Origin: Candidatus Poseidoniales archaeon
GTDB taxonomy: Archaea > Thermoplasmatota > Poseidoniia > Poseidoniales > Thalassarchaeaceae
DNA length: 64,000 nucleotides
Assembly (NCBI GenBank): GCA_012964335.1
Contig: DTUF01000024.1
Coordinates: 35,853-99,852 of the forward strand
Reading direction: 5' to 3'
Part shown: positions 1 through 64,000 of the stretch, in pieces
How positions within the stretch are numbered: the first letter of the stretch is position 1
How the letters are laid out: each line of letters opens with the position of its first letter
Program-made: the position numbers and the translations under genes
The notes under the pieces: generated by a model
Databases searched by the model: none
Told to the model about the DNA's origin: nothing
Seen by the model: the letters and a program-made list of their open reading frames with translations, nothing else

Positions 1-35
1 TTCAAGTGTAGAACCTGTAACGGAGAGTAGGGGGA

Positions 36-1088
36 GTGGGTGTGACTTGGGCACAACCGAGACAAAATTCTGTTGAAGCACTTTGCTACGGCATCAATCA
101 ATTTGATGGTGTTGAATTTGACCTCCGATTAACTACTGATGGAGAATTGGTACTGCATCATGATAACACCACAAAAGATGATAATTATGTTGAATTATTG
201 AGTAGTGACGAAATGAAGCCATTTGCCGACAAATTTGATGAACTCCTGGCAAGAAAAGATTTCACAACTCCATGGCAAGAACAAGGAAAGACGGTTTGTA
301 TTGAACTGAAATCACCACACCCTAGTAGTGGAGTTGGAGGAGGTTGGAAAGGTGGTTCAAAACGGGTTGAATACATTTCATCTATGATAAAAATGGTTGA
401 TGATGCCATTGCTGAATTTGAACTGCCTGAAGGAACTACTGTTCTGTATTCCTTTGACAAAAAATTTCTACCAGCAGTTAAAACAGCGGGCTGGAGTCAT
501 CCAAAAGCCCGCCTAATGCCCACATTGAGAGAATGGGGTTCCGGTAATTTACAACGTGCAATTGCGGCACCATCTTTCATCGCCCACTCATTGCCTAGAT
601 TAATGCGCAAACATCAGAAATGGGGGGCTCCAATGATTCCCTGTACTCTTGATTATCTACATGGCATAAACCGCCATCTTACATTAGGGACAAGTGTAGC
701 CCTCACAGGAAAAGGACTTGAAAAATTGACCAAAGCAAGGAAAGGGTTTCCTGCCTTTGTTTGGCCAGTTAGGGTACACCATGAGAAATTGATTCTTGAT
801 GCAGGGCTCACCCCTCTCACTGATGACGCCTCTCCAGAAATTACACATCTGCCAGACGGCTCACCTAGGTTAACTAGGCCAGCTAGTGAACCACTTTTTG
901 ATGGCCAACATGTTCCGTGGCATGAAATGACAAATGACAGCCGAAAAGAATTCCTTTCAGCCCAGAGGAATCGCTGGCAATGGAGCCGCTCTGTAGATCA
1001 ATTAATGGCCGCAACTAGCGAAAACCAAATCCCGTGGGAAGTACCACGAATAATTTGTCACCGCGGTGCTGGGAAAACCACATTTTGA
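36..1088 (+). CDS. Glycerophosphodiester phosphodiesterase (GDPD) family protein, apparently circularly permuted
   Basis: N-terminal QNSVEAL..G...DGVEFDLRLTTDGELVLHHD and CIELKS motifs of GDPD; the HRG motif (RIICHRGAG) is at the extreme C-terminus. Confidence 0.8.
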   Translation: MGVTWAQPRQNSVEALCYGINQFDGVEFDLRLTTDGELVLHHDNTTKDDNYVELLSSDEMKPFADKFDELLARKDFTTPWQEQGKTVCIELKSPHPSSGVGGGWKGGSKRVEYISSMIKMVDDAIAEFELPEGTTVLYSFDKKFLPAVKTAGWSHPKARLMPTLREWGSGNLQRAIAAPSFIAHSLPRLMRKHQKWGAPMIPCTLDYLHGINRHLTLGTSVALTGKGLEKLTKARKGFPAFVWPVRVHHEKLILDAGLTPLTDDASPEITHLPDGSPRLTRPASEPLFDGQHVPWHEMTNDSRKEFLSAQRNRWQWSRSVDQLMAATSENQIPWEVPRIICHRGAGKTTF

Positions 1089-1105
1089 TAAAAGGAATAG
1101 TTAGA

Positions 1106-2284
1106 TTATTCAAGCCGCTGAACAGGCTGGTTTCGACCAATATATTTTGGCCGGTAAATAGGTACTCCTCGACCACCTCTTGCCTTACGCTCATCAAGAA
1201 TTTGCGCACTAATCCCTGCAATTCTAGCCCATCCAAAGAAGGTAGTGAAATACTCTGGTTTATGGAATCCTACAGCGTGTAATAGTGTCCCTGATGCAAC
1301 ATCAACATTTGCAAAAGGGTTGCTTATTCTTGGGTTTTCACCGAGTACTTTTGGTGCAATTTCCCTTAATACCTTCACGATTTTGAAATTATTATCGTCA
1401 GGACATATCTCTGAACCTAAAGCGATTTGAGCCGCTGCTCTAGGGTCTTCTGCCCTAAGCACTGCATGACCAAAACCGTAAACGGGGCGCTTAGCCGCTA
1501 ATTCACTTCGAACGAACTTTTCCACCTTGTCAGGATCACTAGTACCAATCCTCTGGATAAACTCAAGACACGACTGATTAGCTCTCCCGTGCAACGGGCC
1601 TGAAAGCGCATTCATTGCACTTGACATAGATGCGTAGAGACTAGCCTTACCACTAGCCACACACTTTCCTGAAAAAGTGGATAGGTTACCACCACCATGG
1701 TCCATGTGCAAAACCAAGAAGGTACGAAGTACGCGAACCATATTGTCTGAATCTTCGCCTGATCTACCTAATAAATGGACGAAATTCTCAACCATGCCCC
1801 GTTCTGGCTCACTACCAGCTTCTGGCAATCCATGGCCACCGCGTAAAAGGAAGATTGTTGCCATTAACTCCGGCATTCTTGCAATTAAATTGAGTCCATC
1901 CTCTCTAACATCACCTGTTGTATCAGCAATCCCCAATGCTTGGATACCGAGGGCTAACCAATCCATTGGATGGCCACTCCCCGGAGTTAGCGATTCTAGA
2001 ACTCGAAGTGTACCCGCAGGCATCTCTTCTGCTCGAGCCGACAAATCTTTGCGAAATTCTTGGGACTCATGACGATTTGGTAAGCGCTTTTCAAAAAGCA
2101 GAAAGATGATATCTTCTGGATCCATTTCGGCAAGGTCAGTAATTGGGTAGCCGACGTAATGAACTCCTTTTATTGTATCAACGAATGAAGTTCGGCAAGT
2201 GCCGACTGGAATACCTCGTAATCCAGTATCCAAGTGACTATCCTTAACTTCAAACAATGTTGGTTCATCCTCACTGTCACTCAT
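1106..2284 (-). CDS. gltA: Citrate synthase (eukaryotic-like subtype)
   Basis: GLRG, DHGGGN, ALSGPLHGRANQ, GFGHAVLRAEDPR and ANVD motifs; catalytic His/His/Asp present. Confidence 0.92.
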   Translation of the reverse strand: MSDSEDEPTLFEVKDSHLDTGLRGIPVGTCRTSFVDTIKGVHYVGYPITDLAEMDPEDIIFLLFEKRLPNRHESQEFRKDLSARAEEMPAGTLRVLESLTPGSGHPMDWLALGIQALGIADTTGDVREDGLNLIARMPELMATIFLLRGGHGLPEAGSEPERGMVENFVHLLGRSGEDSDNMVRVLRTFLVLHMDHGGGNLSTFSGKCVASGKASLYASMSSAMNALSGPLHGRANQSCLEFIQRIGTSDPDKVEKFVRSELAAKRPVYGFGHAVLRAEDPRAAAQIALGSEICPDDNNFKIVKVLREIAPKVLGENPRISNPFANVDVASGTLLHAVGFHKPEYFTTFFGWARIAGISAQILDERKARGGRGVPIYRPKYIGRNQPVQRLE

Positions 2285-2465
2285 TTGGCAATCACCTCCT
2301 CCGGGAATTCACCTCAGTCTAGTCATTGGTATAAGTGCAACGCAATGAGAATTCCAAAACGCATCAACTGAATTTATGAACACCAAGTAAAAAAAATATT
2401 TATTTTCACGGGATCATCATACACATAACAATTACAGCCACATAGCCACCCCTGCACCTGAGAAC

Positions 2466-2945
2466 ATGTCTAGGTGGAAGCGAAGATTTGCCAGCCGAGA
2501 GGAGCCTTGGTGGGAGAGTGGTGTGAATTTCACTTGTCTTCCTGACTGTGGGCGCTGCTGTGATGAACCGGGCGGAATAGTGTATCTTTCCCGCGAAGAT
2601 GCTGAAAGAATTGCTAATCATCTTGACATTAGTTTGAAACTATGGCTAACAGAAAACTGTCGGACTAGTTTTGATGGAAGATTTGTGCTAGAGTCTAAAC
2701 CAGAAGATGGACGTTGTATCTACTTAACAGGAGAGAAAACTTGTAGCATTTATGAGGTGAAACCAGCTCAATGTTCAGCCTTCCCATTTTGGCGGGAAAA
2801 TGTAGTTTCAGAGAGGGCTTGGGAGAAAACCAAAGCACTGTGCCCTGGTATAGACCACGATGATGCAATTGAAATTAATGGTAATTCAATCAAGTTGAAT
2901 TTAGAAGCCGACCGAATCGCAGAAAAAGGATTCAGGTTCATTTGA
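2466..2945 (+). CDS. YkgJ-family cysteine-cluster (CxxCxxCC) Zn/Fe-chelating protein
   Basis: FTCLPDCGRCC, CIYL, CSIYEVKPAQCSAFPFW, CPG motifs. Confidence 0.88.
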   Translation: MSRWKRRFASREEPWWESGVNFTCLPDCGRCCDEPGGIVYLSREDAERIANHLDISLKLWLTENCRTSFDGRFVLESKPEDGRCIYLTGEKTCSIYEVKPAQCSAFPFWRENVVSERAWEKTKALCPGIDHDDAIEINGNSIKLNLEADRIAEKGFRFI

Positions 2946-2950
2946 ACAAC

Positions 2951-4924
2951 TTAGATATCTCCTAAGTTGAATGATTGACTCATTTCTGAAGGGTCCGCTG
3001 TTCTCAGAATTACCACTGGGTGTAGTTGGGTCACAGGCACTAACAAATCGTCTGCAGAAACTGATTCCTCATCAATATCCCAATCCGTTTCTGGAATGTA
3101 TTCTTCTATCCCAACGGCCTCGTAAGGGCGCTCTGGCTTAGTCCTCGTTTTCAGAGATTCTCCTGCCCCTAACTTTGAAATGCGTGACAGTTTACGTTCA
3201 ATTTCAAGCATTTTATCAGCCATTTCAACCAATTCCTTTGGCTCAGCATTCTCAATTTTACTGGAAATGTCCTCCATCTGACCATGTAAGGAAAATAGCT
3301 CATCTTGATGCCGACGGAGTCTAGACTCTAACCGGTCAAGGAATCCTTCACTCGTCAATTCAATATTGGGAACTTCACCTCTCGGTTCTTCTAATGTTGT
3401 GGGAAGACCTGACAACTCAATCCTGTCACGAGCATCCTCTAGTGCACCTTTCTCACGGCCGAGGTGCCTTTCAATCAGTGAATCAACGGCATCTCTACTA
3501 GTATCTGGCATTAAATCTGGAGGCTGATAATCATCAACAATTGATTCTAATTCACTGATAATATCAACATTTGGTTGGCGCTCCTTTGGTAGTACATGGT
3601 CTAGCACCTCACGCACAATTCGCTGCCCAGTTCTCTCAGTATCCCAAGCAATTAGGCCATCATCACCCCGCATTACCAATTCTTCTCCTGAAAGTATTGT
3701 CTCAATATCGCCGACACCAAACGGCTCGGCCCCAGCCTCGATTGCTAGTGCTACCGCCTCAAAACCAGACTCCGCTACACTCCAATCTCTATCCGCTGCA
3801 ACGGCAATTGCTCGCAATTGTTCGTCCGATAGAGGAAGACCCCTCACTAATGCTCGGTTTCTCATAAATAGAACCAATGTCATGACATCTGGATTATCAA
3901 GATTGACTTCAACGGATGACCTAAGTGCACCACCTAGTATCCCAGAATAATTGCAGTTTTCACTAGAAGTGATTACCACTTGAACCCCAAAATTTAGACA
4001 ACTGTCAATAATAATACCTAGGTTTTCTTCGCTATCTTCTCCAACCGATTGAATATCATCAATAAGCAGTGTACTACAGCCCTGAACTGCATCTACCCAA
4101 TCGTCAGATAACTGAGATGGAAATGAACTTCCAACAATGATTCGGACTTCGTCTTCAGGTGACCTAGTATGCATCGAGGAACCAATCGCTCTCAATAGAT
4201 GACTTTTCCCCACACCCTCGCCTCCAAAGATGATGAGGGGATTTGCTCGCTCAGATGGGTGAGTTATCACCTCATTACCGGCAGTACTTGCCAATCGGTT
4301 GTTAGGCCCTACCTGCCAATTACTCCATGTGAAGTTTTGGTTAGGTGTGAAGATAGGTGGCCATCCAGGACGACCTATTGCAAGTTCTTCTGCAACCATC
4401 TTCAACGGTGATTCAACTGGTGGTGGAACTGCCCCAATAAGTTCAGAATGATGCTGGCGAGCAGACTCAGTTGGTCTCACATGCCCTCTCTGCTTGGAGA
4501 GTACATCACGCCACAATGGTGTTGAGACGTTTCTTGTTTCCATATCTTCAACATCTGAGTTGACCCAGGCGGGAAAGTTTGGTTTAGTCGCTGATGGGGC
4601 TTGGTCAGTATCAATCATTGGCGCATCTGCTTCCACACCCTGCCGCATTCTCTGAAGCCTTTGAGACGCAATGGTACCAAAATCACCAGCTCTCTTTTTG
4701 ACTGCAGTTGATGTTGAATGTAAAAATGGCCCATCAAATGGATTCTCCACAGGAGGTAATTCTCCCCTTCGAATATATTTCCCAAGTGATGCTTGAGGTG
4801 ACTCTGTCTCTGAACTAGTCAACTCTGACTTTCGCTCTGACAATAACCGCTTGCTTTTCTCCAGTTGTTGTTGAAGAAGTGTTCGCCTAGCCATGCCATC
4901 CACCATATTTCCTAAATTTGCCAT
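2951..4924 (-). CDS. DnaA/Hda-like AAA+ ATPase domain protein with acidic/coiled-coil C-terminus
   Basis: FTWSNWQVGPNNRLA, NPLIIFGGEGVGKSHLLRAIG (Walker A) and LLIDDIQ (Walker B) match DnaA domain III; no recognisable DnaA DNA-binding domain IV. Confidence 0.78.
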   Translation of the reverse strand: MANLGNMVDGMARRTLLQQQLEKSKRLLSERKSELTSSETESPQASLGKYIRRGELPPVENPFDGPFLHSTSTAVKKRAGDFGTIASQRLQRMRQGVEADAPMIDTDQAPSATKPNFPAWVNSDVEDMETRNVSTPLWRDVLSKQRGHVRPTESARQHHSELIGAVPPPVESPLKMVAEELAIGRPGWPPIFTPNQNFTWSNWQVGPNNRLASTAGNEVITHPSERANPLIIFGGEGVGKSHLLRAIGSSMHTRSPEDEVRIIVGSSFPSQLSDDWVDAVQGCSTLLIDDIQSVGEDSEENLGIIIDSCLNFGVQVVITSSENCNYSGILGGALRSSVEVNLDNPDVMTLVLFMRNRALVRGLPLSDEQLRAIAVAADRDWSVAESGFEAVALAIEAGAEPFGVGDIETILSGEELVMRGDDGLIAWDTERTGQRIVREVLDHVLPKERQPNVDIISELESIVDDYQPPDLMPDTSRDAVDSLIERHLGREKGALEDARDRIELSGLPTTLEEPRGEVPNIELTSEGFLDRLESRLRRHQDELFSLHGQMEDISSKIENAEPKELVEMADKMLEIERKLSRISKLGAGESLKTRTKPERPYEAVGIEEYIPETDWDIDEESVSADDLLVPVTQLHPVVILRTADPSEMSQSFNLGDI

Positions 4925-4948
4925 TAATTTTCAATCATACTAGGATAA

Positions 4949-7375
4949 TTAACCCTCGAAGTCATTCAACATTGATTCTATTTTTTTAATCTGTTCAAAT
5001 TGAATAAGTTGAGCACGATATTTGACAGCAACCGTTGAATCAATTACTGAACGATTTTCTTGGATATTAATTCGGTTGATTAAATCATTTACCATCACTG
5101 ATTTCTTCTCTAATTCAGTAAGCAGTTTCAATCCCTCCTTTGAGTTAGCCTCTATGCGGTCAACAAGTTGACGAATTGGGTGGCCTTTATCAGCCAAACT
5201 ATTGATTCTCTCTAGAATCTTCAAGTCAATACCAGATCGCTTAACCATTTGTTTTCGGTCGGCATAAAGAGCTTCTAATTCGGAGCCAACCAACATTTGG
5301 GTAAGAGTCTTCGACTTCTGAATTCGGATAGCTGATTCTCTAGCAAGTGGATTGGTTACCAAATCAGGCGTAATTGCTGTTGGGGCTTCTTCTGAAGCGC
5401 TAACCACAGCAGCACCCCATTGACGAGTATTAACACCAGAAATTGAAGAGGTTTTGGAGGATTTCACACCATGACGTAGAGACCTTGAATTGTCAACAGC
5501 TGCACTCATACCCCGGGTCTCAAGCACCTCCCAGTTTCTCTCTTCATTAGTTTCCCATTCACCAACTTCTCTAAATGCATCTTTCTTGTAATTCAGGGCA
5601 GTTACCGACCTATCTATAGCCTCGTAGCCTGAATCTACTAATTGCCCTTCAAATTGCTTACTATTTGCTGCTGCATAATGCATTGATGCCTTTTCAAATT
5701 GTAATATGTCAGGTTTTTGCGGTACACTAACTCGTCTCTTTTGTTTACTACGATAGTTTACTGTCGGTTGGTTTGGCCGAGCATATTCAGGTTCAACCTC
5801 AGGCTCAGAGGAATCAGCATCCTCTACAACCTCAGTTTCCACAATTTCCTCAGAAGTGATATCAGAAGAATCAGGGGCATCTACATCAAGAGTTGAAGCA
5901 TTTTCTTGGGGAGTGGTGGTTGACTCATCATCCATGTTAGCCGATGGGGCCGTTGCCCAACTTGGAAGGGCGAAATCTCCTTCTTCATCATCAGCAGTTA
6001 CTGTGGATTCTAGAGGTTCATCATTTGAGGTAGTATCATCTGAAGATATTGGTTCAGGTTCAACTTCTGACCTCATCTCATCAAGTAAAGAGGCCGCTGA
6101 AAATGAGGTTTCTGGTTGAGTAAACTGAGCCGATGAGGCACCGCTGTTTGATTCATCTTTTGTTGGTGAATCTTGGGTTTGCTCCACAGTTGAAAGAAGT
6201 CTGGTTGCTGCGTCCTTGAACTCACCTTCAGCCTCACTTACAATATCGATTCTTTGCGGTTCTGGAATACTTAATGACTCAGTTTCTTGGCAGAACCGAT
6301 GGCCTTCAACAACTGCTGGTCTCTGAGCCCATTCACCGATTGTACCAGCACTAATTTGGTCACATTCTCGCAACAATAGTGAACGCTCACGCTGGTCCCA
6401 AACATCAAAATCAGCGGGAATTAACACCATATTATTGGAAGTTTGAATACCATCAAATAAATTACGTAGCATACCTATCAAACGGCTAAAGCCGTGGATT
6501 CCACTAAGATATTCAACCCCATCTAGAATAATGACTGCCCTTGATGAACCCCATAGAAACTGATCGCATTCTCTACGAATTTCTTCCAATCCTGGATTAA
6601 CAGTTCGCACCCCTTCAACTTCTCTTTCACTAAGCCAACGACATACTGAAATTGGTAATCCGAAGTCATCAGAAATACGCTGAGGCGGGCTACGAGATAT
6701 CACCATAACAGGATGGCCGATTGAAGCAAGATGTGTTGCAACTGTGAACACAGAATCAGGTATCTGTTCATCAATTATGTAACTACAACCGGCTTCAAAT
6801 TCTTCCCCGGGAATATATTCAATAATATCAGCAACATCATCTGCCTCAGAATCTTCTTCGTCATCATCTAGGGTTTTCTCAGTCATCGTCCATTCCCGAT
6901 TACGTTTTGAACGCCACCAATCAGAATCTCGCTTTGTATTCGTTATCCATCCCTCTACTTTCTTGTCAGCGTGGGTATCTGAACCAGCAAAATGCAACTT
7001 AGCCTCTGGATGCAAGTCAGCAATCAATCCAAGATCAACATCAGTATGAACTGAAATCCGTGAATCATCTGCTGCAGCGCAGTCCCTCAACTCTTCCAAT
7101 GCATTATGGCCCATCAACAATTCAGTAGACTCAAACAGAGCCATTTCAGGTGCACCATCTGAAATCACAAGTTGAGCAATGCTTACTGGATTGGTTGGTT
7201 GTTGAATCCTAATATAACCACTACTACCTTCTTTATCAAAGTCAATCAAGAGCAACTCAAGCACCCCTGAACCACCTCTACGCACCTCCTTGGTGATACC
7301 CTTCGGTAGTTCAGCCACGGCAATCCTCGCCCCTCGTCTTGCTTGACCCCCTCTTGAACGTGGCCCTTCACGCAC
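4949..7375 (-). CDS. DUF835 (inactive KaiC-like) domain protein with N-terminal DUF2226-like domain and long acidic linker
   Basis: GCSYIIDE..MVISRSPP..WLSE..VIILDGVEYL...GF pattern (approx. 6362-6790) typical of DUF835; N-terminal ELPKG...SGYIRI resembles DUF2226; GTG start. Confidence 0.7.
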   Translation of the reverse strand: MREGPRSRGGQARRGARIAVAELPKGITKEVRRGGSGVLELLLIDFDKEGSSGYIRIQQPTNPVSIAQLVISDGAPEMALFESTELLMGHNALEELRDCAAADDSRISVHTDVDLGLIADLHPEAKLHFAGSDTHADKKVEGWITNTKRDSDWWRSKRNREWTMTEKTLDDDEEDSEADDVADIIEYIPGEEFEAGCSYIIDEQIPDSVFTVATHLASIGHPVMVISRSPPQRISDDFGLPISVCRWLSEREVEGVRTVNPGLEEIRRECDQFLWGSSRAVIILDGVEYLSGIHGFSRLIGMLRNLFDGIQTSNNMVLIPADFDVWDQRERSLLLRECDQISAGTIGEWAQRPAVVEGHRFCQETESLSIPEPQRIDIVSEAEGEFKDAATRLLSTVEQTQDSPTKDESNSGASSAQFTQPETSFSAASLLDEMRSEVEPEPISSDDTTSNDEPLESTVTADDEEGDFALPSWATAPSANMDDESTTTPQENASTLDVDAPDSSDITSEEIVETEVVEDADSSEPEVEPEYARPNQPTVNYRSKQKRRVSVPQKPDILQFEKASMHYAAANSKQFEGQLVDSGYEAIDRSVTALNYKKDAFREVGEWETNEERNWEVLETRGMSAAVDNSRSLRHGVKSSKTSSISGVNTRQWGAAVVSASEEAPTAITPDLVTNPLARESAIRIQKSKTLTQMLVGSELEALYADRKQMVKRSGIDLKILERINSLADKGHPIRQLVDRIEANSKEGLKLLTELEKKSVMVNDLINRINIQENRSVIDSTVAVKYRAQLIQFEQIKKIESMLNDFEG

Positions 7376-7490
7376 GCGTACTATGGCCGATTCGCCAACT
7401 TACCTCAAATCACCGACCGAACACAGAGGACCTGCAATAATAGCAAAAAAACAAAGTTATTGGTTAGTGAATATATTCACTAGGGTAGGA

Positions 7491-7922
7491 TTATTTTTCA
7501 GATATGCCAAGAATTTGGTGCCCGCGGCCAAACCAGCCCCAACCCTCTACCACCCAGAGATAAAGCTGATTCAAAGTTTCATCATCTACCCCTGCTTTCT
7601 TAGCAACTTGCTTGATTAATTTCATCTCTTCATCAGTGTATTTGCCATCGCACGCAGCCATCAATATTGTGTCACGCAGGAGAAGTTTTACGCTATCTGC
7701 TGAAAGTGCTTCAAGATGATATTCAATATCTATCCATTCCCCAACGATTTCACTAAGCCTTTCTCTAACATCTCTTTGGTAAAGTAGAGAGGCTACTCGG
7801 GACTCATAAGCGCTCATTTCCTCAGGTGAAAATTCCCCATCACAAGTTGCTGCAACTGCCAATATAGTGGCATATGAAATAGCCTCATCGCCATCCATTT
7901 CCAACAAAGAATCAGGGAGCAT
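7491..7922 (-). CDS. TerB / DjlA-N-like tellurite-resistance family protein
   Basis: Duplicated A..CDG.FS.EE / MAACDGKYTDEE...IKQVAKKAGV motifs. Confidence 0.8.
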   Translation of the reverse strand: MLPDSLLEMDGDEAISYATILAVAATCDGEFSPEEMSAYESRVASLLYQRDVRERLSEIVGEWIDIEYHLEALSADSVKLLLRDTILMAACDGKYTDEEMKLIKQVAKKAGVDDETLNQLYLWVVEGWGWFGRGHQILGISEK

Positions 7923-8019
7923 TGCTTAGCGGAGAACCTGTAACTGTCTTGAATACTCCCTTGCCAATTTTAACATTGATATCTTGATGTAAAGACAAAA
8001 TCACTCAATCTCACGAAAA

Positions 8020-8748
8020 TTGGATGAAGTAAGCCCTCTTACGGTTGCTATGGATGACCTACCAGATGATGCGGTCTCATGGTCGGTTAATACTGAAATT
8101 GCCAAAGTTCAAAGACAAAATATGTACAATGCAGTGATTTTTGCAATTGCAGGGTTTATTGCAATACTGATTTGTTTCAAAGTCCTATCTTTTATTGGTT
8201 TGGATAATTGGATTGGCCTTTTGATTATTACCTCAGTTATCGCCTTCTTATTATGGAAGGAACTTTTCAGAAATATCAGAAAAATGACACTTCTGAACTT
8301 GGTTGCAATTGGAACCGGACACCCGTGGCATCCCAGTGAAGTTATGGAAAACAACTCAGTTTTCGTATCGGATGGTGATTCCTGGTACCTAATCCCACCC
8401 AAGGTTCGTATCTCACCTCAATCCGGGTCAGGAAATGAGAGTACTGTTCTGAAGAGAAATGACATGGATGGAAAAATTATTTTGCGATGGCAACAACCAC
8501 CTGACTCAATAACTCAAGGTGTGGTATCCCTGATTAATCAGGCTCTTTCTTTCCGTGATGCCCAAGAAAGGGATTTGGACTCAGAAGACCCTATTGAAAG
8601 TGCGAGAGAGAGAGAAGATTTGGAGTTTTACCCTGTAGAGAGGGTATGGCAAGAAACAACACAGGGCTCTTTAGCACCGGAACCAGGGGCATTACTTCGC
8701 AAGATGAGGAAACATAGTTCTGAAATCATCAAGAAAGATGATGAATAG
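8020..8748 (+). CDS. Hypothetical membrane protein (2 TM)
   Basis: 242-aa ORF with two hydrophobic helices near the N-terminus; fills the gap between genes; TTG start uncertain. Confidence 0.65.
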   Translation: MDEVSPLTVAMDDLPDDAVSWSVNTEIAKVQRQNMYNAVIFAIAGFIAILICFKVLSFIGLDNWIGLLIITSVIAFLLWKELFRNIRKMTLLNLVAIGTGHPWHPSEVMENNSVFVSDGDSWYLIPPKVRISPQSGSGNESTVLKRNDMDGKIILRWQQPPDSITQGVVSLINQALSFRDAQERDLDSEDPIESAREREDLEFYPVERVWQETTQGSLAPEPGALLRKMRKHSSEIIKKDDE

Positions 8749-8774
8749 TAATTCTCACACTCCATAAAAAGTGA

Positions 8775-9392
8775 ATGTTAATGCGGTTCAGCCAGCAGCG
8801 GCAAAATATGGAATCGTGGCGCCAGCGCTTGGAGTCGCTTGATGAACGCCAAACCGAGATGCTTCTTGGCTCTCCAATGTCACAACGTTTTGCTACTTGG
8901 CCGCTTTCAATCAGCCATCCAGCAATTGTTGGCGCATTCTATGGTCTACTACTAATTGCTGCCTTGATAATACCAATTGGATATCACAACTCTTGGAATA
9001 TTGAGGATTGGTTTAGAGAAGTTTCCTTCATGGGTTTGAGTATCGCTCTTGGATTAGCATTAGCAGGACAAATTTCGTCCCTAATTAGCAAATTTTTCCA
9101 GCGCCCACCCATCACACCACCACGAGCAGTGCTGTTCACCATGCCTTTCGCCGGATTCGTTATCTTGTTAGGTAGTTGGATGAACCTTGTCCCACAAATC
9201 CCTGAGTTGTTAGCGTGGTTGCTAATGCTTGCACCGGGGCCAATTTATGTGCATCTTTCTTGGGCTCCTCGACACAGGATGCTTACAATGTTAGAAGATG
9301 GAAAAGATCCGTTTGGGCCATCAAGAGTTGAAATTGGGCAAATGGAAAAGGAACAAGAACTTGTAGATGCTGTGAACGCCATTGATGATTAA
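8775..9392 (+). CDS. Hypothetical membrane protein (approx. 4 TM)
   Basis: Four hydrophobic segments; real start may be the ATG near 8808 (MESWRQ). Confidence 0.65.
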   Translation: MLMRFSQQRQNMESWRQRLESLDERQTEMLLGSPMSQRFATWPLSISHPAIVGAFYGLLLIAALIIPIGYHNSWNIEDWFREVSFMGLSIALGLALAGQISSLISKFFQRPPITPPRAVLFTMPFAGFVILLGSWMNLVPQIPELLAWLLMLAPGPIYVHLSWAPRHRMLTMLEDGKDPFGPSRVEIGQMEKEQELVDAVNAIDD

Positions 9393-9396
9393 ATTA

Positions 9397-10578
9397 TCAA
9401 ATTAGGTTAACAATTTTACCAGCGGTTTCGTAAGCGATTAGAATCTCATCTAATTGGCCCTCTGTTAATCCAGTTGACAATTGATTGCGGACCCTCGCTT
9501 TATCTCGCGCTACCATCGGGAAGACAATCGCGCCAACAACAACACCGAGTTTGCGCATCTCATCAGACAATTGCTTCGCAACTGAAGATTCGCCACACAT
9601 TACAGGAATTATCGGAGTTGTTGACATTCCTAAATCGAAGCCAAGCGATTCCATTTCTCGCCGGAATCTATCGGTATTTTCCCACAACCTAGCATGGTGC
9701 TCTGGCTCATCCATCAACACCTCTACAGCTGCCTTTTGAGCCGCCGCAATACCAGGTGGTTGACTGCCCGACAGCAACCAAGAACGTGAGTGATTTAATG
9801 CATGATTGCGGACCTGTTCGCTACCCGCAACTATTCCTCCTTGAACACCTAGAGCCTTGGAGAAAGACCCAATCTCAAAGTCAACTCGTCCCTGTAATTT
9901 GAAATGGTCAACAATGCCAGCGCCTCGGTCACCAAGAACGCCCTCACCATGACAATCGTCTACGAACACCATTGCCCCATGCTCCTCGGCAAGTGCAGTT
10001 ATTTCGTCAAGTGGTGCAACATCCCCATCCATGGAAAATACCCCATCCGTAATGATTAGTTTCCGCTCGCTTCCGGAGTTCTGACGAAGAACTTCTTCTA
10101 ATGCAGCAACATCGTTGTGTGGGTAAACTGCCCGGCTTGCCTTGGTTAGGCGTACACCGTCAATTATAGATCCGTGATTTAGTTCATCTGAGATGATAAC
10201 ATCCTCTTTCCCGGTCACCAAAGTTGGGATGAGTCCAACGTTTGCAGTATATCCTGATGAGTAGATAAGAGAGGCTTCAACTCCTTTGAATTCAGCGACC
10301 TTTTTTTCTGCTTCAAGGTGAATATCCATAGTGCCACTGATAGCCCTTACTGAACCGCTTCCAGCGCCGTATTTTTTGGTCGCTTCCACTGCCGCAGCAA
10401 TGACTTTTGGATGGGTTGTCAAATTGAGGTAATTGTTTGCTGAGAGCATAATCATCTCTTTTCCATCAACTGTACAACTAGGCGTACTGGCTGATTCTAG
10501 AGTTGGTGGTTCCCACAGTAGATTTTGCGATTTCAGCGTTTCAAAACGCTCGCGCATCCAAGGAATATCTCTCGCCAT
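9397..10578 (-). CDS. kbl: Glycine C-acetyltransferase / 8-amino-7-oxononanoate synthase family PLP enzyme
   Basis: SANNYLNL, SDELNHGSIIDG, DGVFSMDG, DDCHGEG, GSFSKALG (PLP lysine). Confidence 0.85.
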   Translation of the reverse strand: MARDIPWMRERFETLKSQNLLWEPPTLESASTPSCTVDGKEMIMLSANNYLNLTTHPKVIAAAVEATKKYGAGSGSVRAISGTMDIHLEAEKKVAEFKGVEASLIYSSGYTANVGLIPTLVTGKEDVIISDELNHGSIIDGVRLTKASRAVYPHNDVAALEEVLRQNSGSERKLIITDGVFSMDGDVAPLDEITALAEEHGAMVFVDDCHGEGVLGDRGAGIVDHFKLQGRVDFEIGSFSKALGVQGGIVAGSEQVRNHALNHSRSWLLSGSQPPGIAAAQKAAVEVLMDEPEHHARLWENTDRFRREMESLGFDLGMSTTPIIPVMCGESSVAKQLSDEMRKLGVVVGAIVFPMVARDKARVRNQLSTGLTEGQLDEILIAYETAGKIVNLI

Positions 10579-10656
10579 TAAGTGGGCAACTGCGCGCCCA
10601 CTTCTTTTTGATTGCGCACACTAACTCAGGTATCTACAAGTAGATAATTTTCTTCT

Positions 10657-11580
10657 TCAGAGGATTTTAGCGATTTCATCGCCAAGTATTGGTAACGCCT
10701 CTTCCCAAGTTGAAACTATGCCATAATCTGCCACCTTGAAAATTGGTGCTTCTGGGTCTTTATTGATTGCAACAATGTACTTGCTAGTACGCATTCCTGC
10801 CAAATGTTGAATCGCACCTGAAATACCAACTGCAATGTAGAGGCTTGGATTAACTGTCTTTCCAGTTTGGCCCACCTGCATAGAGTGAGGGATTTCATCC
10901 CATGTGTCTACAGCGGCTCTGCTAGCACCGACCGCCGCCCCTAACTTATCTGAAAGTGCATACAAATGCTCAAAATTATCTGGACTGCCCATTCCTCTGC
11001 CTCCTGAAATGATGATATCTGCATCGGAAACATCGAGTCTAGCGCTAGCCTTTGCGATTGCTTCTTGAACGGCAATTTTCACATCACCACTTTGCTGAAC
11101 AGTAGCAGATTCGGCATTACCACCATCTCCAGCTGGAGGGAAGGTGTTCGAGCGGAGTGTGACTACACAATCGTCACCAACGGTAACTTCTTGCATTGCT
11201 TTTCCAGAATAAATCGGATGAGTCATTGTCAGCCCTTGTGAAATTGCTACAACATCCTGCACCACAGGTATACCACGGCGGGCTGCGATCCTTGCAGCCA
11301 CATCTCTACCTTGAGCGCTAGCCGCTCCAATGATGACACCAGTGCCAGCCGCAGCATCAAACGCTGCAGCCCAAGCACCGCCATCAAATGTTGAGAAACA
11401 ATCCCCAATAACTGAGAGAACTTTTCCAACGCCAGCAATTCCTGCCGCCGTATCTGCGCCGGCTCCCCCAGCACATAGGATAGTAGGTGATGCACCTAAG
11501 GATGTGGCCGCCCCAACTAATTGGTTAGTCACTGGATGTAAATTGTCTCCTTGAGTTTCTGCAATGATTGTAATGTCCAT
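10657..11580 (-). CDS. etfA: Electron transfer flavoprotein alpha subunit
   Basis: IISGGRG, GASRAAVD, QVGQTGK, GISGAIQHLAGM, AINKDPEAPIF. Confidence 0.96.
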   Translation of the reverse strand: MDITIIAETQGDNLHPVTNQLVGAATSLGASPTILCAGGAGADTAAGIAGVGKVLSVIGDCFSTFDGGAWAAAFDAAAGTGVIIGAASAQGRDVAARIAARRGIPVVQDVVAISQGLTMTHPIYSGKAMQEVTVGDDCVVTLRSNTFPPAGDGGNAESATVQQSGDVKIAVQEAIAKASARLDVSDADIIISGGRGMGSPDNFEHLYALSDKLGAAVGASRAAVDTWDEIPHSMQVGQTGKTVNPSLYIAVGISGAIQHLAGMRTSKYIVAINKDPEAPIFKVADYGIVSTWEEALPILGDEIAKIL

Positions 11581-11591
11581 CTATACCCCTC

Positions 11592-12332
11592 CTACAGCAC
11601 CTTTGCCTCGTCACGTAATAATCCAACAACTTCAGGCACACTTTCTGAGCCTTCGTAGGTTTTGCCCGGTGGTTTTTGAGCAGGGGATGAATGACCGTTG
11701 AAATTAACTTGTGATGCGCTAACATCGCCACCTACAACCTCAATTTGAGCCCGCTTAGCCATCATGATTCCACGAACATTAGGACGGCGCAACTCATTCT
11801 GAGTTTTTGTGAAAGTTACTACTGCTGGAGATGACACAGTCACTCTCTCGCTACCACTTGCAGTTGGCCTTAGGTAGGAGCCTGCTGAATCAGACTCGCT
11901 CACTTCTGAAACACAAGCCGCACCAAGAATTTCTGCGATTCCTGGTCCAGTGGAACCCTGATTGCGGTCTGCTGATTGCTTTCCGCAGTAGACCAAATCT
12001 ACGCCGGCCGCTGTGACAGCGTTTGCGAGCGCAGCCTGTACCTGATTTGAATCCAAATCTTGCCAGTCATCTTGCCAAATTCGCACCAACTTGGTGACTC
12101 CAAGTGCTGCTGCATCTTTCAGGACCTTGTCGGCTCTTGCTGGACCCAAAGTAATCGCAGTGATTGAACCACCAGCCGCTTCTATGTGTTGCAATGCGGC
12201 CTCGAAAGCGTACTCATCGTACGGGCTGGTTACCCAACTTGCAATTGCAGATTCATCTACACGACCATTGACTACAACGATCTTGGCGTTGGTGTCGGGT
12301 ACTTGCTTCAACAACACGGCAATTTCTACCAT
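11592..12332 (-). CDS. etfB: Electron transfer flavoprotein beta subunit
   Basis: KQVPDT, PYDEYAFEAAL, CGKQSAD, RRPNVRGIMMAK; adjacent to etfA. Confidence 0.95.
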   Translation of the reverse strand: MVEIAVLLKQVPDTNAKIVVVNGRVDESAIASWVTSPYDEYAFEAALQHIEAAGGSITAITLGPARADKVLKDAAALGVTKLVRIWQDDWQDLDSNQVQAALANAVTAAGVDLVYCGKQSADRNQGSTGPGIAEILGAACVSEVSESDSAGSYLRPTASGSERVTVSSPAVVTFTKTQNELRRPNVRGIMMAKRAQIEVVGGDVSASQVNFNGHSSPAQKPPGKTYEGSESVPEVVGLLRDEAKVL

Positions 12333-12444
12333 GGTGCGGGCGACTTAGGATGCCTCTATGAACATTTAGACTAAACAAACATCTGCTCTTACAGAGCAAA
12401 TCAGAAAAAATACTTCAAAAATCCAAATTCTTGCTCTTTTTTGT

Positions 12445-13626
12445 TCAAATAGAACGGGTGAAACTCTGGATACCTGTGATATGACGTCCTATAATCAAAT
12501 TATGAATATCGTGTGTACCTTCATAGGTCTTGACAGATTCTAAATTTGCCATATGCCGCATAATGCAATACTCATCTAATATCCCATTAGCACCATGAAT
12601 ATCCCTAGCCTCTCTAGCGATTTGAAGAGCGATGTCAACATTGTTCATCTTAGCGAGTGAAATATGTTCAGGAATCCATGAGCCATTATCCTTCTTCCGT
12701 CCTAGCTCAAGCGCTAACAATTGCCCTTTGGTAATCTCCCTCAACATCCAAGCCAACTTGTTCTGTACAAGTTGGTAAGCAGCAATTGGATGGTCAAATT
12801 GAATGCGCGAAAGTGAATATTCCCTTGCCGAATTAAAGCAAGCTTGAGCCGCCCCAATAACTCCCCACGAAATCCCGTAACGAGCATTGTTTAAGCAAGA
12901 AAAAGGACCTTTCAATCCCTCCACCCCGGGTAAAATCCTATCTTTGGGAATCTTGCAATCCTGAAACACCAACTCACTAGTCACACTAGCCTTCAGCGAG
13001 TGCTTCCCTGTCATTTCTGGAGCGGAGTATCCTTCATCACCGGTCTCAACAATGAAACCACGAATAACGCCATCCAATTTTGCCCAAACCACTGCCAAGT
13101 CTGAATTCGTGCCATTTGTAATCCACATTTTAGCACCATTCAACAGATAGTGGTCTCCTTTGTCTTCAGCCTTGGTAATCATGTCACCCGGATTTGAACC
13201 ATAATCTGGCTCAGTCAATCCGAAACAGCCGATTAAATCACCTGTTGCCATTTTCGGCAAGTATTTGTTCTTCTGTTCTTCGCTACCAAAGTCCCAAATT
13301 GGATACATTGCTAAAGAACCCTGCACACTTGCAAATGAGCGAAGTCCAGAGTCACCACGTTCCAACTCTCGGCAAATTACACCATATGCCACATAGGATA
13401 GACCTGGGCAGCCATAGCCTTCTAGCGGTGCGCCAAGCACACCCATTTCACCAAGTGCTACACGCCATTCGTCAGGAAAAACACCATCACTGCAAGCCTT
13501 TTCAATTTTTGGAAGTACTTCATCCTCAACCCAGTCGCGAACCATATCACGAACCATTATTTCCTCATCGGTAAGTTGTGAATCAAGATCATAGAAATCA
13601 AGTGCTTCGTACACCATCTCTGTCAC
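12445..13626 (-). CDS. gcdH: Glutaryl-CoA dehydrogenase (acyl-CoA dehydrogenase family)
   Basis: ELERGDSGLRS, SVQGSL, GCFGLTEPDYGSNP, KMWITNG, NLESVKTYEGTHDIH. Confidence 0.88.
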   Translation of the reverse strand: MTEMVYEALDFYDLDSQLTDEEIMVRDMVRDWVEDEVLPKIEKACSDGVFPDEWRVALGEMGVLGAPLEGYGCPGLSYVAYGVICRELERGDSGLRSFASVQGSLAMYPIWDFGSEEQKNKYLPKMATGDLIGCFGLTEPDYGSNPGDMITKAEDKGDHYLLNGAKMWITNGTNSDLAVVWAKLDGVIRGFIVETGDEGYSAPEMTGKHSLKASVTSELVFQDCKIPKDRILPGVEGLKGPFSCLNNARYGISWGVIGAAQACFNSAREYSLSRIQFDHPIAAYQLVQNKLAWMLREITKGQLLALELGRKKDNGSWIPEHISLAKMNNVDIALQIAREARDIHGANGILDEYCIMRHMANLESVKTYEGTHDIHNLIIGRHITGIQSFTRSI

Positions 13627-13682
13627 CCTTGATTATCTGCGGCCTTCAACGGCTCATCAATGCTCCGATTGAGTCTGTTGCT

Positions 13683-14945
13683 TCACTTTTTAGCACCCTT
13701 TCTCGCTTTGCCTTTCAATTGACCTTTCTTTACCTTAGCCGCCTCTCTTTTCGCAGCCAATCGACCATTTGACCAAGCCATGTATCTTTTCTGCAAGGCT
13801 GGCGAACTCATGTAAATCAATCCTACAACTACACCAGGAACTGCGATAATTACAAGCATTGGAGCAAGGGCTGCTACTAAATTTTCTGAAATTGTATTTT
13901 GGGGTGGATAATAATACACCACTCGACCGTAAGAAGTAACAGCATAACCTTCGTCAGAATTGATTGACCAGCCGCCCACCAGTGTCTCCCCTCTGAGTGC
14001 CACATCATCTCCTGTTGCATCTGAATTATCCAACCAGGGATATGCCAACCCCATCTCATCAGTACCGGCTTTGATATCCCAATCAACCCATCCAAAAGGT
14101 GCTGTTTGGAATAGTAAGTGGTCCTTGTCACGGACATGTATTCCAGTGAACTCTCCAGAAATTTCAACATTCTTGACTAGCACAAATGAACTTGCAGGAT
14201 TGTTCAAATCTAATTCAACAATGCCGACTGAATGACCTTGACCAACTCCAAAACACCTGTCTCTCTCAACGTGAGGGCATTCTACTGAGAACCATCTCGT
14301 TCCTTCACTGCCTGGAAGCCAGTGAAGTTCATGCTGTTGATCAATAACAGCCAAACCATTCGATTCAGTTGCTACCAGACACATTGCATGCATCTTGTGA
14401 AGACAACTAATGTCTAGAATTGGTGAACTCTTACTATTATTCAATGGGAAATATTCTGTATTGCCGTTAGCATCCTCACGGAATCTAGTAATGACTCCAC
14501 TAGCGGCTCCAATGTAAGCCCAGTTACCAGATGAATCCCACGTAACAGCATTCAAGTTTTGAGCCAACAAATTTGCTGTTGAACCAGGCACATGAGTTAC
14601 TGAATGGTCATCTCTTGTATAACGCAGGAGTGTGCCATCATCTCCAGCGATTAAAGCGGTGAGTCCTTGAGGATGCCAATCAACATCATTTAGGTCATCT
14701 TGATCATTAGAATTCAATTGAACCTGATTGAATGGTTTTCCTGCTGCAATAAAATGAGCATAACCAAGTGTTCCAATCAAAAGCATATCCTCTCCTGATG
14801 GTGAAACTGCTAGAGCATCAATACCCATATCTGATTCGCCAATGAACAGTTCTGTCGACACAGCAACCACCGAATTACTCTCTTGAGCCAATGCGGTTGG
14901 GATTAGTAGAAGCAGCAATACTAGAGGTAAGGTGACCCGCCGCAT
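13683..14945 (-). CDS. Secreted WD40/beta-propeller protein with C-terminal membrane anchor
   Basis: Signal peptide MRRVTLPLVLLLLLIPTALA, WD-like blades (LNDVDWHPQG, LNAVTWDSSG), C-terminal TM plus basic tail; start moved to ATG 14945. Confidence 0.7.
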   Translation of the reverse strand: MRRVTLPLVLLLLLIPTALAQESNSVVAVSTELFIGESDMGIDALAVSPSGEDMLLIGTLGYAHFIAAGKPFNQVQLNSNDQDDLNDVDWHPQGLTALIAGDDGTLLRYTRDDHSVTHVPGSTANLLAQNLNAVTWDSSGNWAYIGAASGVITRFREDANGNTEYFPLNNSKSSPILDISCLHKMHAMCLVATESNGLAVIDQQHELHWLPGSEGTRWFSVECPHVERDRCFGVGQGHSVGIVELDLNNPASSFVLVKNVEISGEFTGIHVRDKDHLLFQTAPFGWVDWDIKAGTDEMGLAYPWLDNSDATGDDVALRGETLVGGWSINSDEGYAVTSYGRVVYYYPPQNTISENLVAALAPMLVIIAVPGVVVGLIYMSSPALQKRYMAWSNGRLAAKREAAKVKKGQLKGKARKGAKK

Positions 14946-15023
14946 GAACCACCCCACCGGCACCGGTGATTTATCCTTCACGGATGATTATGAGGAGGGT
15001 TTGGGAGAGTAAGTTTGAACCAC

Positions 15024-15569
15024 ATGAGCCTCTCGGACACGTTCATGGAGACCTTTGAGGTTAAGCGCGGGATGGCTAAGAGTGTATCAGAAGACGGTGG
15101 GCTGGGGGCTCTTGCAGGCAAATATTTTGACGATGTGCAAGCATCCGATGACGATGGATTTAAAGGAAAATTTGGAATCTTGTTGAAAGTCGCAGCTCAT
15201 TACAATGTTAAAGGCCAATTAGAAACTGATGTTGAACAGATGAAAGGTGGTGACCTAGAAGAATTCCTTTCAGCCGATGGTGGTCGAGAAAAAGCAATGG
15301 ATTCTCGCCGACGCTGGTCGGAATTCCTAGACTCTGCAACTGGATATTCGCCAAAACAGCGCGGCGACAAAGCGAAAGAAGCAACTAAGAAGGCATCTAA
15401 GGCAAAATCTGCAGTTTCACAAGCACGTCATTTCATGAAACTGTCAGATGTGAGTGATGAAAAGTCAGCTTTGGCTGAAGAATTAATCACTGAAATTCAG
15501 GCATGCCTAGACAGGGGCGACTTCACCCGTGCCGCAAGCCGTGGCGAAAAACTAGGGAAATTATTCTGA
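15024..15569 (+). CDS. DUF5611-like archaeal conserved protein
   Basis: F.VKRG near the N-terminus and RRRWSEFLDSATGYSPKQR motif resemble DUF5611; recognised by eye. Confidence 0.6.
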   Translation: MSLSDTFMETFEVKRGMAKSVSEDGGLGALAGKYFDDVQASDDDGFKGKFGILLKVAAHYNVKGQLETDVEQMKGGDLEEFLSADGGREKAMDSRRRWSEFLDSATGYSPKQRGDKAKEATKKASKAKSAVSQARHFMKLSDVSDEKSALAEELITEIQACLDRGDFTRAASRGEKLGKLF

Positions 15570-15581
15570 TGGTGAAAAATT

Positions 15582-16694
15582 ATGGAAAACGAAGACCTCT
15601 CTCCGCTTTCAGCAGAGCACAAAGAGAAAGTCTTAGCGATGTTCACCGATGCTGATGAGGTGGTTGGTGTAAATCACCTAGTTGACTGCCTAAGTAATTC
15701 CACTTCACATGCAGGTGATGGCATCATCAGAGCCTATGTTGGATTTGAACCATCAGGAAAAGCACATATCGGCTGGAAAGTGATTGCACAAACTCTCAGA
15801 CGCCTGCTTGATGCAGATGTAAACGTACTAATTTTCCTTGCCGATTGGCACGCTTGGGTGAATGACAAATTTGCCGGCGATATGGACAAAATCCGGACTA
15901 CAGGCCGCTACATGGAAGAGGTGTTTAGAGCACTACTTGGACACCCAGAAGAAGGCGATGGGGCTGGCCAACTACGGTTTCTCTATGCTAGTGAACTAAT
16001 GGACTCTGGAGATTATTGGGCGCGTGTATTGAAGTGTTCAAAGAATATGAGTTTAGATCGTGTGCGTCGAACTTTCAGCATAATGGGAAGAGACGAGGAT
16101 TCTTCTGATGGTGACCTGTCAAAATTCTTCTATCCAGCAATGCAAGCAGCTGACATATTTGAGTTACAGATTGACATCGCCATAGGTGGCATGGACCAAC
16201 GTAAAGCACACATGTACATGCGACGGGTTGCAGACCGCCACAATTGGTTGAAAGCAACCTGCGTCCACACACCTATTCTTTCAGGACTCAAAGCATCAGG
16301 AGCACGAATGGAGTCTTTTGACCACAAGATGAGTAAATCAGACCCAGGCGGAGCAATCTTGCTACATGATGATGCCAAGAAGATGCGAAAGAAGATGCGT
16401 AAGGCATACCTTGACCCACAAGACGAGAAATCACCTGTTTACGAGTTAGTGGAACACATTGTTCTCCCTGAGTTAGGAACCTTGACTGTCACGCCAAAAC
16501 CAGAGTACGGAGAACCTAGCACGTGGGACAACCTAGACTCCCTAAGGGCCGCCCTAGCGAGCGGGGAAGTTCACCCCTTAGACCTCAAATTCGGGGTCGC
16601 TGACGCTGTTGCAGAGACTTTAGCGCCTCTAACAGCCCATTTCGATAAAAAACCAGAACTACTTGATGAAATCAATGAGATTACTGGGAATTAA
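15582..16694 (+). CDS. tyrS: Tyrosine--tRNA ligase (archaeal type)
   Basis: AYVGFEPSGKAHIG (HIGH-like), YPAMQAADIF, GGMDQRKAH, KMSKS. Confidence 0.95.
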   Translation: MENEDLSPLSAEHKEKVLAMFTDADEVVGVNHLVDCLSNSTSHAGDGIIRAYVGFEPSGKAHIGWKVIAQTLRRLLDADVNVLIFLADWHAWVNDKFAGDMDKIRTTGRYMEEVFRALLGHPEEGDGAGQLRFLYASELMDSGDYWARVLKCSKNMSLDRVRRTFSIMGRDEDSSDGDLSKFFYPAMQAADIFELQIDIAIGGMDQRKAHMYMRRVADRHNWLKATCVHTPILSGLKASGARMESFDHKMSKSDPGGAILLHDDAKKMRKKMRKAYLDPQDEKSPVYELVEHIVLPELGTLTVTPKPEYGEPSTWDNLDSLRAALASGEVHPLDLKFGVADAVAETLAPLTAHFDKKPELLDEINEITGN

Positions 16695-16804
16695 ATTTTC
16701 AACTTATAGGATTTCAAATTGACTGCCTATTCTGCCATGATGCATATTCATGTCGGGAGAGGGTTCTAATGCAATGGGCTTGCGGATTTAGATTAGTGGT
16801 TAAC

Positions 16805-18361
16805 ATGATAAATGTCGGAATCGATGATATCGCAATCCATTTTCCAAAAATTTACTTCGATATGAAGGACTTTGCAGAAATGAGAGGTGCAGACTATGGT
16901 AAACTCAATCGAGGATTAGGCCTCTCAGCGATGTCTGTGCCAGACATTCACGAAGATACTGCAACTATGGGTGCAAATGCTGTCACCCGTCTAATAGACC
17001 GTAATGGGTTAGACCCAAATGAAATTGGAAGAATGTATCTAGGTACAGAATCTGCCTTAGATGGTGCGAAACCAACTGCGACATACATCTTGGATATGCT
17101 AACCCAACGATATTCAAAACAATACGGTGAAGATTGCTTCCGTAACTGTGATGTTGTTGACATGACATTCGCTTGTATCGGTGCGGTTGATGCTCTTCAC
17201 AACACACTTGATTGGGTCGCTCGTGGCGGCTTAGATGATGGAAGAGTAGGTGTAGTTGTCTTCTCTGACAATGCAAAGTATGACCTTGAATCTAGTGGAG
17301 AGTATACACAAGGAGCAGGTGGAGGTGCTATTCTTGTGCGTCACAATCCACGTCTCATCGCCATCCCTGATACCTGGGGAATCTCGACAACTCCTGTACA
17401 CGACTTCTTCAAGCCACGGCGTGAAGTATCTCTCACCTCAATTATTACCCATGTACTCCAACTTGCACGTGAAACCGGCGAGACACTCAAAGATGGAGTG
17501 GCCGAGCGGATGATTAAACATCTACCAGAATCTACCGTTCGCCGACTTGGAATTTTTGCTCACGGCGAAGAAAAAGTACAGGTTCACCGTGATGAACCTG
17601 TTTTTGATGGACAATTTTCCAACCGATGTTACCAAGAAGCTGTGAAAACCGCTTTCTTAGACTTTCAGCGTAAAGCCGTGAAGAGTGGCCGCTATAATGC
17701 TGAAACTGATGAAATTCTTACAGAACAATGGATTCGGATCATAATGCATCTACCTTATGCTTTCCAAGCAAAGAGAATGTTCCCAGATGTGTTCCGCCAC
17801 GACCGCAGAAATGAACCAATGTGGCAGGATGTCATTGCTGAGATTGGTGATGAACCAGACCGAGCAGAGTTTGATGACACCCCAGAAGGAGAGACCGAGT
17901 GGGATAGGGCACAAGACTTGTACCGCAGAGCAATTGCAAAGACTACACAATACCAAGAATTCCAAAATACTAGAATTGAGAAGGCTCAACGCGCTTCAAG
18001 CCTAATTGGAAATCAATACACCGGTTCTATTTTCCTAGCCATAATGTCAACTTTTGAGTCTGATTATGAGGATAACGAAAATATTGAGAATAATTATTTT
18101 GGATTATGTGGATACGGTTCTGGAGCAAAAGCAAAAGTGTTTGAAGGAAAAGTTTCACCAAAATGGCGAGAGGTTGTATCCCGCTGGAACATGTTTGAGA
18201 GAATGGCAGGCCGAATCGCCATTGACCAATCTACTTACGAAGAACTACACAAAGGACTTCGGGAAATTTCTGTTGTTGAGCCGAAAGGCGAGTTTGCCCT
18301 TGTTGAAATTCAATCCGAAGGGGCCTATGAAGGTGCCAGAACATATCGTTGGGTCGCTTAA
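16805..18361 (+). CDS. mvaS: Hydroxymethylglutaryl-CoA synthase (bacterial type)
   Basis: VGIDDIA, EDTATMGANA, GTES (Glu), FACIGAVDAL (Cys), GEYTQGAG, HLPY (His), GNQYTGS, GYGSG; start moved to ATG 16805. Confidence 0.9.
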   Translation: MINVGIDDIAIHFPKIYFDMKDFAEMRGADYGKLNRGLGLSAMSVPDIHEDTATMGANAVTRLIDRNGLDPNEIGRMYLGTESALDGAKPTATYILDMLTQRYSKQYGEDCFRNCDVVDMTFACIGAVDALHNTLDWVARGGLDDGRVGVVVFSDNAKYDLESSGEYTQGAGGGAILVRHNPRLIAIPDTWGISTTPVHDFFKPRREVSLTSIITHVLQLARETGETLKDGVAERMIKHLPESTVRRLGIFAHGEEKVQVHRDEPVFDGQFSNRCYQEAVKTAFLDFQRKAVKSGRYNAETDEILTEQWIRIIMHLPYAFQAKRMFPDVFRHDRRNEPMWQDVIAEIGDEPDRAEFDDTPEGETEWDRAQDLYRRAIAKTTQYQEFQNTRIEKAQRASSLIGNQYTGSIFLAIMSTFESDYEDNENIENNYFGLCGYGSGAKAKVFEGKVSPKWREVVSRWNMFERMAGRIAIDQSTYEELHKGLREISVVEPKGEFALVEIQSEGAYEGARTYRWVA

Positions 18362-18404
18362 TTAAGTCAATTAATCCCAACAAAACCGATTTCACTAAGT
18401 GGAA

Positions 18405-18929
18405 TCAGACTTCATCTAGGTAAAGGCTTTCTACATAGTCCATATACTCATCTGGAGTAAGAAGGTCTTCTTCATCTAACTCATCAGGCCGGATATTCAT
18501 CAACCAACCATCAATATACGGGTCTTCATTAACTAATTCAGGACTATCCTCAACTTCGCCATTCAATTCTACAACATGACAAGCAACTGGAGCATATATC
18601 ACATGTCTGCCATTGGATGTTCTAAGAGTTGCTAGGGTTTCCTCTTCCAAAACTTCGTGACCACTAGCACCAGCATCTCTGGCACCAGTCCCTATTTGAT
18701 CAGATTCACCATCATCATTAAACTCGTCATACTCATCAACATTTGACTGCTGAGCAAGAACTACTCTAATCATATCCCCAAGTTCAGCCTGAAGAAAATC
18801 GGTAATACCAATTTTGAATAAATCACCTGTTTCATCGTCAGAATCTAACTTTTGATACCAAAGGTGGCCTTTGGAATACTTTCTGTCATCTAAAATCTTG
18901 AATTCAATATAATCGTCCTCTTCTGTCAT
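18405..18929 (-). CDS. Glycine cleavage H-protein-like protein lacking the lipoyl-lysine
   Basis: KYSKGHLW, IGITDFLQAELGD, IYAPV, PELVNEDPY..GW all match GcvH; ESVK is replaced by RTSN. Confidence 0.8.
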   Translation of the reverse strand: MTEEDDYIEFKILDDRKYSKGHLWYQKLDSDDETGDLFKIGITDFLQAELGDMIRVVLAQQSNVDEYDEFNDDGESDQIGTGARDAGASGHEVLEEETLATLRTSNGRHVIYAPVACHVVELNGEVEDSPELVNEDPYIDGWLMNIRPDELDEEDLLTPDEYMDYVESLYLDEV

Positions 18930-19058
18930 TGATGCTCCTCCTTTTGGCGCGGCGACTTTCGCCTAATATTTAACGATTTGAGTTACAATGCCTAAATTTT
19001 AGCAACAAACACCTCATAGCGACCCGTTATGAATAAGATGCGGCTGGCGTAACCACAG

Positions 19059-20240
19059 GTGAGACAGGTGGACTTCCGAGAAACTGACGAACAAAGCATG
19101 ATTCGAGCCATGGTTAGAGATTTTGCCGAATCAGTACTCCCACCAACCATTGAAATGAGGGACAAGGAACAGATTCCTCCTACTGAAGAATGGCAGACTT
19201 TTTGTAAAGAAACTGGCCTACAGGGCATTACTATTGCAGAGGAATACGGAGGCATGCCAGTAGATGATATTAGTGAAGCGATTATCATTGAAGAACTAGC
19301 TCGCGTTGATGCCTCGTTCTCAGTATTTTATTGCGTCCATGTCGGACTTTGTTCCAAGACCATTTCATTACACGGGACAGATGAACAGAAGCAGAAATAT
19401 TTGACTCAACTAGCGGCTGATAAGGTCGGTGCATATTCACTATCAGAAGCCGGAGCTGGTACTGATGCAGGCGCCCTTTCATGCAAAGCAGAGTTGTCAA
19501 CAGACGGTTCTCATTACGTCTTGAACGGAATGAAAATGTGGGTCACAAATGGTGATTCAGCAGACATTTATGTTCTTTTTGCAAAGGTAGTTGAGCATCC
19601 GGAATATGGGGTTAAGAAACATGGTGGAACAACTGCTTTTATTGTTGAAAAAACGTTTGATGGGTTTAGCGTCGGTAAGAAGGAAGACAAACTTGGTATC
19701 CGTAGTAGTGATACATGTAGCCTAGTGCTTGAAGATTGCAAAATACCAGTAGAAAATGTACTTGGAGAGGTTGGAAAGGGTTTCTCAATTGCCATGAATG
19801 CTTTAGATAATTCACGCATTGGTATCGCGGCACAAGCACTAGGAATATCGCAAGGAGCATTTGAGGCATCACTGAAATATGCTCACGAAAGAGAGACTTT
19901 TGGAAAGCCGCTGGCAGCCCACCAGATGATCACCTCATACCTCGCAGATATGGCTACACGCATCGATGCTTCTCGCCTCCTAGTATACCGTGCAGCACAT
20001 GCAAAACAGTTGCACTACGAAGAAGGTACACCGCGGCACACCAATGAAGCAAGCATGGCAAAACTGTTCGCAGGAGATACCGCAATGTGGGTATCTGAAC
20101 GGGCTGTACAAATTCACGGAGGTTACGGATATATCACCGAGTTCCCTGTAGAGAGATTCTTCCGAGACGCAAAAATCACTCAGATTTATGAAGGGACTCA
20201 AGAAGTTCAGAGATTGGTGATTGCTCGGAATCTAAAATGA
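19059..20240 (+). CDS. Acyl-CoA dehydrogenase (short/branched-chain type)
   Basis: YSLSEAGAGTD, KMWVTNG, KLGIRSS, RIGIAAQALG, QIHGGYGY, IYEGTQEVQR. Confidence 0.93.
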   Translation: MRQVDFRETDEQSMIRAMVRDFAESVLPPTIEMRDKEQIPPTEEWQTFCKETGLQGITIAEEYGGMPVDDISEAIIIEELARVDASFSVFYCVHVGLCSKTISLHGTDEQKQKYLTQLAADKVGAYSLSEAGAGTDAGALSCKAELSTDGSHYVLNGMKMWVTNGDSADIYVLFAKVVEHPEYGVKKHGGTTAFIVEKTFDGFSVGKKEDKLGIRSSDTCSLVLEDCKIPVENVLGEVGKGFSIAMNALDNSRIGIAAQALGISQGAFEASLKYAHERETFGKPLAAHQMITSYLADMATRIDASRLLVYRAAHAKQLHYEEGTPRHTNEASMAKLFAGDTAMWVSERAVQIHGGYGYITEFPVERFFRDAKITQIYEGTQEVQRLVIARNLK

Positions 20241-20284
20241 ATAATTGCACATTCAAAAAGATTCAAAGCCAAGAATTCATTGAA

Positions 20285-21541
20285 TTATGGCCATCGTAAC
20301 TGCGGCCAATCACTTGGGTCACTATCTTGCCAATCAATGTCGTTGAGCATAGAGTATAGTTCATCAATAGACGATACATCATGTTCTACTTGCAAGCGGT
20401 GAAGATATTCCTTCAGTCGACCAAGCCTAATCCCTGGCGGCAATCCAGTATTATCTGCAATCCAGTGGCCATCGGCCAAAGCAACATCATTGGCCTTATT
20501 TTCTTGAAGTTGGTCAAGTGCAGTTTGAACCTTTTCAACACCTTCAGTATCAAGTGCAAATTCACAGGCTAGTTGAGTATCAAGCCCTTCACCAAGAACA
20601 GCTCGGTAAAGACGAAGGTGATTTACGTCATTTTCATTAGGCAAATTACCCATAAATCTTCTCAATTCACTAACTCGAGTGATGGTCGCTTTAGGCATGG
20701 TCAAATCTCTGAACAAGCCGGCTGGGTTATCATGCCGAAACATGATTGCCAATCGGGCTTCAATCACTGGACATATTGATGATTTCATCTGAAGAGAAGA
20801 TTGGCCATTTAAATCAAATGAATGGCCATTAAAAATGATATTAAGAACACCATCAGATTCCATCCTTGCCAATACATCTGCCGCGTGAACACCTGACAAA
20901 ATCCGGCGTAATTCCTGCCAAATTCGCTCTACACTAACATTTTTCAACATTTCGCGGCACTCAAGAAGTGCCGCTGAAAGTAGTTCATCAGGCTGCCACA
21001 ATCCACCAACCCCTTGGTCCATGAATCGATAAGCACGCATTACACGCAGGCCATCTTCCTCCAACCGAAGTGAGGCATCCCCTACCGCCCTAAGGACCCC
21101 ATTTCGCAGGTCCTCAAGCCCATTATACGGGTCATACAACTCTTTTCTAGCCAAGTCAATAGCCATGGCATTGATAGTCAAATCACGTCTTTCTAAATCC
21201 ACTGCAAGTGATGTACCAAAGTCAACTGAATCAGGTCTCCTTCCATCAAGATATTCTTGGTCGCACCTCAGAGTTGTCACCTCAAACAAGTCAGACCCAG
21301 CGTTTAGACGCACTGAAACCGTACCGTACTCTACTCCGGTCTTGATTGAGTTCGGAAAGTGCTTCAATACCTGATGTGGTTCAATATCTGTTGCCAAATC
21401 ATAATCGTTAGGTTTTACTCCGCTCAAACCTTGTCGAATACTTCCTCCAACCACCCATATTCCGGCACTGTTTTCAGCAAAAATTGAGACGATTTTTAGA
21501 AGGTCATCCGGTAGAGACTGAACCCAAGATTCTAATTGCAT
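20285..21541 (-). CDS. cca: Class II (bacterial/eukaryotic-type) tRNA nucleotidyltransferase
   Basis: VVGGSIR, DYDLATD, EVTTLR, DLERRDLTINAMA, EDGLRVMRA, VSVERIWQEL; start moved to ATG 21541 to avoid overlap with the divergent gene. Confidence 0.85.
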   Translation of the reverse strand: MQLESWVQSLPDDLLKIVSIFAENSAGIWVVGGSIRQGLSGVKPNDYDLATDIEPHQVLKHFPNSIKTGVEYGTVSVRLNAGSDLFEVTTLRCDQEYLDGRRPDSVDFGTSLAVDLERRDLTINAMAIDLARKELYDPYNGLEDLRNGVLRAVGDASLRLEEDGLRVMRAYRFMDQGVGGLWQPDELLSAALLECREMLKNVSVERIWQELRRILSGVHAADVLARMESDGVLNIIFNGHSFDLNGQSSLQMKSSICPVIEARLAIMFRHDNPAGLFRDLTMPKATITRVSELRRFMGNLPNENDVNHLRLYRAVLGEGLDTQLACEFALDTEGVEKVQTALDQLQENKANDVALADGHWIADNTGLPPGIRLGRLKEYLHRLQVEHDVSSIDELYSMLNDIDWQDSDPSDWPQLRWP

Positions 21542-21664
21542 AGGCAAGCCTCTCCCCTTGAGGTCCCCAAGCCCCCCTTTGGGCAACGCCTTGACTCTCG
21601 CGAACGGCTCCACAAAGTAACGGGGGGCGGCAATTGCTTTCAAGGGGAATGGCGAGTCGAGGCT

Positions 21665-22072
21665 ATGAAGGTGGAACTAGTTGCTATTGAGTGGCTAAGG
21701 GCTCACGAAGAGACTCGGCCGAGAAAGGTTCGAGAATTAGCCAAAATTACAAAAAAATGGGGTTGTTACACCAAACCATTGCTGGTAGATAGAAAGAGTG
21801 GCGCCATCCTTGATGGACACCACCGCCATGCTGTTGGCCATATTCTAAATCTATCCCGATTACCGGTTGTTCTTTTTGATTATTTTGAAGATGATTCCAT
21901 CACAGTTGAACCCTGGCCAAATTGCGGACTTGAAACTCTATCAAAACAAGATATCATTGACATGTCTATTTCTGACGAATTATACCCACCAAAAACCAGC
22001 CGCCATACTACCAGTTGGAAAAGCCCTCCAATAGCAGAATCTCTAGAACGTTTAGCAAAATTGAATGATTAA
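21665..22072 (+). CDS. ParB/sulfiredoxin N-terminal domain protein (SerK/SbnI-like)
   Basis: LRAHEE, PLLVD, ILDGHHR, PPKTSRH motifs; start moved to ATG 21665. Confidence 0.75.
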   Translation: MKVELVAIEWLRAHEETRPRKVRELAKITKKWGCYTKPLLVDRKSGAILDGHHRHAVGHILNLSRLPVVLFDYFEDDSITVEPWPNCGLETLSKQDIIDMSISDELYPPKTSRHTTSWKSPPIAESLERLAKLND

Positions 22073-22117
22073 ATACGCCCTCGTCGAGGTCAAATTATCT
22101 GTTCAAGATAATATATC

Positions 22118-23182
22118 TCATGGGACTAAATCTTCGTGGTGGCCAAATCCAAAGTCTTCAAATGTCGCATCGGGAGCGCCTGGGTGTTGCATCTTTGTCT
22201 CTAATAACGCCATCATGGTGGGCCATAATGGCGTCAACCATTCTGATGCATTCGCCAACAAGTCAAAGAGTGGATGTTCAGACAATTCTTCAGTTAGTTC
22301 ATCAAAGTGAATGAATATATCATTCGGATCTTCATCGCCAACATCCCATAAATCGTCATCAACATTAGCTACTAGGGCAACTGGAGGTAAATTCTCGGGG
22401 AGTTGCCGTAAATCAGCCGCCAATGCACGCAGACTGTCTGCCTCATCAGTGTCAAAAACACCCAACTCAGTTCCGATTTCCAAAGCATCCTCAAACAGGC
22501 CTGCAAGTTCTCTAGAATCTGTAGATTCAGACTCAGTTTCACATATATCCACCGGTCCGAAAAGTACGCCACCTAGGTCTGTATCAAACAGATTACCTTG
22601 CTTCTCCCTCTTGATTAGTCTTTGAGCTATTCTGCCTCCAAGGGGGGCGATTACAAATCCTCCATCAGCAACTCTGTCCTCAACCCAAGTTGGTAATTCT
22701 GTAAGGGAACCTGTCACTAATACACGATTCAACGGAGAGGGGAGGTTAGGGGGGGTATGGTTAATTTCCCTCATCTTACGAGTGTGGAAAGTTGTGTCAC
22801 TTTCAAAATCCCTGAGATGGTTTCGAACATGTTCAATTACCTGCCTATTTGGGTCTACAACAGTAACCCCTCCATCAGGCCCTACTATATGGCCAATTAA
22901 CGCAGCCAAGTAGCCACCTTTAGCACCTATAAGCAGAACTTCATCCCCATCATCTAATTCCAAGTGATGTAAAAGAGTGCATATCATATGTGGTGCTGAA
23001 ATTGTTTTGATTCCGCCTTCATCGGTTTCAGTAAAAACTAGTGGCCTATCGTGGTAGAATGGAGTTGGGTCATAGTCACTAAAGGATTCAATATCAACTG
23101 AGAGCATAGCATCACGAATCGCTGGAGACATTGGTACATCAGCGGATTCAAGCCGCGCCAACAAGTCTGATATCTCACTCAC
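22118..23182 (-). CDS. Protein-L-isoaspartate O-methyltransferase-like protein with acidic C-terminal extension
   Basis: TISAPHM...L...L..GD.VL.IG...GYLAAL...VG..G.V, and GG.VIAPLG; SAM motif altered to LLIGAKGGY. Confidence 0.72.
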   Translation of the reverse strand: MSEISDLLARLESADVPMSPAIRDAMLSVDIESFSDYDPTPFYHDRPLVFTETDEGGIKTISAPHMICTLLHHLELDDGDEVLLIGAKGGYLAALIGHIVGPDGGVTVVDPNRQVIEHVRNHLRDFESDTTFHTRKMREINHTPPNLPSPLNRVLVTGSLTELPTWVEDRVADGGFVIAPLGGRIAQRLIKREKQGNLFDTDLGGVLFGPVDICETESESTDSRELAGLFEDALEIGTELGVFDTDEADSLRALAADLRQLPENLPPVALVANVDDDLWDVGDEDPNDIFIHFDELTEELSEHPLFDLLANASEWLTPLWPTMMALLETKMQHPGAPDATFEDFGFGHHEDLVP

Positions 23183-23263
23183 GAACTAAGCCACTACAGT
23201 CCTCACACAAAAGGCTACGGGGTCGCGTGGTTCATAATGGAGTGGTTCTTCGGCCTATTAGTC

Positions 23264-23336
23264 GGGCTCGTGGTCTAGCGGTTATGACGTCGCCTTTACA
23301 AGGCGAATATCGGCGGTTCAAATCCGCCCGGGCCCA
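23264..23336 (+). tRNA. tRNA-Val(TAC), CCA not encoded
   Basis: GGGCTCG/CGGGCCC acceptor stem, TCGCC-TTTACAA-GGCGA anticodon arm, GGTTCAAATCC T-arm. Confidence 0.95.
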
Positions 23337-23525
23337 TAATAAAATTAACTAGGGTGTAAAAAATTACAACTTTTTTTGAAATTAATTTCGCCCAGACCTA
23401 AAGATGGTATCTCGACCAATAGTCTGAGATAATCTTTCATAAATGCCGAAATAACTCATTACTTGAAGATTCCATCATTTTTGTCCGCCCATATAGTCAA
23501 AAGGCTCCGCTCCGGCGCCTAAAAC

Positions 23526-24242
23526 ATGGCACAAGACGCCTCAGTGCTAGCAGGTTTACTAGCCCGCCGTATCAAACGGGCAGAAATGTTCCTCGCCACG
23601 GCAGAATCCTGTACAGGAGGCATGATTGCTTCTGTCCTGACTGACATACAAGGAGCTAGCCGTTGGTTCACTCAAGGCTGGATTACTTATTCAAATGAAT
23701 CAAAAATCAAACAATTAGGAGTTGATGAAAGTATTTTCGTTGCTGATGAAGGATCGGCTGGTGCCGTCAGTTCAGAAGTTGCTGAGGCAATGGCAATTGG
23801 CGCTGCTAAGAAATCAGGCGCTGATATGACAATCGCTGTAACAGGAATTGCAGGACCAACTGGTTCTACTGAATCAAAAGAAGTTGGATTAGTTTGGGTA
23901 GGGATTTATCTTGATGACAAAGTCACAACAAAGTGTGCAGAATTTGGGCAGGGTGACCGTCACAGCAACAAGGAGGCTTTCACCACTTTTGCTCTTAGGG
24001 TTGCTTTGGAAGTATGGGGAGAACACCATGAACAACAGAACGCAGAGAGTGAATCTTCAGATGAAGATGGTTCAAAAGCGCCTACAAGTGTCCCTGCAGC
24101 CCTAAATTTACTGTCAGATGGCCCCCAAACAGGAGACTGGCATGGAGATGTGGCTTGGTCAGAAGGTGATGAAGAACCTAAACCTGATTCTGATGAAGAC
24201 CCAGCCATACCTGATTCCGATATCGCTTGGGGTGAAGAGTAG
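23526..24242 (+). CDS. pncC: CinA C-terminal / nicotinamide-nucleotide amidohydrolase (PncC) with acidic tail
   Basis: ATAESCTGG, GASRWF, TYSNESK, GAVSSEVAEAMA, TGIAGPTG. Confidence 0.88.
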   Translation: MAQDASVLAGLLARRIKRAEMFLATAESCTGGMIASVLTDIQGASRWFTQGWITYSNESKIKQLGVDESIFVADEGSAGAVSSEVAEAMAIGAAKKSGADMTIAVTGIAGPTGSTESKEVGLVWVGIYLDDKVTTKCAEFGQGDRHSNKEAFTTFALRVALEVWGEHHEQQNAESESSDEDGSKAPTSVPAALNLLSDGPQTGDWHGDVAWSEGDEEPKPDSDEDPAIPDSDIAWGEE

Positions 24243-24323
24243 GTACTCTAATTCTAACTCATTCAATCTGTGGATTAATTTTCAAGCGCAATTGCTTAGA
24301 ACATCCTCGTCCGCCTTGAAGAT

Positions 24324-26000
24324 ATGGCGGACGGGGGCTGGCGTATAATCTCATTGAAATTACTCGCCGCGAAGTTGTTTCCCGCGGCAGACATCAGTGA
24401 AAGATTGTTAGCGATTGATAATCTAGACCAATTAATTTCTATTGCAGTTGATGAAGGAATGACTGGATTATTGACCAATGAAATCTTATCAAACCTTGAA
24501 CAAAAGTCTCGCTCTATAACGAGCGAGCCTGAGAAAGATGATGAAACTGATTCCGAATCTGTATCTGAAGATTTCAACGAGATGGTTCCGGTTCTTGATG
24601 CAGCAAAACAAGATTTGAACAACAAGCCAACACAAGGGCGCGTCCTCGCCCCGATTAGTCCACCTGAACTAAAACCAGCGGAACGTCCTCACGGACTTCC
24701 ACATTTCTCTCTAGATGGTTTTCCTATGCTAGCAACCGATGTTGATATTGAGTTAGACATCCACTTTGACATCACAGGAAAAAGTACTACTGAAGGGAAA
24801 CTAAGTGACATTATTTCCCACTTCAATAGCCGTTTAGAAAAAATAAAAAAGATGCTAATTACTTCAGGTAAATTACCAAATAGACCGATAGAAACCAATC
24901 AACTCGCTCGCAACAAATCACGTTATTCAGACAGTAACAATACTGCGACAATCGTTGGACTGGTCAATGATGTCAGGCATAAAGGGGAAAATCTTCATTT
25001 CAAGGTAGAAGACATTAGTGGTGAGATATTTTGTGTTCTCCGGCCACCGCGCGCTATGGATGGTTCAGCCGCAGCAAAGCGGCGAAACACCATTGCAGTT
25101 GCCGGTCTAATGGAGGACGATGTTGTAGGCGTAACAGGCTTCATCAATCCCGGTAGCAGAGACATGCTGTTAGTCGAAGATATACATCTTGCACCAATGA
25201 CAAGGCACACAAAACGATGTGCTGAGGAGAACCAAGCGGTATCTGCTGCTTTTGTATCAGATCTTCATGTAGGATCCAAAACATTCCTTCGCTTCCAATG
25301 GGATAAGTTGGTGAAATGGTTTCACGAAGACCCACTTGCGAAGACCATCAAATATCTAGTTCTCTCAGGTGATGCTGTTGATGGAGTAGGGATTTACAAG
25401 GACCAAGACAAAGAATTAGAGATTGTTGACGTCTACAAACAGTACGAAGAAGTGGCTCGTCTAACCGAGTTATTACCCGATTGGGTGGAGACCATCATCC
25501 TGCCAGGTAACCATGATGCGGTGCGCCCAGCTGAACCACAACCATCTCTAGACCCAATGATTCAGCAATATTTCAACAGCGCCACATTTGTTGGTAACCC
25601 TTGTGATTTCAGCCTACACGGGGTGCGTACTCTTGCTTATCACGGAGTGAGCATCATGGACTTTGTTTCATCAATAAAACACGTAACATTCAGTAAGCCA
25701 GAGATTGCCATGGCAGAAATGCTGGAGAGGCGTCATTTAGCACCAACTTGGGGTGGCAAAACCCCACTGTCCCCAGAACCAGAGGACCACATGGTGATTG
25801 AGAATATTCCAGACATTTTTGTCACAGGACACGTACATGGACATCACTGTGGAGATTACAAAGGAAGCACTCTGATTCAAAGTAGTACTTGGCAGGACCA
25901 GACAGGATACATGCGAATGCTTGGATTCCAGCCAAAACCGTGCATTCTGACTGTTGTTAATTTGAACACACATAAAACTGCTTCAGTACCATTTGCATAA
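24324..26000 (+). CDS. polD1: DNA polymerase D small subunit DP1 (OB fold plus calcineurin-like exonuclease)
   Basis: SDLHVGSK, GDAVDGVGIY, PGNHDAVRPAEPQP, YHG, RHLAPTWG, GHVH, STWQDQT. Confidence 0.93.
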   Translation: MADGGWRIISLKLLAAKLFPAADISERLLAIDNLDQLISIAVDEGMTGLLTNEILSNLEQKSRSITSEPEKDDETDSESVSEDFNEMVPVLDAAKQDLNNKPTQGRVLAPISPPELKPAERPHGLPHFSLDGFPMLATDVDIELDIHFDITGKSTTEGKLSDIISHFNSRLEKIKKMLITSGKLPNRPIETNQLARNKSRYSDSNNTATIVGLVNDVRHKGENLHFKVEDISGEIFCVLRPPRAMDGSAAAKRRNTIAVAGLMEDDVVGVTGFINPGSRDMLLVEDIHLAPMTRHTKRCAEENQAVSAAFVSDLHVGSKTFLRFQWDKLVKWFHEDPLAKTIKYLVLSGDAVDGVGIYKDQDKELEIVDVYKQYEEVARLTELLPDWVETIILPGNHDAVRPAEPQPSLDPMIQQYFNSATFVGNPCDFSLHGVRTLAYHGVSIMDFVSSIKHVTFSKPEIAMAEMLERRHLAPTWGGKTPLSPEPEDHMVIENIPDIFVTGHVHGHHCGDYKGSTLIQSSTWQDQTGYMRMLGFQPKPCILTVVNLNTHKTASVPFA

Positions 26001-26011
26001 GACGGAACTAT

Positions 26012-26698
26012 CTAGAGTTCCGATGGGAACGATTCGCCTGGGAAAAGATGTGGCCAAAGGTTTCTACAATCATTACCCTCAACAATAGGTACTCCAGCTT
26101 CTTGAAAGCCCTCAAAGGCCATTTCTTTACTTGGGTTAAACCCAATGAATCTACTGCCAGGAATCATCATTGAAAGGTCGGTATGATTGTCCCCAACTGA
26201 ACATATCTGCTCTGGCTCAAGGTTATTGATACGGCACAACTTCTCAACCATGTCCCCTTTGTAGTGAGCCGGTACTCTCACCATACCCTCATCTTGAAGG
26301 AAGCCTTTTTCATCATACTGGAAGCCATTTGCTACCCAGTCATCAACTTTCAACATTTGAGCAATTGAGCCTATTAGCAAATCAACACCTGCACTTACGA
26401 TGGCCACTGCGACGCCCCTCTCTTTGAGAGCATCCACCAAATCTCTAGCACCAGGATTTAGGTTTACACCTTGGTAACAACGAATTAATTCGTCGCGATG
26501 GATTAATGGATTCACCTTCTTCCAATGTTGGATATCATCAGCCATGAACTCTTCATCAGAAATTCCTCCCTTTAGGAATTGGTCTAACATCGGTCCACTA
26601 TTTGTGCCAAAATGTTCGTGAATAATGCGCCACGAAGAGATGGTGTCAATGAGTACCCCATCGCAATCGAAAACTACCGCTCGTAACTCCATGCTCAC
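26012..26698 (-). CDS. HAD-IB phosphatase (phosphoserine-phosphatase-like)
   Basis: FDCDGVL (motif I), IVSAG (II), K and VGDNHTD (III/IV). Confidence 0.85.
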   Translation of the reverse strand: MSMELRAVVFDCDGVLIDTISSWRIIHEHFGTNSGPMLDQFLKGGISDEEFMADDIQHWKKVNPLIHRDELIRCYQGVNLNPGARDLVDALKERGVAVAIVSAGVDLLIGSIAQMLKVDDWVANGFQYDEKGFLQDEGMVRVPAHYKGDMVEKLCRINNLEPEQICSVGDNHTDLSMMIPGSRFIGFNPSKEMAFEGFQEAGVPIVEGNDCRNLWPHLFPGESFPSEL

Positions 26699-26837
26699 AA
26701 CTCATGTTTGCGGTTGTTATGGTCTCTTATGAATGGAATGATTAAACTGCTGAACTACATCTATTCCTGTTCAGAATTTTCATAGTGAAAAAGTGTAATT
26801 TATACGGAAATATTGAGATTCAAGGTTTCAAAATGAG

Positions 26838-26986
26838 AAAAGGCCCCACCACTGCTCAGCAGATGCCGAACAGAGGCGGGGCCAAATCAGCCTTACCGCA
26901 AACAGAGCTTACGCTCTGTAACGGAAGGTCGGGTGCTCAGGGGCCAAAGCCCCCAAGCATCCCTGCATTCAGCGCCCGAAGGCGCT
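26838..26986 (-). other. Four tandem hairpins plus U-tract in the 3' region of the giant gene (structured 3'UTR/terminator or small ncRNA)
   Basis: On the minus strand: AGCGCC-UUCG-GGCGCU; GGG(A)UGCUUGGGGGC-UUUG-GCCCCUGAGCACCC; ACAGAGC-GUAA-GCUCUGU inside a longer stem; GGCCCCGCC.CUGUUCGGC-AUCU-GCUGAGCAG.GGUGGGGCC followed by UUUU. Confidence 0.7.
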
Positions 26987-27000
26987 TCGTATTACTCACT

Positions 27001-30000
27001 TCAGCGGATGCTGGTTGGTGATGCAGTGTACTGCTTCAACATGTACGCAGCGCCACCAGGCAATTCGTACTGAATGTCAATTAATGCCGAGTCGATGAGA
27101 CCGTCATTGTCTGTCATTCTGATGAAGATTCTGTCACCAGGTCCGAAGGTTGTGATACAAGGTGAACCACCACGCTCACAGTGAGATATGTCATCCCAGA
27201 AGGTTACCATATTCTCGCTGTTACGAGGAGCGAATCCGTACACATTCTCTTCATCTCCACCACCAGGTGCAAGTGCAGTCTTGTACACTTGCTGTCCGCT
27301 AGCATTGGTCCACAATACAGAGACAGTCACTGCCTGTGTGGCTAAGTCTGTAGCTGCATATGATGTAGTAATTCTCCAGTGCCATTGGTCCTGTTGTAGT
27401 CCACTGATCTCTTGTACAGTAATTGATTCTGCTGAGAAGGTCAACCTTGGTGTGCCCTTGACACTGGTGTCTGCGAGTGAGCCTGCCCACACGTAGATTA
27501 CACCAGCCAAGACGACTGTGATTGCAACAAGAAGGATGGTTGCGATAACTGGGCTAACTGCACGGTCATCGTCAATCATTGATTCCTCCTCGAAATCTTC
27601 CTCGTCTTCTTCCGCTCGAGAGCGGCTGAGTAGAGCACCAACGAATACGCCGACTAAGCCGACTGCCATCAATGTTGGAGCGAACGAAGCAACAGCCTGT
27701 GCTGCCTTGGTCTCCACAATGAGTGGTAACTCGCTGTTGGTTCCTGAAGCAGTCATGTTATTGTCTGCCCAGTTCTTCTCTTCTAGAGCTGGCCTCTCGT
27801 ACTTCGAGTTGTCAGTGTATTGACCAGTGAATGGATTCACTGTCATTATGTCTACGAACACACGAACATCCTCAGATGTCTTGTTCATTCGGACGTAATT
27901 TCCAACCTCAACTGATCCACCGTAGTCAGGTAGTGATAATGCACCGTTTCCTGGACCATTGCTTCCAAGTCTTACACTGCTCTGGTATGTACCATCACAG
28001 CCTGCACAATCAGTGTCAACGATAAAGAATGACACTTGCAAATCGTAGAGATACTTGTATGTTCCATCTGAGTTGATTGGAGCATCTCCATCCATGTGCT
28101 GAAGGTTAACTGACACAGGTACCATAGTCTCGCGCAGAACACCGTCAATTCCCTTGAAGTCAAATGGATCAGGGGACAGACGTACTTCGTTGAAGTTGTA
28201 GTCTGGTCGCAATTCCACTAGGTTGTGGACATTGATGAGTATCTGATGTTCGCTGCTGGTCTGCGAGTAACAGTTAGTAGTTGCGTCACCATCAGTTGCA
28301 AGAACGTTACATGCATCTGACTGTACGTAATCGTACTGTGCTGGTATTACATCCTCAGGAGAATCCCAAAGAATCAAGTTCATCAAACAGTAGTCACCAG
28401 ATCTTGGTGCCTTCTGGTGAATTCCATCATCTGGTATTCCATCACCATCTGCATCCTGTAGCATATCCCACTCGCTGCTAGTTGCATCTGTGGTAGCATC
28501 AGGAATCAAATCGATTTCCATTGTGTGTGCTGCGTTGTCAATTGTTACTGAGAAATAGTTAGTGTATTGACACTTGTCAGTGTAGTACTGAGAGTTATCG
28601 ATTGTCCAATATAGTTGCTCATTGGTGTTATCGTTATCGCTCATCATGTCGGTCAAATCAATTGTTAGTAGGTCAGAATCTTCTGTGTCCTCATCTACAG
28701 ACCACCACCAAGAATCGCCCTCATTATTTGGAGCATTGGCAGTTGAACGGATTGTATCTGCTGTACCATCTTGGGCTAGAGTCTGGATGACTGAGCCGTT
28801 ATTTACATCCCATGGGATAATACGAGTATTATCGTTAGTTGGTTGTACTGTAAATGGTACGCTGATTGTTGCCGCAGCATCATTGATTGATGCACCGTCT
28901 GAAAGATCCAATACGATGTTACAGGTTCCACCATCTTCATTTGCCTCATTGAGGTCAATTTCTAGAGTGGTACCGCCGCTAATGCTTACAGTGAATGGTG
29001 TACAATCTATTGGGTCAGTAACTGCAGTCCATGTGTAGGATTGAGGTGCTTGCTCAGTGTTGTTGTCAGCATTCCTGTCTTGCTCATTAGCTAGACCGTC
29101 ACCGATTCCCAAATCTTGAACAAATCCTTCACCAGATGCGCCTCCCAAGAACTTGGTTAGCAAATCCCAGCCTCGCTCTTCACCGGTCACTGGATGTGGC
29201 CTCTGAGGTTCGTCGTAGTAGTTGTAGACCGCATTACCGTTAGCATCAATGCCTTCAGTAAATACTGGTAGACCTGCTGAGTGTCGTGGGTTGTTGATTA
29301 CTGGAGCGTCATTGACGTTCTCTACACCAACAAGCATTGACTGACTGCTGTACAAGCCGTGTCCATCTTTGACAACCAGGTATAGTCTCTGGTTACCAAA
29401 CTCATTCGCATCTGGAGTGATGGTCATTGTATGACCTGTCAAATCGTATGCGTATGGTGATGTTGCATTGCTTGGGTTTGTAGCATCGTTAGTTACAGTC
29501 CATGTCAATGTACTCGATGGTTGCTGATAATCTGCAGCCTTATCGGTCAAAGTCACGGTCTGTGAACCTGAATCTTCATCGTATGATACATCGACCAAGT
29601 CAGAAATGACTGGCTTTGCACGTAGGATGTCAATAGTGATATCCTGATTCTGATCCATTGCTAGTGAACTATGTGTTCCCCAGTCCCAATAGATGTTATC
29701 TGCATCTCTTACCTTAACAGTCACATCATATGCGCGAGGTGTTGTTGCGCCGGTTGCTGTGAATGTTCGGTGGATTAGCAAGTAATCGTCTAGAGTACCA
29801 TCAGCCAAATCGCCACCAGCCAATTGCAGTGTACCGAAGTCACCGAATGTCTGAGCAGCACCGCTTGTCTGGTTCCATAGCTGTGGTGGATAAACACCAA
29901 GCACGTGACCAGAGTTTTCGTTCTGGATGATTGCTAGAGTCTTGATTCGTCCTGTTGGGCTTCCAATACAGTCCCATGGGATTGCGAACTCAGAGATACC

Positions 30001-33000
30001 ACTCCATGTTGGAGTGACTCCTGGGTAACCAAATCCAGGTGCTGCTTGCATACCAGTACATGCTGCTGTAACATCGACCCAGTTGCCACCAGGCATAACC
30101 TTGCGGATACCCCAGTTTGCACGGTCTTCTGCCCATAGCATGAAGTCTGCCTCGAATGGCAGATTGTGACTGACATACCAGTTGTCACCAACGTTTGAAC
30201 CACCTTGCTGGGTATCAAGATACCACATACCGTCTGTGACCAAGAAGGTCACTCCAGTCAGCATGATGTACAGATTTGAGTTATCCCAAGTCATGTATCC
30301 CATTGCTTGGCTAGTCGGGTCAGGGTTGACCGCAACTGGACCAGGCATTGCATCGTCTGCAATGTTATAGCCTCCAAGTGGATGGCTTACGAACCAGTCA
30401 GTAACTGCCGCTGCACCACCTGCACCTTCTCCAACGGAGATGATGTTAGAGCGCCACGACGGGCTGACATATTCTGAACGACCAAGGTCGGTTGACTTAA
30501 TCATCAATCCAACGTTGCTTGCTGCTCCACCCATGTGTGTAACAGTTAGGTCAAGGAGGTTACCCTCGTGAATGACCGCACTAGTTCCAATGGTCAACAT
30601 ACTCTGGTTGAGTGTGTTACCAACACTGGTAATGGTTGAGTAAGCTCCAGCATTAATCTGGGTCATACCTGCACCGTGCATGGATCTCCATGGACCATTT
30701 GTTGTTGTGGTCATGTTCTCAATCGTACCTGATGCGCCACTTAGTGTCTTCAGAGTTGTAGTTGCAGTTGAGTCACCGCCATTCCATCGGAAATCATCGT
30801 GACCATCTACTAGCATACCAATGCCACCAGTTGTATCCATGTTTGCAACATCTAGTGTGTGGCGACCAGTGTCAGATGTAACATCCAAACCGATACCAAA
30901 TCCACTATCTGCAGAGACACTTAGACCGTCAACAGTTAGGTCAACATTGGTCAAGTCAAAGCCGTTGTCACCAGTGACAACTGCTCCACCCTCTACATTT
31001 AGAGAACCACCGTCTTGTCGGTATGCTAGGCTAAATCCGCCGATGGATGTACCATCAAGGGAGACGTCTTCGCTTCCGTCAAGGATGTCAATTCCGTATG
31101 TCTGTAAGTTGCTACCACCTGAACTTGCGGCTACATTGATTACACCACTCATGAAACTGTGGATAGTGCAATGATACTCGTAAGTACCTGCAGCTGTGAA
31201 CGTGTGGGCAAATGTTGAGCCCAAGTTCATTGGTCCACTGTTCCAAATTCCAGATGTGTTACTGGTTGTTGAATGCTGGTAGTTGTTGGGGTCGCTGTTG
31301 TATTGAGTCAATACCCATCGTACAGTATCACCTGTGCTGATGTTCTTGATTGTTGGATTATATTGCGACGCCTCAATGTTCACAGAGTGAATCTGTGATG
31401 CTGAACCACCTGCGCTGGCGAATGTGCTGCCAACATCAGATACATCACAACCATCTGACAATAGAGCGTTAGATGTTGTGCTGACATAGTTGCCTGACAT
31501 TGTGACTTCTGCAAGTCCACAGTTCTCTAGGTAGATACCTGTTGCAGTTGGTGAAACACGTCCACCAGATGCACTAATTGTGTTTCTTGAAATATCCACA
31601 TCAAATCCAGAGCGGACACCGTAAACGTTGATTCCGCCATCTGCATCAATCAGTGTGTTATCTGCAATTGAACCATGACCGTTTAGGACATAAATACCAG
31701 AGTGGGCTGAGTTTGCATCACCCTTGATTGTGTTGTTGTTGATATTCCACTGCTTAGCATTACGCATATAGATAGGTTCGTCAGTAGTCAATAGAGTGTT
31801 TCCACGAATCTCTACACTGTTCAGACGATTGTCTTGTGCGTAGATACCGTATTGTACTCTCTTAGAGCCTGTTACTGTGTTGTTATCAATAAGCAAGTCA
31901 TCTGCATCAGATTGTAGGTAAATCCAGATTGGTAGGTATGTGCTGTCATACATTGTGTTGTTACTCCAGTGTGCACCATCTGTTCCAGATCCACCATAGG
32001 CAGGGCTGGTTGCATAGTAGTTAATGTAAATCATGATTCCAACAGTACAGTCGTACATTGTGTTGTTATCAACAGTCCAGTCGCCAGGGTCAGTTCCAGC
32101 TGACTGGATACATATCTCTTCAGGATAGACCGATTGTACATCAGTTAACTGAGAGTATGACACTAACACGCTGTTAGTAACATGCATCACTGGGTCACGG
32201 TTGTAATAACCAGCACCACTTCCAACTGCACCAACGTTAATCAGCGTTGAATCATTCACATGGAAATTACCGTAACTGTATCCACCGTAATATCCTAGGT
32301 TGAAGAACGCCGTATCCTTTGGACTAATTGCTGCCCACGTCGTATCATCTAAGTAGATATCTCCGTCATAGTTTCTAACGTACAAATCAGACCATTCATC
32401 GTTGTAGAATCCACTGACAATAACTGTTGAACCATTGAATGATGCTCCAGTCGTACCAGTGTATGCCCAAGGCGAGTCTATCAGAATCGCTTTGTTCTTC
32501 ATGTCTGTTGGCATCGCACCCCAGTAACCATATTCGGTAATCGTACCTCCGGCACCATCACCGTTCAATTTGGTTCTAGAACTTGCAGTTGCAATATAGT
32601 TAGCACCAGCACAGGATGCCAGTACACTGTAATAAGTTGATTCCCAACTATAACATATACGAGCATCAAACCGATCCGTCAGTGCAACCGTATCAGAGTT
32701 ACCTGGTCCATCGACCAAACTCACCCCTTTGACTGCATATCTAAAGTCTGCAACACGTGTACTCATTGAGCCAGTGGTGTCGTACTGTACTTTAGCAACA
32801 GTCATTATTTGGAATCCTGCTAAATTCACCACTGTCCATCCCGAAGAATCAACATAATTGGTGTGGAACAACATATCGTTCACCGTTCCCGCGCTGTCAG
32901 TTTCACCTGAGCCCACGCGTCTACTATTGGCATCAATCATGCTCACGCCTGTTCCAGCGACACCATTACCATCTGCTTCAATAGTCACGTCCAGCAACCT

Positions 33001-36000
33001 TGCTCTTTGCAAGAGTCCTGAACCCGTCGCTACCACCGTGGCTAGATCAATATCTCCTTCAATCCAAGTAACCAAACCTGAAGTCGCAACATCGACTGTA
33101 TTACTACCAGTAGTACAATCAGTACAGGTAAGTTCTCCTGAACCGTCGTGATTGATAGCAATATTATTGCTTGTCAATGCTAGGTTATTGAAGGCCCAGT
33201 CCTTGGTACTAGTTGGTAGAACATTGATTGCAGCTCCTGCAGCATTGGTGATTGTACCACTTAGGGCCATCTTAATTCCAGATCCTAGGACTATTCCGTC
33301 TTGGGATTGGTTGTCTAGATTGGTGTTAGTCAACTCTAATGAGCCAATGGCTGCAGCTGTCATGCGAACACCATAGCGACCGTTGTTGACTGTTAAGCCA
33401 TCCAATTCAACAGATGAACTGCCTGTAACCAATACACCCTCATCTACTGGGTCATTGACTACAACAGTGTCAATAACACCAGCAGCATAGTTTCCAGAAA
33501 TGTGGAGACCTGTATCTGATCCATCAATCACACCATTTGCTAGTGAAGCAGTTCCAAATTCTCTACCCCAGTTTGCATCCATCAATTCATTGATAGTATT
33601 GCCACCACGGAATACGAAGTCATATCGGTCACCGTAGTAATCAGCGTAGTTGTGTAGAATATCGATGTATGCTGATACATCAGTTACACTTGGACTACTG
33701 ACATCAACAATTGGCCAGTGCATTTGCCAGCCGTTTGGTGTAGGTGTCTGGTAACGGTATGCATATGAAAGACATATGTTGTAGTTACCCCAAAGACCGT
33801 TGTAGCCCTCTGGAGGCTTGAAGATACCCTGTCCGCCATGGTATTGGGTGTAGTAGTAACCCCAGTACTCGTACGGGTAGTAGTTCTGTGAACCTGTCAG
33901 ACCCTCTGCCTTTTCAATTGTGAAACCGAAGTCGCTTGGGTATGAGTTAGCACCGTAGTATTGACCTGAACTAGTGTAAGGTCCGTAGTTGTTCATGTAG
34001 TAGTAGTAACCATACTGATACGAACCACCTGGGCTGTATTGGTAACCGTAGAGGTTACAGTCGTAACGAGCCCATCCATCGTTTCTTGATGGGTGGTCTG
34101 GATTGTTCCTGTCCCCAAGGTTTGAAGTAATACCTGAATGGTAATATCCAGTCATTAATTTACCTGCAGCATCTACAGTGAAATTCTCAATCTCATCTCC
34201 AATACCGTTTGCATCGTTATCAATTCCATCATTGAGTCCAATACGCATTCGGTCGTGGATTGCGAAGTAACGGCTTGTGTAATAGTTGTACGTTGGGTGA
34301 ACGTTTCCGCCCATGTAGACGTTATTGAAACCGAATTGGATGTAATTGTAATTACTTGCCAATCCAGTCAAATCAATGTCGTAAGTTTCCCAACCACGTG
34401 CGTGACCTGATAGTAGAGTTGAGCGGTAGATACTTGGTAGTGTCATTCCGCCATCAATTTCTACTCCAACTGTGTTATCGTTGAGGGTGAAGCCATCAAT
34501 TGCTGGGGCTGCATCCTTGATCATTACGCCAGTAGCTGCTCCAGATACACCGATGTTCTGAATGACGCTGGTTCCGGAATCTTCTATCCAAACACCAACA
34601 CCAGTCTGCTGTGCATTGTATATACTCGCATCGTTAACTAACAGTGTTCCACCGCTAACCTTGATGGTTGCCATAGACGCAGAGGTCGTTTGACTACCGT
34701 AAACTATGGCACCATTCTTCAACTCAAGAGTTCCATCACCGACATTCAGCGCCCCTCCAGTATTGGAGTTCTGATGCATATCACGGATAGCCCCATTATC
34801 TACAACGAAAGTACCGCCGTCTTGGATTTCCATTTCCCAGCCGTAAGCGCTGGTCACTGCCTTCATGTTACCAACTTCGCCACCACCTTCGGAGAGCAGA
34901 ATTTCGCCTCCGTTCTGGATAGTGATTGTTGGGTTGTTGTTAGCTGTGCGGTTAATCATTATCTTTGTTCCATTCAAGTGCAACTTGCACCCGTCAATAA
35001 CTAAGTCAGTTGATAGAGTAATGATTTGCATTGTGTATAGATAGTAGCCGTTGGTCATAGATGTGTTTGAATTCAAGAATCCACAATTCTTAGTTGCGCC
35101 ATTCCAATCTTGTGGGAACGCTTCTAACTTAATGTAGACTTGATCACCTGGACTTAGCGGCATGGAACAATCCATGCTGTTAATCATACATGATCCTGTA
35201 TACCATGCGTCTGCTGGTCCTGTCTCGTTCTGACCTGCACCGCCAGCAATGGCGATTCGATGGTCTGTGTACGAGGCAGTAACAGTGGTTGATCCACTAA
35301 CCTTCTCTAACTTATCTTGAAGCAACCAAACAGTTGCGTTTCCAGTACTATCGGTTTTAGCTGCGCCAACTGATGTGATATCAGAAACTACACAAGCAGC
35401 ACCTGGGCATGTACCCGAAGTGCTTACTGTAGTTGTAGTAACTGAATGGTCAGCAACAAATACTGGCACGAAGTTCATTACACGGTATGCTGCAACTTGA
35501 GCAGTACCACCGACATACAATGCACCTGAGGATGATGAAACATCAACCCAACAGTCAGACATTCCTGTCCAACCAGCTGCATTAGCACAATCGTTGCCTC
35601 TCCATGAGACTCCGATTAATCTAACATCACCGTTGGTGCTTGCTTGCGCCACATACGCGCCCATAGATGTTTGACCGGTTATTGCCACATCTGCGACTGT
35701 AACCTTTGCATTACGAGCATAAACGATGTTTCCGTTAGTGGAACTACCGTCCATTGAACCACCTGCTACGGTCAATGTGCTTGAAGCACTGCTTGAAGTA
35801 CACGAAGCAGTTGCCCATACACCGTTGGTTGAATCACCAAGGTCAGCGTCATCAGCTCGGACATTCCAACCGCATCCAGCGATTGAAATACCATCAGCGG
35901 CTAGATTTGTGAGCATCACTAAGTCACCGGTTGCTGCAGTTCCATCCATGCGGAGATATCCATCTAAGTCTACATTATCCATTGAACCTGGAGTAGTCCT

Positions 36001-39000
36001 TGACATCACCATATTACCAGTGCTGGTAATTCCGCTAGCGGACCAACCTGAGTCACCAAGAACAGTACCTGCGGTACCTCCTGGAGCCAACGAGATTGAA
36101 CCACCACTAATATCGGTTAATGACATACTATCTGTAGCATATGATACGATAGCATTTGCATATCCTGCTGCATTAATATTGTTAGCAAACAAACTTGTTC
36201 CAGAAGTTGCTAGTGAGGTTTGGCTGATACCAGACCCACCTACTTGTGTGCTTGATAGCCCACTTGTCGACATACTAACGTTGCTAGCATGTATCGAAGT
36301 AGCATCACCCATGACAGCGTTGTGTGCTGAATCTGTAATAGTTAGATTCTCTAGGTAAATATTGCTTCCGTCACCGGTCTTGATGGCACCTTCAGTAGAT
36401 GAACTACCCATGTTACAGTTCGTTGCCGAACCTTCTAACCATGTTAATCCGGAGTCATCAGGCAAGTCGATACAAGAGTTAGTTGCATTGGTTATTGAAA
36501 CTCCAGAGAGATCAAAACCAGTACCTGTTCCTGAACCGTGCTTGATTGCAGTACCAACATCGGTAAATGTGACTGTGTCAAAGGTAAAGTTACCTACATT
36601 TCCGTTGTGGTGAGGTGCACTTCCGTGACGGCTACCTGCACTGATTGCAACATCTAAGTTGCTGAAGTCAGTGTTGTTGAACATATGCCTGTCATCAGTG
36701 TCTGAACAACCGCTTGTGAATGCAATACCCTTGCCGTTTCCGTTACCAAGGTTGGTAAATGATACTGGGTGAGTTGCATTTCCTTGAGTTGTCAAGCGAG
36801 AACATGTCCCTGCCATATCTATTCCTTTGCCGGGTGCGAATTGAACTTCAACACCAGCATCAATCACTAGATTTGCTGTTACACGTAGGTAATCACCACT
36901 TGGCACAACACGAATCGGACTCATTTCTATATCCCATATTGTGTCTTCAGTAATGTCCGCGTAAACATCCATACCAGCACCATCGAATGGCACTGTCTTT
37001 GTACGGATACTGCATTCGTTGGTTCCGCTGTTGTAGCAGTAGTATGCACCATAGTAACCAAACCAAGGTGTAAGTTGTGCGTTGCGGATGTATGAAGCAG
37101 AGCTCGGCATTTCAGGCCAATAGCCACCCCAACCATAGTACGCCATCTGCATCGGTGTTGTTGATGTAGATGTGCTGAAAGCAGCTCCGCCGTGGCGGAT
37201 TACGTGCATCTTGTGACTACTGTTACCACTGTAAGTAGTACCGAAGTAATCAATGTCAAATCCTGCTGGGATGTCAATAACATCTCCACACTGATTTCGG
37301 TAGTTATACCAATATCGCGTGCAGTAGTATGTGTATGGGTTTCCATTGGATGTACCGGTGAAGACTTCATCGTAGTTGTACAATTCAGTCATTCCTACTG
37401 GCATCCTCTCGTTTGCATGGTTGTTACCATCTGTTGCAATTCGGTAGTTGTAATCATATGGGTTTGCACCAGCAAGATAACCAGGGCCTCTCTCTCTTAG
37501 AGATGCACCAATGGCTGTTGAACCACCCTTTTGATAGCCGATATTCTCGTAATCATAGTAAGCAGATGAGCCGGTATCGTAATGATACTCGATTTCATTG
37601 GTCACATCGTACATCTTAATTTGATAAGAGCACTTGTATTGTTGACCAAATCCGCAATTCATGTCATGCCATTCAACAGTAAATACCTTGGTTGGCGTTC
37701 CAATGTGATAACTCACAGCAGTGGCGTTGTTCCAGTTGTTGTTGTTGTCCTGTGCGTGAATACTGTATTCAACAGTGTTCCCACGGTCTGTACCTGGAAT
37801 GTTAGCCGACCAATCACAAGGAATCAATTCGCACTGAGCGCGAGTCTTGCCTGCTTGCTGAGACATTGCTCGAGTAATCCAATTACCCCAAGACTGGCTA
37901 GTATCATTGTACACACGGTATTCAAGATGTGGTCCCTCAAGGACCCCATTCCCATCTACACCAGTTGAAACATTCACGCCTGTTGGAGGGTCTCCAGCAT
38001 CTGTTATTTTTACTGTCACTGTCCTGTCATCCTGACTGTGAGTGTCCATCAATCCTGTGTGATCAAAGGTTGGTGGATAGATATCAGGCATTGGCCTAAC
38101 TGGGCTTACCTTTTGCATGATTTGACTGTTTGCAGACCAACGTCCATCGTAACCTGGAGCCATCCAACCGTTGAATTGTCGGTCGTAATTGTAGGTACTG
38201 TATGAGTAGAGGCAGTAAGGATTACTGCTGCTGCTGCTCAAGAAGTACAGAGGATGGTTGTTACTGTTAACACAGAAATGGTTTCTTGTGGTCCTACTTG
38301 ATGTGTAAGATGCGTTTACACTCAATGTACCGAACTTCATGGTGATGTCACCAGGAATTGGTACTGCTGAGTAACAGTCATCGCAATTGCGACCACCGCC
38401 TTGAGTACCTACTGGTGCGCTTGCAACAGGCTGATCGATTCCAGTTTCATCATCTAATCCTACCATTGTGAAAGCACCAAACGCTGTATTGTACCACCAA
38501 ATAGTGGACATACCTGGGCCGTTTTGACCATTCAGTGTTAATCCCTGATCTTTTGGATTTGTAACTACACAGGTTGCAGACTGAGCACAATTTGCGTAAG
38601 AGTATCCACTAATAGTTGGGCTGTATCTCATCTGGTACGCTGCATTAATGTTGAAGCACTGGTTATTACCAGAGCCACACGAGGAAGTATCATACTCCCA
38701 AATGTATTCTTGTGTATCTTCGTAGTATGTAAGTTGCTCATCCATGTATCGATAAACCGAATAGTATCGGAAATTGGTTAATGCGTCAATCTTTAGTTGC
38801 CACTTGTTGTTACCAGTTCCATCACTATTGAAAACATCTGCATCCTCATCTGGTTGCACGAAGTAGTTGTAAGGAGAACTTGGAGCAGTTACACTGCTTG
38901 GGGTACCAGTTCCTCCTATGGGCAACGTCTTGAAGTTGGGATTACCGGTTGATCCGGGAATTGAACCTTTCAAGTCCTGGAATGCCCAGAAATACTCAAC

Positions 39001-40926
39001 ATATTCGCCTTCCTGAACCGCAGGTATTACGGCTCGGAAATTACACCAGTATCCAGCAACACATGTGCCCAAAGTGGTCGCATGTACGTTGGTCCAACTA
39101 CCGTTGTCAACACTGTAACTTAGTGATGGACCACCACTAGATGTAGTGTCAACACCAGTTACGTCCTTGAGTTGGAGCCAGAAGGTTCTCTGCTCCGCAC
39201 GGTGAGTTATTAGGTCAGTGTAAGGCACAAATGTGTCCTCTGGAGGTGCGGTATCAGAACCGCCACTGTAGTCCAGATGCAAATGTGGGTACTTGGCAGC
39301 ACTTGTGCAACCATAGTAACTGTAGTAGCCAGAACCACACCAATACCAGAACGGTGCGTTAGCGGTATTTCTCAGACCAAGTCCAAGAATGTTTCCGCTT
39401 GAACCTGCTCCATTACCGTCAACTGCGTCTTGTACGTCATCGATTCCATTTTGATTCATACCAATGGTTCGTACGTTACCGCCATTCCAATAGTAACCTG
39501 GGTCACTTAATGACGTAGACGAAGACGACGCTGCGCTGTTCCTAATATAGCGATTCAAATTTCTACCACTACTGTATAGATAGCTACTCGGGTCAATCAC
39601 GTTGCTCGTTTGACTAGAGCCAGACTTCAGTACAGCAACTTCGAAATTACGTGCCCCGCTTTGGTACCTGCCAACGCTAGATTTGAAATCTACACTGTTA
39701 ACAGTCGCACCAGTTGGTAACGCACTATTGAAGTCAAAGCGGTACCAAGCGTATCGGTAGTACCATGTGTAACTACCCGATGTACAGGTGTTAGCGGCAG
39801 ACCCTGAACCTCTGCAAGTGTAAAGCAATGAAGAGCTAGAGAATGCGTATTCATATGTGGATGTGTACCAACCCCATCGAGTGATGCGGTAGTAGTACGC
39901 ATATCCAGTACGCTGAACACCCTTGTCCATAGTTGGATCAATAGCAATTGGGAACGAGCGGTTATCACTGTCCATCAGCCATGTGTTCTCAACAACTGTT
40001 GTCAGAGTAACTTCCTCTCCCCGAACCGTAATCAGGTACTCGCCGATGTGAGGGCCTTCATCTGTAGGCTCAATACTTTCAACGAGAGGTGGCGGGATTT
40101 TTACCAATTCCTCACCTGTTGCCAAATTGCGGATACTGAGGGATTGGTTAGTCTTCACCAATTCTCCATCTGCAATAGGCGACTCACCTAGGAAGATAGC
40201 ATATCCGGGTGGCAGAATCATTGTTTCTGCAATACCGAAGTATCCTGACTCCTTCTGGTGGTCAAGTAGCATTGGTGCTTCTCGGATGACAAGGTTCTGC
40301 TTCAACTGGGTTGAAGTTACCTTGTAATCAAGCGAAATGCCGGTCATCATAGGATACCTAATCACATTTCCACCAATATCAATAGGCTCACTGCTAGGCT
40401 TTGCCATGTAAGGTTCTGGAGATAGCGTGTTGCCATCTAGAACCACTACTTGTGGCATAATACCATAGCGAATGGTTTGCCCATTAACTACCATTTGGAC
40501 ACCCTGACGAGCATCGTTTCCGAAGTAGGTTTCGTATGTGTTCTGTGTTACACTCCATCCTCCTTCATTGGACTCGATTGTCAAGTCTATCTCTTCCCAG
40601 GCACCATTGTCCAAGTAATGGACTGGCACTGGAGAGACAATAACTTCGAAATCACCATTTTCCTTCAAGAAGGTCTTGGCGGTTTCGGTACGGGAACCGA
40701 TTAGCTCGGCACCTGCGTCATATCCAAATTCATCATTATCTGCCGGATTCATTGCTTCATCCGGTAGAGTCAGCAGGTCATCAATAGACTCTGCCCCATC
40801 GTTTTCAGAAGTCTGTAATTTCTCCGTTACCGGCGAAACCGCAGCGCTCCAACTCATTCCAATCATCAGGAGAGTTAGCAAAAGCCAACTGCCCCCAAAG
40901 GTCACTTTATTTTTGTTTGTCACCAT
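27001..40926 (-). CDS. Giant (4641 aa) cell-surface protein with C-terminal internal class III signal peptide and archaeal type IV pilin-like domain
   Basis: Uninterrupted 13.9-kb ORF; N-terminal signal peptide; beta-helix-like, cupredoxin, DOMON-like and cadherin/Ig-like (NVNDAP) segments; TM, acidic loop, then DRA|VSPVIATILLVAITVVLAGVIYVW. Confidence 0.88.
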   Translation of the reverse strand: MVTNKNKVTFGGSWLLLTLLMIGMSWSAAVSPVTEKLQTSENDGAESIDDLLTLPDEAMNPADNDEFGYDAGAELIGSRTETAKTFLKENGDFEVIVSPVPVHYLDNGAWEEIDLTIESNEGGWSVTQNTYETYFGNDARQGVQMVVNGQTIRYGIMPQVVVLDGNTLSPEPYMAKPSSEPIDIGGNVIRYPMMTGISLDYKVTSTQLKQNLVIREAPMLLDHQKESGYFGIAETMILPPGYAIFLGESPIADGELVKTNQSLSIRNLATGEELVKIPPPLVESIEPTDEGPHIGEYLITVRGEEVTLTTVVENTWLMDSDNRSFPIAIDPTMDKGVQRTGYAYYYRITRWGWYTSTYEYAFSSSSLLYTCRGSGSAANTCTSGSYTWYYRYAWYRFDFNSALPTGATVNSVDFKSSVGRYQSGARNFEVAVLKSGSSQTSNVIDPSSYLYSSGRNLNRYIRNSAASSSSTSLSDPGYYWNGGNVRTIGMNQNGIDDVQDAVDGNGAGSSGNILGLGLRNTANAPFWYWCGSGYYSYYGCTSAAKYPHLHLDYSGGSDTAPPEDTFVPYTDLITHRAEQRTFWLQLKDVTGVDTTSSGGPSLSYSVDNGSWTNVHATTLGTCVAGYWCNFRAVIPAVQEGEYVEYFWAFQDLKGSIPGSTGNPNFKTLPIGGTGTPSSVTAPSSPYNYFVQPDEDADVFNSDGTGNNKWQLKIDALTNFRYYSVYRYMDEQLTYYEDTQEYIWEYDTSSCGSGNNQCFNINAAYQMRYSPTISGYSYANCAQSATCVVTNPKDQGLTLNGQNGPGMSTIWWYNTAFGAFTMVGLDDETGIDQPVASAPVGTQGGGRNCDDCYSAVPIPGDITMKFGTLSVNASYTSSRTTRNHFCVNSNNHPLYFLSSSSSNPYCLYSYSTYNYDRQFNGWMAPGYDGRWSANSQIMQKVSPVRPMPDIYPPTFDHTGLMDTHSQDDRTVTVKITDAGDPPTGVNVSTGVDGNGVLEGPHLEYRVYNDTSQSWGNWITRAMSQQAGKTRAQCELIPCDWSANIPGTDRGNTVEYSIHAQDNNNNWNNATAVSYHIGTPTKVFTVEWHDMNCGFGQQYKCSYQIKMYDVTNEIEYHYDTGSSAYYDYENIGYQKGGSTAIGASLRERGPGYLAGANPYDYNYRIATDGNNHANERMPVGMTELYNYDEVFTGTSNGNPYTYYCTRYWYNYRNQCGDVIDIPAGFDIDYFGTTYSGNSSHKMHVIRHGGAAFSTSTSTTPMQMAYYGWGGYWPEMPSSASYIRNAQLTPWFGYYGAYYCYNSGTNECSIRTKTVPFDGAGMDVYADITEDTIWDIEMSPIRVVPSGDYLRVTANLVIDAGVEVQFAPGKGIDMAGTCSRLTTQGNATHPVSFTNLGNGNGKGIAFTSGCSDTDDRHMFNNTDFSNLDVAISAGSRHGSAPHHNGNVGNFTFDTVTFTDVGTAIKHGSGTGTGFDLSGVSITNATNSCIDLPDDSGLTWLEGSATNCNMGSSSTEGAIKTGDGSNIYLENLTITDSAHNAVMGDATSIHASNVSMSTSGLSSTQVGGSGISQTSLATSGTSLFANNINAAGYANAIVSYATDSMSLTDISGGSISLAPGGTAGTVLGDSGWSASGITSTGNMVMSRTTPGSMDNVDLDGYLRMDGTAATGDLVMLTNLAADGISIAGCGWNVRADDADLGDSTNGVWATASCTSSSASSTLTVAGGSMDGSSTNGNIVYARNAKVTVADVAITGQTSMGAYVAQASTNGDVRLIGVSWRGNDCANAAGWTGMSDCWVDVSSSSGALYVGGTAQVAAYRVMNFVPVFVADHSVTTTTVSTSGTCPGAACVVSDITSVGAAKTDSTGNATVWLLQDKLEKVSGSTTVTASYTDHRIAIAGGAGQNETGPADAWYTGSCMINSMDCSMPLSPGDQVYIKLEAFPQDWNGATKNCGFLNSNTSMTNGYYLYTMQIITLSTDLVIDGCKLHLNGTKIMINRTANNNPTITIQNGGEILLSEGGGEVGNMKAVTSAYGWEMEIQDGGTFVVDNGAIRDMHQNSNTGGALNVGDGTLELKNGAIVYGSQTTSASMATIKVSGGTLLVNDASIYNAQQTGVGVWIEDSGTSVIQNIGVSGAATGVMIKDAAPAIDGFTLNDNTVGVEIDGGMTLPSIYRSTLLSGHARGWETYDIDLTGLASNYNYIQFGFNNVYMGGNVHPTYNYYTSRYFAIHDRMRIGLNDGIDNDANGIGDEIENFTVDAAGKLMTGYYHSGITSNLGDRNNPDHPSRNDGWARYDCNLYGYQYSPGGSYQYGYYYYMNNYGPYTSSGQYYGANSYPSDFGFTIEKAEGLTGSQNYYPYEYWGYYYTQYHGGQGIFKPPEGYNGLWGNYNICLSYAYRYQTPTPNGWQMHWPIVDVSSPSVTDVSAYIDILHNYADYYGDRYDFVFRGGNTINELMDANWGREFGTASLANGVIDGSDTGLHISGNYAAGVIDTVVVNDPVDEGVLVTGSSSVELDGLTVNNGRYGVRMTAAAIGSLELTNTNLDNQSQDGIVLGSGIKMALSGTITNAAGAAINVLPTSTKDWAFNNLALTSNNIAINHDGSGELTCTDCTTGSNTVDVATSGLVTWIEGDIDLATVVATGSGLLQRARLLDVTIEADGNGVAGTGVSMIDANSRRVGSGETDSAGTVNDMLFHTNYVDSSGWTVVNLAGFQIMTVAKVQYDTTGSMSTRVADFRYAVKGVSLVDGPGNSDTVALTDRFDARICYSWESTYYSVLASCAGANYIATASSRTKLNGDGAGGTITEYGYWGAMPTDMKNKAILIDSPWAYTGTTGASFNGSTVIVSGFYNDEWSDLYVRNYDGDIYLDDTTWAAISPKDTAFFNLGYYGGYSYGNFHVNDSTLINVGAVGSGAGYYNRDPVMHVTNSVLVSYSQLTDVQSVYPEEICIQSAGTDPGDWTVDNNTMYDCTVGIMIYINYYATSPAYGGSGTDGAHWSNNTMYDSTYLPIWIYLQSDADDLLIDNNTVTGSKRVQYGIYAQDNRLNSVEIRGNTLLTTDEPIYMRNAKQWNINNNTIKGDANSAHSGIYVLNGHGSIADNTLIDADGGINVYGVRSGFDVDISRNTISASGGRVSPTATGIYLENCGLAEVTMSGNYVSTTSNALLSDGCDVSDVGSTFASAGGSASQIHSVNIEASQYNPTIKNISTGDTVRWVLTQYNSDPNNYQHSTTSNTSGIWNSGPMNLGSTFAHTFTAAGTYEYHCTIHSFMSGVINVAASSGGSNLQTYGIDILDGSEDVSLDGTSIGGFSLAYRQDGGSLNVEGGAVVTGDNGFDLTNVDLTVDGLSVSADSGFGIGLDVTSDTGRHTLDVANMDTTGGIGMLVDGHDDFRWNGGDSTATTTLKTLSGASGTIENMTTTTNGPWRSMHGAGMTQINAGAYSTITSVGNTLNQSMLTIGTSAVIHEGNLLDLTVTHMGGAASNVGLMIKSTDLGRSEYVSPSWRSNIISVGEGAGGAAAVTDWFVSHPLGGYNIADDAMPGPVAVNPDPTSQAMGYMTWDNSNLYIMLTGVTFLVTDGMWYLDTQQGGSNVGDNWYVSHNLPFEADFMLWAEDRANWGIRKVMPGGNWVDVTAACTGMQAAPGFGYPGVTPTWSGISEFAIPWDCIGSPTGRIKTLAIIQNENSGHVLGVYPPQLWNQTSGAAQTFGDFGTLQLAGGDLADGTLDDYLLIHRTFTATGATTPRAYDVTVKVRDADNIYWDWGTHSSLAMDQNQDITIDILRAKPVISDLVDVSYDEDSGSQTVTLTDKAADYQQPSSTLTWTVTNDATNPSNATSPYAYDLTGHTMTITPDANEFGNQRLYLVVKDGHGLYSSQSMLVGVENVNDAPVINNPRHSAGLPVFTEGIDANGNAVYNYYDEPQRPHPVTGEERGWDLLTKFLGGASGEGFVQDLGIGDGLANEQDRNADNNTEQAPQSYTWTAVTDPIDCTPFTVSISGGTTLEIDLNEANEDGGTCNIVLDLSDGASINDAAATISVPFTVQPTNDNTRIIPWDVNNGSVIQTLAQDGTADTIRSTANAPNNEGDSWWWSVDEDTEDSDLLTIDLTDMMSDNDNTNEQLYWTIDNSQYYTDKCQYTNYFSVTIDNAAHTMEIDLIPDATTDATSSEWDMLQDADGDGIPDDGIHQKAPRSGDYCLMNLILWDSPEDVIPAQYDYVQSDACNVLATDGDATTNCYSQTSSEHQILINVHNLVELRPDYNFNEVRLSPDPFDFKGIDGVLRETMVPVSVNLQHMDGDAPINSDGTYKYLYDLQVSFFIVDTDCAGCDGTYQSSVRLGSNGPGNGALSLPDYGGSVEVGNYVRMNKTSEDVRVFVDIMTVNPFTGQYTDNSKYERPALEEKNWADNNMTASGTNSELPLIVETKAAQAVASFAPTLMAVGLVGVFVGALLSRSRAEEDEEDFEEESMIDDDRAVSPVIATILLVAITVVLAGVIYVWAGSLADTSVKGTPRLTFSAESITVQEISGLQQDQWHWRITTSYAATDLATQAVTVSVLWTNASGQQVYKTALAPGGGDEENVYGFAPRNSENMVTFWDDISHCERGGSPCITTFGPGDRIFIRMTDNDGLIDSALIDIQYELPGGAAYMLKQYTASPTSIR

Positions 40927-41307
40927 TGTTCATACCCCAAACTGTCGTATGGCACTCCTTGGCACGTTTTGTCGCGCATATAACGATATGGGTACGTATC
41001 CTTTGATGCTTTGATTTGGAATGGGGTACGGAGGCCTTATTGAATGTTAAAAAAAGGCCAAAAAAAATGTAGTACAAACGTTTTGTAACACTTTTTTCGA
41101 TGCCATAATTTAGTAATAATCCCACCCCGTTTTGTATATAAATATCGAATATTTTGATTAGATTTTATTAGCTTGAAATTCTTGAAATGGTTGATAATCA
41201 TTTATTATTGATTAAATTTTAAGAATCTGGCTATGGTTGATGATCGGTTTTCCTATTCACAGTTGTAACTCTAAACTAATCGATTAAGGGTTCTGGGTTC
41301 TAAAATT

Positions 41308-41342
41308 AAAAAAGGACAGGGGGCCCGTAGGGCCCCCTGTCC
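41308..41342 (-). terminator. Perfect 13-bp GC-rich hairpin plus U6 tract downstream of the 1078-aa gene
   Basis: GGACAGGGGGCCC-UAC-GGGCCCCCUGUCC-UUUUUU on the minus strand; a small CCCGC-AGCA-GCGGG hairpin at 41351-41364 precedes it. Confidence 0.8.
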
Positions 41343-41400
41343 GAGGGTTTCCCGCTGCTGCGGGTCTTTGTGTTTGTTTGCTTTCTATTCCAATTCAACT

Positions 41401-44400
41401 TCAGTAGTCAAACTCGTCGGAATCGCCTTCTTCGCCACCGCGAGTTAGGATGAATGCTCCTGCGATAACTGCCACTAGGACAAGTATGCCGATTGCAATC
41501 CAAGCTTGGGTTGGGATTTCTCCGTCTCCACCTTCAACACCGATGGTGTCGTCAACATTCACGCCTGGTCCAGTGTCATCGGTAAATCTCAAACCTGCAC
41601 TGGACTCAGCTGTCTCCATATTACCAACTGAATCAACTGCTGCTACTGAGTAGTAGAATACACCAGAACCTGAGTGCCTGTTCATTGTAACATCCATGCT
41701 AGAATCAGCAGTGGTGTGACAGTTGCCTGCAGTAATTAGGCTAGAAACCTCAAGCGAGGTGTGTTGTGCTGGTGACCAGCAAATTAGCCAGTGATTGACA
41801 TCAGACGAATCAGCGGAAGTCCATGTGAAGTGAATGCTTGATTCACCAGAACTTGTAGCATCAAGGTCAGTAGCTCCTGCTGTTGGATCAACTTGGCCAT
41901 CTGCAGTTGCACTTCCTGAATCAACAGGTGTACCATACAGAGAGTTACCATCAGTTCCAACCTCACCGTTCTCTACACGCACGAGGAACTCGTATGTTGT
42001 ACCATGTGTCCCAGTAATTGTGTGAGTTGTTGTAGTCAAGTCAAAGGTACTGCGTGTACCGTCAAGGGCTGCTCCACCACCATTGACATACAAAACACCG
42101 TAATCGTTTGAACTAGTTAATTGTGAGTTGTTAATTGCCCATGAAAGGTCAATTACACCAGCGGAACCAAGCGTTGCTGTTAAGGAATCAATACCAATCT
42201 GTGGTGGTTGTCCAATAGTAGCGGATGCGAATACTGCGTATGTAGATGATGAGCGAGATGGTAGAGAACCATCATTGCTCCATGACAGACTAATTGTGTC
42301 TGCATCAACCTGAGCTTGTGTAGTACCTGGCATCTCAACCCATCCACCGATACCCTGATACCAAAGGGAATGGCCAACTGACGGGTCAGCGTCTAAAGTC
42401 ACAGTCAAGTCTTCACTGTTCACATCTGATGGTGCAAGTACTGCACTCACATCAATGTCAAATTCGCAGACTGAATCCCAACCTGGGCTACCACTTAGCG
42501 TCTGGTCTGTTACAGCATCAGCATCTGAGAATTGTGCAGTGAACTGCTGAGTTCCAGCATACAGAATAGCGTAATCTACACTCCAGCAATCTCCAGAAAC
42601 AACATTGGAATAGTTATTCCAAACACTGAAAGTGATCTGTGCCGATGCATCGGCACCCCAGTAATCGTATACTGTAACAATCATTGTTGGGGAACCAAAC
42701 CACATGGGATTCATGTCAACTGTACAATCAGGACTTCCGCCCATAATACTGCCTGTCATTGGATCTTCCATACCACTACAAATATCCAACTGTGGGTCCT
42801 GTTCAGAACCAGACACCATTGACCATGTGTACCCAAATGGTTCTTGGTTACCGTCTAGGTCTAAGTCAGGCTGGCTAAGATGTTCTGCACGAGCAGAGAA
42901 AGTGATGCGGGTGCCAGTAACAATGTCACCCTCAATTTCATCCATCGTCAAGTAAGCCGATGGACCCATGTTAAGAACTTCAAAGTGACTAGTACGCATA
43001 TCGTTGGCTGAGTTCATGTCGATCTTACAATCGGGGTTGGTACCTGTTCCGCAATCATTAGCGGGGTCGGTGTCAGTTAGCGTTGCGTCAAGTAAATCGA
43101 TTGTCGCACTCACTGTAAACATGCCTGGGTTAATCATTATCTCGGCGCAAGCAGTTGCTTCAAGAGTAGCCGGGAACATTTCTCCCAAGTACTCGTGCGA
43201 GGTAGATCCTTCTGGATCATCTGGGTTGTCACAATCGTTTGCCATAATAGGTGAACCCATGACATCATCACCATTAGAATCCTTTACATTGAACATAACT
43301 GCCCAATCATAATCGATTGTTCGGTCACTACCACTGTGAGCAACGGTTGCAAAAACCCGAGTCATTCCAGCATCCAATCGGCCGCTTTCTTGACGAGGGT
43401 TGCCTGCTTCAACATTGACAACTTGTGCATCGTGATAGGAGGTAAAGGTTGCAGTTAGCAACGCATCATTGTTTCCGTTTCTATCGTCAAGAGTACGGAC
43501 GACCTCTTCCATAGTATCGGTTGGAGGGCCTGGTGGGTGAGTACCTGATTGGTCGGGTGTTGATACAAATTCATACATAGTGTACTGAGTAAGAGACGAC
43601 TGGACTGTGAATATTCCTACGCCATTTGCGTTAGCCGAATCTCCTTGGATAGAACCTGCAAAGGTGTAATTTGTTGCTTGGAATTCAGCAACTTGGCGGG
43701 TTTCACCAATGTCACTTGCATTCATATGAGTTGGTGGTTCCATTGAAAGGTTGCTGAATACTTCAATGTCATTTGTTTGGCCAGCGCCAAACAAATCACC
43801 AAAGCTTACTGTCCATGTACATGTACTAGCACCTGGTCCATTGGGACAGTCTTCGTACGAACCATCACCATCTGAATCAAACATTGATACAGCGTTAGTG
43901 TTCCCCATACCATCTTCCATGTATGCTTGGAATAATCCACTAAAAGTTACGTCCATCTCAACGTCACGAGGATCCCAATCAGCACTACCATCGACAAATG
44001 CTGTCATGGTAAATAGATGTGGACCCGCGCCAGACATTGGGTCATCCCCATTATCCCAAGTAAGTTCTGTTGAGATATCATACCAATCCACTACATCAAC
44101 ATCATAATCTAGAATGTTATTGTTCAAATTGGTGTCTTGATCAAGAGAATCAACCTCGATATGAATTGTATACATACCTGGTGCTGGTGGTGTCCAAACT
44201 AAGTCTGCCCCAGTTGAATCCCGAACAATATAATGGCCGTTAGCCAAATAATCGCCAGCAGTAAAAGTTTGGATACCACAAGAAATTGTGTCATCACAAA
44301 CCGCAGCGTCTTCGGCATCAACAATCAACAAAGAGGAGTCACTCTTAGGAGCAACAGTTACAGTCACTGTCAATTCTGATATATCGTTGTCACCATCGTT

Positions 44401-44637
44401 CTTGATGACGAGGTCAAATAATACAGCCTCGCCAGCGTCAACGGAATTTCTCACGTTGCCGGTCATATCAGTCGTTGATTCACGAGGTGAATTCGCACCC
44501 ATCAACCAAACCTCATAATCGGCTCGGCCATTGGTGTCATCCACCTGTTCTCTCTCATTCATTTCAATTGGGCTTAGGCTTGCTACGATGCTCATTAACA
44601 TCAGCAGTGCTAAAACCAAACTTGTTGCTCTCTTCAT
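41401..44637 (-). CDS. Secreted, C-terminally anchored acidic surface protein (Ig/CARDB/FN3-like repeats)
   Basis: Signal peptide MKRATSLVLALLMLMSIVAS; CARDB-like D.NLNNN motifs; FN3-like LSW..Y.F.V and YYSVAAVDSVGN; C-terminal TM plus TRGGEEGDSDEFDY; GGAGG SD-like motif upstream. Confidence 0.8.
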   Translation of the reverse strand: MKRATSLVLALLMLMSIVASLSPIEMNEREQVDDTNGRADYEVWLMGANSPRESTTDMTGNVRNSVDAGEAVLFDLVIKNDGDNDISELTVTVTVAPKSDSSLLIVDAEDAAVCDDTISCGIQTFTAGDYLANGHYIVRDSTGADLVWTPPAPGMYTIHIEVDSLDQDTNLNNNILDYDVDVVDWYDISTELTWDNGDDPMSGAGPHLFTMTAFVDGSADWDPRDVEMDVTFSGLFQAYMEDGMGNTNAVSMFDSDGDGSYEDCPNGPGASTCTWTVSFGDLFGAGQTNDIEVFSNLSMEPPTHMNASDIGETRQVAEFQATNYTFAGSIQGDSANANGVGIFTVQSSLTQYTMYEFVSTPDQSGTHPPGPPTDTMEEVVRTLDDRNGNNDALLTATFTSYHDAQVVNVEAGNPRQESGRLDAGMTRVFATVAHSGSDRTIDYDWAVMFNVKDSNGDDVMGSPIMANDCDNPDDPEGSTSHEYLGEMFPATLEATACAEIMINPGMFTVSATIDLLDATLTDTDPANDCGTGTNPDCKIDMNSANDMRTSHFEVLNMGPSAYLTMDEIEGDIVTGTRITFSARAEHLSQPDLDLDGNQEPFGYTWSMVSGSEQDPQLDICSGMEDPMTGSIMGGSPDCTVDMNPMWFGSPTMIVTVYDYWGADASAQITFSVWNNYSNVVSGDCWSVDYAILYAGTQQFTAQFSDADAVTDQTLSGSPGWDSVCEFDIDVSAVLAPSDVNSEDLTVTLDADPSVGHSLWYQGIGGWVEMPGTTQAQVDADTISLSWSNDGSLPSRSSSTYAVFASATIGQPPQIGIDSLTATLGSAGVIDLSWAINNSQLTSSNDYGVLYVNGGGAALDGTRSTFDLTTTTHTITGTHGTTYEFLVRVENGEVGTDGNSLYGTPVDSGSATADGQVDPTAGATDLDATSSGESSIHFTWTSADSSDVNHWLICWSPAQHTSLEVSSLITAGNCHTTADSSMDVTMNRHSGSGVFYYSVAAVDSVGNMETAESSAGLRFTDDTGPGVNVDDTIGVEGGDGEIPTQAWIAIGILVLVAVIAGAFILTRGGEEGDSDEFDY

Positions 44638-44763
44638 GTCACAGTCCTCCCACTAAGGGATTGCCCCACCTATTCAATCCATATTTATACTATGCGCGGG
44701 TCTTTGTTAGGTAATTCAGTTGTAAACGCACAATCGTATTGTTTTTGGTGCATAATTTTTGTA

Positions 44764-47700
44764 TCATTCAATGTCACGTAGGGCCTCAGCAGGGTGGATA
44801 GATGCGGCCCTTCTGACAGGCCAAGCAGTAGCCAAAATTGTAAGCAAATAAGCACCTAAAATAATCAGCGAAATCTGCCCCCAAGGCAGTACGAATTCAG
44901 CGCCTTCATCTTTTAGGAATTTGACGTACAACTGGTAGTGGAAACCAACCCCCACTGCAGCCCCATTCAAAATGCCCAGTAGACTCACCCAAGTCAACTC
45001 TGTTAGATACCCAGCAATAACCATACTTCGTTGGAATCCAAGAGCTCTGAGTATCCCCGTTTGATGAGCCCTCTCAGACACGTTGCGAATAGTAATTACT
45101 CCTAGTCCGGCAATTCCGACTATTAGCCCTAGAGCAAGGAATGCTTGGAGAAGACTGAACATTGCAAAAATGATTGATTGTATCTCTTTGAATTGAACTT
45201 CTATTGCAAATACAATTGCACCTTCTTCTACTAATTCAAATTGCAATACTTTTGCTACTTCTTCTTGTTCTTCAAGAGTCACGCCTGGTGGAAGTGAGAA
45301 CCAAATTGAGGAAGGGGTTGCCTCAAAACGCTCAACAGCAATTGGTTTTGCTACACTGACCCCACTAGCAAACCAACCACTTTCCTCATTCATGACTGCA
45401 CCAATAAAGAAAGTGGCGTTAACGGCTGGATTGAAAGGGTCCTGGACAATTATTGCATCACCAATGTTTAATCCCATACCTTCGTAAATCACACCTCGAT
45501 CACCTTGATAAGACTCAACAGCCAAAGTGAAATCAATCACAACAAGTGTATCATTTTCAAGGATAGCCTGCCAAACATCTTCAGCATTATCCCCCAGACT
45601 TGGTTCCCAAGAATGTAACGGTAAGCCGTTTAAACTCGTGAAATTTGAGTCAAAACCACGTATACTTGTATACGCGGATTTGTTTTCCAAATCTGTTTCA
45701 CCTTTCTGATAAACCTGAACAGTAGCGGTATGCATCGTTGCAATGGCATCAAAATCAGAGGATTGTAGTTCACCTAAATCCCATTCACTAGAATTCTCAC
45801 CGAGGTCAAGGTCTCCGAATGCAACTATTTCCCATTCACCCCGCGCATCCTCTCCAATATCTCCAAGCCAATTACCAACAAGTGCGGAATAGCCAGACAG
45901 AACTACTACTGCAAAAACCACCAAACTGAACATCCCCATGGTCATAGCAGTCCTGAAAGGTGTTGCCAAAGGATAGGCAAGTGCAGTGGGTAATACCGAT
46001 GAAAGGCGACCTGAGATGCTTGAGCCTGCCTTTGCTAAAGAGCGGGCTATCATTGGTGCTAAACTTGTCAGTAACAACACTCCTGCTCCAACCAAGAATA
46101 AACCCAAAATGATGAATGATGCATCGCCTAATTCCCAGTCAGCCCTTATTGGGTCTGTCCAAATTCCCCAACCGAACATCAACAATCCTAGAATTGTCAT
46201 GGTCAAGCGAGGGGTGAGAATCGTGCGCGAAATTCTTGTCCCTCTAAATGAGATTGATTCTGGCAATAATTTCGAAAATGTGAAGAAAAGAGGTGGTACT
46301 AATCCGAAAAGGAATAGGAAGCCTGCCGTTAACCACCACGCATATCGACTACCGGTTTCAGGGTCTCCTATCATGAAAGCAAGCACTGCAGAAACTATTG
46401 CAGAACCCAACATGAAAAGTGAAATGAGAATGGTCCACCAAGGCAGGGTACCTTTCATTCTAGTTGGAATATCACGCATTGCGGCTACAACATTGAGTCT
46501 CGAAATGTAAATTGAAGTCGCCATTAGCGTCATGAAAGTAACTAGGAAACCAATTGAGAATCCACTCAAAAGGCTGTGCCATTCCCAAGAAAAGAGAATT
46601 CCTCGCTGGAAAGTTTCAGAGAGAACACGGTCAAGACTTAACATCAATAATTTGGCTACCCCAATTCCTATGACTGCGCCGACAGCACTTGAAACCAAGC
46701 CGATAAGTGTGCCTTCAATTACGAACATCCCTCGCAATTCCCCACGGTGCATACCCAATGCTCTCAGCATACCCATCTCCGATTTACGTTCATCAGCGAG
46801 CATGACAAAGAGATTCATCACAAGCAATACACCAGCAAAAATTACGAACGAACCAAAAATAAGGAAGAGGGCTGAAAAATTCGCCCCTGAATCCGCAGTA
46901 GCGTCCCTAATCTCTGATTTTAGAGCGACTGTTTTGATACCAACTGACTCCGCTGTGGATATCTCATCTGCCCAGGCGGTAATATTAGCTTCTAATCTAG
47001 AAAGATTATCATCCGATACCAAGGCAAAACCGCTAACCATCACCATACTGCGGACTTCTTCGTCTCGGTTCAGTAGTTGTTGAGCATCGGATATATTGAC
47101 TACTGCGATTGAAATGTCATCAAGCCCTGGCTGACCAGGTGGTGCGGGTAATTCAGGGACTGTGAAGGTGTAATTGAAATCCATCGGCTCAAATATTCCT
47201 CTAGCAGCCGCCATCAATCCAACAACTTGAAGAGATTTGGGCGGTGACAATGCTAATCCATTCGCTGACCAAGTTGAAAGATATAGATCACCAGGTTCGG
47301 GATTAGGAATCCCCACACCCCCTGTCAAGGCAATTGCAACCAAAGGCAAGTTTGAGATTCCATCTACCGATATCTGATATGGCAATCTGCCAGATACATT
47401 GTCTCCATCCGATATCAGAACTCCATAAGGTGATGTGGCGATTGTTCTCTCTCCATCACTCCATGCAGTGCGATTGTCTGAGCCTTGTGCCGGTTGAGTA
47501 TCTGCTAGTGAAAACCCAGTGCCATTCCAGCGGTAAAGACCTTCTTCTTCAACCACCACAGAAGTGGAAGAAACGGATAGGATTTCACCCGTTGGTAAAC
47601 CAAGGTCATGAGCCGAAACAGGAGTGCCTTCAAACCGCGCTGAAGTCAGTTGCAAATCTTGACCATATACATCCCAAGCAAGTCCTCCGGAAGTTGTGAT

Positions 47701-49524
47701 TGAACGGCTTGAAGGCGGGTCAACATTCCAATTACAAGAATTAAATTCTGAATTGATTTCTTGGATAGGTATTTCACAGGTTGAACTAGCGAAAGCACTC
47801 TCTAATCTGAGGTATAGGAAATCACCTTCAAGTGCCAGCCCACCATCCTCTAAATTCTGGCTGAAATTAGACAGGTCAATAGATGCTGAATCCCAAACTA
47901 TTGCCCCATCGCTATAGGCCTCACCAAACAGAATTTCAGCACCCTCATCGGAGATGCGAAGTCCGACCCCTAGGTCATCCTCAGTAACTACTAAACTGAC
48001 CAAATCGCCATCTCCTTCTGGCATTGTGATATCTCGCGAATCCTCATCCTCACTAAGCGCGGAAAGGCGTACACCTCCTGGATGCAAAGATAGGGCGACT
48101 CCATCTCTTACCGAATGAATTGAATGAATCGCTGTTGCATCATCACCCCGCGGAACCCACTGGAACCATTGACTAGTATTTCTCATCTGAACTGAAAGTC
48201 CTGATGGGGTTGCATACCAATCAGCAATACCATCTGAATCTATTGCAGTAACTTCAGCAGAAATTAGTCCGGTTAAATTTTCACCATCACTTGAGATTTG
48301 AAGCAAAGGAGCCATCAGTAATTCAGCAACCGAGGCATCAGGAGAGAACGAAGTTATGTTTTCTCGTAGACTTTCAACTTCGTCTCCGTAAAGTAAACCT
48401 TCACCGCTTATTCGCTGTACTGCTAAGGAGAAGTCCTCTGGCACTGTAGCAATATTTAAGCCCGAATCACCTGCAATAATAACCTCATCAAGAGTTGAAT
48501 TAATGAAGGGTAATGCTCGTTCCTCCGCATTCTGAGCGTCTAAAACGCCACCCGTTGCGGAGATTGCTATTCGGTTGATTTCACCTTCCCGTCCAAGAAT
48601 TTCTTGAGCTTGGGATAGGCTAGTGTAAATTGTTGAATCACCACCATTTTCGTAGCCCGATACTTTAGTCGGTACAATGTCCTGTACTGTCAAATTAATC
48701 GTATCTCGATTCACCTGACCGGTTTCTGTAACTGCTGACCAACTTACTTCAACGATATTACCAATCTCTAATTCCATCTTTTCAGCCGCTTTCTCACTGA
48801 TGTATACCTCCCCATCATTGATCTCCGAGTAATGAGGGCCGTCCTTACCGCCAAATGGATTCCATGTACCCTGGGTTTGGTAATCCGCATCCATCGCCAA
48901 CCAGTGGGCATTATTTGCCTCAACCGTCTTATGTAATTCTGATTTCAAACCAATTTGCATATTGATTCCAATAGAAACTGCATCTATGTTTGAATTGTTG
49001 AATAATGTATCAACAAATCCCTCCATTCTTGATTGGTTCATCCAAAGGGGATTTCCAAAAAGGTCTGAACCACTGATAATAATATCTGCCTCATCTAATG
49101 ATTCGGCAAATTCGGCTTGTAGAGTTGCATCTAGACTATCTCCTACAACTAGACTACTGGTGATAATTGCTGAGCCAATAAGCAGTCCAACAATTACTAG
49201 TGCGGTGTTCCGCTTACGGCGGCGAAGATTGCTAATCGCCATCTGTGCTAACATCCTCCTTCTTCCTGAGAAAATAAAGTCAAGTAATTGCAGAGAAACG
49301 AGTGCTGTCAATAATCCTAAACTGATAGCAGTAGCATACCAACCAAATCCAACACCATCATATGATGTTGATTTCACTACATCAATTATCACCTTAGTAC
49401 AACAAAGGGTGATTCCTACGAACAGAATGCTGAAAAGTGCACCACGACCTAACCTTTGGATTGTGCTACCCTCACCAGCAAAGGGAGATGATTCTTCAGA
49501 GTTTGACAAGTTAATCAACTCCAC
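44764..49524 (-). CDS. Very large FtsX/MacB-like ABC transporter permease
   Basis: NLRRRKRNTALVIVGLLIGSAIITSSLVVGDSL; two FtsX signatures (ERKSEMGMLRALG, ERAHQTGILRALGF); ends RAASIHPAEALR; large extracellular insertions. Confidence 0.88.
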   Translation of the reverse strand: MELINLSNSEESSPFAGEGSTIQRLGRGALFSILFVGITLCCTKVIIDVVKSTSYDGVGFGWYATAISLGLLTALVSLQLLDFIFSGRRRMLAQMAISNLRRRKRNTALVIVGLLIGSAIITSSLVVGDSLDATLQAEFAESLDEADIIISGSDLFGNPLWMNQSRMEGFVDTLFNNSNIDAVSIGINMQIGLKSELHKTVEANNAHWLAMDADYQTQGTWNPFGGKDGPHYSEINDGEVYISEKAAEKMELEIGNIVEVSWSAVTETGQVNRDTINLTVQDIVPTKVSGYENGGDSTIYTSLSQAQEILGREGEINRIAISATGGVLDAQNAEERALPFINSTLDEVIIAGDSGLNIATVPEDFSLAVQRISGEGLLYGDEVESLRENITSFSPDASVAELLMAPLLQISSDGENLTGLISAEVTAIDSDGIADWYATPSGLSVQMRNTSQWFQWVPRGDDATAIHSIHSVRDGVALSLHPGGVRLSALSEDEDSRDITMPEGDGDLVSLVVTEDDLGVGLRISDEGAEILFGEAYSDGAIVWDSASIDLSNFSQNLEDGGLALEGDFLYLRLESAFASSTCEIPIQEINSEFNSCNWNVDPPSSRSITTSGGLAWDVYGQDLQLTSARFEGTPVSAHDLGLPTGEILSVSSTSVVVEEEGLYRWNGTGFSLADTQPAQGSDNRTAWSDGERTIATSPYGVLISDGDNVSGRLPYQISVDGISNLPLVAIALTGGVGIPNPEPGDLYLSTWSANGLALSPPKSLQVVGLMAAARGIFEPMDFNYTFTVPELPAPPGQPGLDDISIAVVNISDAQQLLNRDEEVRSMVMVSGFALVSDDNLSRLEANITAWADEISTAESVGIKTVALKSEIRDATADSGANFSALFLIFGSFVIFAGVLLVMNLFVMLADERKSEMGMLRALGMHRGELRGMFVIEGTLIGLVSSAVGAVIGIGVAKLLMLSLDRVLSETFQRGILFSWEWHSLLSGFSIGFLVTFMTLMATSIYISRLNVVAAMRDIPTRMKGTLPWWTILISLFMLGSAIVSAVLAFMIGDPETGSRYAWWLTAGFLFLFGLVPPLFFTFSKLLPESISFRGTRISRTILTPRLTMTILGLLMFGWGIWTDPIRADWELGDASFIILGLFLVGAGVLLLTSLAPMIARSLAKAGSSISGRLSSVLPTALAYPLATPFRTAMTMGMFSLVVFAVVVLSGYSALVGNWLGDIGEDARGEWEIVAFGDLDLGENSSEWDLGELQSSDFDAIATMHTATVQVYQKGETDLENKSAYTSIRGFDSNFTSLNGLPLHSWEPSLGDNAEDVWQAILENDTLVVIDFTLAVESYQGDRGVIYEGMGLNIGDAIIVQDPFNPAVNATFFIGAVMNEESGWFASGVSVAKPIAVERFEATPSSIWFSLPPGVTLEEQEEVAKVLQFELVEEGAIVFAIEVQFKEIQSIIFAMFSLLQAFLALGLIVGIAGLGVITIRNVSERAHQTGILRALGFQRSMVIAGYLTELTWVSLLGILNGAAVGVGFHYQLYVKFLKDEGAEFVLPWGQISLIILGAYLLTILATAWPVRRAASIHPAEALRDIE

Positions 49525-50238
49525 TTATTCTTCTTCAGAGTTTCCAATTTCCACGAGCCTCTCATCACTCGTAATCAAGCCATCTTGAATTGTCACAAGC
49601 CTAGTACACCGACGTGCAACATCCTCCTCATGAGTGACGATGACGAATGTAATCCCCTTCTCCCTATTCAGATTAACAAGTAAATCCATCACAGAATCTG
49701 AAGTTGTTGTATCTAGGTTTCCAGTTGGCTCATCTGCTAAAATTAACGCTGGTTGATGAGCAAAGGCACGGGCAATTGTTACTCGTTGTTGTTGCCCACC
49801 AGATAATTCCGCAGGCAAATGGCCTGCCCATTCTTTTAGATTAACTGCATCTAACGCCTCTAAAGCAATGGCTCTTGCATCCTTGCTTGATTTTCCTTTC
49901 AAAATAAGTGGTAATTCAACGTTCTCAACAGCAGAAAGAACTGGAATCAAATTGAAAGACTGAAACACAAATCCAAGGCGGTTCTTGCGCATGTTAGTTC
50001 GCTCCCTATCAGACATTTCAGAGAGAGGTTGACCATCTACCAAGACTTCACCAGCTGTGAACTCATCAAGACTTGAAACGCAATTTAGAAATGTGGTTTT
50101 ACCACAGCCAGATGGCCCCATTATGGCAACCATCTCTCCTTCTGCAATCTCCAAGTCAACTCCCTTGAGAGCCTTCACCTTAACTGAACCTGTATCATAG
50201 ACCTTCCACAATTGTTGTGCTTGAAGTACTGTGGTCAT
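49525..50238 (-). CDS. ABC transporter ATP-binding protein (LolD/MacB-like)
   Basis: GPSGCGKTT, GFVFQSFNLIP, LSGGQQQRV, ILADEPTGNLD, VTHE; abuts the permease gene. Confidence 0.95.
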   Translation of the reverse strand: MTTVLQAQQLWKVYDTGSVKVKALKGVDLEIAEGEMVAIMGPSGCGKTTFLNCVSSLDEFTAGEVLVDGQPLSEMSDRERTNMRKNRLGFVFQSFNLIPVLSAVENVELPLILKGKSSKDARAIALEALDAVNLKEWAGHLPAELSGGQQQRVTIARAFAHQPALILADEPTGNLDTTTSDSVMDLLVNLNREKGITFVIVTHEEDVARRCTRLVTIQDGLITSDERLVEIGNSEEE

Positions 50239-50292
50239 GTAGTATCGGGTGGGTTGCACACCTATAATACAGGCAGGACCACAGATGAAAAC

Positions 50293-50553
50293 ATGGGAGA
50301 GGAGGGGCCTACCAACGCGGTCAAATTCACGGTTCGGTTATTCGGGCCTTTAGCGGAAAAGTTTGGCACCAACACTCTTGAATTTCCCTTGAATGTTGGC
50401 GCTACTATTCGGGACCTTGCTGGGCGTCTGCAGATTGAAGGAATGCTTGATAATGGCCTGAAAGTTGCACTTAACGGGGAATTCTGTTCCCCGGATGTTG
50501 AAATCCCTGATGCTAGTGAAATTGCATTTTTACCACCAGTGTCTGGTGGTTGA
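50293..50553 (+). CDS. MoaD/ThiS family ubiquitin-like sulfur carrier (SAMP-like)
   Basis: VRLFGPLAE, VALNGEF, C-terminal EIAFLPPVSGG; start moved to ATG 50293. Confidence 0.88.
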   Translation: MGEEGPTNAVKFTVRLFGPLAEKFGTNTLEFPLNVGATIRDLAGRLQIEGMLDNGLKVALNGEFCSPDVEIPDASEIAFLPPVSGG

Positions 50554-50655
50554 GAGTGCTATATCACATCCTGACGTATTTTACCCCAATTGTAGTGCTT
50601 TCCGCCGAATCATTCAATGGATAAAACCGACACGAGGGGGTTAGAGGTAGTACCC

Positions 50656-50928
50656 ATGATGCCGTCAAGTTCAGAGATGCTGTTCATTCTCGCCCTTTTT
50701 GTATTGTTTTTTGGAATTGATAGATTGCCGAAGTTAGCCCGTTCTCTTGGAATGGCAAAAGGCGAATTTCAGAAGGGAATTGGCGATTCCCACAACGCAA
50801 CCGAAGCGGATCTTGAACGCGGAGGTAAAACTGAAACAGCAGAACTCACCGAGAAGGCAGAATCTGCTGGAGTAGAAATTGAAGGAAAGACTGTAGATGA
50901 AGTCAAGGATGACCTCTCCGAAGAGTGA
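50656..50928 (+). CDS. tatA: Twin-arginine translocase TatA/E subunit
   Basis: E...IL...VLFFG..RLPKLARSLGMAKGEFQKG. Confidence 0.9.
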   Translation: MMPSSSEMLFILALFVLFFGIDRLPKLARSLGMAKGEFQKGIGDSHNATEADLERGGKTETAELTEKAESAGVEIEGKTVDEVKDDLSEE

Positions 50929-50929
50929 A

Positions 50930-51430
50930 TTACTTTTTCCGAATATTGTAAGGCGAGCCACAATCGCTACAATTACCGTACTCGCCGCGCTTTTTGGATA
51001 CGTTCTGCTCACTGCTAATCGCACCACATCCAGAGCATACTAACTGCCACAACCAACGTTCAGAAATCCCATCAGTCAATACAGGTTGATGCTCAATTCC
51101 AGCAACTAAACAACAATTTTGTAGACGGTAATCATCGGTTACAAGAGTTGCTTCTAACTCTAAAGCGAGTGCTAAAATCTCTAAATCCACTGGTGACAAT
51201 CCAGCCAAATCCCCACTCTCAGATGCAACTTTAGAAGCTTGTTCAAGTGAATTAGCAGATGGAGTAGACCATTGTAAATCAGCCCCATCCAATAACATCT
51301 CTCTGTCAGAAGATAGTCTAGCAAGTTCTTCTCTTTGTCCAAATACTACACACCCAGTTAATTGGGGTAAAGGCCAGTGGAGTAGGGCCGCGGTGTCCAA
51401 AACACGCATGAACACTGGTTGAGCCATCAC
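50930..51430 (-). CDS. nob1: Nob1-like PIN-domain endonuclease with Zn ribbon
   Basis: VLDTAALL, SGD...LSPVDLEILALAL, LVTDDYRLQN, CSGC..CSDCGS. Confidence 0.82.
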   Translation of the reverse strand: MMAQPVFMRVLDTAALLHWPLPQLTGCVVFGQREELARLSSDREMLLDGADLQWSTPSANSLEQASKVASESGDLAGLSPVDLEILALALELEATLVTDDYRLQNCCLVAGIEHQPVLTDGISERWLWQLVCSGCGAISSEQNVSKKRGEYGNCSDCGSPYNIRKK

Positions 51431-51495
51431 TCAATGAGCGTGCCGGTCTCACCTCAAAGGCGAAGATTGATGCATGGAGTGGTTAGCGAGAAAAC

Positions 51496-52095
51496 GTGAG
51501 TGGATTTTCAGAACTAGTGGAGCAGGCAACTCTTTGGTTTGCCTCAATAGGCTTAGCAGGTCTAGGTTTGATGTCCTTCACTGAGGCGTTTATCCAGCCA
51601 ATACCACCTGATGCACTTGTTATTCCGATGGCTGCGAGCACTTCTGATCCTTTCCGCCTGGTATCAATTTTCTTGGTAGTGACAATCGCTAGTGTTCTTG
51701 GCTCACTAGTTGCTTGGTGGATGGGAGATAAGTGGGGTCAACCATTGCTTGAAAGATTCGCTTCAGACAGTGCCGTTCGCAAGTTCAACACACTAGTCAA
51801 AAGATATGGTGGTTTTGGGATATTTATTGCCGCCTTCACACCTATCCCGTACAAAGTTCTTGGATGGTGCGCAGGGATAGGGAAAATGGACCGAAGCACA
51901 TTCGTTCTTGCTGGGTTTATTGGCCGTTCAATGCGGTTCGGATTGGAGGTCCTCGTGATAGGTGTTTATGGCGAGCAGTTTATTGATTTCCTTAGTGGCT
52001 GGGAGTTCATTATTGCCTCACTTTTTGGCGCACTTCTTCTATATCCTGCATGGATTTGGTGGCAAGGCCTATCTGAGTTTGATGAAGAAGAGTAA
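51496..52095 (+). CDS. DedA/YqaA (VTT) membrane protein
   Basis: SFTEAFIQPIPPD, ASVLGS, AFTPIPYKV, GRSMRF. Confidence 0.88.
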   Translation: MSGFSELVEQATLWFASIGLAGLGLMSFTEAFIQPIPPDALVIPMAASTSDPFRLVSIFLVVTIASVLGSLVAWWMGDKWGQPLLERFASDSAVRKFNTLVKRYGGFGIFIAAFTPIPYKVLGWCAGIGKMDRSTFVLAGFIGRSMRFGLEVLVIGVYGEQFIDFLSGWEFIIASLFGALLLYPAWIWWQGLSEFDEEE

Positions 52096-52139
52096 GCAAC
52101 CGATTCGGTTATGCACCTAACCCCCGCCCCGAGGCTGTG

Positions 52140-52214
52140 GCTCGCGTGGTGTAGTCCGGCCCATCATTGCAGGTTTTCATCCTGTCTACCCGGGTTCGAA
52201 TCCCGGCGCGAGCA
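52140..52214 (+). tRNA. tRNA-Glu(TTC), full CCA not encoded
   Basis: GCTCGCG/CGCGAGC acceptor stem, archaeal Glu-type D-arm TGGTGTAGTCCGGCC, GCAGG-TTTTCAT-CCTGT anticodon arm, GGTTCGAATCC T-arm. Confidence 0.92.
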
Positions 52215-52439
52215 CCTAAGATAGTAATTGGTAGCAACGGTGCTAGATTCTAGTCGCTACCCACTATCTAAAATTAAATTAAAATTTTTGTTCTAAACAT
52301 AGAGAAGTGACCCTTTTAATTCATTTAATTAATAACTGATAATATGGCTATCATGGATGGGATACCAAGATTTTTCGCCCCTATGGGGCGATGTAAAATT
52401 TAAACTGGATATAATCAGCAATTCCAATAGGGTAGCGGC

Positions 52440-55049
52440 ATGTATGGCCTCTTTGTGGCAAGCAACCTCCGACTTACACTGTTTCTCGCCGCCCTACTGC
52501 TAATTGCAAGTTTAGCGGCAATTGCGAATAATAATCGAATTGAATCAGATTCTAGCAACGTGTATCTAGAATTGGACGATTACTCCCCTACCAGCGCTAG
52601 AAGTGAAACGCAAATCACACTCTCAGTTTGGTACACCTTCGCTTCTGAGAGTAAAGAAGAAGAAACATATTTGGATGCTATAGGAGGTTTTGAGCAGGCA
52701 AATCCACACATTTCCGTTGAATCAACAATGGTCCCATATGGTAATGCGGACCAACTTTTCATGACTGCCGCCCAAGGCGGAGAAGCACCTGACCTAGTAC
52801 GTCTTTCAAGTGACCAGCTCGGTAAGATAGGGGAGGTAAGGGTGGATGGTTACCCACTATTGGAAGATTTACGGCCCCACTTAACACCTAATCAGCTTGG
52901 CCAGTTTGACCAGCGTGCAGTAACCGGGATGTACTACGGAGAATCCCTCTTAGGTATACCAGCCAGCCAAGATTGTCTTTCATTATTGTATAATAAAGCA
53001 ATTTTTGATGCTCAAGGACTGGATTATCCCGATGATACTTGGACTACTGATGATCTTCTCTCAGCCGCTAAAAACCTCACTTACGGTGATGTCAAAGGAC
53101 TTGCATTGCCTGTTAAAGTGGCTTACTGGTGGTTCCCATTTCAGGAAGGTTTTGGTGGCCATCTGTTTGATGAAAGTGGAAATCCGACCTTAGATTCTAA
53201 CGGTTCTGCTGCAGCTGTTGATTGGTTATTCGCTTTGGAGAAAGAACACGGTGTGGTTGCAACGGGGACACAAATTGAATCAATGAAATCCCAATTTATC
53301 ACTTCCAAAGCAGCAATGATTGTTGATGGTCCTTGGAATTGGGCAACATACGAATCTAGCCGTCTCAATGTAGGCCAGTCACTTCTGCCAATCGTTGAGG
53401 AGAGTGGACTACGAAGTTCACCATTGGTTACTTACAAAGGTTGGTCGGTGACAAAACAGAGTAGCCAGAAAGTCGCTTCTACTGACCTGGCATTGTGGTT
53501 ATCTTCACCATCTGTTCAGCGAGATTTTGCACTTGATACTTACACAATGCCAACTTCAATTGAGTTGTACACAGACCCCCAAATTACTGAAAATGAGGTT
53601 ATTTCAGGGTTTTTATCGCAAGCACAAGTTGGAACACCTGCCCCAACAACAAGAGGAATGGCTCTAGTGTATGGTCCACTAGGCACAGCCTTTGAGCAGG
53701 TGTACACCGACTCTTCAACATCACAACAAGCATTGAGTGGAGCAAATTCAGAATTGATTAATTTGTTAGCAGAATCACAACAAGCAGAAGCCTCCCAATT
53801 GGTTGATGGTTATCGAACTATCAGTATTTCATTCATTGATGAAAGTGGATACGACTTGTATCGTATTTCTTTTGATGGTGAAGAACATTCAACCTATCCC
53901 AACAATGCTGATTGTTTCAACACTGAGAGTCAATGGAACTGCAACTTAACAGGAATGATTCCCGGGAAAATGCATGATATTTTGGTTATTGGTGAAGGCC
54001 TTAACGGAACGTCTGAATCTTCCACTTTATTGACTATGAATATGTCAAGCGAGGTGCAAGATGAAATTCCACCTCCGGCAGATACATCTCCAATTCTATT
54101 TGCTGTCGGTTCAATCGTTTTTTCACTCATCGCTCTACTTTCATTCCTGCGTTGGCGCGATGCACGGGCCGGAAAAACCCGTTCTAAACTCGCCCACTTT
54201 TATGTCGCGCCAGCTCTTGTCGCGTTAGCAGTCCTCACTTTTTATCCTGTTTTCTACGGAATTTGGCTATCTTTCACTAATGCTGACCAGACTCACTTAG
54301 GAGAACAAGCATGGGTCGGTCTTGCAAATTTCGCTGAAGTTTTTACTGAGTCAGGGTTTGTCAGAGTTACTCTCTTCACACTGATTTGGACAGTCGTGAA
54401 TGTTAGCGCACATATTGGACTTGGCCTATTACTAGCAATTCTCCTGAATAACAAACATGTGAGGGGAAGGGTTGCTTATCGCACAATACTTCTCTTGCCT
54501 TGGGCAATACCATCGTACATCTCCGTCCTAGTGTGGCGAGGTATGCTAGAGCCCGCTGGGCTTATCAACGACATTCTTGGCACTGATTTCAATTTCTTAG
54601 CCGACCCAACTGGTGCGAAAGCGCTAGTTATAATGGTCAACATTTGGCTCGGTGTTCCTTTCATGATGATGTCACTTAGTGGGGCATTGCAATCACTACC
54701 TCAAGAAATGTATGAAGCGGCAGAACTGGATGGTATCTCTAGTTGGGCACGGTTCCGTCACCTGACTCTTCCTAACTTAAAATCGGCTATGGTTCCTCTT
54801 TCATTGCTTGGATTTATTTGGACATTTAACATGTTCAATGTCATCTATCTAATGACTGATGGCGGGCCTAACCTCTACTTTGGTGAACCAGGTTCAACAG
54901 ATATTCTCATCACTTATGTGTATGATATTGCCTTCAGGGATGGCGCTTACGGTGTAGCTGCTGCATGGTCTGTTGTCATCTTCTTGATGTTACTAGGATT
55001 CTCAGTGGTTTACATGAAGCAAACCAATGCAACGGAGGCGGTCACATGA
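52440..55049 (+). CDS. Fused maltodextrin-binding protein (MalE-like) and carbohydrate ABC permease (MalF-like)
   Basis: SBP motifs (GEAPDL, LLYNK, AAMIVDGPW) followed by permease motifs (VGLANF, LPWAIP, WLGVPF, EMYEAAELDG, FNMFNVIYL). Confidence 0.88.
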   Translation: MYGLFVASNLRLTLFLAALLLIASLAAIANNNRIESDSSNVYLELDDYSPTSARSETQITLSVWYTFASESKEEETYLDAIGGFEQANPHISVESTMVPYGNADQLFMTAAQGGEAPDLVRLSSDQLGKIGEVRVDGYPLLEDLRPHLTPNQLGQFDQRAVTGMYYGESLLGIPASQDCLSLLYNKAIFDAQGLDYPDDTWTTDDLLSAAKNLTYGDVKGLALPVKVAYWWFPFQEGFGGHLFDESGNPTLDSNGSAAAVDWLFALEKEHGVVATGTQIESMKSQFITSKAAMIVDGPWNWATYESSRLNVGQSLLPIVEESGLRSSPLVTYKGWSVTKQSSQKVASTDLALWLSSPSVQRDFALDTYTMPTSIELYTDPQITENEVISGFLSQAQVGTPAPTTRGMALVYGPLGTAFEQVYTDSSTSQQALSGANSELINLLAESQQAEASQLVDGYRTISISFIDESGYDLYRISFDGEEHSTYPNNADCFNTESQWNCNLTGMIPGKMHDILVIGEGLNGTSESSTLLTMNMSSEVQDEIPPPADTSPILFAVGSIVFSLIALLSFLRWRDARAGKTRSKLAHFYVAPALVALAVLTFYPVFYGIWLSFTNADQTHLGEQAWVGLANFAEVFTESGFVRVTLFTLIWTVVNVSAHIGLGLLLAILLNNKHVRGRVAYRTILLLPWAIPSYISVLVWRGMLEPAGLINDILGTDFNFLADPTGAKALVIMVNIWLGVPFMMMSLSGALQSLPQEMYEAAELDGISSWARFRHLTLPNLKSAMVPLSLLGFIWTFNMFNVIYLMTDGGPNLYFGEPGSTDILITYVYDIAFRDGAYGVAAAWSVVIFLMLLGFSVVYMKQTNATEAVT

Positions 55050-56287
55050 GTGAGGATTTGGCGAAAAAGCACTACCGGCCAGTAGAACTCTCTACCTTGC
55101 GAACTTGGATAATTACTGCTATTTTCGTAAATATTGCAATCATCCCAATAGAATGGTTGCGAACAGGTGATGGTGCGATGCTTTCAATACTTGATGTTGC
55201 AATTCTAGTAATTCTGTTGATGATGTTCCCTGAGAAACAAGAAAGTGCCAAACGTGATTTTGCTATTCTTGTTGCTGGTGTTGCAATGATTTCAGCAATT
55301 CTACGCTTGGCTACATCTGACCTAGTAATCTTTGATTACTGGGCTAGAGCTTGGCTTCTTCTTCCCGCGGCGATTACAATTTGGTGGATTTCATCACCAC
55401 ATGTTTCTGCTTGGGTAAAAGGCACGATGACAACTGAAACTGCTGCTAAAGGTCTGGCAAGAAATCGGAGCCTCGCACCGAAACTTTCAGCGCTTGGAGT
55501 TCACATCATCCTACTCCATGCTGTTGTATTAGTTCTAATTCCTGTCATTTGGATTCTTGATATTGCATTCTCTCCAGGAAATACACTGAGTGGTGCCTTG
55601 TTTGACCAATTTAGTACTGAACACTTCTCTAAAATTTTAAATGGCGAATCATTCTGGATTTGGTTGCGTAATTCAATTATTGTTAGTGTAGGGACCACAA
55701 TACTTGGTCTTGCATTGGCAATACCTGCTGGTTATGCCTTCAGCCGCTTCAAGTTTAGTGGGCGTGAACCTGCAATGTTCTCCTTCCTCTTGGTTCAGAT
55801 GTTCCCTGGAATTATCATCTTAGTTCCGTACTTTTTAGTAATGAAATCACTCGGCCTTCTTAATTCATGGCTTGGTTTAGTCTTAGCATATTCAGTTACC
55901 GCATTGCCCCTTTGTGTCTGGATGTTGAAGGGTTTCTTTGACACCGTACCTAAGGAATTAGAGGAAGCCGCTATCCTTGATGGGTGTAATCAATCTCAAG
56001 TGTTTAGAAAAGTCATCCTTCCTCTATCTGTACCTGCTGTTGCTGTTACCGCGTTATTCTCATTTTTGGCGGCATGGAACGAATTCCTCCTCGCTCTAAC
56101 CTTCAACACATCCAATGAAATGTACACCCTTCCAGTAGGTCTTGCATCCATGATCTCTTCAACCAGTCAAGCGTGGGGGGATTTCGCTGCAGCATCGATT
56201 TTAGTCAGTATACCAGTAGTTTTACTGTTCATTCTTTTCCAAAGATTCCTGATAGAGGGTCTTTCTGCTGGAGGAGTAAAGGGGTGA
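55046..56287 (+). CDS. malG: Carbohydrate ABC permease (MalG-like) with extra N-terminal TM domain
   Basis: [33 protein letters not shown]; ATGA overlap with the upstream stop at 55046-55049. Confidence 0.88.
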
Positions 56288-56291
56288 AGAA

Positions 56292-57065
56292 ATGGTCGAA
56301 GTGAAATTCGAAAATGTAACGAAGAAATATGATGATGGTACTGTCGCTGTGAATAAATTGAATCTAACCGTTCATGATGGTGAATTTTTGGTTCTAGTTG
56401 GGCCGAGTGGCTGTGGTAAGTCAACTAGTCTGAGAATGCTTGCTGGACTAGAAGATGTTACTGAAGGACAAATCACCATTGATGGGAATGTAGTCAATGA
56501 CTTGGCACCGGGTGCTCGTGATGTGGGAATGGTATTCCAAGGATACGCACTTTATCCACACATGACTGTTTCAGAAAATCTATCCTTTGGCTTAAGGATG
56601 GCAAAAGGGGATGATAAACTATCTAAAGATGAAATTCAAGTAAGGATTGATGACGCGGCGAGTTTACTCGGATTGACTGAACAACTTGACAAGAAACCAA
56701 AGGAATTGTCTGGTGGACAGCGCCAACGAGTGGCTCTAGGCAGAGCATTGGTTAGACGCCCGAAAGTCCTGCTAATGGACGAGCCACTATCAAATCTTGA
56801 CGCTGATTTGAGAAATCAGATGCGGACTGAAATCCGGCGCCTACATGATGAATTAGGGACAACAACGGTTTATGTTACGCATGACCAGATTGAAGCGATG
56901 ACATTAGCCGATAGAATCGCGATAATGGATGGCGGTGAATTACAACAGCACGCACCACCCCTAACCGCTTACAATGAACCGGCAAACGATTTTGTGAAGG
57001 GATTCTTGTGTAAGCATATAGACGAAATAGTTGAAACAGCGAACAATATCTTCCAGCAGGAGTGA
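56292..57065 (+). CDS. malK: Sugar ABC transporter ATPase (MalK/MsmX-like), short form
   Basis: [54 protein letters not shown]. Confidence 0.93.
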
Positions 57066-57071
57066 GACTCA

Positions 57072-59804
57072 ATGCGCAAGGCGACTTTGTTGGTGATTCT
57101 GCTAATCATCGCCTCATTACCAAGCCCAGCGACAGCAGATGAAAATCCAGTTCGACAACGCTCAAACATGACTGAATTTACTTGGGTAGGTTCAGCAACA
57201 ACAGTGCAAGTTTCAGGTGAATGGGATGATTGGCAAGTCCGTACAGATTTAGTAGAGAATAACGGGTCTTGGATTGTTGAACTCAGTCTTAATCCTGGTA
57301 TGTATTGCTACAAACTTATCATTGATAATAATTGGATTTTTGACCCTGCCGAGCCATATCGCGGTTATTGTGGGTCATTTGAGAATAGCATTGTTCGAGT
57401 ACCTGATGCTTCAATCCCGATGTTCACTCATGAAATTAATAATCAAGATTTAACTATCTACTGGCATGCCGGAACCAGCGGCGGTGCACCTGAATATACT
57501 CCATCTGCTCTGACTAACAGCTCGTGGGATGCTCAGACATGGACATGGAGCCTTGACCTGTCAAACCTACCTGATGGAAAGAATACTCTACACATCAACG
57601 GAGAGGATGTTGATGGAAATATAGCCGATGATTTGTTACTACCATTTTGGAATGGACCACAAGCAGATTTCGTTTGGGAAGATGCCCTCATTTACATGAT
57701 AATGACCGATCGGTTTGTCAACGGTAACAATTCAAATGACCCACTTTTTGTCAACGGCAACTCAACGGGCGCTGCCCAAGGCGCTGATTGGATGGGGGGG
57801 GATTTCGCCGGCATTACTCAGATGATTCACTCAGGACATTTCACAAATCTTGGAGTTAATGCACTATGGTTGACCCCTTTCAACTCAGCAGCAAATGGCA
57901 CCGGCTCAAGTTCAGATGGGCAACACGAAGTTTCAGCCTACCATGGATATTGGCCTGTTGAACCCCGTGGAATTGATTCACGATTAGGGACTGAAGCAGA
58001 GTTGCATGAATTAGTGGATGCTGCACATGATGCTGGAATTCGCATAATGGGTGATTTTGTTGTAAATCACGTGCATGAAGACCACCCTTACTACTCCAAT
58101 AACCCTGAGTGGTTCAACCAAGGTTGTCTATGTGGTTCTGAAAATTGTGACTGGACTGAACACCGCCTTGACTGCTTGTTCAGTTCATACATGCCAGATG
58201 TCAATTGGCGTGAGAGGAACGCTAGTGAACAATTCATTTCTGATGTGATATGGTGGATGGAAACATTTGACCTTGATGGTGGACGAATAGATGCTGTCAA
58301 GCATGTTGAAGACCTTGCGATTACTAATCTAGCAGTACGCATCAATGAGAGATTTGAAACGGCTGGAACCGATTATTATCTGAAAGGTGAAACAGCCATG
58401 GGATGGGCTGGCCACAACTTGAATGACAATGCCAATGAGTATGGAACAATCAACAATTACATTGGGCCAAATGCACTTGATGGACAAGCTGACTTTGTTC
58501 TCTATCATGCGGTAGTAGACAATGTATTCACCTCAGGTAATATGGATTATGCGCATTTGGATTACTGGACTGCTCGAAGCCAGGACCAATATGTTGAAGG
58601 TGCAATAATGGTGCCTTTTGTCGGTAGTCATGATGTACCACGATTCACAAGCCGAGCAGATACTGGCACATCGGATGCTTGGAATCAATGGGTTGAGGAT
58701 GGCTTACCAGGTCAACCGGGAATTGATGGACCATACCAAACTGCTTTACAGGCTTACACGTGGCTACTTACAACGCCAGGTTCAGCCATGATTTACCAAG
58801 GGGATGAATATGGTGAATTTGGTGGGGCCGACCCTGACAATCGGCATATGTGGCGTAACATATCTAATCACAATTCGCGGGAAAACTCAATTATGGAAAA
58901 TATCAGTGCAATCGGTCAATTGAGGTTTAATTCAGATGCACTTCGCCGAGGTACATACGCATCCCTATCCAACGGAACAGATACGATCGCTTGGTCGATG
59001 ACAACTGAATCCGACCAAGCGGTGATTGCTATGAATCGTGGCACCACATCTGCAGAATTCAACCTGTTACTGGATTGGGTTGCAAACGATTCACTAAACG
59101 GCATTGTGATGAGTGATGAACACGAATTCACCCTACCTCCACATAGCGTTGCTATCTTCTTCCCTGAAAATGAAAACATCACAACACCCCCTGTTGAAGG
59201 GTGCACAGATGCTAATGCAACAAACTTTGACCCCCTCGCTGAAATTGATGATGGAACCTGTGAATACCAGGAACCACCACAAGAAGGTTGCACCGATTCA
59301 ACTGCTACGAATTATGATTCACTTGCCGAAATTGATGATGGCTCATGTGAATATGAGGAGCCACCCCAAGAGGGTTGTACCGATGCTGAAGCAATTAATT
59401 TTGATATTCTAGCAGAGGTTGATGATGGCACATGTGAATATAGTAATCCAGACCCTGATGACAATTCAAGCAATGATACAGGGAATCAAACCGATAACCA
59501 AACAGGTAACCAAAACTCAACTAATTCAACTGATGATAATACTGAGGATGTAAATACATCATGCATTACACCTGATGGAACCACTTACGAGGATGGTGAA
59601 ACGTGGGGAAAAACTTGCAATACATGCAGTTGTGAGAATGGAGAAATAATTTGCACTACGGAGGTATGCGATTCAACAATTGATGACCTTGAAAGAACGC
59701 AGGGTGGATTTAGTTTCCTTACTGGAGCGGCAATAGGATTCATTATACTCATAGTGTTTGCAATCGGGGCTGTTTTAATCATCACTCAGAGTCGTCGTGA
59801 CTGA
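57072..59804 (+). CDS. Secreted membrane-anchored alpha-amylase (GH13) with N-terminal CBM48-like domain
   Basis: Signal peptide; V.VSGEWDDW...Y.YK..ID..W..DP (CBM48/AMPK-like); YHGYW, DFVVNH, RIDAVKH (Asp), GE (Glu), SHD (Asp); Cys-rich repeats; C-terminal TM. Confidence 0.92.
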   Translation: MRKATLLVILLIIASLPSPATADENPVRQRSNMTEFTWVGSATTVQVSGEWDDWQVRTDLVENNGSWIVELSLNPGMYCYKLIIDNNWIFDPAEPYRGYCGSFENSIVRVPDASIPMFTHEINNQDLTIYWHAGTSGGAPEYTPSALTNSSWDAQTWTWSLDLSNLPDGKNTLHINGEDVDGNIADDLLLPFWNGPQADFVWEDALIYMIMTDRFVNGNNSNDPLFVNGNSTGAAQGADWMGGDFAGITQMIHSGHFTNLGVNALWLTPFNSAANGTGSSSDGQHEVSAYHGYWPVEPRGIDSRLGTEAELHELVDAAHDAGIRIMGDFVVNHVHEDHPYYSNNPEWFNQGCLCGSENCDWTEHRLDCLFSSYMPDVNWRERNASEQFISDVIWWMETFDLDGGRIDAVKHVEDLAITNLAVRINERFETAGTDYYLKGETAMGWAGHNLNDNANEYGTINNYIGPNALDGQADFVLYHAVVDNVFTSGNMDYAHLDYWTARSQDQYVEGAIMVPFVGSHDVPRFTSRADTGTSDAWNQWVEDGLPGQPGIDGPYQTALQAYTWLLTTPGSAMIYQGDEYGEFGGADPDNRHMWRNISNHNSRENSIMENISAIGQLRFNSDALRRGTYASLSNGTDTIAWSMTTESDQAVIAMNRGTTSAEFNLLLDWVANDSLNGIVMSDEHEFTLPPHSVAIFFPENENITTPPVEGCTDANATNFDPLAEIDDGTCEYQEPPQEGCTDSTATNYDSLAEIDDGSCEYEEPPQEGCTDAEAINFDILAEVDDGTCEYSNPDPDDNSSNDTGNQTDNQTGNQNSTNSTDDNTEDVNTSCITPDGTTYEDGETWGKTCNTCSCENGEIICTTEVCDSTIDDLERTQGGFSFLTGAAIGFIILIVFAIGAVLIITQSRRD
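59199..59441 (+). repeat. Three 87-bp (29-aa) tandem repeats GCTD..A.N[FY]D.LAE[IV]DDG[TS]CEY within the GH13 gene
   Basis: Units start at 59199, 59286 and 59373. Confidence 0.9.
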
Positions 59805-61428
59805 ATAATTCATAGAAATGCACGTAATCTGAAATCATCCTTGCACCTGTGAATCTAGCACTTGTCGCAATTGCTGCTCGCATGAGATGAGCCCATCTTT
59901 GCTCTCCAACCGACCAAGCCTGCAAGATCTCATTTTCTAGCACTGAGTAAAGTGAATTTACATCTCTCTGGTCATCGCGCTCATCCTCAGCCTTTCCAAT
60001 AGCCCAGCCATTAACCCCATGTTCACAGGCTTCTGGCCACCATCCGTCTAAAATTGAGAAGTTCGGAACCCCATTCATTGCCGCCTTCATACCACTGGTC
60101 CCCGAAGCCTCCATTGGGCGAACCGGGTTGTTCAACCAAATATCGACACCACCGGTCATTGCAAGACCGGTAGCCATTGAATAATCCTCCAAGAATGCAA
60201 CTGGTATCTCATCTGAAATCTGTTCAGCACCAGCAAAGATGTCGCGAATTAGTTGTTTTCCCCCCTCATCCCTAGGGTGGGCTTTACCAGCGAAAACAAA
60301 CTGAATCTTGCCTGCTCCAATCGCTCTTAGTCTCTCTAAATCACTGAACACTAAATTTGCTCTTTTGTAGGTTGCAAAGCGCCGGGCAAAACCAATTGTC
60401 AAGCGATCTTCATGCAGCTCAACACCTGTGCTCACATGCACTAGGTCACGCAAAACTGCTCTCGCTTGTTGGCGTGCTGAAATCAAATCAGCATCAGGTA
60501 TTTTCCCAGCATGTGCCAAGATTGCTGGGTCATTACGCCAGCCATGCAAATACTCATCAAAGATTTCCTTCATAGGAGGAGTTGTCCAAGTAAGGTGGTG
60601 AACTCCATTGGTTATGGGTTCAATGTGCGTTCCTTCAAACATTGTAGAAGCCACCCAAGCATTTAGGTTAGATACAGCATTCACTTGACCTGCCAAAGCG
60701 ATTGCAAGATGACTCATTGAACATGATTCTTGGCACCCATCAATGGTACGTACATTTTCGGGTAATAAATTGCCAATCACATCTTCTACATCCTCCCAAG
60801 CAAATCGATCGTGACCTGCAGGAACGGGGGTATGAGTTGTAAACAATGTTCGTCTTGACAACTCAGCGAGAGTCCATCCTTGAGATATCATCTCTAGAGC
60901 AGCAAATGTACAATGCCCTTCGTTGAGATGTAATCCTTTCAACGGCCACTCTCCAATGGCCTTTAGGACTCTAATACCCCCAACACCAAGCAGATATTCT
61001 TGCCGTAGTCTTGTAGAATCATCACCGCCATAAAGTCGATTTCCTAAAGCGGCATGCTCAGGTTTGTTCAAGTCATGCCTAGTGTCAATAAAATATACAG
61101 GAACCACATGACCACTAATTCCAGTTACATGAGTAACCCAGACGCGAGCATTTAGAGTGGTGCCATCTAATGGCAAAGCCAATTCAATACCTGTATCTGT
61201 GAGGTGTTCTGAAGGGTCAATTTCGGGGTAAGTTTCAGACTGATTCCCCTCAGCATCGAGGTGTTGTCTACCGTATCCCTCGCGATAAAGTAGAGTTACA
61301 GCGACTAGGTCTACTTCCCCATCAGCAGCTGACTTTACATGGTCACCTGCGAGCACGCCAAGCCCACCAGAATAGGTGTGAAGGTCAGACCATAGCCCAA
61401 TCTCTGCCGAGAAGTATGCGACTACCAT
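59782..61428 (-). CDS. glgP: Alpha-glucan (maltodextrin/glycogen) phosphorylase, GT35, short form
   Basis: YFSAEIG, YSGGLGVLAGD, HLNEGH, FTTHTPVPAGHD, GFARRFATYKRA, EASGTSGMKAAMNG (PLP lysine). Confidence 0.95.
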   Translation of the reverse strand: MVVAYFSAEIGLWSDLHTYSGGLGVLAGDHVKSAADGEVDLVAVTLLYREGYGRQHLDAEGNQSETYPEIDPSEHLTDTGIELALPLDGTTLNARVWVTHVTGISGHVVPVYFIDTRHDLNKPEHAALGNRLYGGDDSTRLRQEYLLGVGGIRVLKAIGEWPLKGLHLNEGHCTFAALEMISQGWTLAELSRRTLFTTHTPVPAGHDRFAWEDVEDVIGNLLPENVRTIDGCQESCSMSHLAIALAGQVNAVSNLNAWVASTMFEGTHIEPITNGVHHLTWTTPPMKEIFDEYLHGWRNDPAILAHAGKIPDADLISARQQARAVLRDLVHVSTGVELHEDRLTIGFARRFATYKRANLVFSDLERLRAIGAGKIQFVFAGKAHPRDEGGKQLIRDIFAGAEQISDEIPVAFLEDYSMATGLAMTGGVDIWLNNPVRPMEASGTSGMKAAMNGVPNFSILDGWWPEACEHGVNGWAIGKAEDERDDQRDVNSLYSVLENEILQAWSVGEQRWAHLMRAAIATSARFTGARMISDYVHFYELFSHDDSE

Positions 61429-61482
61429 GGGTACACCCGATTGAAATCAGTCATATCATATCTCCTTACAATCTCAAATAAT

Positions 61483-62772
61483 TCAACTATTGAACTGATT
61501 ATGATTCCGCTTTGATTGCGATACCATTTCGGAAAACCGAATGACCGTTTCTGCATCTATTTCCGGCCATTGAAATTGCCAAGACCAATTTCCTGATTTA
61601 GTGCCTGGCGTATTCATTCTAGCTTCGCTACCCAACCCCATAACATCTTGAAGAGGAATAATAGCAAGAGTTGCGGGTGAATTCAAGGCCTCCTGAATCA
61701 AATCCCGAACAGGTTTTCCCCCCCAGCCAACTGTGGTATCATTGTCGTGAGTCCCAGTATAGACTACCATGTCCTCCGTATGGTTCTCAGGATTGTGAGG
61801 ATTGTCAACGTCATCATTGGCGAAGTGCAAGACTGCCATACCGGATATCCCATTTTCCTTTCTCAATTCGACAACTGATTGTGGAATGATTCCCAAATCT
61901 TCGGCGACAATTTTCTCCGCTGGTGCAACCTCAAGAATAGCCTCAAGAAGTTCTGTTTGCGGCCCTTGAACCCACTGGCCATTCTTGGCAGTTGGGTGAT
62001 GAGCCGGAATCTCCCATGCTGAATCTAAGGCACGAAAATGGTCTATTCTAACTAGGTCGAACATCTCGAATATACGCGCTGTGCGTGCTTTCCACCAAGC
62101 GAAATCTTCTTCGCGGTGTGCATCCCAATCATACAGCACTGTACCCCACTTTTGCCCATCAGGTGAGAAGTAGTCAGGTGGGACTCCTGCGACCACCGAG
62201 GGTGCCCCACTAGCCTCAAGTTTGAACAAATGTTGGTTTGCCCAGACATCCGCTGAATCATGGGCTACAAAGAAAGGCAAATCTCCGAACAGGCTGACCC
62301 CACATTCATCAGCTGTGTTGCGTAGTTGACCCCAATCAACATTGATAATGAATTGCTCTTCCATCCATCTACTCATTGAACCAGACAACTCATCAATAAT
62401 TTCCTCAATAGCCTCTGGTTCTCTGTCCCTAAGAGGGGCTGGCCACTGAGTCCATGGCAAGCCATCTAACTGGTGTTTCAAAACCTCAAACAGTGCATAG
62501 TCCTCCAGCCAGTGGCGGTTTTTCTCAACCCACTTCTCTACATACTCGTAATCCAAGCGATAATGCATTTCTTGGTCACGAAATCCAACCCAAACGGCAA
62601 ATGCCGAATGCGATGCGTATGGTGACCCATGTTCATCGGGAGGTGTGAGTGGCAACATCTGCCATACGGTGCAACCAAGGTCGCCAAGCAATCTACAGAA
62701 TTGATGTGCATCTCCCCCTAAAGTTCGCGAAGGAAGCGAGGTAAGATGACATAGAATACCTGCTCGTCGCAT
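61483..62772 (-). CDS. malQ: 4-alpha-glucanotransferase (amylomaltase, GH77)
   Basis: MRRAGILCHLTSLP, WQMLPL, GDLPFFVAHDSADVW, GVPPDYFS, RIDHFR, AEDLG, YTGTHDNDT; start moved to ATG 62772. Confidence 0.95.
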   Translation of the reverse strand: MRRAGILCHLTSLPSRTLGGDAHQFCRLLGDLGCTVWQMLPLTPPDEHGSPYASHSAFAVWVGFRDQEMHYRLDYEYVEKWVEKNRHWLEDYALFEVLKHQLDGLPWTQWPAPLRDREPEAIEEIIDELSGSMSRWMEEQFIINVDWGQLRNTADECGVSLFGDLPFFVAHDSADVWANQHLFKLEASGAPSVVAGVPPDYFSPDGQKWGTVLYDWDAHREEDFAWWKARTARIFEMFDLVRIDHFRALDSAWEIPAHHPTAKNGQWVQGPQTELLEAILEVAPAEKIVAEDLGIIPQSVVELRKENGISGMAVLHFANDDVDNPHNPENHTEDMVVYTGTHDNDTTVGWGGKPVRDLIQEALNSPATLAIIPLQDVMGLGSEARMNTPGTKSGNWSWQFQWPEIDAETVIRFSEMVSQSKRNHNQFNS

Positions 62773-62831
62773 GAACGGCCTACGGCCGTTGCGACCATAA
62801 TGTTTTGATGTGCCGTCAACTGCCAATTCTG

Positions 62832-64000
62832 ATGAAGCGTCATTCAGCACTCATTTCACTTCTGTTGGTGATGACTCCACTGCTTGGCATTATCAGCAGC
62901 GCTGCTACACCTGACGACATTACCATTGATGGTGACCTCTCAGAATGGGACTCAGACACGCTAGTAGATATTGATTCAAATTCGTCGGTACCTTTCAGAA
63001 TGACATGGAATGATACTCATCTGTTCTTTGCATGGCAAGAAACTGATTGGGCAAGTGTAAATGAAGGGGCTGACCTATTCATTTATCTGAATACTACTGA
63101 AGGTGGAAGCCCTCTGTCAAAAGAGTGGTCTCTTTCACAGACCTTACCGTTTGCAGCAGACTTTGCTTTCGTGATTGAGGATTCATCATATTTCTCTTTA
63201 CAAACCTACAATGGCTCAGCATGGGTTGCAGCCGACCAAACTGACGTTACCGCATTTGTTGGCTGGTCAGGTAATACAAATACAGAGATTTCCATACCTT
63301 GGAATAACATTGGGTCCCCCACCAGTCTAGCAGTTATTGTCTGGTCGCAGTGGCAGGATGAAGGCAATGTCTGGACTTCATTCCCATCTGAAAATCCCGC
63401 TAGCAATGATGGTGCAGAAACCTTCACGTACGCATATGTAATTGCAGACCGCACAGTTGACCAAACACCTGGATACACTCCAGTTGTTGATTTTTCTGGA
63501 ACCGTGGAAAAAATGGACGATGCTCTGAACTTAGCAATCGTTTTCCACCAGCATCAACCGTACTACAAAAACAAGTTAACTGGTATGATTGAGATGCCCT
63601 GGGTAAGGGTTCATGGCATGACCGAATACGTCGATTCCCCCGGTATTTTGGCCCAACACCCCGGCACAAAAGTGACCTATAATTTAGTACCATCCTTTGT
63701 TGAACAACTCGTTGAATACCACCGAGACGGGACTGCTGATGTTCATACTGACTTCGCTCGGAGATACTGGCCAGTTGATGTGAATGGGACGGTGACTGAC
63801 TATCCAAATGCCACCTCACTAGAATTACACACCATGCAATTTCAATCATTTTGGAATTCCGGATGGATTTACAATGTGTCAGCAGAAGATTCTGAGTTAG
63901 GATGGCTGTATCCAGCCGCTTCTCGCTATTCTGAGATTTATGGGATGACTCTGCATAATCTGAAACCAGCAACTATCATGGATGATACACTGTTATCACC
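62832..64000 (+). CDS. Secreted GH57 amylopullulanase-like enzyme (runs off the window end; absent from the ORF track)
   Basis: Manual translation from ATG 62832: MKRHSALISLLLVMTPLLGIISSA signal peptide, ITIDGDLSEW DOMON-like domain, then LNLAIVFHQHQPYY, PWVRVH and TYNLVPSFVEQL motifs of GH57. Confidence 0.88.
   Translation, partial: MKRHSALISLLLVMTPLLGIISSAATPDDITIDGDLSEWDSDTLVDIDSNSSVPFRMTWNDTHLFFAWQETDWASVNEGADLFIYLNTTEGGSPLSKEWSLSQTLPFAADFAFVIEDSSYFSLQTYNGSAWVAADQTDVTAFVGWSGNTNTEISIPWNNIGSPTSLAVIVWSQWQDEGNVWTSFPSENPASNDGAETFTYAYVIADRTVDQTPGYTPVVDFSGTVEKMDDALNLAIVFHQHQPYYKNKLTGMIEMPWVRVHGMTEYVDSPGILAQHPGTKVTYNLVPSFVEQLVEYHRDGTADVHTDFARRYWPVDVNGTVTDYPNATSLELHTMQFQSFWNSGWIYNVSAEDSELGWLYPAASRYSEIYGMTLHNLKPATIMDDTLLS

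Follow-up and report, generated by a model that had tools for sequence, protein, structure and literature searches.

Four conserved RNA hairpins and U-tracts follow a giant pilin-fused surface-protein gene in Thalassarchaeaceae and probably act as a terminator and 3'-end protector

The 14-kb gene for a giant surface protein in a Ca. Thalassarchaeaceae (Marine Group II, MGII) archaeon is followed, a short distance past its stop codon, by an element of four stable RNA hairpins (H1 to H4; 26986-26842 on the minus strand) and then U-tracts, which together make about 157 nt from H1 through the U-tract. The homologous giant genes of 19 other species also have the element behind their stop codons (20/20 loci examined), and there is selection on RNA structure on the giant gene's own strand. 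Our best explanation, which we regard as fairly probable, is that the element is a structured 3' UTR of the giant surface-protein/pilin mRNA, a composite of terminator and 3'-end protector. The window, by which we mean the whole stretch of 64,000 nt that was analysed, lies on contig C24 of a genome designated G000 in the comparisons (1.97 Mb, 44.5% G+C, 85.5% complete). Its features are listed in Table 1.

The giant protein opens with a hydrophobic segment at its N-terminus and continues as a long extracellular part; a TM segment and an acidic linker then lead to the archaeal type IV pilin domain at the C-terminus (aa 4455-4641). The only clear Pfam match in the whole protein is to Pilin_N (aa 4455-4501, E 3.6e-9). 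The stop codon is TGA (27003-27001), as it is in 20/20 homologues. The next gene encodes a HAD-family hydrolase on the same strand and starts about 130 nt beyond the U-tracts; a possible TATA box for it is predicted in between.

Some further observations were made on the protein and on the rest of the window. The end of the giant protein (aa ~4430-4641; window 27004-27640, minus strand) runs from the TM segment through the acidic linker EEDEEDFEEESMIDDDRA into an archaeal class III (prepilin-type) signal and the pilin domain, VSPVIATILLVAITVVLAGVIYVWAGSLA..., and both the signal and the domain look complete. Over 50 aa, the pilin stretch shares 62% of its residues with the N-terminus of a free 165-aa pilin (G000:C46:27802-28299), and the domain is 64-97% identical across 22 loci. 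This topology would place the prepilin-peptidase site inside the 4641-aa protein, so that the giant part may be separated from the pilin by cleavage. Three tandem 87-nt direct repeats, 66-76% identical, are present at 59196-59456 on the plus strand, and are apparently a repeated coding module (...CTDxxATNFD..AEIDDGxCEY...).

Table 1. Positions of features in the window, counted from its first letter.
Feature	Position	Strand	Basis or remark
tRNA-Val(TAC) gene	23264-23336	+	side observation
HAD-family hydrolase gene, 228 aa	26012..26698	-	next gene, same strand; ORF list, Pfam
TATAAATT, possible TATA box of HAD hydrolase gene	26797..26804	-	predicted from sequence
U-tracts UUUUCUCAUUUU (two U4 runs), presumed transcription stop	26830..26841	-	directly after H4
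H4: 18 bp (9 + 9 around 1x1 internal loop), loop AUCU	26842..26883	-	RNA fold; adjoins U-tract
H3: outer bulged stem + inner 7 bp, loop GUAA	26891..26928	-	RNA fold
H2 including flanks CAGGG...CCCG	26930..26965	-	3 G-C pairs, variable bulged base, 11-bp GC-rich stem, variable 3-5-nt loop
H2: 3 + 11 bp, one bulged A, loop UUUG	26931-26963	-	RNA fold
H1: 6 bp, loop UUCG, closing pair C-G	26971..26986	-	RNA fold
Unpaired linker from stop codon to H1, 14 nt	26987..27000	-	length and sequence differ among species
Giant gene, 4641 aa	27001..40926	-	ORF list, translation
3' end of 1078-aa gene: small hairpin, 13-bp GC hairpin (41342-41314), then UUUUUUAAUUUU (U6)	41304..41365	-	fold z = -6.2
Upstream surface-protein gene, 1078 aa, membrane-anchored	41401-44637	-	directly upstream of giant gene
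tRNA-Glu(TTC) gene	52140-52216	+	side observation

The minus-strand RNA from 27010 to 26820 folds into exactly the four hairpins, with an MFE of -105 kcal/mol. Shuffled versions of the same RNA have a mean of -67.0 (sd 4.1), which gives z = -9.18, and 0/200 fold as well, while the plus strand of the element reaches only -80.4 kcal/mol (z = -5.64). Six of the 53 pairs in G000 are G.U, and would be A.C mismatches on the plus strand. An earlier reading of this DNA (the sequence-only reading) had placed the hairpins correctly within 2 nt, with H1 beginning 14 nt past the stop, and had taken the apparent mismatches of the plus strand to be G-U pairs of the minus strand; the folding of both strands that it proposed bears this out. 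It had also pointed to extra-stable loops, which stands in part. In most sequences it is right for H1 (UUCG in 14/22 distinct sequences) and for H3 (GNRA in 12/13 sequences with a G000-like H3, and CUUG in four others; both counts read by eye), but not for H2 and H4, whose loops are free to vary among species.

The stability of the element is exceptional within its genome. The 160-nt stretches downstream of 1413 genes have a mean folding energy of -36.9 kcal/mol (sd 8.1), and the element ranks first among them at -96.2 kcal/mol, the runner-up having -69.6. This gene set, which was also used for the terminator scan described below, comes from crude ORF calling (1467 ORFs, 94% coding), and the 1413 are those with enough flank. 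The energy per base, -0.61, is the lowest of the 25 densest hairpin clusters genome-wide, rRNA and tRNA flanks included; the next lowest is -0.45.

Relatives were searched with a 401-nt query consisting of the gene end and the element, which found matches in 22/60, namely in 19/20 genomes of the same genus and 2/2 of genus g3, together with one short stray match in genus g17. When 185,579 species genomes were scanned at the protein level, the conserved pilin-domain end turned up in 22 loci, all of them in Poseidoniales-type MAGs, and these gave two further distinct downstream sequences (22 distinct in all). When the 220 nt past the TGA were folded for 20 loci, each folded independently into three or four GC-rich hairpins with energies of -85 to -122 kcal/mol. 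The protein end is 64-97% identical, and yet the sequences of H3 and H4 cannot be aligned between subgroups: the sequence of these two hairpins has been exchanged and their structure preserved. The length of the element varies from 125 to 190 nt by non-multiples of three, and it is therefore not coding.

Covariation was measured in three ways. With the G000 fold imposed on 12 sequences that had been aligned by MAFFT alone, 94.9% of cells were paired, compared to 37-49% with slid partners, and 13/53 pairs had changed on both sides, compared to 3-6 slid. In a covariance-model alignment of 20 sequences (A5, made up of 19 from the window's genus and one, L023, from genus g3), 95.8% of cells are paired and 40/52 pairs have changed on both sides, although these counts are inflated by the fitting of A5 to the structure. 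The covariation score of A5 is 0.388 compared to at most 0.101 slid, and 0/500 shuffles score as high, a control that overstates the significance because the species are related. RNAalifold applied to A5 predicts all four hairpins, with 34/46 pairs compensatory; a plain MAFFT alignment of all 20 sequences misaligns H4, and RNAalifold therefore recovered only H1, H2 and inner H3 from it. An earlier covariance-model alignment (A4) contained 12 antisense or partial matches and was redone at a stricter E-value, which dropped two sequences of genus g3 (L064 and L069), so that the pair counts cover 20/22 distinct sequences.

Among the 943 cells of the 20 species, 108 are G.U or U.G and only 8 are A.C or C.A. 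The pairing is therefore kept on the sense-strand RNA only, and selection acts at the RNA level. This asymmetry, and the compensatory changes found in four hairpins over 20 species, substantiate the claim of selection on RNA structure made in the sequence-only reading, and are the opposite of the lack of structural conservation and covariation in homologues that it had said would tell against it. The identity of the element to G000 is higher than that of the following 125 nt in 13/14 comparisons and equal to it (0.99) in the nearest relative; in L013, for example, the values are 0.76 for the element and 0.51 for the following 125 nt. In L013-L017, element identity (0.62-0.76) also exceeds that of third codon positions (0.54-0.63). 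Judged by these identities, purifying selection on the element appears clear.

The constraint is not spread evenly over the hairpins. In A5, each of the 6 pairs of H1 has a two-sided change in one species or more, and the share of paired cells in H1 is 95.8%. H4 also has 95.8% of cells paired, with 14/18 pairs changed on both sides, and its stem sequence is wholly different in the G020/G004/G011/G018 group. All 7 inner pairs of H3 have changed on both sides, and the hairpin is missing in 2/20 species (L021 and L022, from G002 and G008). H2 has 98.6% of its cells paired and 6/14 pairs changed on both sides, and with its flanks it has columns that are invariant or nearly so in 20 sequences (C39 A40 G41 G42 G43 ... 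C72 C73 G74). No other part is conserved in sequence in both genera; H1, H3 and H4 keep shape only. The last hairpin is present, with a T-rich tract after it, in 19/19 genus sequences of A5; in genus g3 (L023, L064, L069) the hairpins are present, but no clear U-tract comes between them and the next gene. In two species the last hairpin's 3' arm and the U-tract are locally duplicated in tandem, namely in G012 (L011, ~1430-1500, minus strand), where GCTGAGCGG...TTTTCTCAT occurs about 2.5 times, and in G002 (L021, ~1690-1790, plus strand), where ...GCCTGCCCCCTCTCTTTCGTTTTCAAGTGC occurs twice.

The element is a single-copy sequence of no known family. A BLAST search of the G000 genome returned only the element itself and chance matches of 14-20 nt, and the covariance model scored 201.9 bits on the element and 29.9 bits on the next match. 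A REP- or MITE-like repeat, dispersed in many copies at unrelated sites, was looked for in G000 by both methods and not found, which disposes of the known dispersed repeat or MITE that the sequence-only reading had named as a possible refutation. In relatives there is also one copy per genome. The Rfam search that it had suggested gave no family at the gathering score: the best Rfam 15 match over 26000-28000 has E = 0.94 and 17.8 bits, far under gathering, and over the whole 64-kb window only the two tRNAs pass. We found no published description of the element in those parts of the literature that were searched.

Transcription was followed in public metatranscriptomes, of which 24 runs from 20 studies contain 17-39% of the sampled words of 26500-27600. 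Four runs from four studies (X1, X2, X5 and X20) were compared in detail, as assembled contigs only. In all four, contigs of depth 12-97 continue from the coding end through H1 and H2; the sense region beyond the stop codon is represented in the RNA libraries, which the sequence-only reading had made a condition of its proposal. The contigs end at 26940 (X1), 26921 (X2), 26920 (X20) and 26919 (X5), about 80 nt short of the U-tract, and the end shared by three studies (26919..26921, minus strand) lies where the outer stem of H3 meets the inner one. In X5, letters resembling an Illumina adapter come directly after the end at 26919, and X1 has separate contigs of similar depths, 86 and 96.8. No contig in the four runs covers 26300-26918, which is not evidence that RNA is absent there, and none reaches the HAD gene; contigs cannot show true RNA ends. 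The contigs may stop because of a real end or cleavage at the H2/H3 junction, lost cover of the last ~85 nt of a transcript that finishes in a tightly closed 18-bp hairpin, or an assembly break at strain divergence.

No conserved TATA-like box was found across species when the final 120 nt of the coding sequence were searched for one. A TATA-like CATTAATT about 80 nt upstream of the stop occurs in G000 only, and was rejected as an internal promoter. Given that there is no conserved promoter and that the contigs are continuous with the coding region, it is unlikely that the element is an independently transcribed ncRNA gene.

Strong hairpins that run into U-tracts are rare in G000. Only 5/1413 genes have, within 140 nt of the stop, a hairpin of -25 kcal/mol or lower that abuts TTTT, compared to 2 on the antisense control, and most genes of G000 have no such end. 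This fold-based scan replaced a count of perfect-stem hairpins with T-tracts, which under-detects stems with internal loops, H4 included; the giant gene's element is itself not among the five, since the scan covers 140 nt and the T-tract of the element comes later. One of the five is the surface-protein gene directly upstream of the giant gene, whose 3' end has the same architecture as that of the giant gene, with two hairpins. Another is the gene for the free 165-aa pilin (Pilin_N E 4.6e-11), which has an 18-bp stem and U9 after the stop. The remaining three are two adjacent genes of ~200 aa and a 393-aa gene without clear family. In the adjacent pair (L025; G000:C43:88122-89700), each gene is followed by a strong hairpin and U8-9; one gene has a weak match to MIP channels in Pfam and the other has no family, and the first of the two sites is the only other covariance-model match in G000 (29.9 bits).

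The hairpin and U-tract style goes with pilin and surface-protein genes. Since such ends come after both the upstream gene and the giant gene, the giant gene would be a single transcription unit between predicted hairpin terminators. For MGII, the account in PMC5069720 gives a DUF1628 pilin as having the seventh-strongest start site, and attributes 93% of euryarchaeal RNA-seq reads to 13 disordered, partly cell-surface proteins. By analogy with that account, the pilin and surface-protein genes described here are plausibly very highly expressed.

A possible wider family was sought with a covariance model, R1, built from the window's genus alone. It gave weak matches (20-34 bits) in 10/74 sampled genomes of sister family f3, and a match in 1/126 genomes outside the two families in a separate phylum sample. 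Eight f3 genomes were inspected (G153, G101, G090, G054, G158, G076, G107 and G148; loci L030, L032-L034, L036, L037, L040 and L042). The match consists of a small hairpin, ACAACA, a 13-bp H2-like stem (GGUGCUUCGGGGC...GCCCCGGGGCACC; pattern UGCUU[C/G]GGGGC...GCCCC..GCA) and a U-tract, in that order, and follows a non-homologous gene for a Q/G/D/N-rich repeat protein ending ...DNDGILDI[YF]E[FA]. Pfam found no family for this protein, and in every case a contig end interrupts its gene within 1 kb. The protein has GQQ repeats and DNDG repeats resembling calcium sites, and the letters after its stop resemble those (TGAAGTTGAA...) after the stop of the 1078-aa gene in the window. The likeness may come from common descent, from a shared binding partner or from convergence of GC-rich terminators.

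The pattern GCTTSGGGGCN{3,5}GCCCC was then counted in 401 genomes of the order, where it has 28 sites in 27 genomes, compared to 4 for a reversed control. Sites in other contexts are 6 in genus g10, 1 in g9 and 1 in the sister family (G213), a tally of contexts that leaves out G174, G306, G115, G396 and G170 of the sister family. In genus g10 (L086-L091), a fumarase-like gene is followed by a conserved and strongly folding non-coding region of ~240 nt, with T9 at its end. Neither Rfam nor BLAST against the G000 genome gave a match to this region, which is a candidate structured ncRNA of a size near that of the 229-nt Tan1, to which we return below.

As a composite terminator and 3'-end protector, the element would work as follows. 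H4 with the two U4 tracts would add an intrinsic terminator of bacterial style to the U-tract signal that is usual in archaea, and would stop RNA polymerase ahead of the HAD gene. The very stable stem-loops H1-H3 would stay stacked on the transcript after its release, and would block 3'-to-5' degradation of a 14-kb message that is slow to make. A candidate for the decay machinery is an exosome-like RNase PH pair: G000 encodes three proteins with an RNase_PH domain, and two of the genes lie side by side, as they do in exosome operons; the genome is incomplete, and a search of it for RNB-family nucleases found none. There are also two beta-CASP proteins, of 639 and 464 aa, and from its size alone the 639-aa one (121 bits) is a putative aCPSF1. 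We infer that polymerase stops at the U-tract, that the hairpin adds to the efficiency of termination and that the hairpins slow decay. The sequence-only reading had offered three alternatives, namely a 3' stability element, a processing or localisation signal, and an unannotated ncRNA. The data favour its first and make the separate ncRNA unlikely, and the most economical explanation adds the role of terminator.

Several points count against this explanation. The archaeal terminators studied so far can do without a hairpin (PMC8716108), and most genes of G000 have none. H2 and its flanks CAGGG...CCCG are invariant in sequence while H3 and H4 drift, which a simple terminator or stability role leaves unexplained; and the contigs stop ~80 nt before the U-tract, with genus g3 having no clear U-tract at all. 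The conservation of H2 and the coinciding contig ends keep alive a function in processing or protein binding. An endonuclease might cut at the H2/H3 junction, to leave an mRNA capped by H1-H2 and a free H3-H4 RNA of ~90 nt, or the whole element might be a stable functional fragment. We consider this unlikely, with the following in its favour: contigs from three studies, whose strains are 2-5% different from the window, end within 3 nt; the adapter letters in X5 are what is expected if many cDNA fragments end there; and H1-H2 evolve differently from H3-H4. The contigs are also unbroken through upstream sites at which the strains differ from the window, which argues against a strain-branch artefact at 26919-26921, and an abundant structured ncRNA, Tan1, is reported from the same family in the account of PMC5069720. 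Contigs are however no guide to RNA ends, and the species begin to differ at 26921-26919 too. Random-primed libraries under-cover the last 50-100 nt of an RNA, and the very stable H4 leaves scant room for priming. The four runs hold no RNA contig of H3-H4 alone, there is no conserved promoter upstream, and the 229 nt of Tan1 are unlike the length of the element. In a slightly less probable alternative, H2 with its invariant CAGGG/CCCG base and its bulges would be specifically bound by a protein through which the mRNAs of abundant surface proteins are controlled in their translation, membrane targeting or decay, with the other hairpins accessory; this is compatible with a terminator role. It would account for H2 being kept in sequence and the others in shape only, it fits the H2-like stem and U-tract that R1 finds in the sister family after an unrelated gene, and disordered surface proteins dominate MGII transcript pools as described in PMC5069720. 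The sister-family matches are weak, however, and a GC-rich stem can converge; the H2 loop is not conserved, and high GC and the need for stability can alone conserve a stem of a G-run and a C-run. No candidate binding protein for H2 was identified. More doubtful again is a combination of the two, in which H1-H2 would be a sequence-specific MGII module directing a cut at 26919-26921, giving a hairpin-capped, long-lived mRNA and an H3-H4 small RNA. Such a module would be shared by the messages of the most abundant surface proteins, these being the giant pilin-fused protein and the Q/G/D/N-rich protein of the sister family.

The two other explanations considered are far less probable. An element acting as DNA (a MITE or dispersed palindromic repeat, a recombination or integration site, or a replication-related cruciform) could claim that the plus strand also beats its shuffles, as any inverted repeat must, and that the H4 3' arm and U-tract are locally duplicated in L011 and L021. 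It is largely refuted by the single copy in the genome and one per relative, by the excess of G.U over A.C cells, which places the pairing on the sense-strand RNA, and by a position fixed relative to the stop codon in 20 species, and we regard it as very improbable. A recoding signal for the terminating ribosome, either for readthrough of the stop codon or as a 3'-UTR SECIS for UGA, has in its favour that the stop is UGA in all the homologues and that H1 begins so close to it in G000. The next in-frame stop comes after 3 codons in G000, however, and the extension is conserved in neither length nor sequence; the linker varies from ~13 to 45 nt among species, Rfam gives no SECIS match, and the giant gene has no in-frame UGA inside it. 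Readthrough and SECIS were rejected for the short unconserved extension, the variable linker and the lack of a SECIS match, and we give them scarcely any credence.

It is concluded that an abundant uncultured lineage of marine archaea keeps a bacterial-looking hairpin and U-tract, together with three further hairpins, under selection behind a 14-kb gene, and that a similar style of end is used for a pilin gene and for the neighbouring surface-protein gene. Three points go beyond the sequence-only reading: H4 with its U-tract has the form of a bacterial intrinsic terminator, the architecture recurs after the neighbouring surface-protein and free pilin genes, and H2 alone is conserved in sequence in addition to shape. 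The element provides a concrete case for hairpin-assisted termination or 3'-end protection in archaea. Its sequences could serve at once as the seed alignment of a new RNA family, and the element marks the 3' end of a gene in which assemblies usually break. A new principle of RNA biology would be involved only if the element were processed or bound by a protein as proposed above; with an H1-H2 module that directs cleavage, archaea would have a way of processing 3' ends in which structure, and not a U-tract, is the defining signal.

It remains to compare the element with known systems. In bacterial intrinsic terminators a GC-rich stem-loop is followed by a U-tract on the transcribed strand, and H4 with UUUUCUCAUUUU has this form: a GC-rich stem of 18 bp runs directly into a U-tract on the sense strand after a stop codon, and the form recurs after a few other G000 genes. 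The usual stem of an intrinsic terminator is 7-8 bp, and H4 is far longer; here there are also three more conserved hairpins ahead, the host is an archaeon, and termination is predicted from sequence. According to the account in PMC13675443, archaeal RNA polymerase terminates at U-tracts, a hairpin can enhance bacterial-like terminators in vitro, and in work cited there the polymerase stops in vitro at bacterial-like hairpin/oligo-T terminators, which H4 and its U-tract resemble in form. The archaeal terminators mapped so far, as presented in PMC8716108, are U-tracts that do not require a hairpin and are reported without hairpins. Both accounts agree with the background given in the sequence-only reading, that archaeal termination is usually by oligo-U rather than by hairpins. 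The element has what the archaeal U-tract/aCPSF1 (FttA) terminator calls for, in that there are two U4 tracts at the presumed end and a beta-CASP protein of aCPSF1-like size is encoded, its identity as aCPSF1 being inferred from that size. Such terminators need no upstream structure, whereas in the element structure is the most strongly conserved feature.

The 3' stem-loops of bacterial REP sequences and the 3' inverted repeats of chloroplasts stabilise mRNA against 3'-to-5' exonucleases. The element shares with them stable stem-loops stacked at the 3' end of a message, in a genome that encodes an RNase PH pair. REPs are dispersed in many copies, whereas the element is single copy and conserved with its gene across species. 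Tan1 ('Thalassoarchaea ncRNA 1') is described in PMC5069720 as a highly abundant and structured RNA of 229 nt in marine metatranscriptomes, from a non-coding region and not in Rfam. It is like the element in its archaeal family, its high structure, its presence in marine metatranscriptomes and its absence from Rfam; by that description it differs in being longer and in coming from a non-coding region, whereas the element is continuous with an mRNA in contigs. Finally, conserved structured cis-RNAs are recognised by compensatory changes in several species, and these are found here by three analyses, in 13/53 pairs of the MAFFT-only alignment and, with the inflation noted for A5, in 40/52 and 34/46.

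Follow-up and report, generated by a model that had tools for sequence, protein, structure and literature searches.

A beta-sandwich domain shared by a giant surface protein and a GH57 amylopullulanase-type enzyme of a Poseidoniales archaeon

Described relatives and predicted fold of the domain

The closest described counterpart of the domain reported here is CBM74 of Ruminococcus bromii Sas6 (PDB 7UWU/7UWV/7UWW), from a family described from starch-granule-degrading bacteria and having a binding groove for long alpha-glucans with residues W373, F326 and H289. The domain occurs in two proteins, a giant surface protein and a GH57 enzyme, encoded in the 64,000 nt stretch analysed in this work (the window), which comes from a MAG of the Poseidoniales (Marine Group II). 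Structure models of the two copies showed an identical strand order, with a pLDDT of 92.7 for the enzyme copy and of 77.3 for the giant copy, the latter model being moderately confident, with its 40 N-terminal residues and one loop below 60. The best explanation of these models is that the shared domain folds as a two-sheet beta-sandwich of the CBM9/CBM74/DOMON type; a first-pass annotation of the window had noticed a resemblance to DOMON/CBM9-like sandwiches, and this agrees with the predictions, in which both copies alike have the fold features of CBM9, CBM74 and DOMON domains.

CBM74, with which the window domain has the core beta-sandwich in common, was the top structural match of both copies. 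Nevertheless, structural identity was 13–15 %, with the 178 aligned residues spanning Sas6 chain 252–572, and searches with the family profiles A2 and A4 found no match at E ≤ 10 among PDB sequences, Sas6 CBM74 included. Additionally, CBM74 measures ca. 300–357 residues and includes a third sheet, additional loops and protruding hairpins, a size not reached by the ca. 190 residues of the window domain, and its hosts are starch-granule-degrading bacteria, whereas the window family includes marine archaea.

The fold is also that of CBM9 (Thermotoga maritima Xyn10A CBM9-2, PDB 1I82; Caldicellulosiruptor CBM9, 7NWN), but neither window copy matches the CBM9_1 HMM (PF06452) at E ≤ 10, and only one of 35 family members does (E = 0.0045). 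Moreover, CBM9 binds the reducing ends of cello- and xylo-oligomers, whereas the CAZyme partners of the window family are all alpha-glucan modules. The ligand site of CBM9 has a clamp of two tryptophans; the window family has conserved aromatics of its own. Glucodextran_C (PF09985; NCBI "glucodextranase DOMON-like domain"; PDB 1UG9/1ULV) is fold-related to the window domain, but its profile-profile comparison with the family was null (hhalign probability 0.2 %), and Pfam places PF09985 in the enzyme only at residues 1054–1287, outside the shared domain. DOMON-type heme subunits share the fold as well (ethylbenzene dehydrogenase gamma, 2IVF_C; NxrC, 7B04; and the cytochrome domain of cellobiose dehydrogenase), and the first two, which are not lectins, match at Z values similar to those of CBM9; however, a heme site is unsupported in the window family, in which the domain sits mostly in hydrolases and adhesin-like proteins. 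Finally, BACUNI_03838 (PDB 4JPQ), an uncharacterised, putative carbohydrate-binding protein from Bacteroides uniformis, showed a structural identity of 8–10 % and no sequence match.

The giant and GH57 copies are homologous

The giant surface protein is encoded by an ORF of 4641 aa on the minus strand (27001–40926), identified from the ORF list, its translation and Pfam/NCBIfam searches. It contains, from the N-terminal side, a hydrophobic signal, a cupredoxin domain (residues 3184–3265) and the shared domain, followed towards the C-terminus by a tandem-95 repeat (3815–3880), a TM helix (4415–4433), a loop rich in acidic residues and a Pilin_N segment of archaeal type (4455–4501). The giant copy of the shared domain occupies positions 29737–30429 of the minus strand (residues ca. 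3500–3730), and the stretch 29845–30300, singled out in the first-pass annotation, corresponds to its conserved core.

The 5′ part of the GH57 amylopullulanase-type gene is on the plus strand (62805–64000), and the full ORF, of 1532 aa, leaves the window (L001:658-5256); the true start is likely the ATG at 62832. A signal peptide, MKRHSALISLLLVMTPLLGIISSA, is predicted from the translation at 62832–62903 (plus strand), and the N-terminal copy of the shared domain comes straight after it (62904–63479, plus strand; residues 34–225). The GH57 catalytic domain (Pfam PF03065) starts at residue 244 and occupies 63534–64000 of the plus strand within the window. Pfam searches with the full enzyme identified Glyco_hydro_57 (residues 244–717, E = 6e-48), Glucodextran_C (1054–1287, E = 9e-53), fn3 and Ig-like domains, and a C-terminal TM helix was read from the sequence. 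Having both GH57 and Glucodextran_C, and being large and, as deduced from its sequence, secreted and anchored, the protein qualifies as a GH57 amylopullulanase-type enzyme. Pfam found no classical starch-binding CBM in its 1532 aa, and therefore substrate targeting must come from modules like the shared domain. A second, distant copy of the domain was identified at residues ca. 877–1020 (hhalign probability 94.9 %, E = 4.5e-8; controls: Glucodextran_C, 0.2 %, and fn3, 0.4 %). Pairwise comparisons of the middle "IDG..GEW" region of the enzyme with both copies were not significant (z of 1.5–1.9, BLASTP E ≥ 0.09), this relationship being visible by profile-profile comparison only.

Adjoining the GH57 gene, a Pfam scan of the window ORFs revealed a locus for alpha-glucan uptake and breakdown (52440–62850), containing a solute-binding protein/permease fusion, a permease, an ABC ATPase, a GH13 with a CBM48-type module, a phosphorylase-like gene and a GH77 4-alpha-glucanotransferase. 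Transcripts of GH57 and GH77 are reported as abundant in deep-sea MG-II (PMC4660358).

The first-pass annotation linked the giant and GH57 proteins by six motif pairs, and an exact string search found all of them, in colinear order, from MTWDNSNLY (30294–30268) to AAQTF (29859–29845) on the minus strand for the giant protein, and from MTWNDTHLF (63000–63026) to GAETF (63411–63425) on the plus strand for GH57. With the GH57 fragment (398 aa) as query and the giant protein (4641 aa) as subject, BLASTP produced a single strong alignment, of GH57 residues 54–226 with giant residues 3533–3730 (55.5 bits, E = 1e-11; 207 columns with 29 % identity), the runner-up alignment reaching 22.3 bits (E = 0.29). 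The alignment also withstood shuffling: each of the two partners was shuffled 1000 times, and the Smith-Waterman score of 154 (z = 18) was reached by none of the 2000 shuffles (0/1000 each), whose scores were 36.8 ± 6.4, with maxima of 69 and 71. Furthermore, since 115 cluster representatives were recovered (E ≤ 1e-3) from 1.84 billion proteins with a profile built solely from the two window copies, their similarity reflects homology and not chance. The two copies, 24–34 % identical, are homologous and alike in fold, and are ancient paralogues from two branches of the family. The IDGDLSEW motif proposed to open the domain is present in the GH57 copy (62925–62948) but not in the giant copy, whose corresponding stretch, AAAVTDW, is degenerate and precedes an 18-residue insertion.

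Among the six-frame ORFs of at least 60 aa from the window's own genome (n = 8538), these were the only two copies. In a genome search with profile A2, their E values were 2.0e-80 (enzyme) and 1.1e-51 (giant). A weak match at C12:30941-31366 (E = 0.036) was disregarded as a third genomic copy.

Extent of the family and divergence of its branches

The family of this ca. 190-residue beta-sandwich domain comprises 115 clusters at 50 % identity. We found no Pfam family for either window copy at E ≤ 10, and no NCBIfam family for the domain at E ≤ 1 in searches with the giant copy and both full-length proteins; DUF1194 (E = 0.14), the sole match in these searches, was treated as noise. Both window copies have the core residues W15, W35, Y61, G68, W75, L81-P82-F83, W107, E128 and P132 (enzyme-copy numbering, as used throughout). 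Named members belong to Thermoplasmata archaea, Hymenobacter aerilatus and Bacteroidales (Bacteroidota), and some carry T9SS sorting domains. Because members occur both in Thermoplasmata archaea and in Bacteroidota, the module is not lineage-specific, contrary to what the first-pass annotation had inferred. A search with the single enzyme-domain sequence, which reaches close relatives only, returned 73 loci, all on Poseidoniales-type contigs; two of them (L040 and L043) are titled as bacteria and look like binning errors. By sequence, this is a real, uncurated family, and a recent CAZy CBM family may already cover the domain. Neither the domain nor the giant protein is described in the available portions of the literature on Poseidoniales/Marine Group II and on starch binding by GH57 enzymes, including PMC6864105, PMC4660358 and PMC6461757.

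We examined the domain contexts of the family in 56 matches of at least 400 aa by scanning them with Pfam. Ten of the 56 contained alpha-glucan modules (GH57 in seven, GH13 in two and CBM20/21/53 alone in one), and no other glycoside-hydrolase catalytic family was found in this set. The domain is N-terminal in six of the seven GH57 proteins, as it is in the window enzyme. The other 46 proteins have no alpha-glucan partner, such that the ligand of the family could be generic or absent; they include LTD domains and nucleases, NosD/beta-helix proteins, phosphoesterases, PQQ propellers and T9SS tails.

Phylogenetically, the giant-type sequences form a clade of eight rows, all of them giant orthologues or fragments (SH-aLRT 99), and the enzyme copy belongs to a separate clade of seven rows (support 100), indicating that the two copies are old paralogues and not each other's nearest relatives. 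All of 65 enzyme-type sequences have W150, W157 and F160, whereas none of the three positions is conserved in 28 giant-type sequences, the most frequent residues being N (21 %), S (25 %) and H (54 %), respectively. The triad is found, too, in some proteins that have no alpha-glucan modules, such as P0034 (NosD) and P0004 (Big_7). Conversely, residues 100 % conserved in the 28 giant-type sequences include N27, M33-P34-G35, H93 and E152, and an invariant His and Met were noted in this branch. In the giant orthologues of both Poseidoniales families the domain is single-copy, placed after the cupredoxin domain and ahead of the C-terminal anchor.

A hand tally over a sample of 121 Poseidoniales genomes identified both genes in 33, the giant copy only in 27, GH57 only in 20 and neither in 41. 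Hence 27 of the 60 giant-bearing genomes have no GH57, and 20 of these 27 are at least 90 % complete. Five genomes that are 93–97 % complete (G026, G028, G029, G031 and G032) contain the giant copy and none of GH57, GH13 and GH77. In genus g7, 14 genomes have the giant copy and six have GH57, with no overlap. The giant and GH57 genes lie 15–33 kb apart on the same contig in five genomes (G000, G006, G022, G036 and G041), which a functional link could explain as well as an inherited gene order does.

Possible roles of the two copies

We consider it somewhat probable, taken as a whole, that this is a CBM9/CBM74/DOMON-like family in which alpha-glucan is the ligand of the enzyme copy, the giant copy being a diverged paralogue that recognizes another glycan or forms part of the stalk. 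The enzyme copy would be the outermost module of a C-terminally anchored surface enzyme, with the predicted order signal peptide, domain, GH57 catalytic domain, second distant copy, Glucodextran_C, fn3/Ig domains and TM helix. By analogy with the role of CBM74 for amylases, it would most likely keep starch or glycogen polymers close to the catalytic domain. For this copy we favour alpha-glucan binding; GH57, GH13 and CBM20/21/53 (10/56) are the sole catalytic CAZyme or CBM partners found for the family. The giant copy would be a diverged paralogue within the distal ectodomain of an adhesin-like protein, most likely binding some other surface or particle glycan, or merely building the stalk, and would be functionally untied from the alpha-glucan enzymes. 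As a counterpoint, a shared fold is no proof of function.

More tentatively, the family may be a new CBM family and a compact relative of CBM74, whose triad-bearing branch targets archaeal and bacterial GH57/GH13 enzymes to polymeric alpha-glucan and whose giant branch is a ligand-recognising lectin head. It is unlikely, in turn, that both copies bind alpha-glucan, with the giant adhesin tethering the cell to starch or glycogen particles and the neighbouring enzymes degrading them. The starch-binding CBM74 is indeed the top structural match of both copies, the CAZyme partners of the family are solely alpha-glucan modules, in five genomes one contig carries the giant gene 15–33 kb from the alpha-glucan locus, and the family-wide residues W15, W35, Y61, W75, H79, F83 and W107 are found in both copies (with Q79 in the window enzyme); however, the giant branch is a separate clade without the invariant W150/W157/F160 of the enzyme branch, the giant copy and GH57 occur in different genomes in genus g7, and the five near-complete genomes cited above lack GH13 and GH77 as well as GH57. 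Since the giant copy does not have the Trp-Trp-Phe triad and is kept in 27 of 60 genomes without GH57, the link from adhesin to alpha-glucan put forward in the first-pass annotation is unsupported, and the same evidence, together with the separate clades and these five genomes, leaves its alternative proposal of a surface scaffold for the enzymes unsupported too.

A rather improbable role of the giant domain is that of one more ligand-free beta-sandwich serving as an inert spacer in the stalk: giant surface proteins are largely made of structural repeats, and conserved aromatics of surface type are few in the giant branch once the family-wide ones are set aside, but the constant position of this single-copy domain in the orthologues of both Poseidoniales families and its several invariant residues suggest selection beyond bulk. 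It appears quite improbable that the domain binds a partner of its own envelope (an S-layer glycan or protein) or self-associates, thereby positioning both proteins. Pfam designates the fold-related Glucodextran_C an "SLH-like binding module", and a generic role in surface attachment fits the family because it spans many unrelated secreted or surface proteins (nucleases, beta-helix proteins, T9SS cargo); nevertheless, both window proteins already appear, from their sequences, to have their own membrane anchors, the domain of the enzyme is at the end farthest from its anchor, and the copies are only 24–34 % identical and in different clades. The structural likeness to heme subunits and the invariant His and Met bear on a redox DOMON role, by which the giant copy would bind heme or another cofactor for extracellular electron transfer with the cupredoxin domain ca. 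235 residues upstream; we regard this role as very improbable.

According to PMC6461757, no planktonic archaea of surface ocean waters are more abundant than the Poseidoniales, which remain uncultured. What is inferred about their ways of locating and retaining polymeric food comes solely from genomes. The structural assignment yields two short expressible constructs, the first module of the surface GH57 enzyme and the conserved module of the giant protein. Should alpha-glucan prove to be the ligand of the enzyme-type branch, this branch would constitute a new CBM family with CBM74 as its nearest structural relative; CBM74 itself is of interest for the degradation of resistant starch. The shared domain, on the other hand, gives no grounds for calling the giant protein a starch adhesin. 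If the giant branch were truly the lectin head of a ca. 4600-residue surface protein conserved across Marine Group II archaea, it would provide the first tangible lead as to what these abundant plankton, still uncultured, adhere to.

The domain shared by the giant and the GH57 enzyme

The motifs that led the first-pass annotation to relate the giant, a 4641-aa surface protein, to the GH57 enzyme occur in the same order and at the places indicated in both copies of the domain, from MTWDNSNLY (30294–30268) to AAQTF (29859–29845) in the copy of the giant (29737–30429, minus strand), and from MTWNDTHLF (63000–63026) to GAETF (63411–63425) in that of the enzyme (62904–63479, plus strand). The proposed IDGDLSEW start exists only in the enzyme, the giant having AAAVTDW followed by an 18-residue insertion. 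A BLASTP comparison of both proteins produced only one strong alignment, of 207 columns with 29% identity (55.5 bits, E = 1e-11), the second best reaching 22.3 bits, and the Smith-Waterman score of 154 (36.8 ± 6.4 for shuffled sequences, z = 18) was attained by none of 1000 shuffles of the giant and none of 1000 of its partner. The similarity is real, and the observation is confirmed. A scan of all six frames of the 1.97-Mb assembly that contains the window (8538 ORFs) revealed only these two family copies; a third match (E = 0.036) was disregarded as weak.

We built a quick maximum-likelihood tree with 73 instances, the two window copies plus 71 with a domain E < 1e-8 and at least 140 profile positions. 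The giant copy was included in a clade of eight rows (SH-aLRT 99), in which all those with a recognisable context are giant orthologues or their C-terminal fragments (cupredoxin and/or Pilin_N), and the enzyme copy in a separate seven-row clade (support 100), nested in a larger, poorly resolved group with most of the N-terminal GH57 copies. Since the window copies are not each other's nearest relatives, their similarity reflects old paralogy and not a recent domain swap in this genome.

The structure of the enzyme copy was predicted from a 35-row family alignment with a pLDDT of 92.7 and a pTM of 0.91, and that of the giant copy, with the same strand order, with values of 77.3 and 0.79, its 40 N-terminal residues and one loop being poorly defined. 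The top Foldseek match of the enzyme copy was CBM74 from Ruminococcus bromii Sas6 (E = 6e-5), and others were CBM9, 4JPQ, glucodextranase, the gamma subunit of ethylbenzene dehydrogenase and the cytochrome domain of cellobiose dehydrogenase. VIA-align scores for the enzyme and giant copies were, respectively, 11.2 and 9.9 with 4JPQ (a putative carbohydrate-binding protein), 10.2–10.9 and 7.6–8.1 with CBM9, 10.2 and 8.9 with 2IVF_C, and 8.7 and 7.8 with 7B04 (NxrC), against an immunoglobulin-like background of up to 8.0 and 6.9; glucodextranase scored 10.6 with the enzyme copy and was not listed for the giant copy. The predicted folds and these structural matches indicate that the description of the domain as a DOMON/CBM9-like sandwich was right at the fold level. 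By sequence, a CBM9_1 match appeared in one of 35 scanned family members and was faint (E = 0.0045), and the clusters neighbouring both copies in the language-model comparison were unnamed, except for a few of Glucodextran_C and one that is partly CBM9_1. There was no Pfam match to either window copy at E ≤ 10, no NCBIfam match over either copy at E ≤ 1 (using the giant's copy alone and both full-length proteins) and no PDB sequence match to two family profiles at E ≤ 10. The fold is already known, and Pfam, NCBIfam and PDB do not cover the family by sequence.

Comparison of 65 enzyme-type and 28 giant-type sequences from Poseidoniales loci (enzyme numbering) showed that W15, T34, D57, Y61, G68, H79, L81-P82, A85, W107, E128, P132, G137, Q149, P161 and F174 are kept in both types, although the otherwise conserved H79 is Q in the window's enzyme. 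The enzyme type has W44, W49, W121, W150, W157 and F160 as additional invariants, whereas positions 150, 157 and 160 are unconserved in the giant type (commonest residues N 21%, S 25% and H 54%; N, L and Y in the window's giant), which has its own invariants, N27 and M33-P34-G35, inside an insertion. In the wider family, the W150/W157/F160 triad occurs in seven of eight GH57-context rows, and also in some proteins that lack alpha-glucan modules, P0034 (NosD) and P0004 (Big_7) among them.

Architecture and neighbourhood of both proteins

The complete enzyme ORF (L001:658–5256, 1532 aa) starts at 62805 (+) and leaves the window. It comprises a predicted N-terminal signal peptide, the shared domain (residues 34–225), a GH57 catalytic domain (244–717; Pfam E = 6e-48), a middle region, Glucodextran_C (1054–1287; Pfam E = 9e-53), fn3 and Ig-like domains (Pfam) and a C-terminal hydrophobic helix, read from the sequence. 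This order is that of archaeal GH57 amylopullulanase-type enzymes, its specificity being putative, and Pfam identified no classical starch-binding CBM in the 1532 aa. The longest ORF begins with a TTG at 62805 and runs over the beginning of the divergently oriented GH77 ORF (61483–62850, minus strand). The gene more likely starts with the ATG at 62832, which precedes a typical signal peptide.

The middle region (residues 835–1053; L001:3160–3816, plus strand, outside the window and just before Glucodextran_C) showed no significant pairwise similarity to either window copy. However, it matched the family by profile-profile comparison (hhalign probability 94.9%, E = 4.5e-8, 117 columns; controls, Glucodextran_C 0.2% and fn3 0.4%), indicating that the enzyme holds two family members, the second very diverged, plus a Glucodextran_C module related at the fold level. 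The corresponding region of two relatives (G040 and G036) gave weak family-profile matches (E = 4.4e-7 and 5.2e-4).

The giant ORF (27001–40926, minus strand) has an N-terminal hydrophobic signal, an amicyanin/plastocyanin-like cupredoxin domain (residues 3184–3265; 31132–31377, minus strand) with a C-x2-H-x2-M motif (YEYHCTIHSFM, 31150–31182, minus strand), the shared domain (residues ca. 3500–3730) and a tandem-95 repeat (3815–3880). The C-terminal unit (residues 4415–4501; 27424–27684, minus strand) consists of a TM helix (4415–4433), an acidic loop of 21 residues and an archaeal Pilin_N segment (4455–4501; Pfam Pilin_N E = 3.6e-9, NCBIfam arch_flag_Nterm E = 6.5e-12), which resembles an archaeal type IV pilin/class III signal, RAVSPVIATILLV..., and precedes a tail of ca. 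160 residues. The unit is also present in orthologues P0003, P0020, P0006, P0033 and P0038. An internal prepilin-like signal is unusual at the C-terminal end of a protein of 4600 aa, where it may serve as a hairpin anchor or for processing.

Upstream of the giant, on its strand, are genes for an ABC ATPase (49525–50259), a 1586-aa MacB/FtsX-type permease (44764–49524) and a 1078-aa protein without Pfam match (41401–44637), which may constitute its export or processing system. Upstream of the GH57 gene there is an alpha-glucan locus headed by a solute-binding protein fused to an ABC permease in one 869-aa ORF (52440–55049, plus strand), followed by genes for a permease, an ATPase, a GH13 alpha-amylase bearing a CBM48-type module at its N-terminus (57072–59804, plus strand), a phosphorylase-like protein and GH77. 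The Cys-rich C-terminus of the GH13 protein (residues 834–869) matches Pacifastin_I (E = 4.9e-8) and VWC (E = 7e-5), which is odd for an archaeal enzyme.

Taxonomic range and partners of the family

A two-copy profile search of 1.84 billion proteins recovered, at E ≤ 1e-3, 115 sequences that each represent a 50%-identity cluster, 50 of them at E ≤ 1e-10 and six at E ≤ 1e-30. The sources of ten representatives include Thermoplasmata archaea (four), Bacteroidales and, with a T9SS protein, Hymenobacter aerilatus, so the family is not lineage-specific, contrary to what had been proposed. The 73 loci most closely related to the enzyme domain (51–97% identity) are from MAGs, with labels that include Candidatus Poseidoniales, Thalassarchaeaceae and Poseidoniaceae or the broader Thermoplasmatota, Methanobacteriota and Euryarchaeota, the closest (80–92% identity) being labelled Thalassarchaeaceae; two bacterially labelled loci look like binning errors. 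These relatives place the window's genome among the Marine Group II (MG-II) archaea.

We surveyed Pfam partners in all 56 representatives of at least 400 aa (48 + 8); the 59 shorter ones, mostly fragments, were scanned only for the 27 included among the 35 alignment rows. An alpha-glucan context was found in 10 of the 56: GH57, mostly with Glucodextran_C, in seven (shared domain N-terminal in six), GH13 alpha-amylase in two giant proteins, one also with CBM20, and CBM20/21/53 alone in one. Other partners were Pilin_N (six, five being giant orthologues or fragments), LTD (five in addition to the two GH13 giants, with DUF11 and an Exo_endo_phos nuclease in some), T9SS sorting tails (four), NosD/beta-helix (three), PQQ propellers (two) and phosphoesterases (two); several had only Big_7/Ig-like domains and eight lacked any Pfam match. 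Pfam detected no glycoside-hydrolase catalytic family other than GH57 and GH13 in these 56 proteins. P0060 (1788 aa) has an N-terminal family domain, GH57 and Glucodextran_C fused C-terminally to an entire ABC solute-binding protein (SBP_bac_1/8, E of ca. 1e-36), which joins the enzyme to an uptake receptor for its own products. P0025 (4125 aa) and P0045 (3469 aa) contain one to three family copies with a GH13 catalytic domain, LTD and fn3, with CBM20 also in P0045, and are giant surface amylases.

Independence of the two copies and their possible roles

The family was present in 37 of 41 genomes (that of the window and its 40 nearest relatives), usually with one copy in an ORF of ca. 1500 aa and another in one of ca. 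4500–4700 aa. For an order-wide even sample of 121 genomes, the giant-copy and GH57 tables were tallied by hand, and the sample was taken as the same because of identical genus denominators. The giant-type count leaves out genomes whose only matches are in GH57-type ORFs of ca. 1500 aa or in short fragments (G024, G025, G060, G073 and G100). A giant-type copy was found in 60 genomes, 33 with GH57 and 27 in which GH57 was not found (20 of these at least 90% complete), and was not found in 61, 20 with GH57 and 41 without. These counts show the independence of the two genes and are not statistics, the MAGs being incomplete and inter-related. GH57, GH13 and GH77 were each found in none of five giant-bearing genomes that are 93–97% complete (G026, G028, G029, G031 and G032). 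By hand tally, the 14 giant-copy and six GH57 genomes of one sampled genus did not overlap; the genus may be split into subclades, or its giant may have diverged beyond what a cut-off of E ≤ 1e-10 recovers. Both genes lie 15–33 kb apart on one contig in G000, G006, G022, G036 and G041, a spacing that inherited gene order explains as well as function does.

The link of the giant adhesin to alpha-glucan particles or to an enzyme scaffold, the more exciting part of the initial proposal, is thus unsupported by the comparative data. The giant copy would instead be a diverged paralogue independent of alpha-glucan metabolism, whose more likely role is structural or that of a lectin-type module recognising a different glycan. 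The cupredoxin (blue-copper) domain, ca. 235 residues upstream of it, is kept in giant orthologues, and a redox-DOMON role beside this domain is a minority possibility.

The enzyme copy, on balance, is probably an alpha-glucan-binding module, because it directly follows the signal peptide and is the part most distant from the membrane anchor, the structure nearest to its own is that of a starch-binding module, the only catalytic CAZyme/CBM partners of the family are alpha-glucan modules and no other starch-binding module was recognised in the enzyme. It would capture polymeric substrate on behalf of the catalytic domain. In deep-sea MG-II, transcripts of GH57 and GH77 are described as abundant (PMC4660358). 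We did not find a description of the family in the literature searched, CAZy being outside the comparison. The window contains two old paralogues of a real, uncurated family that has a CBM74/CBM9/DOMON-like fold and is a candidate new CBM family near CBM74.
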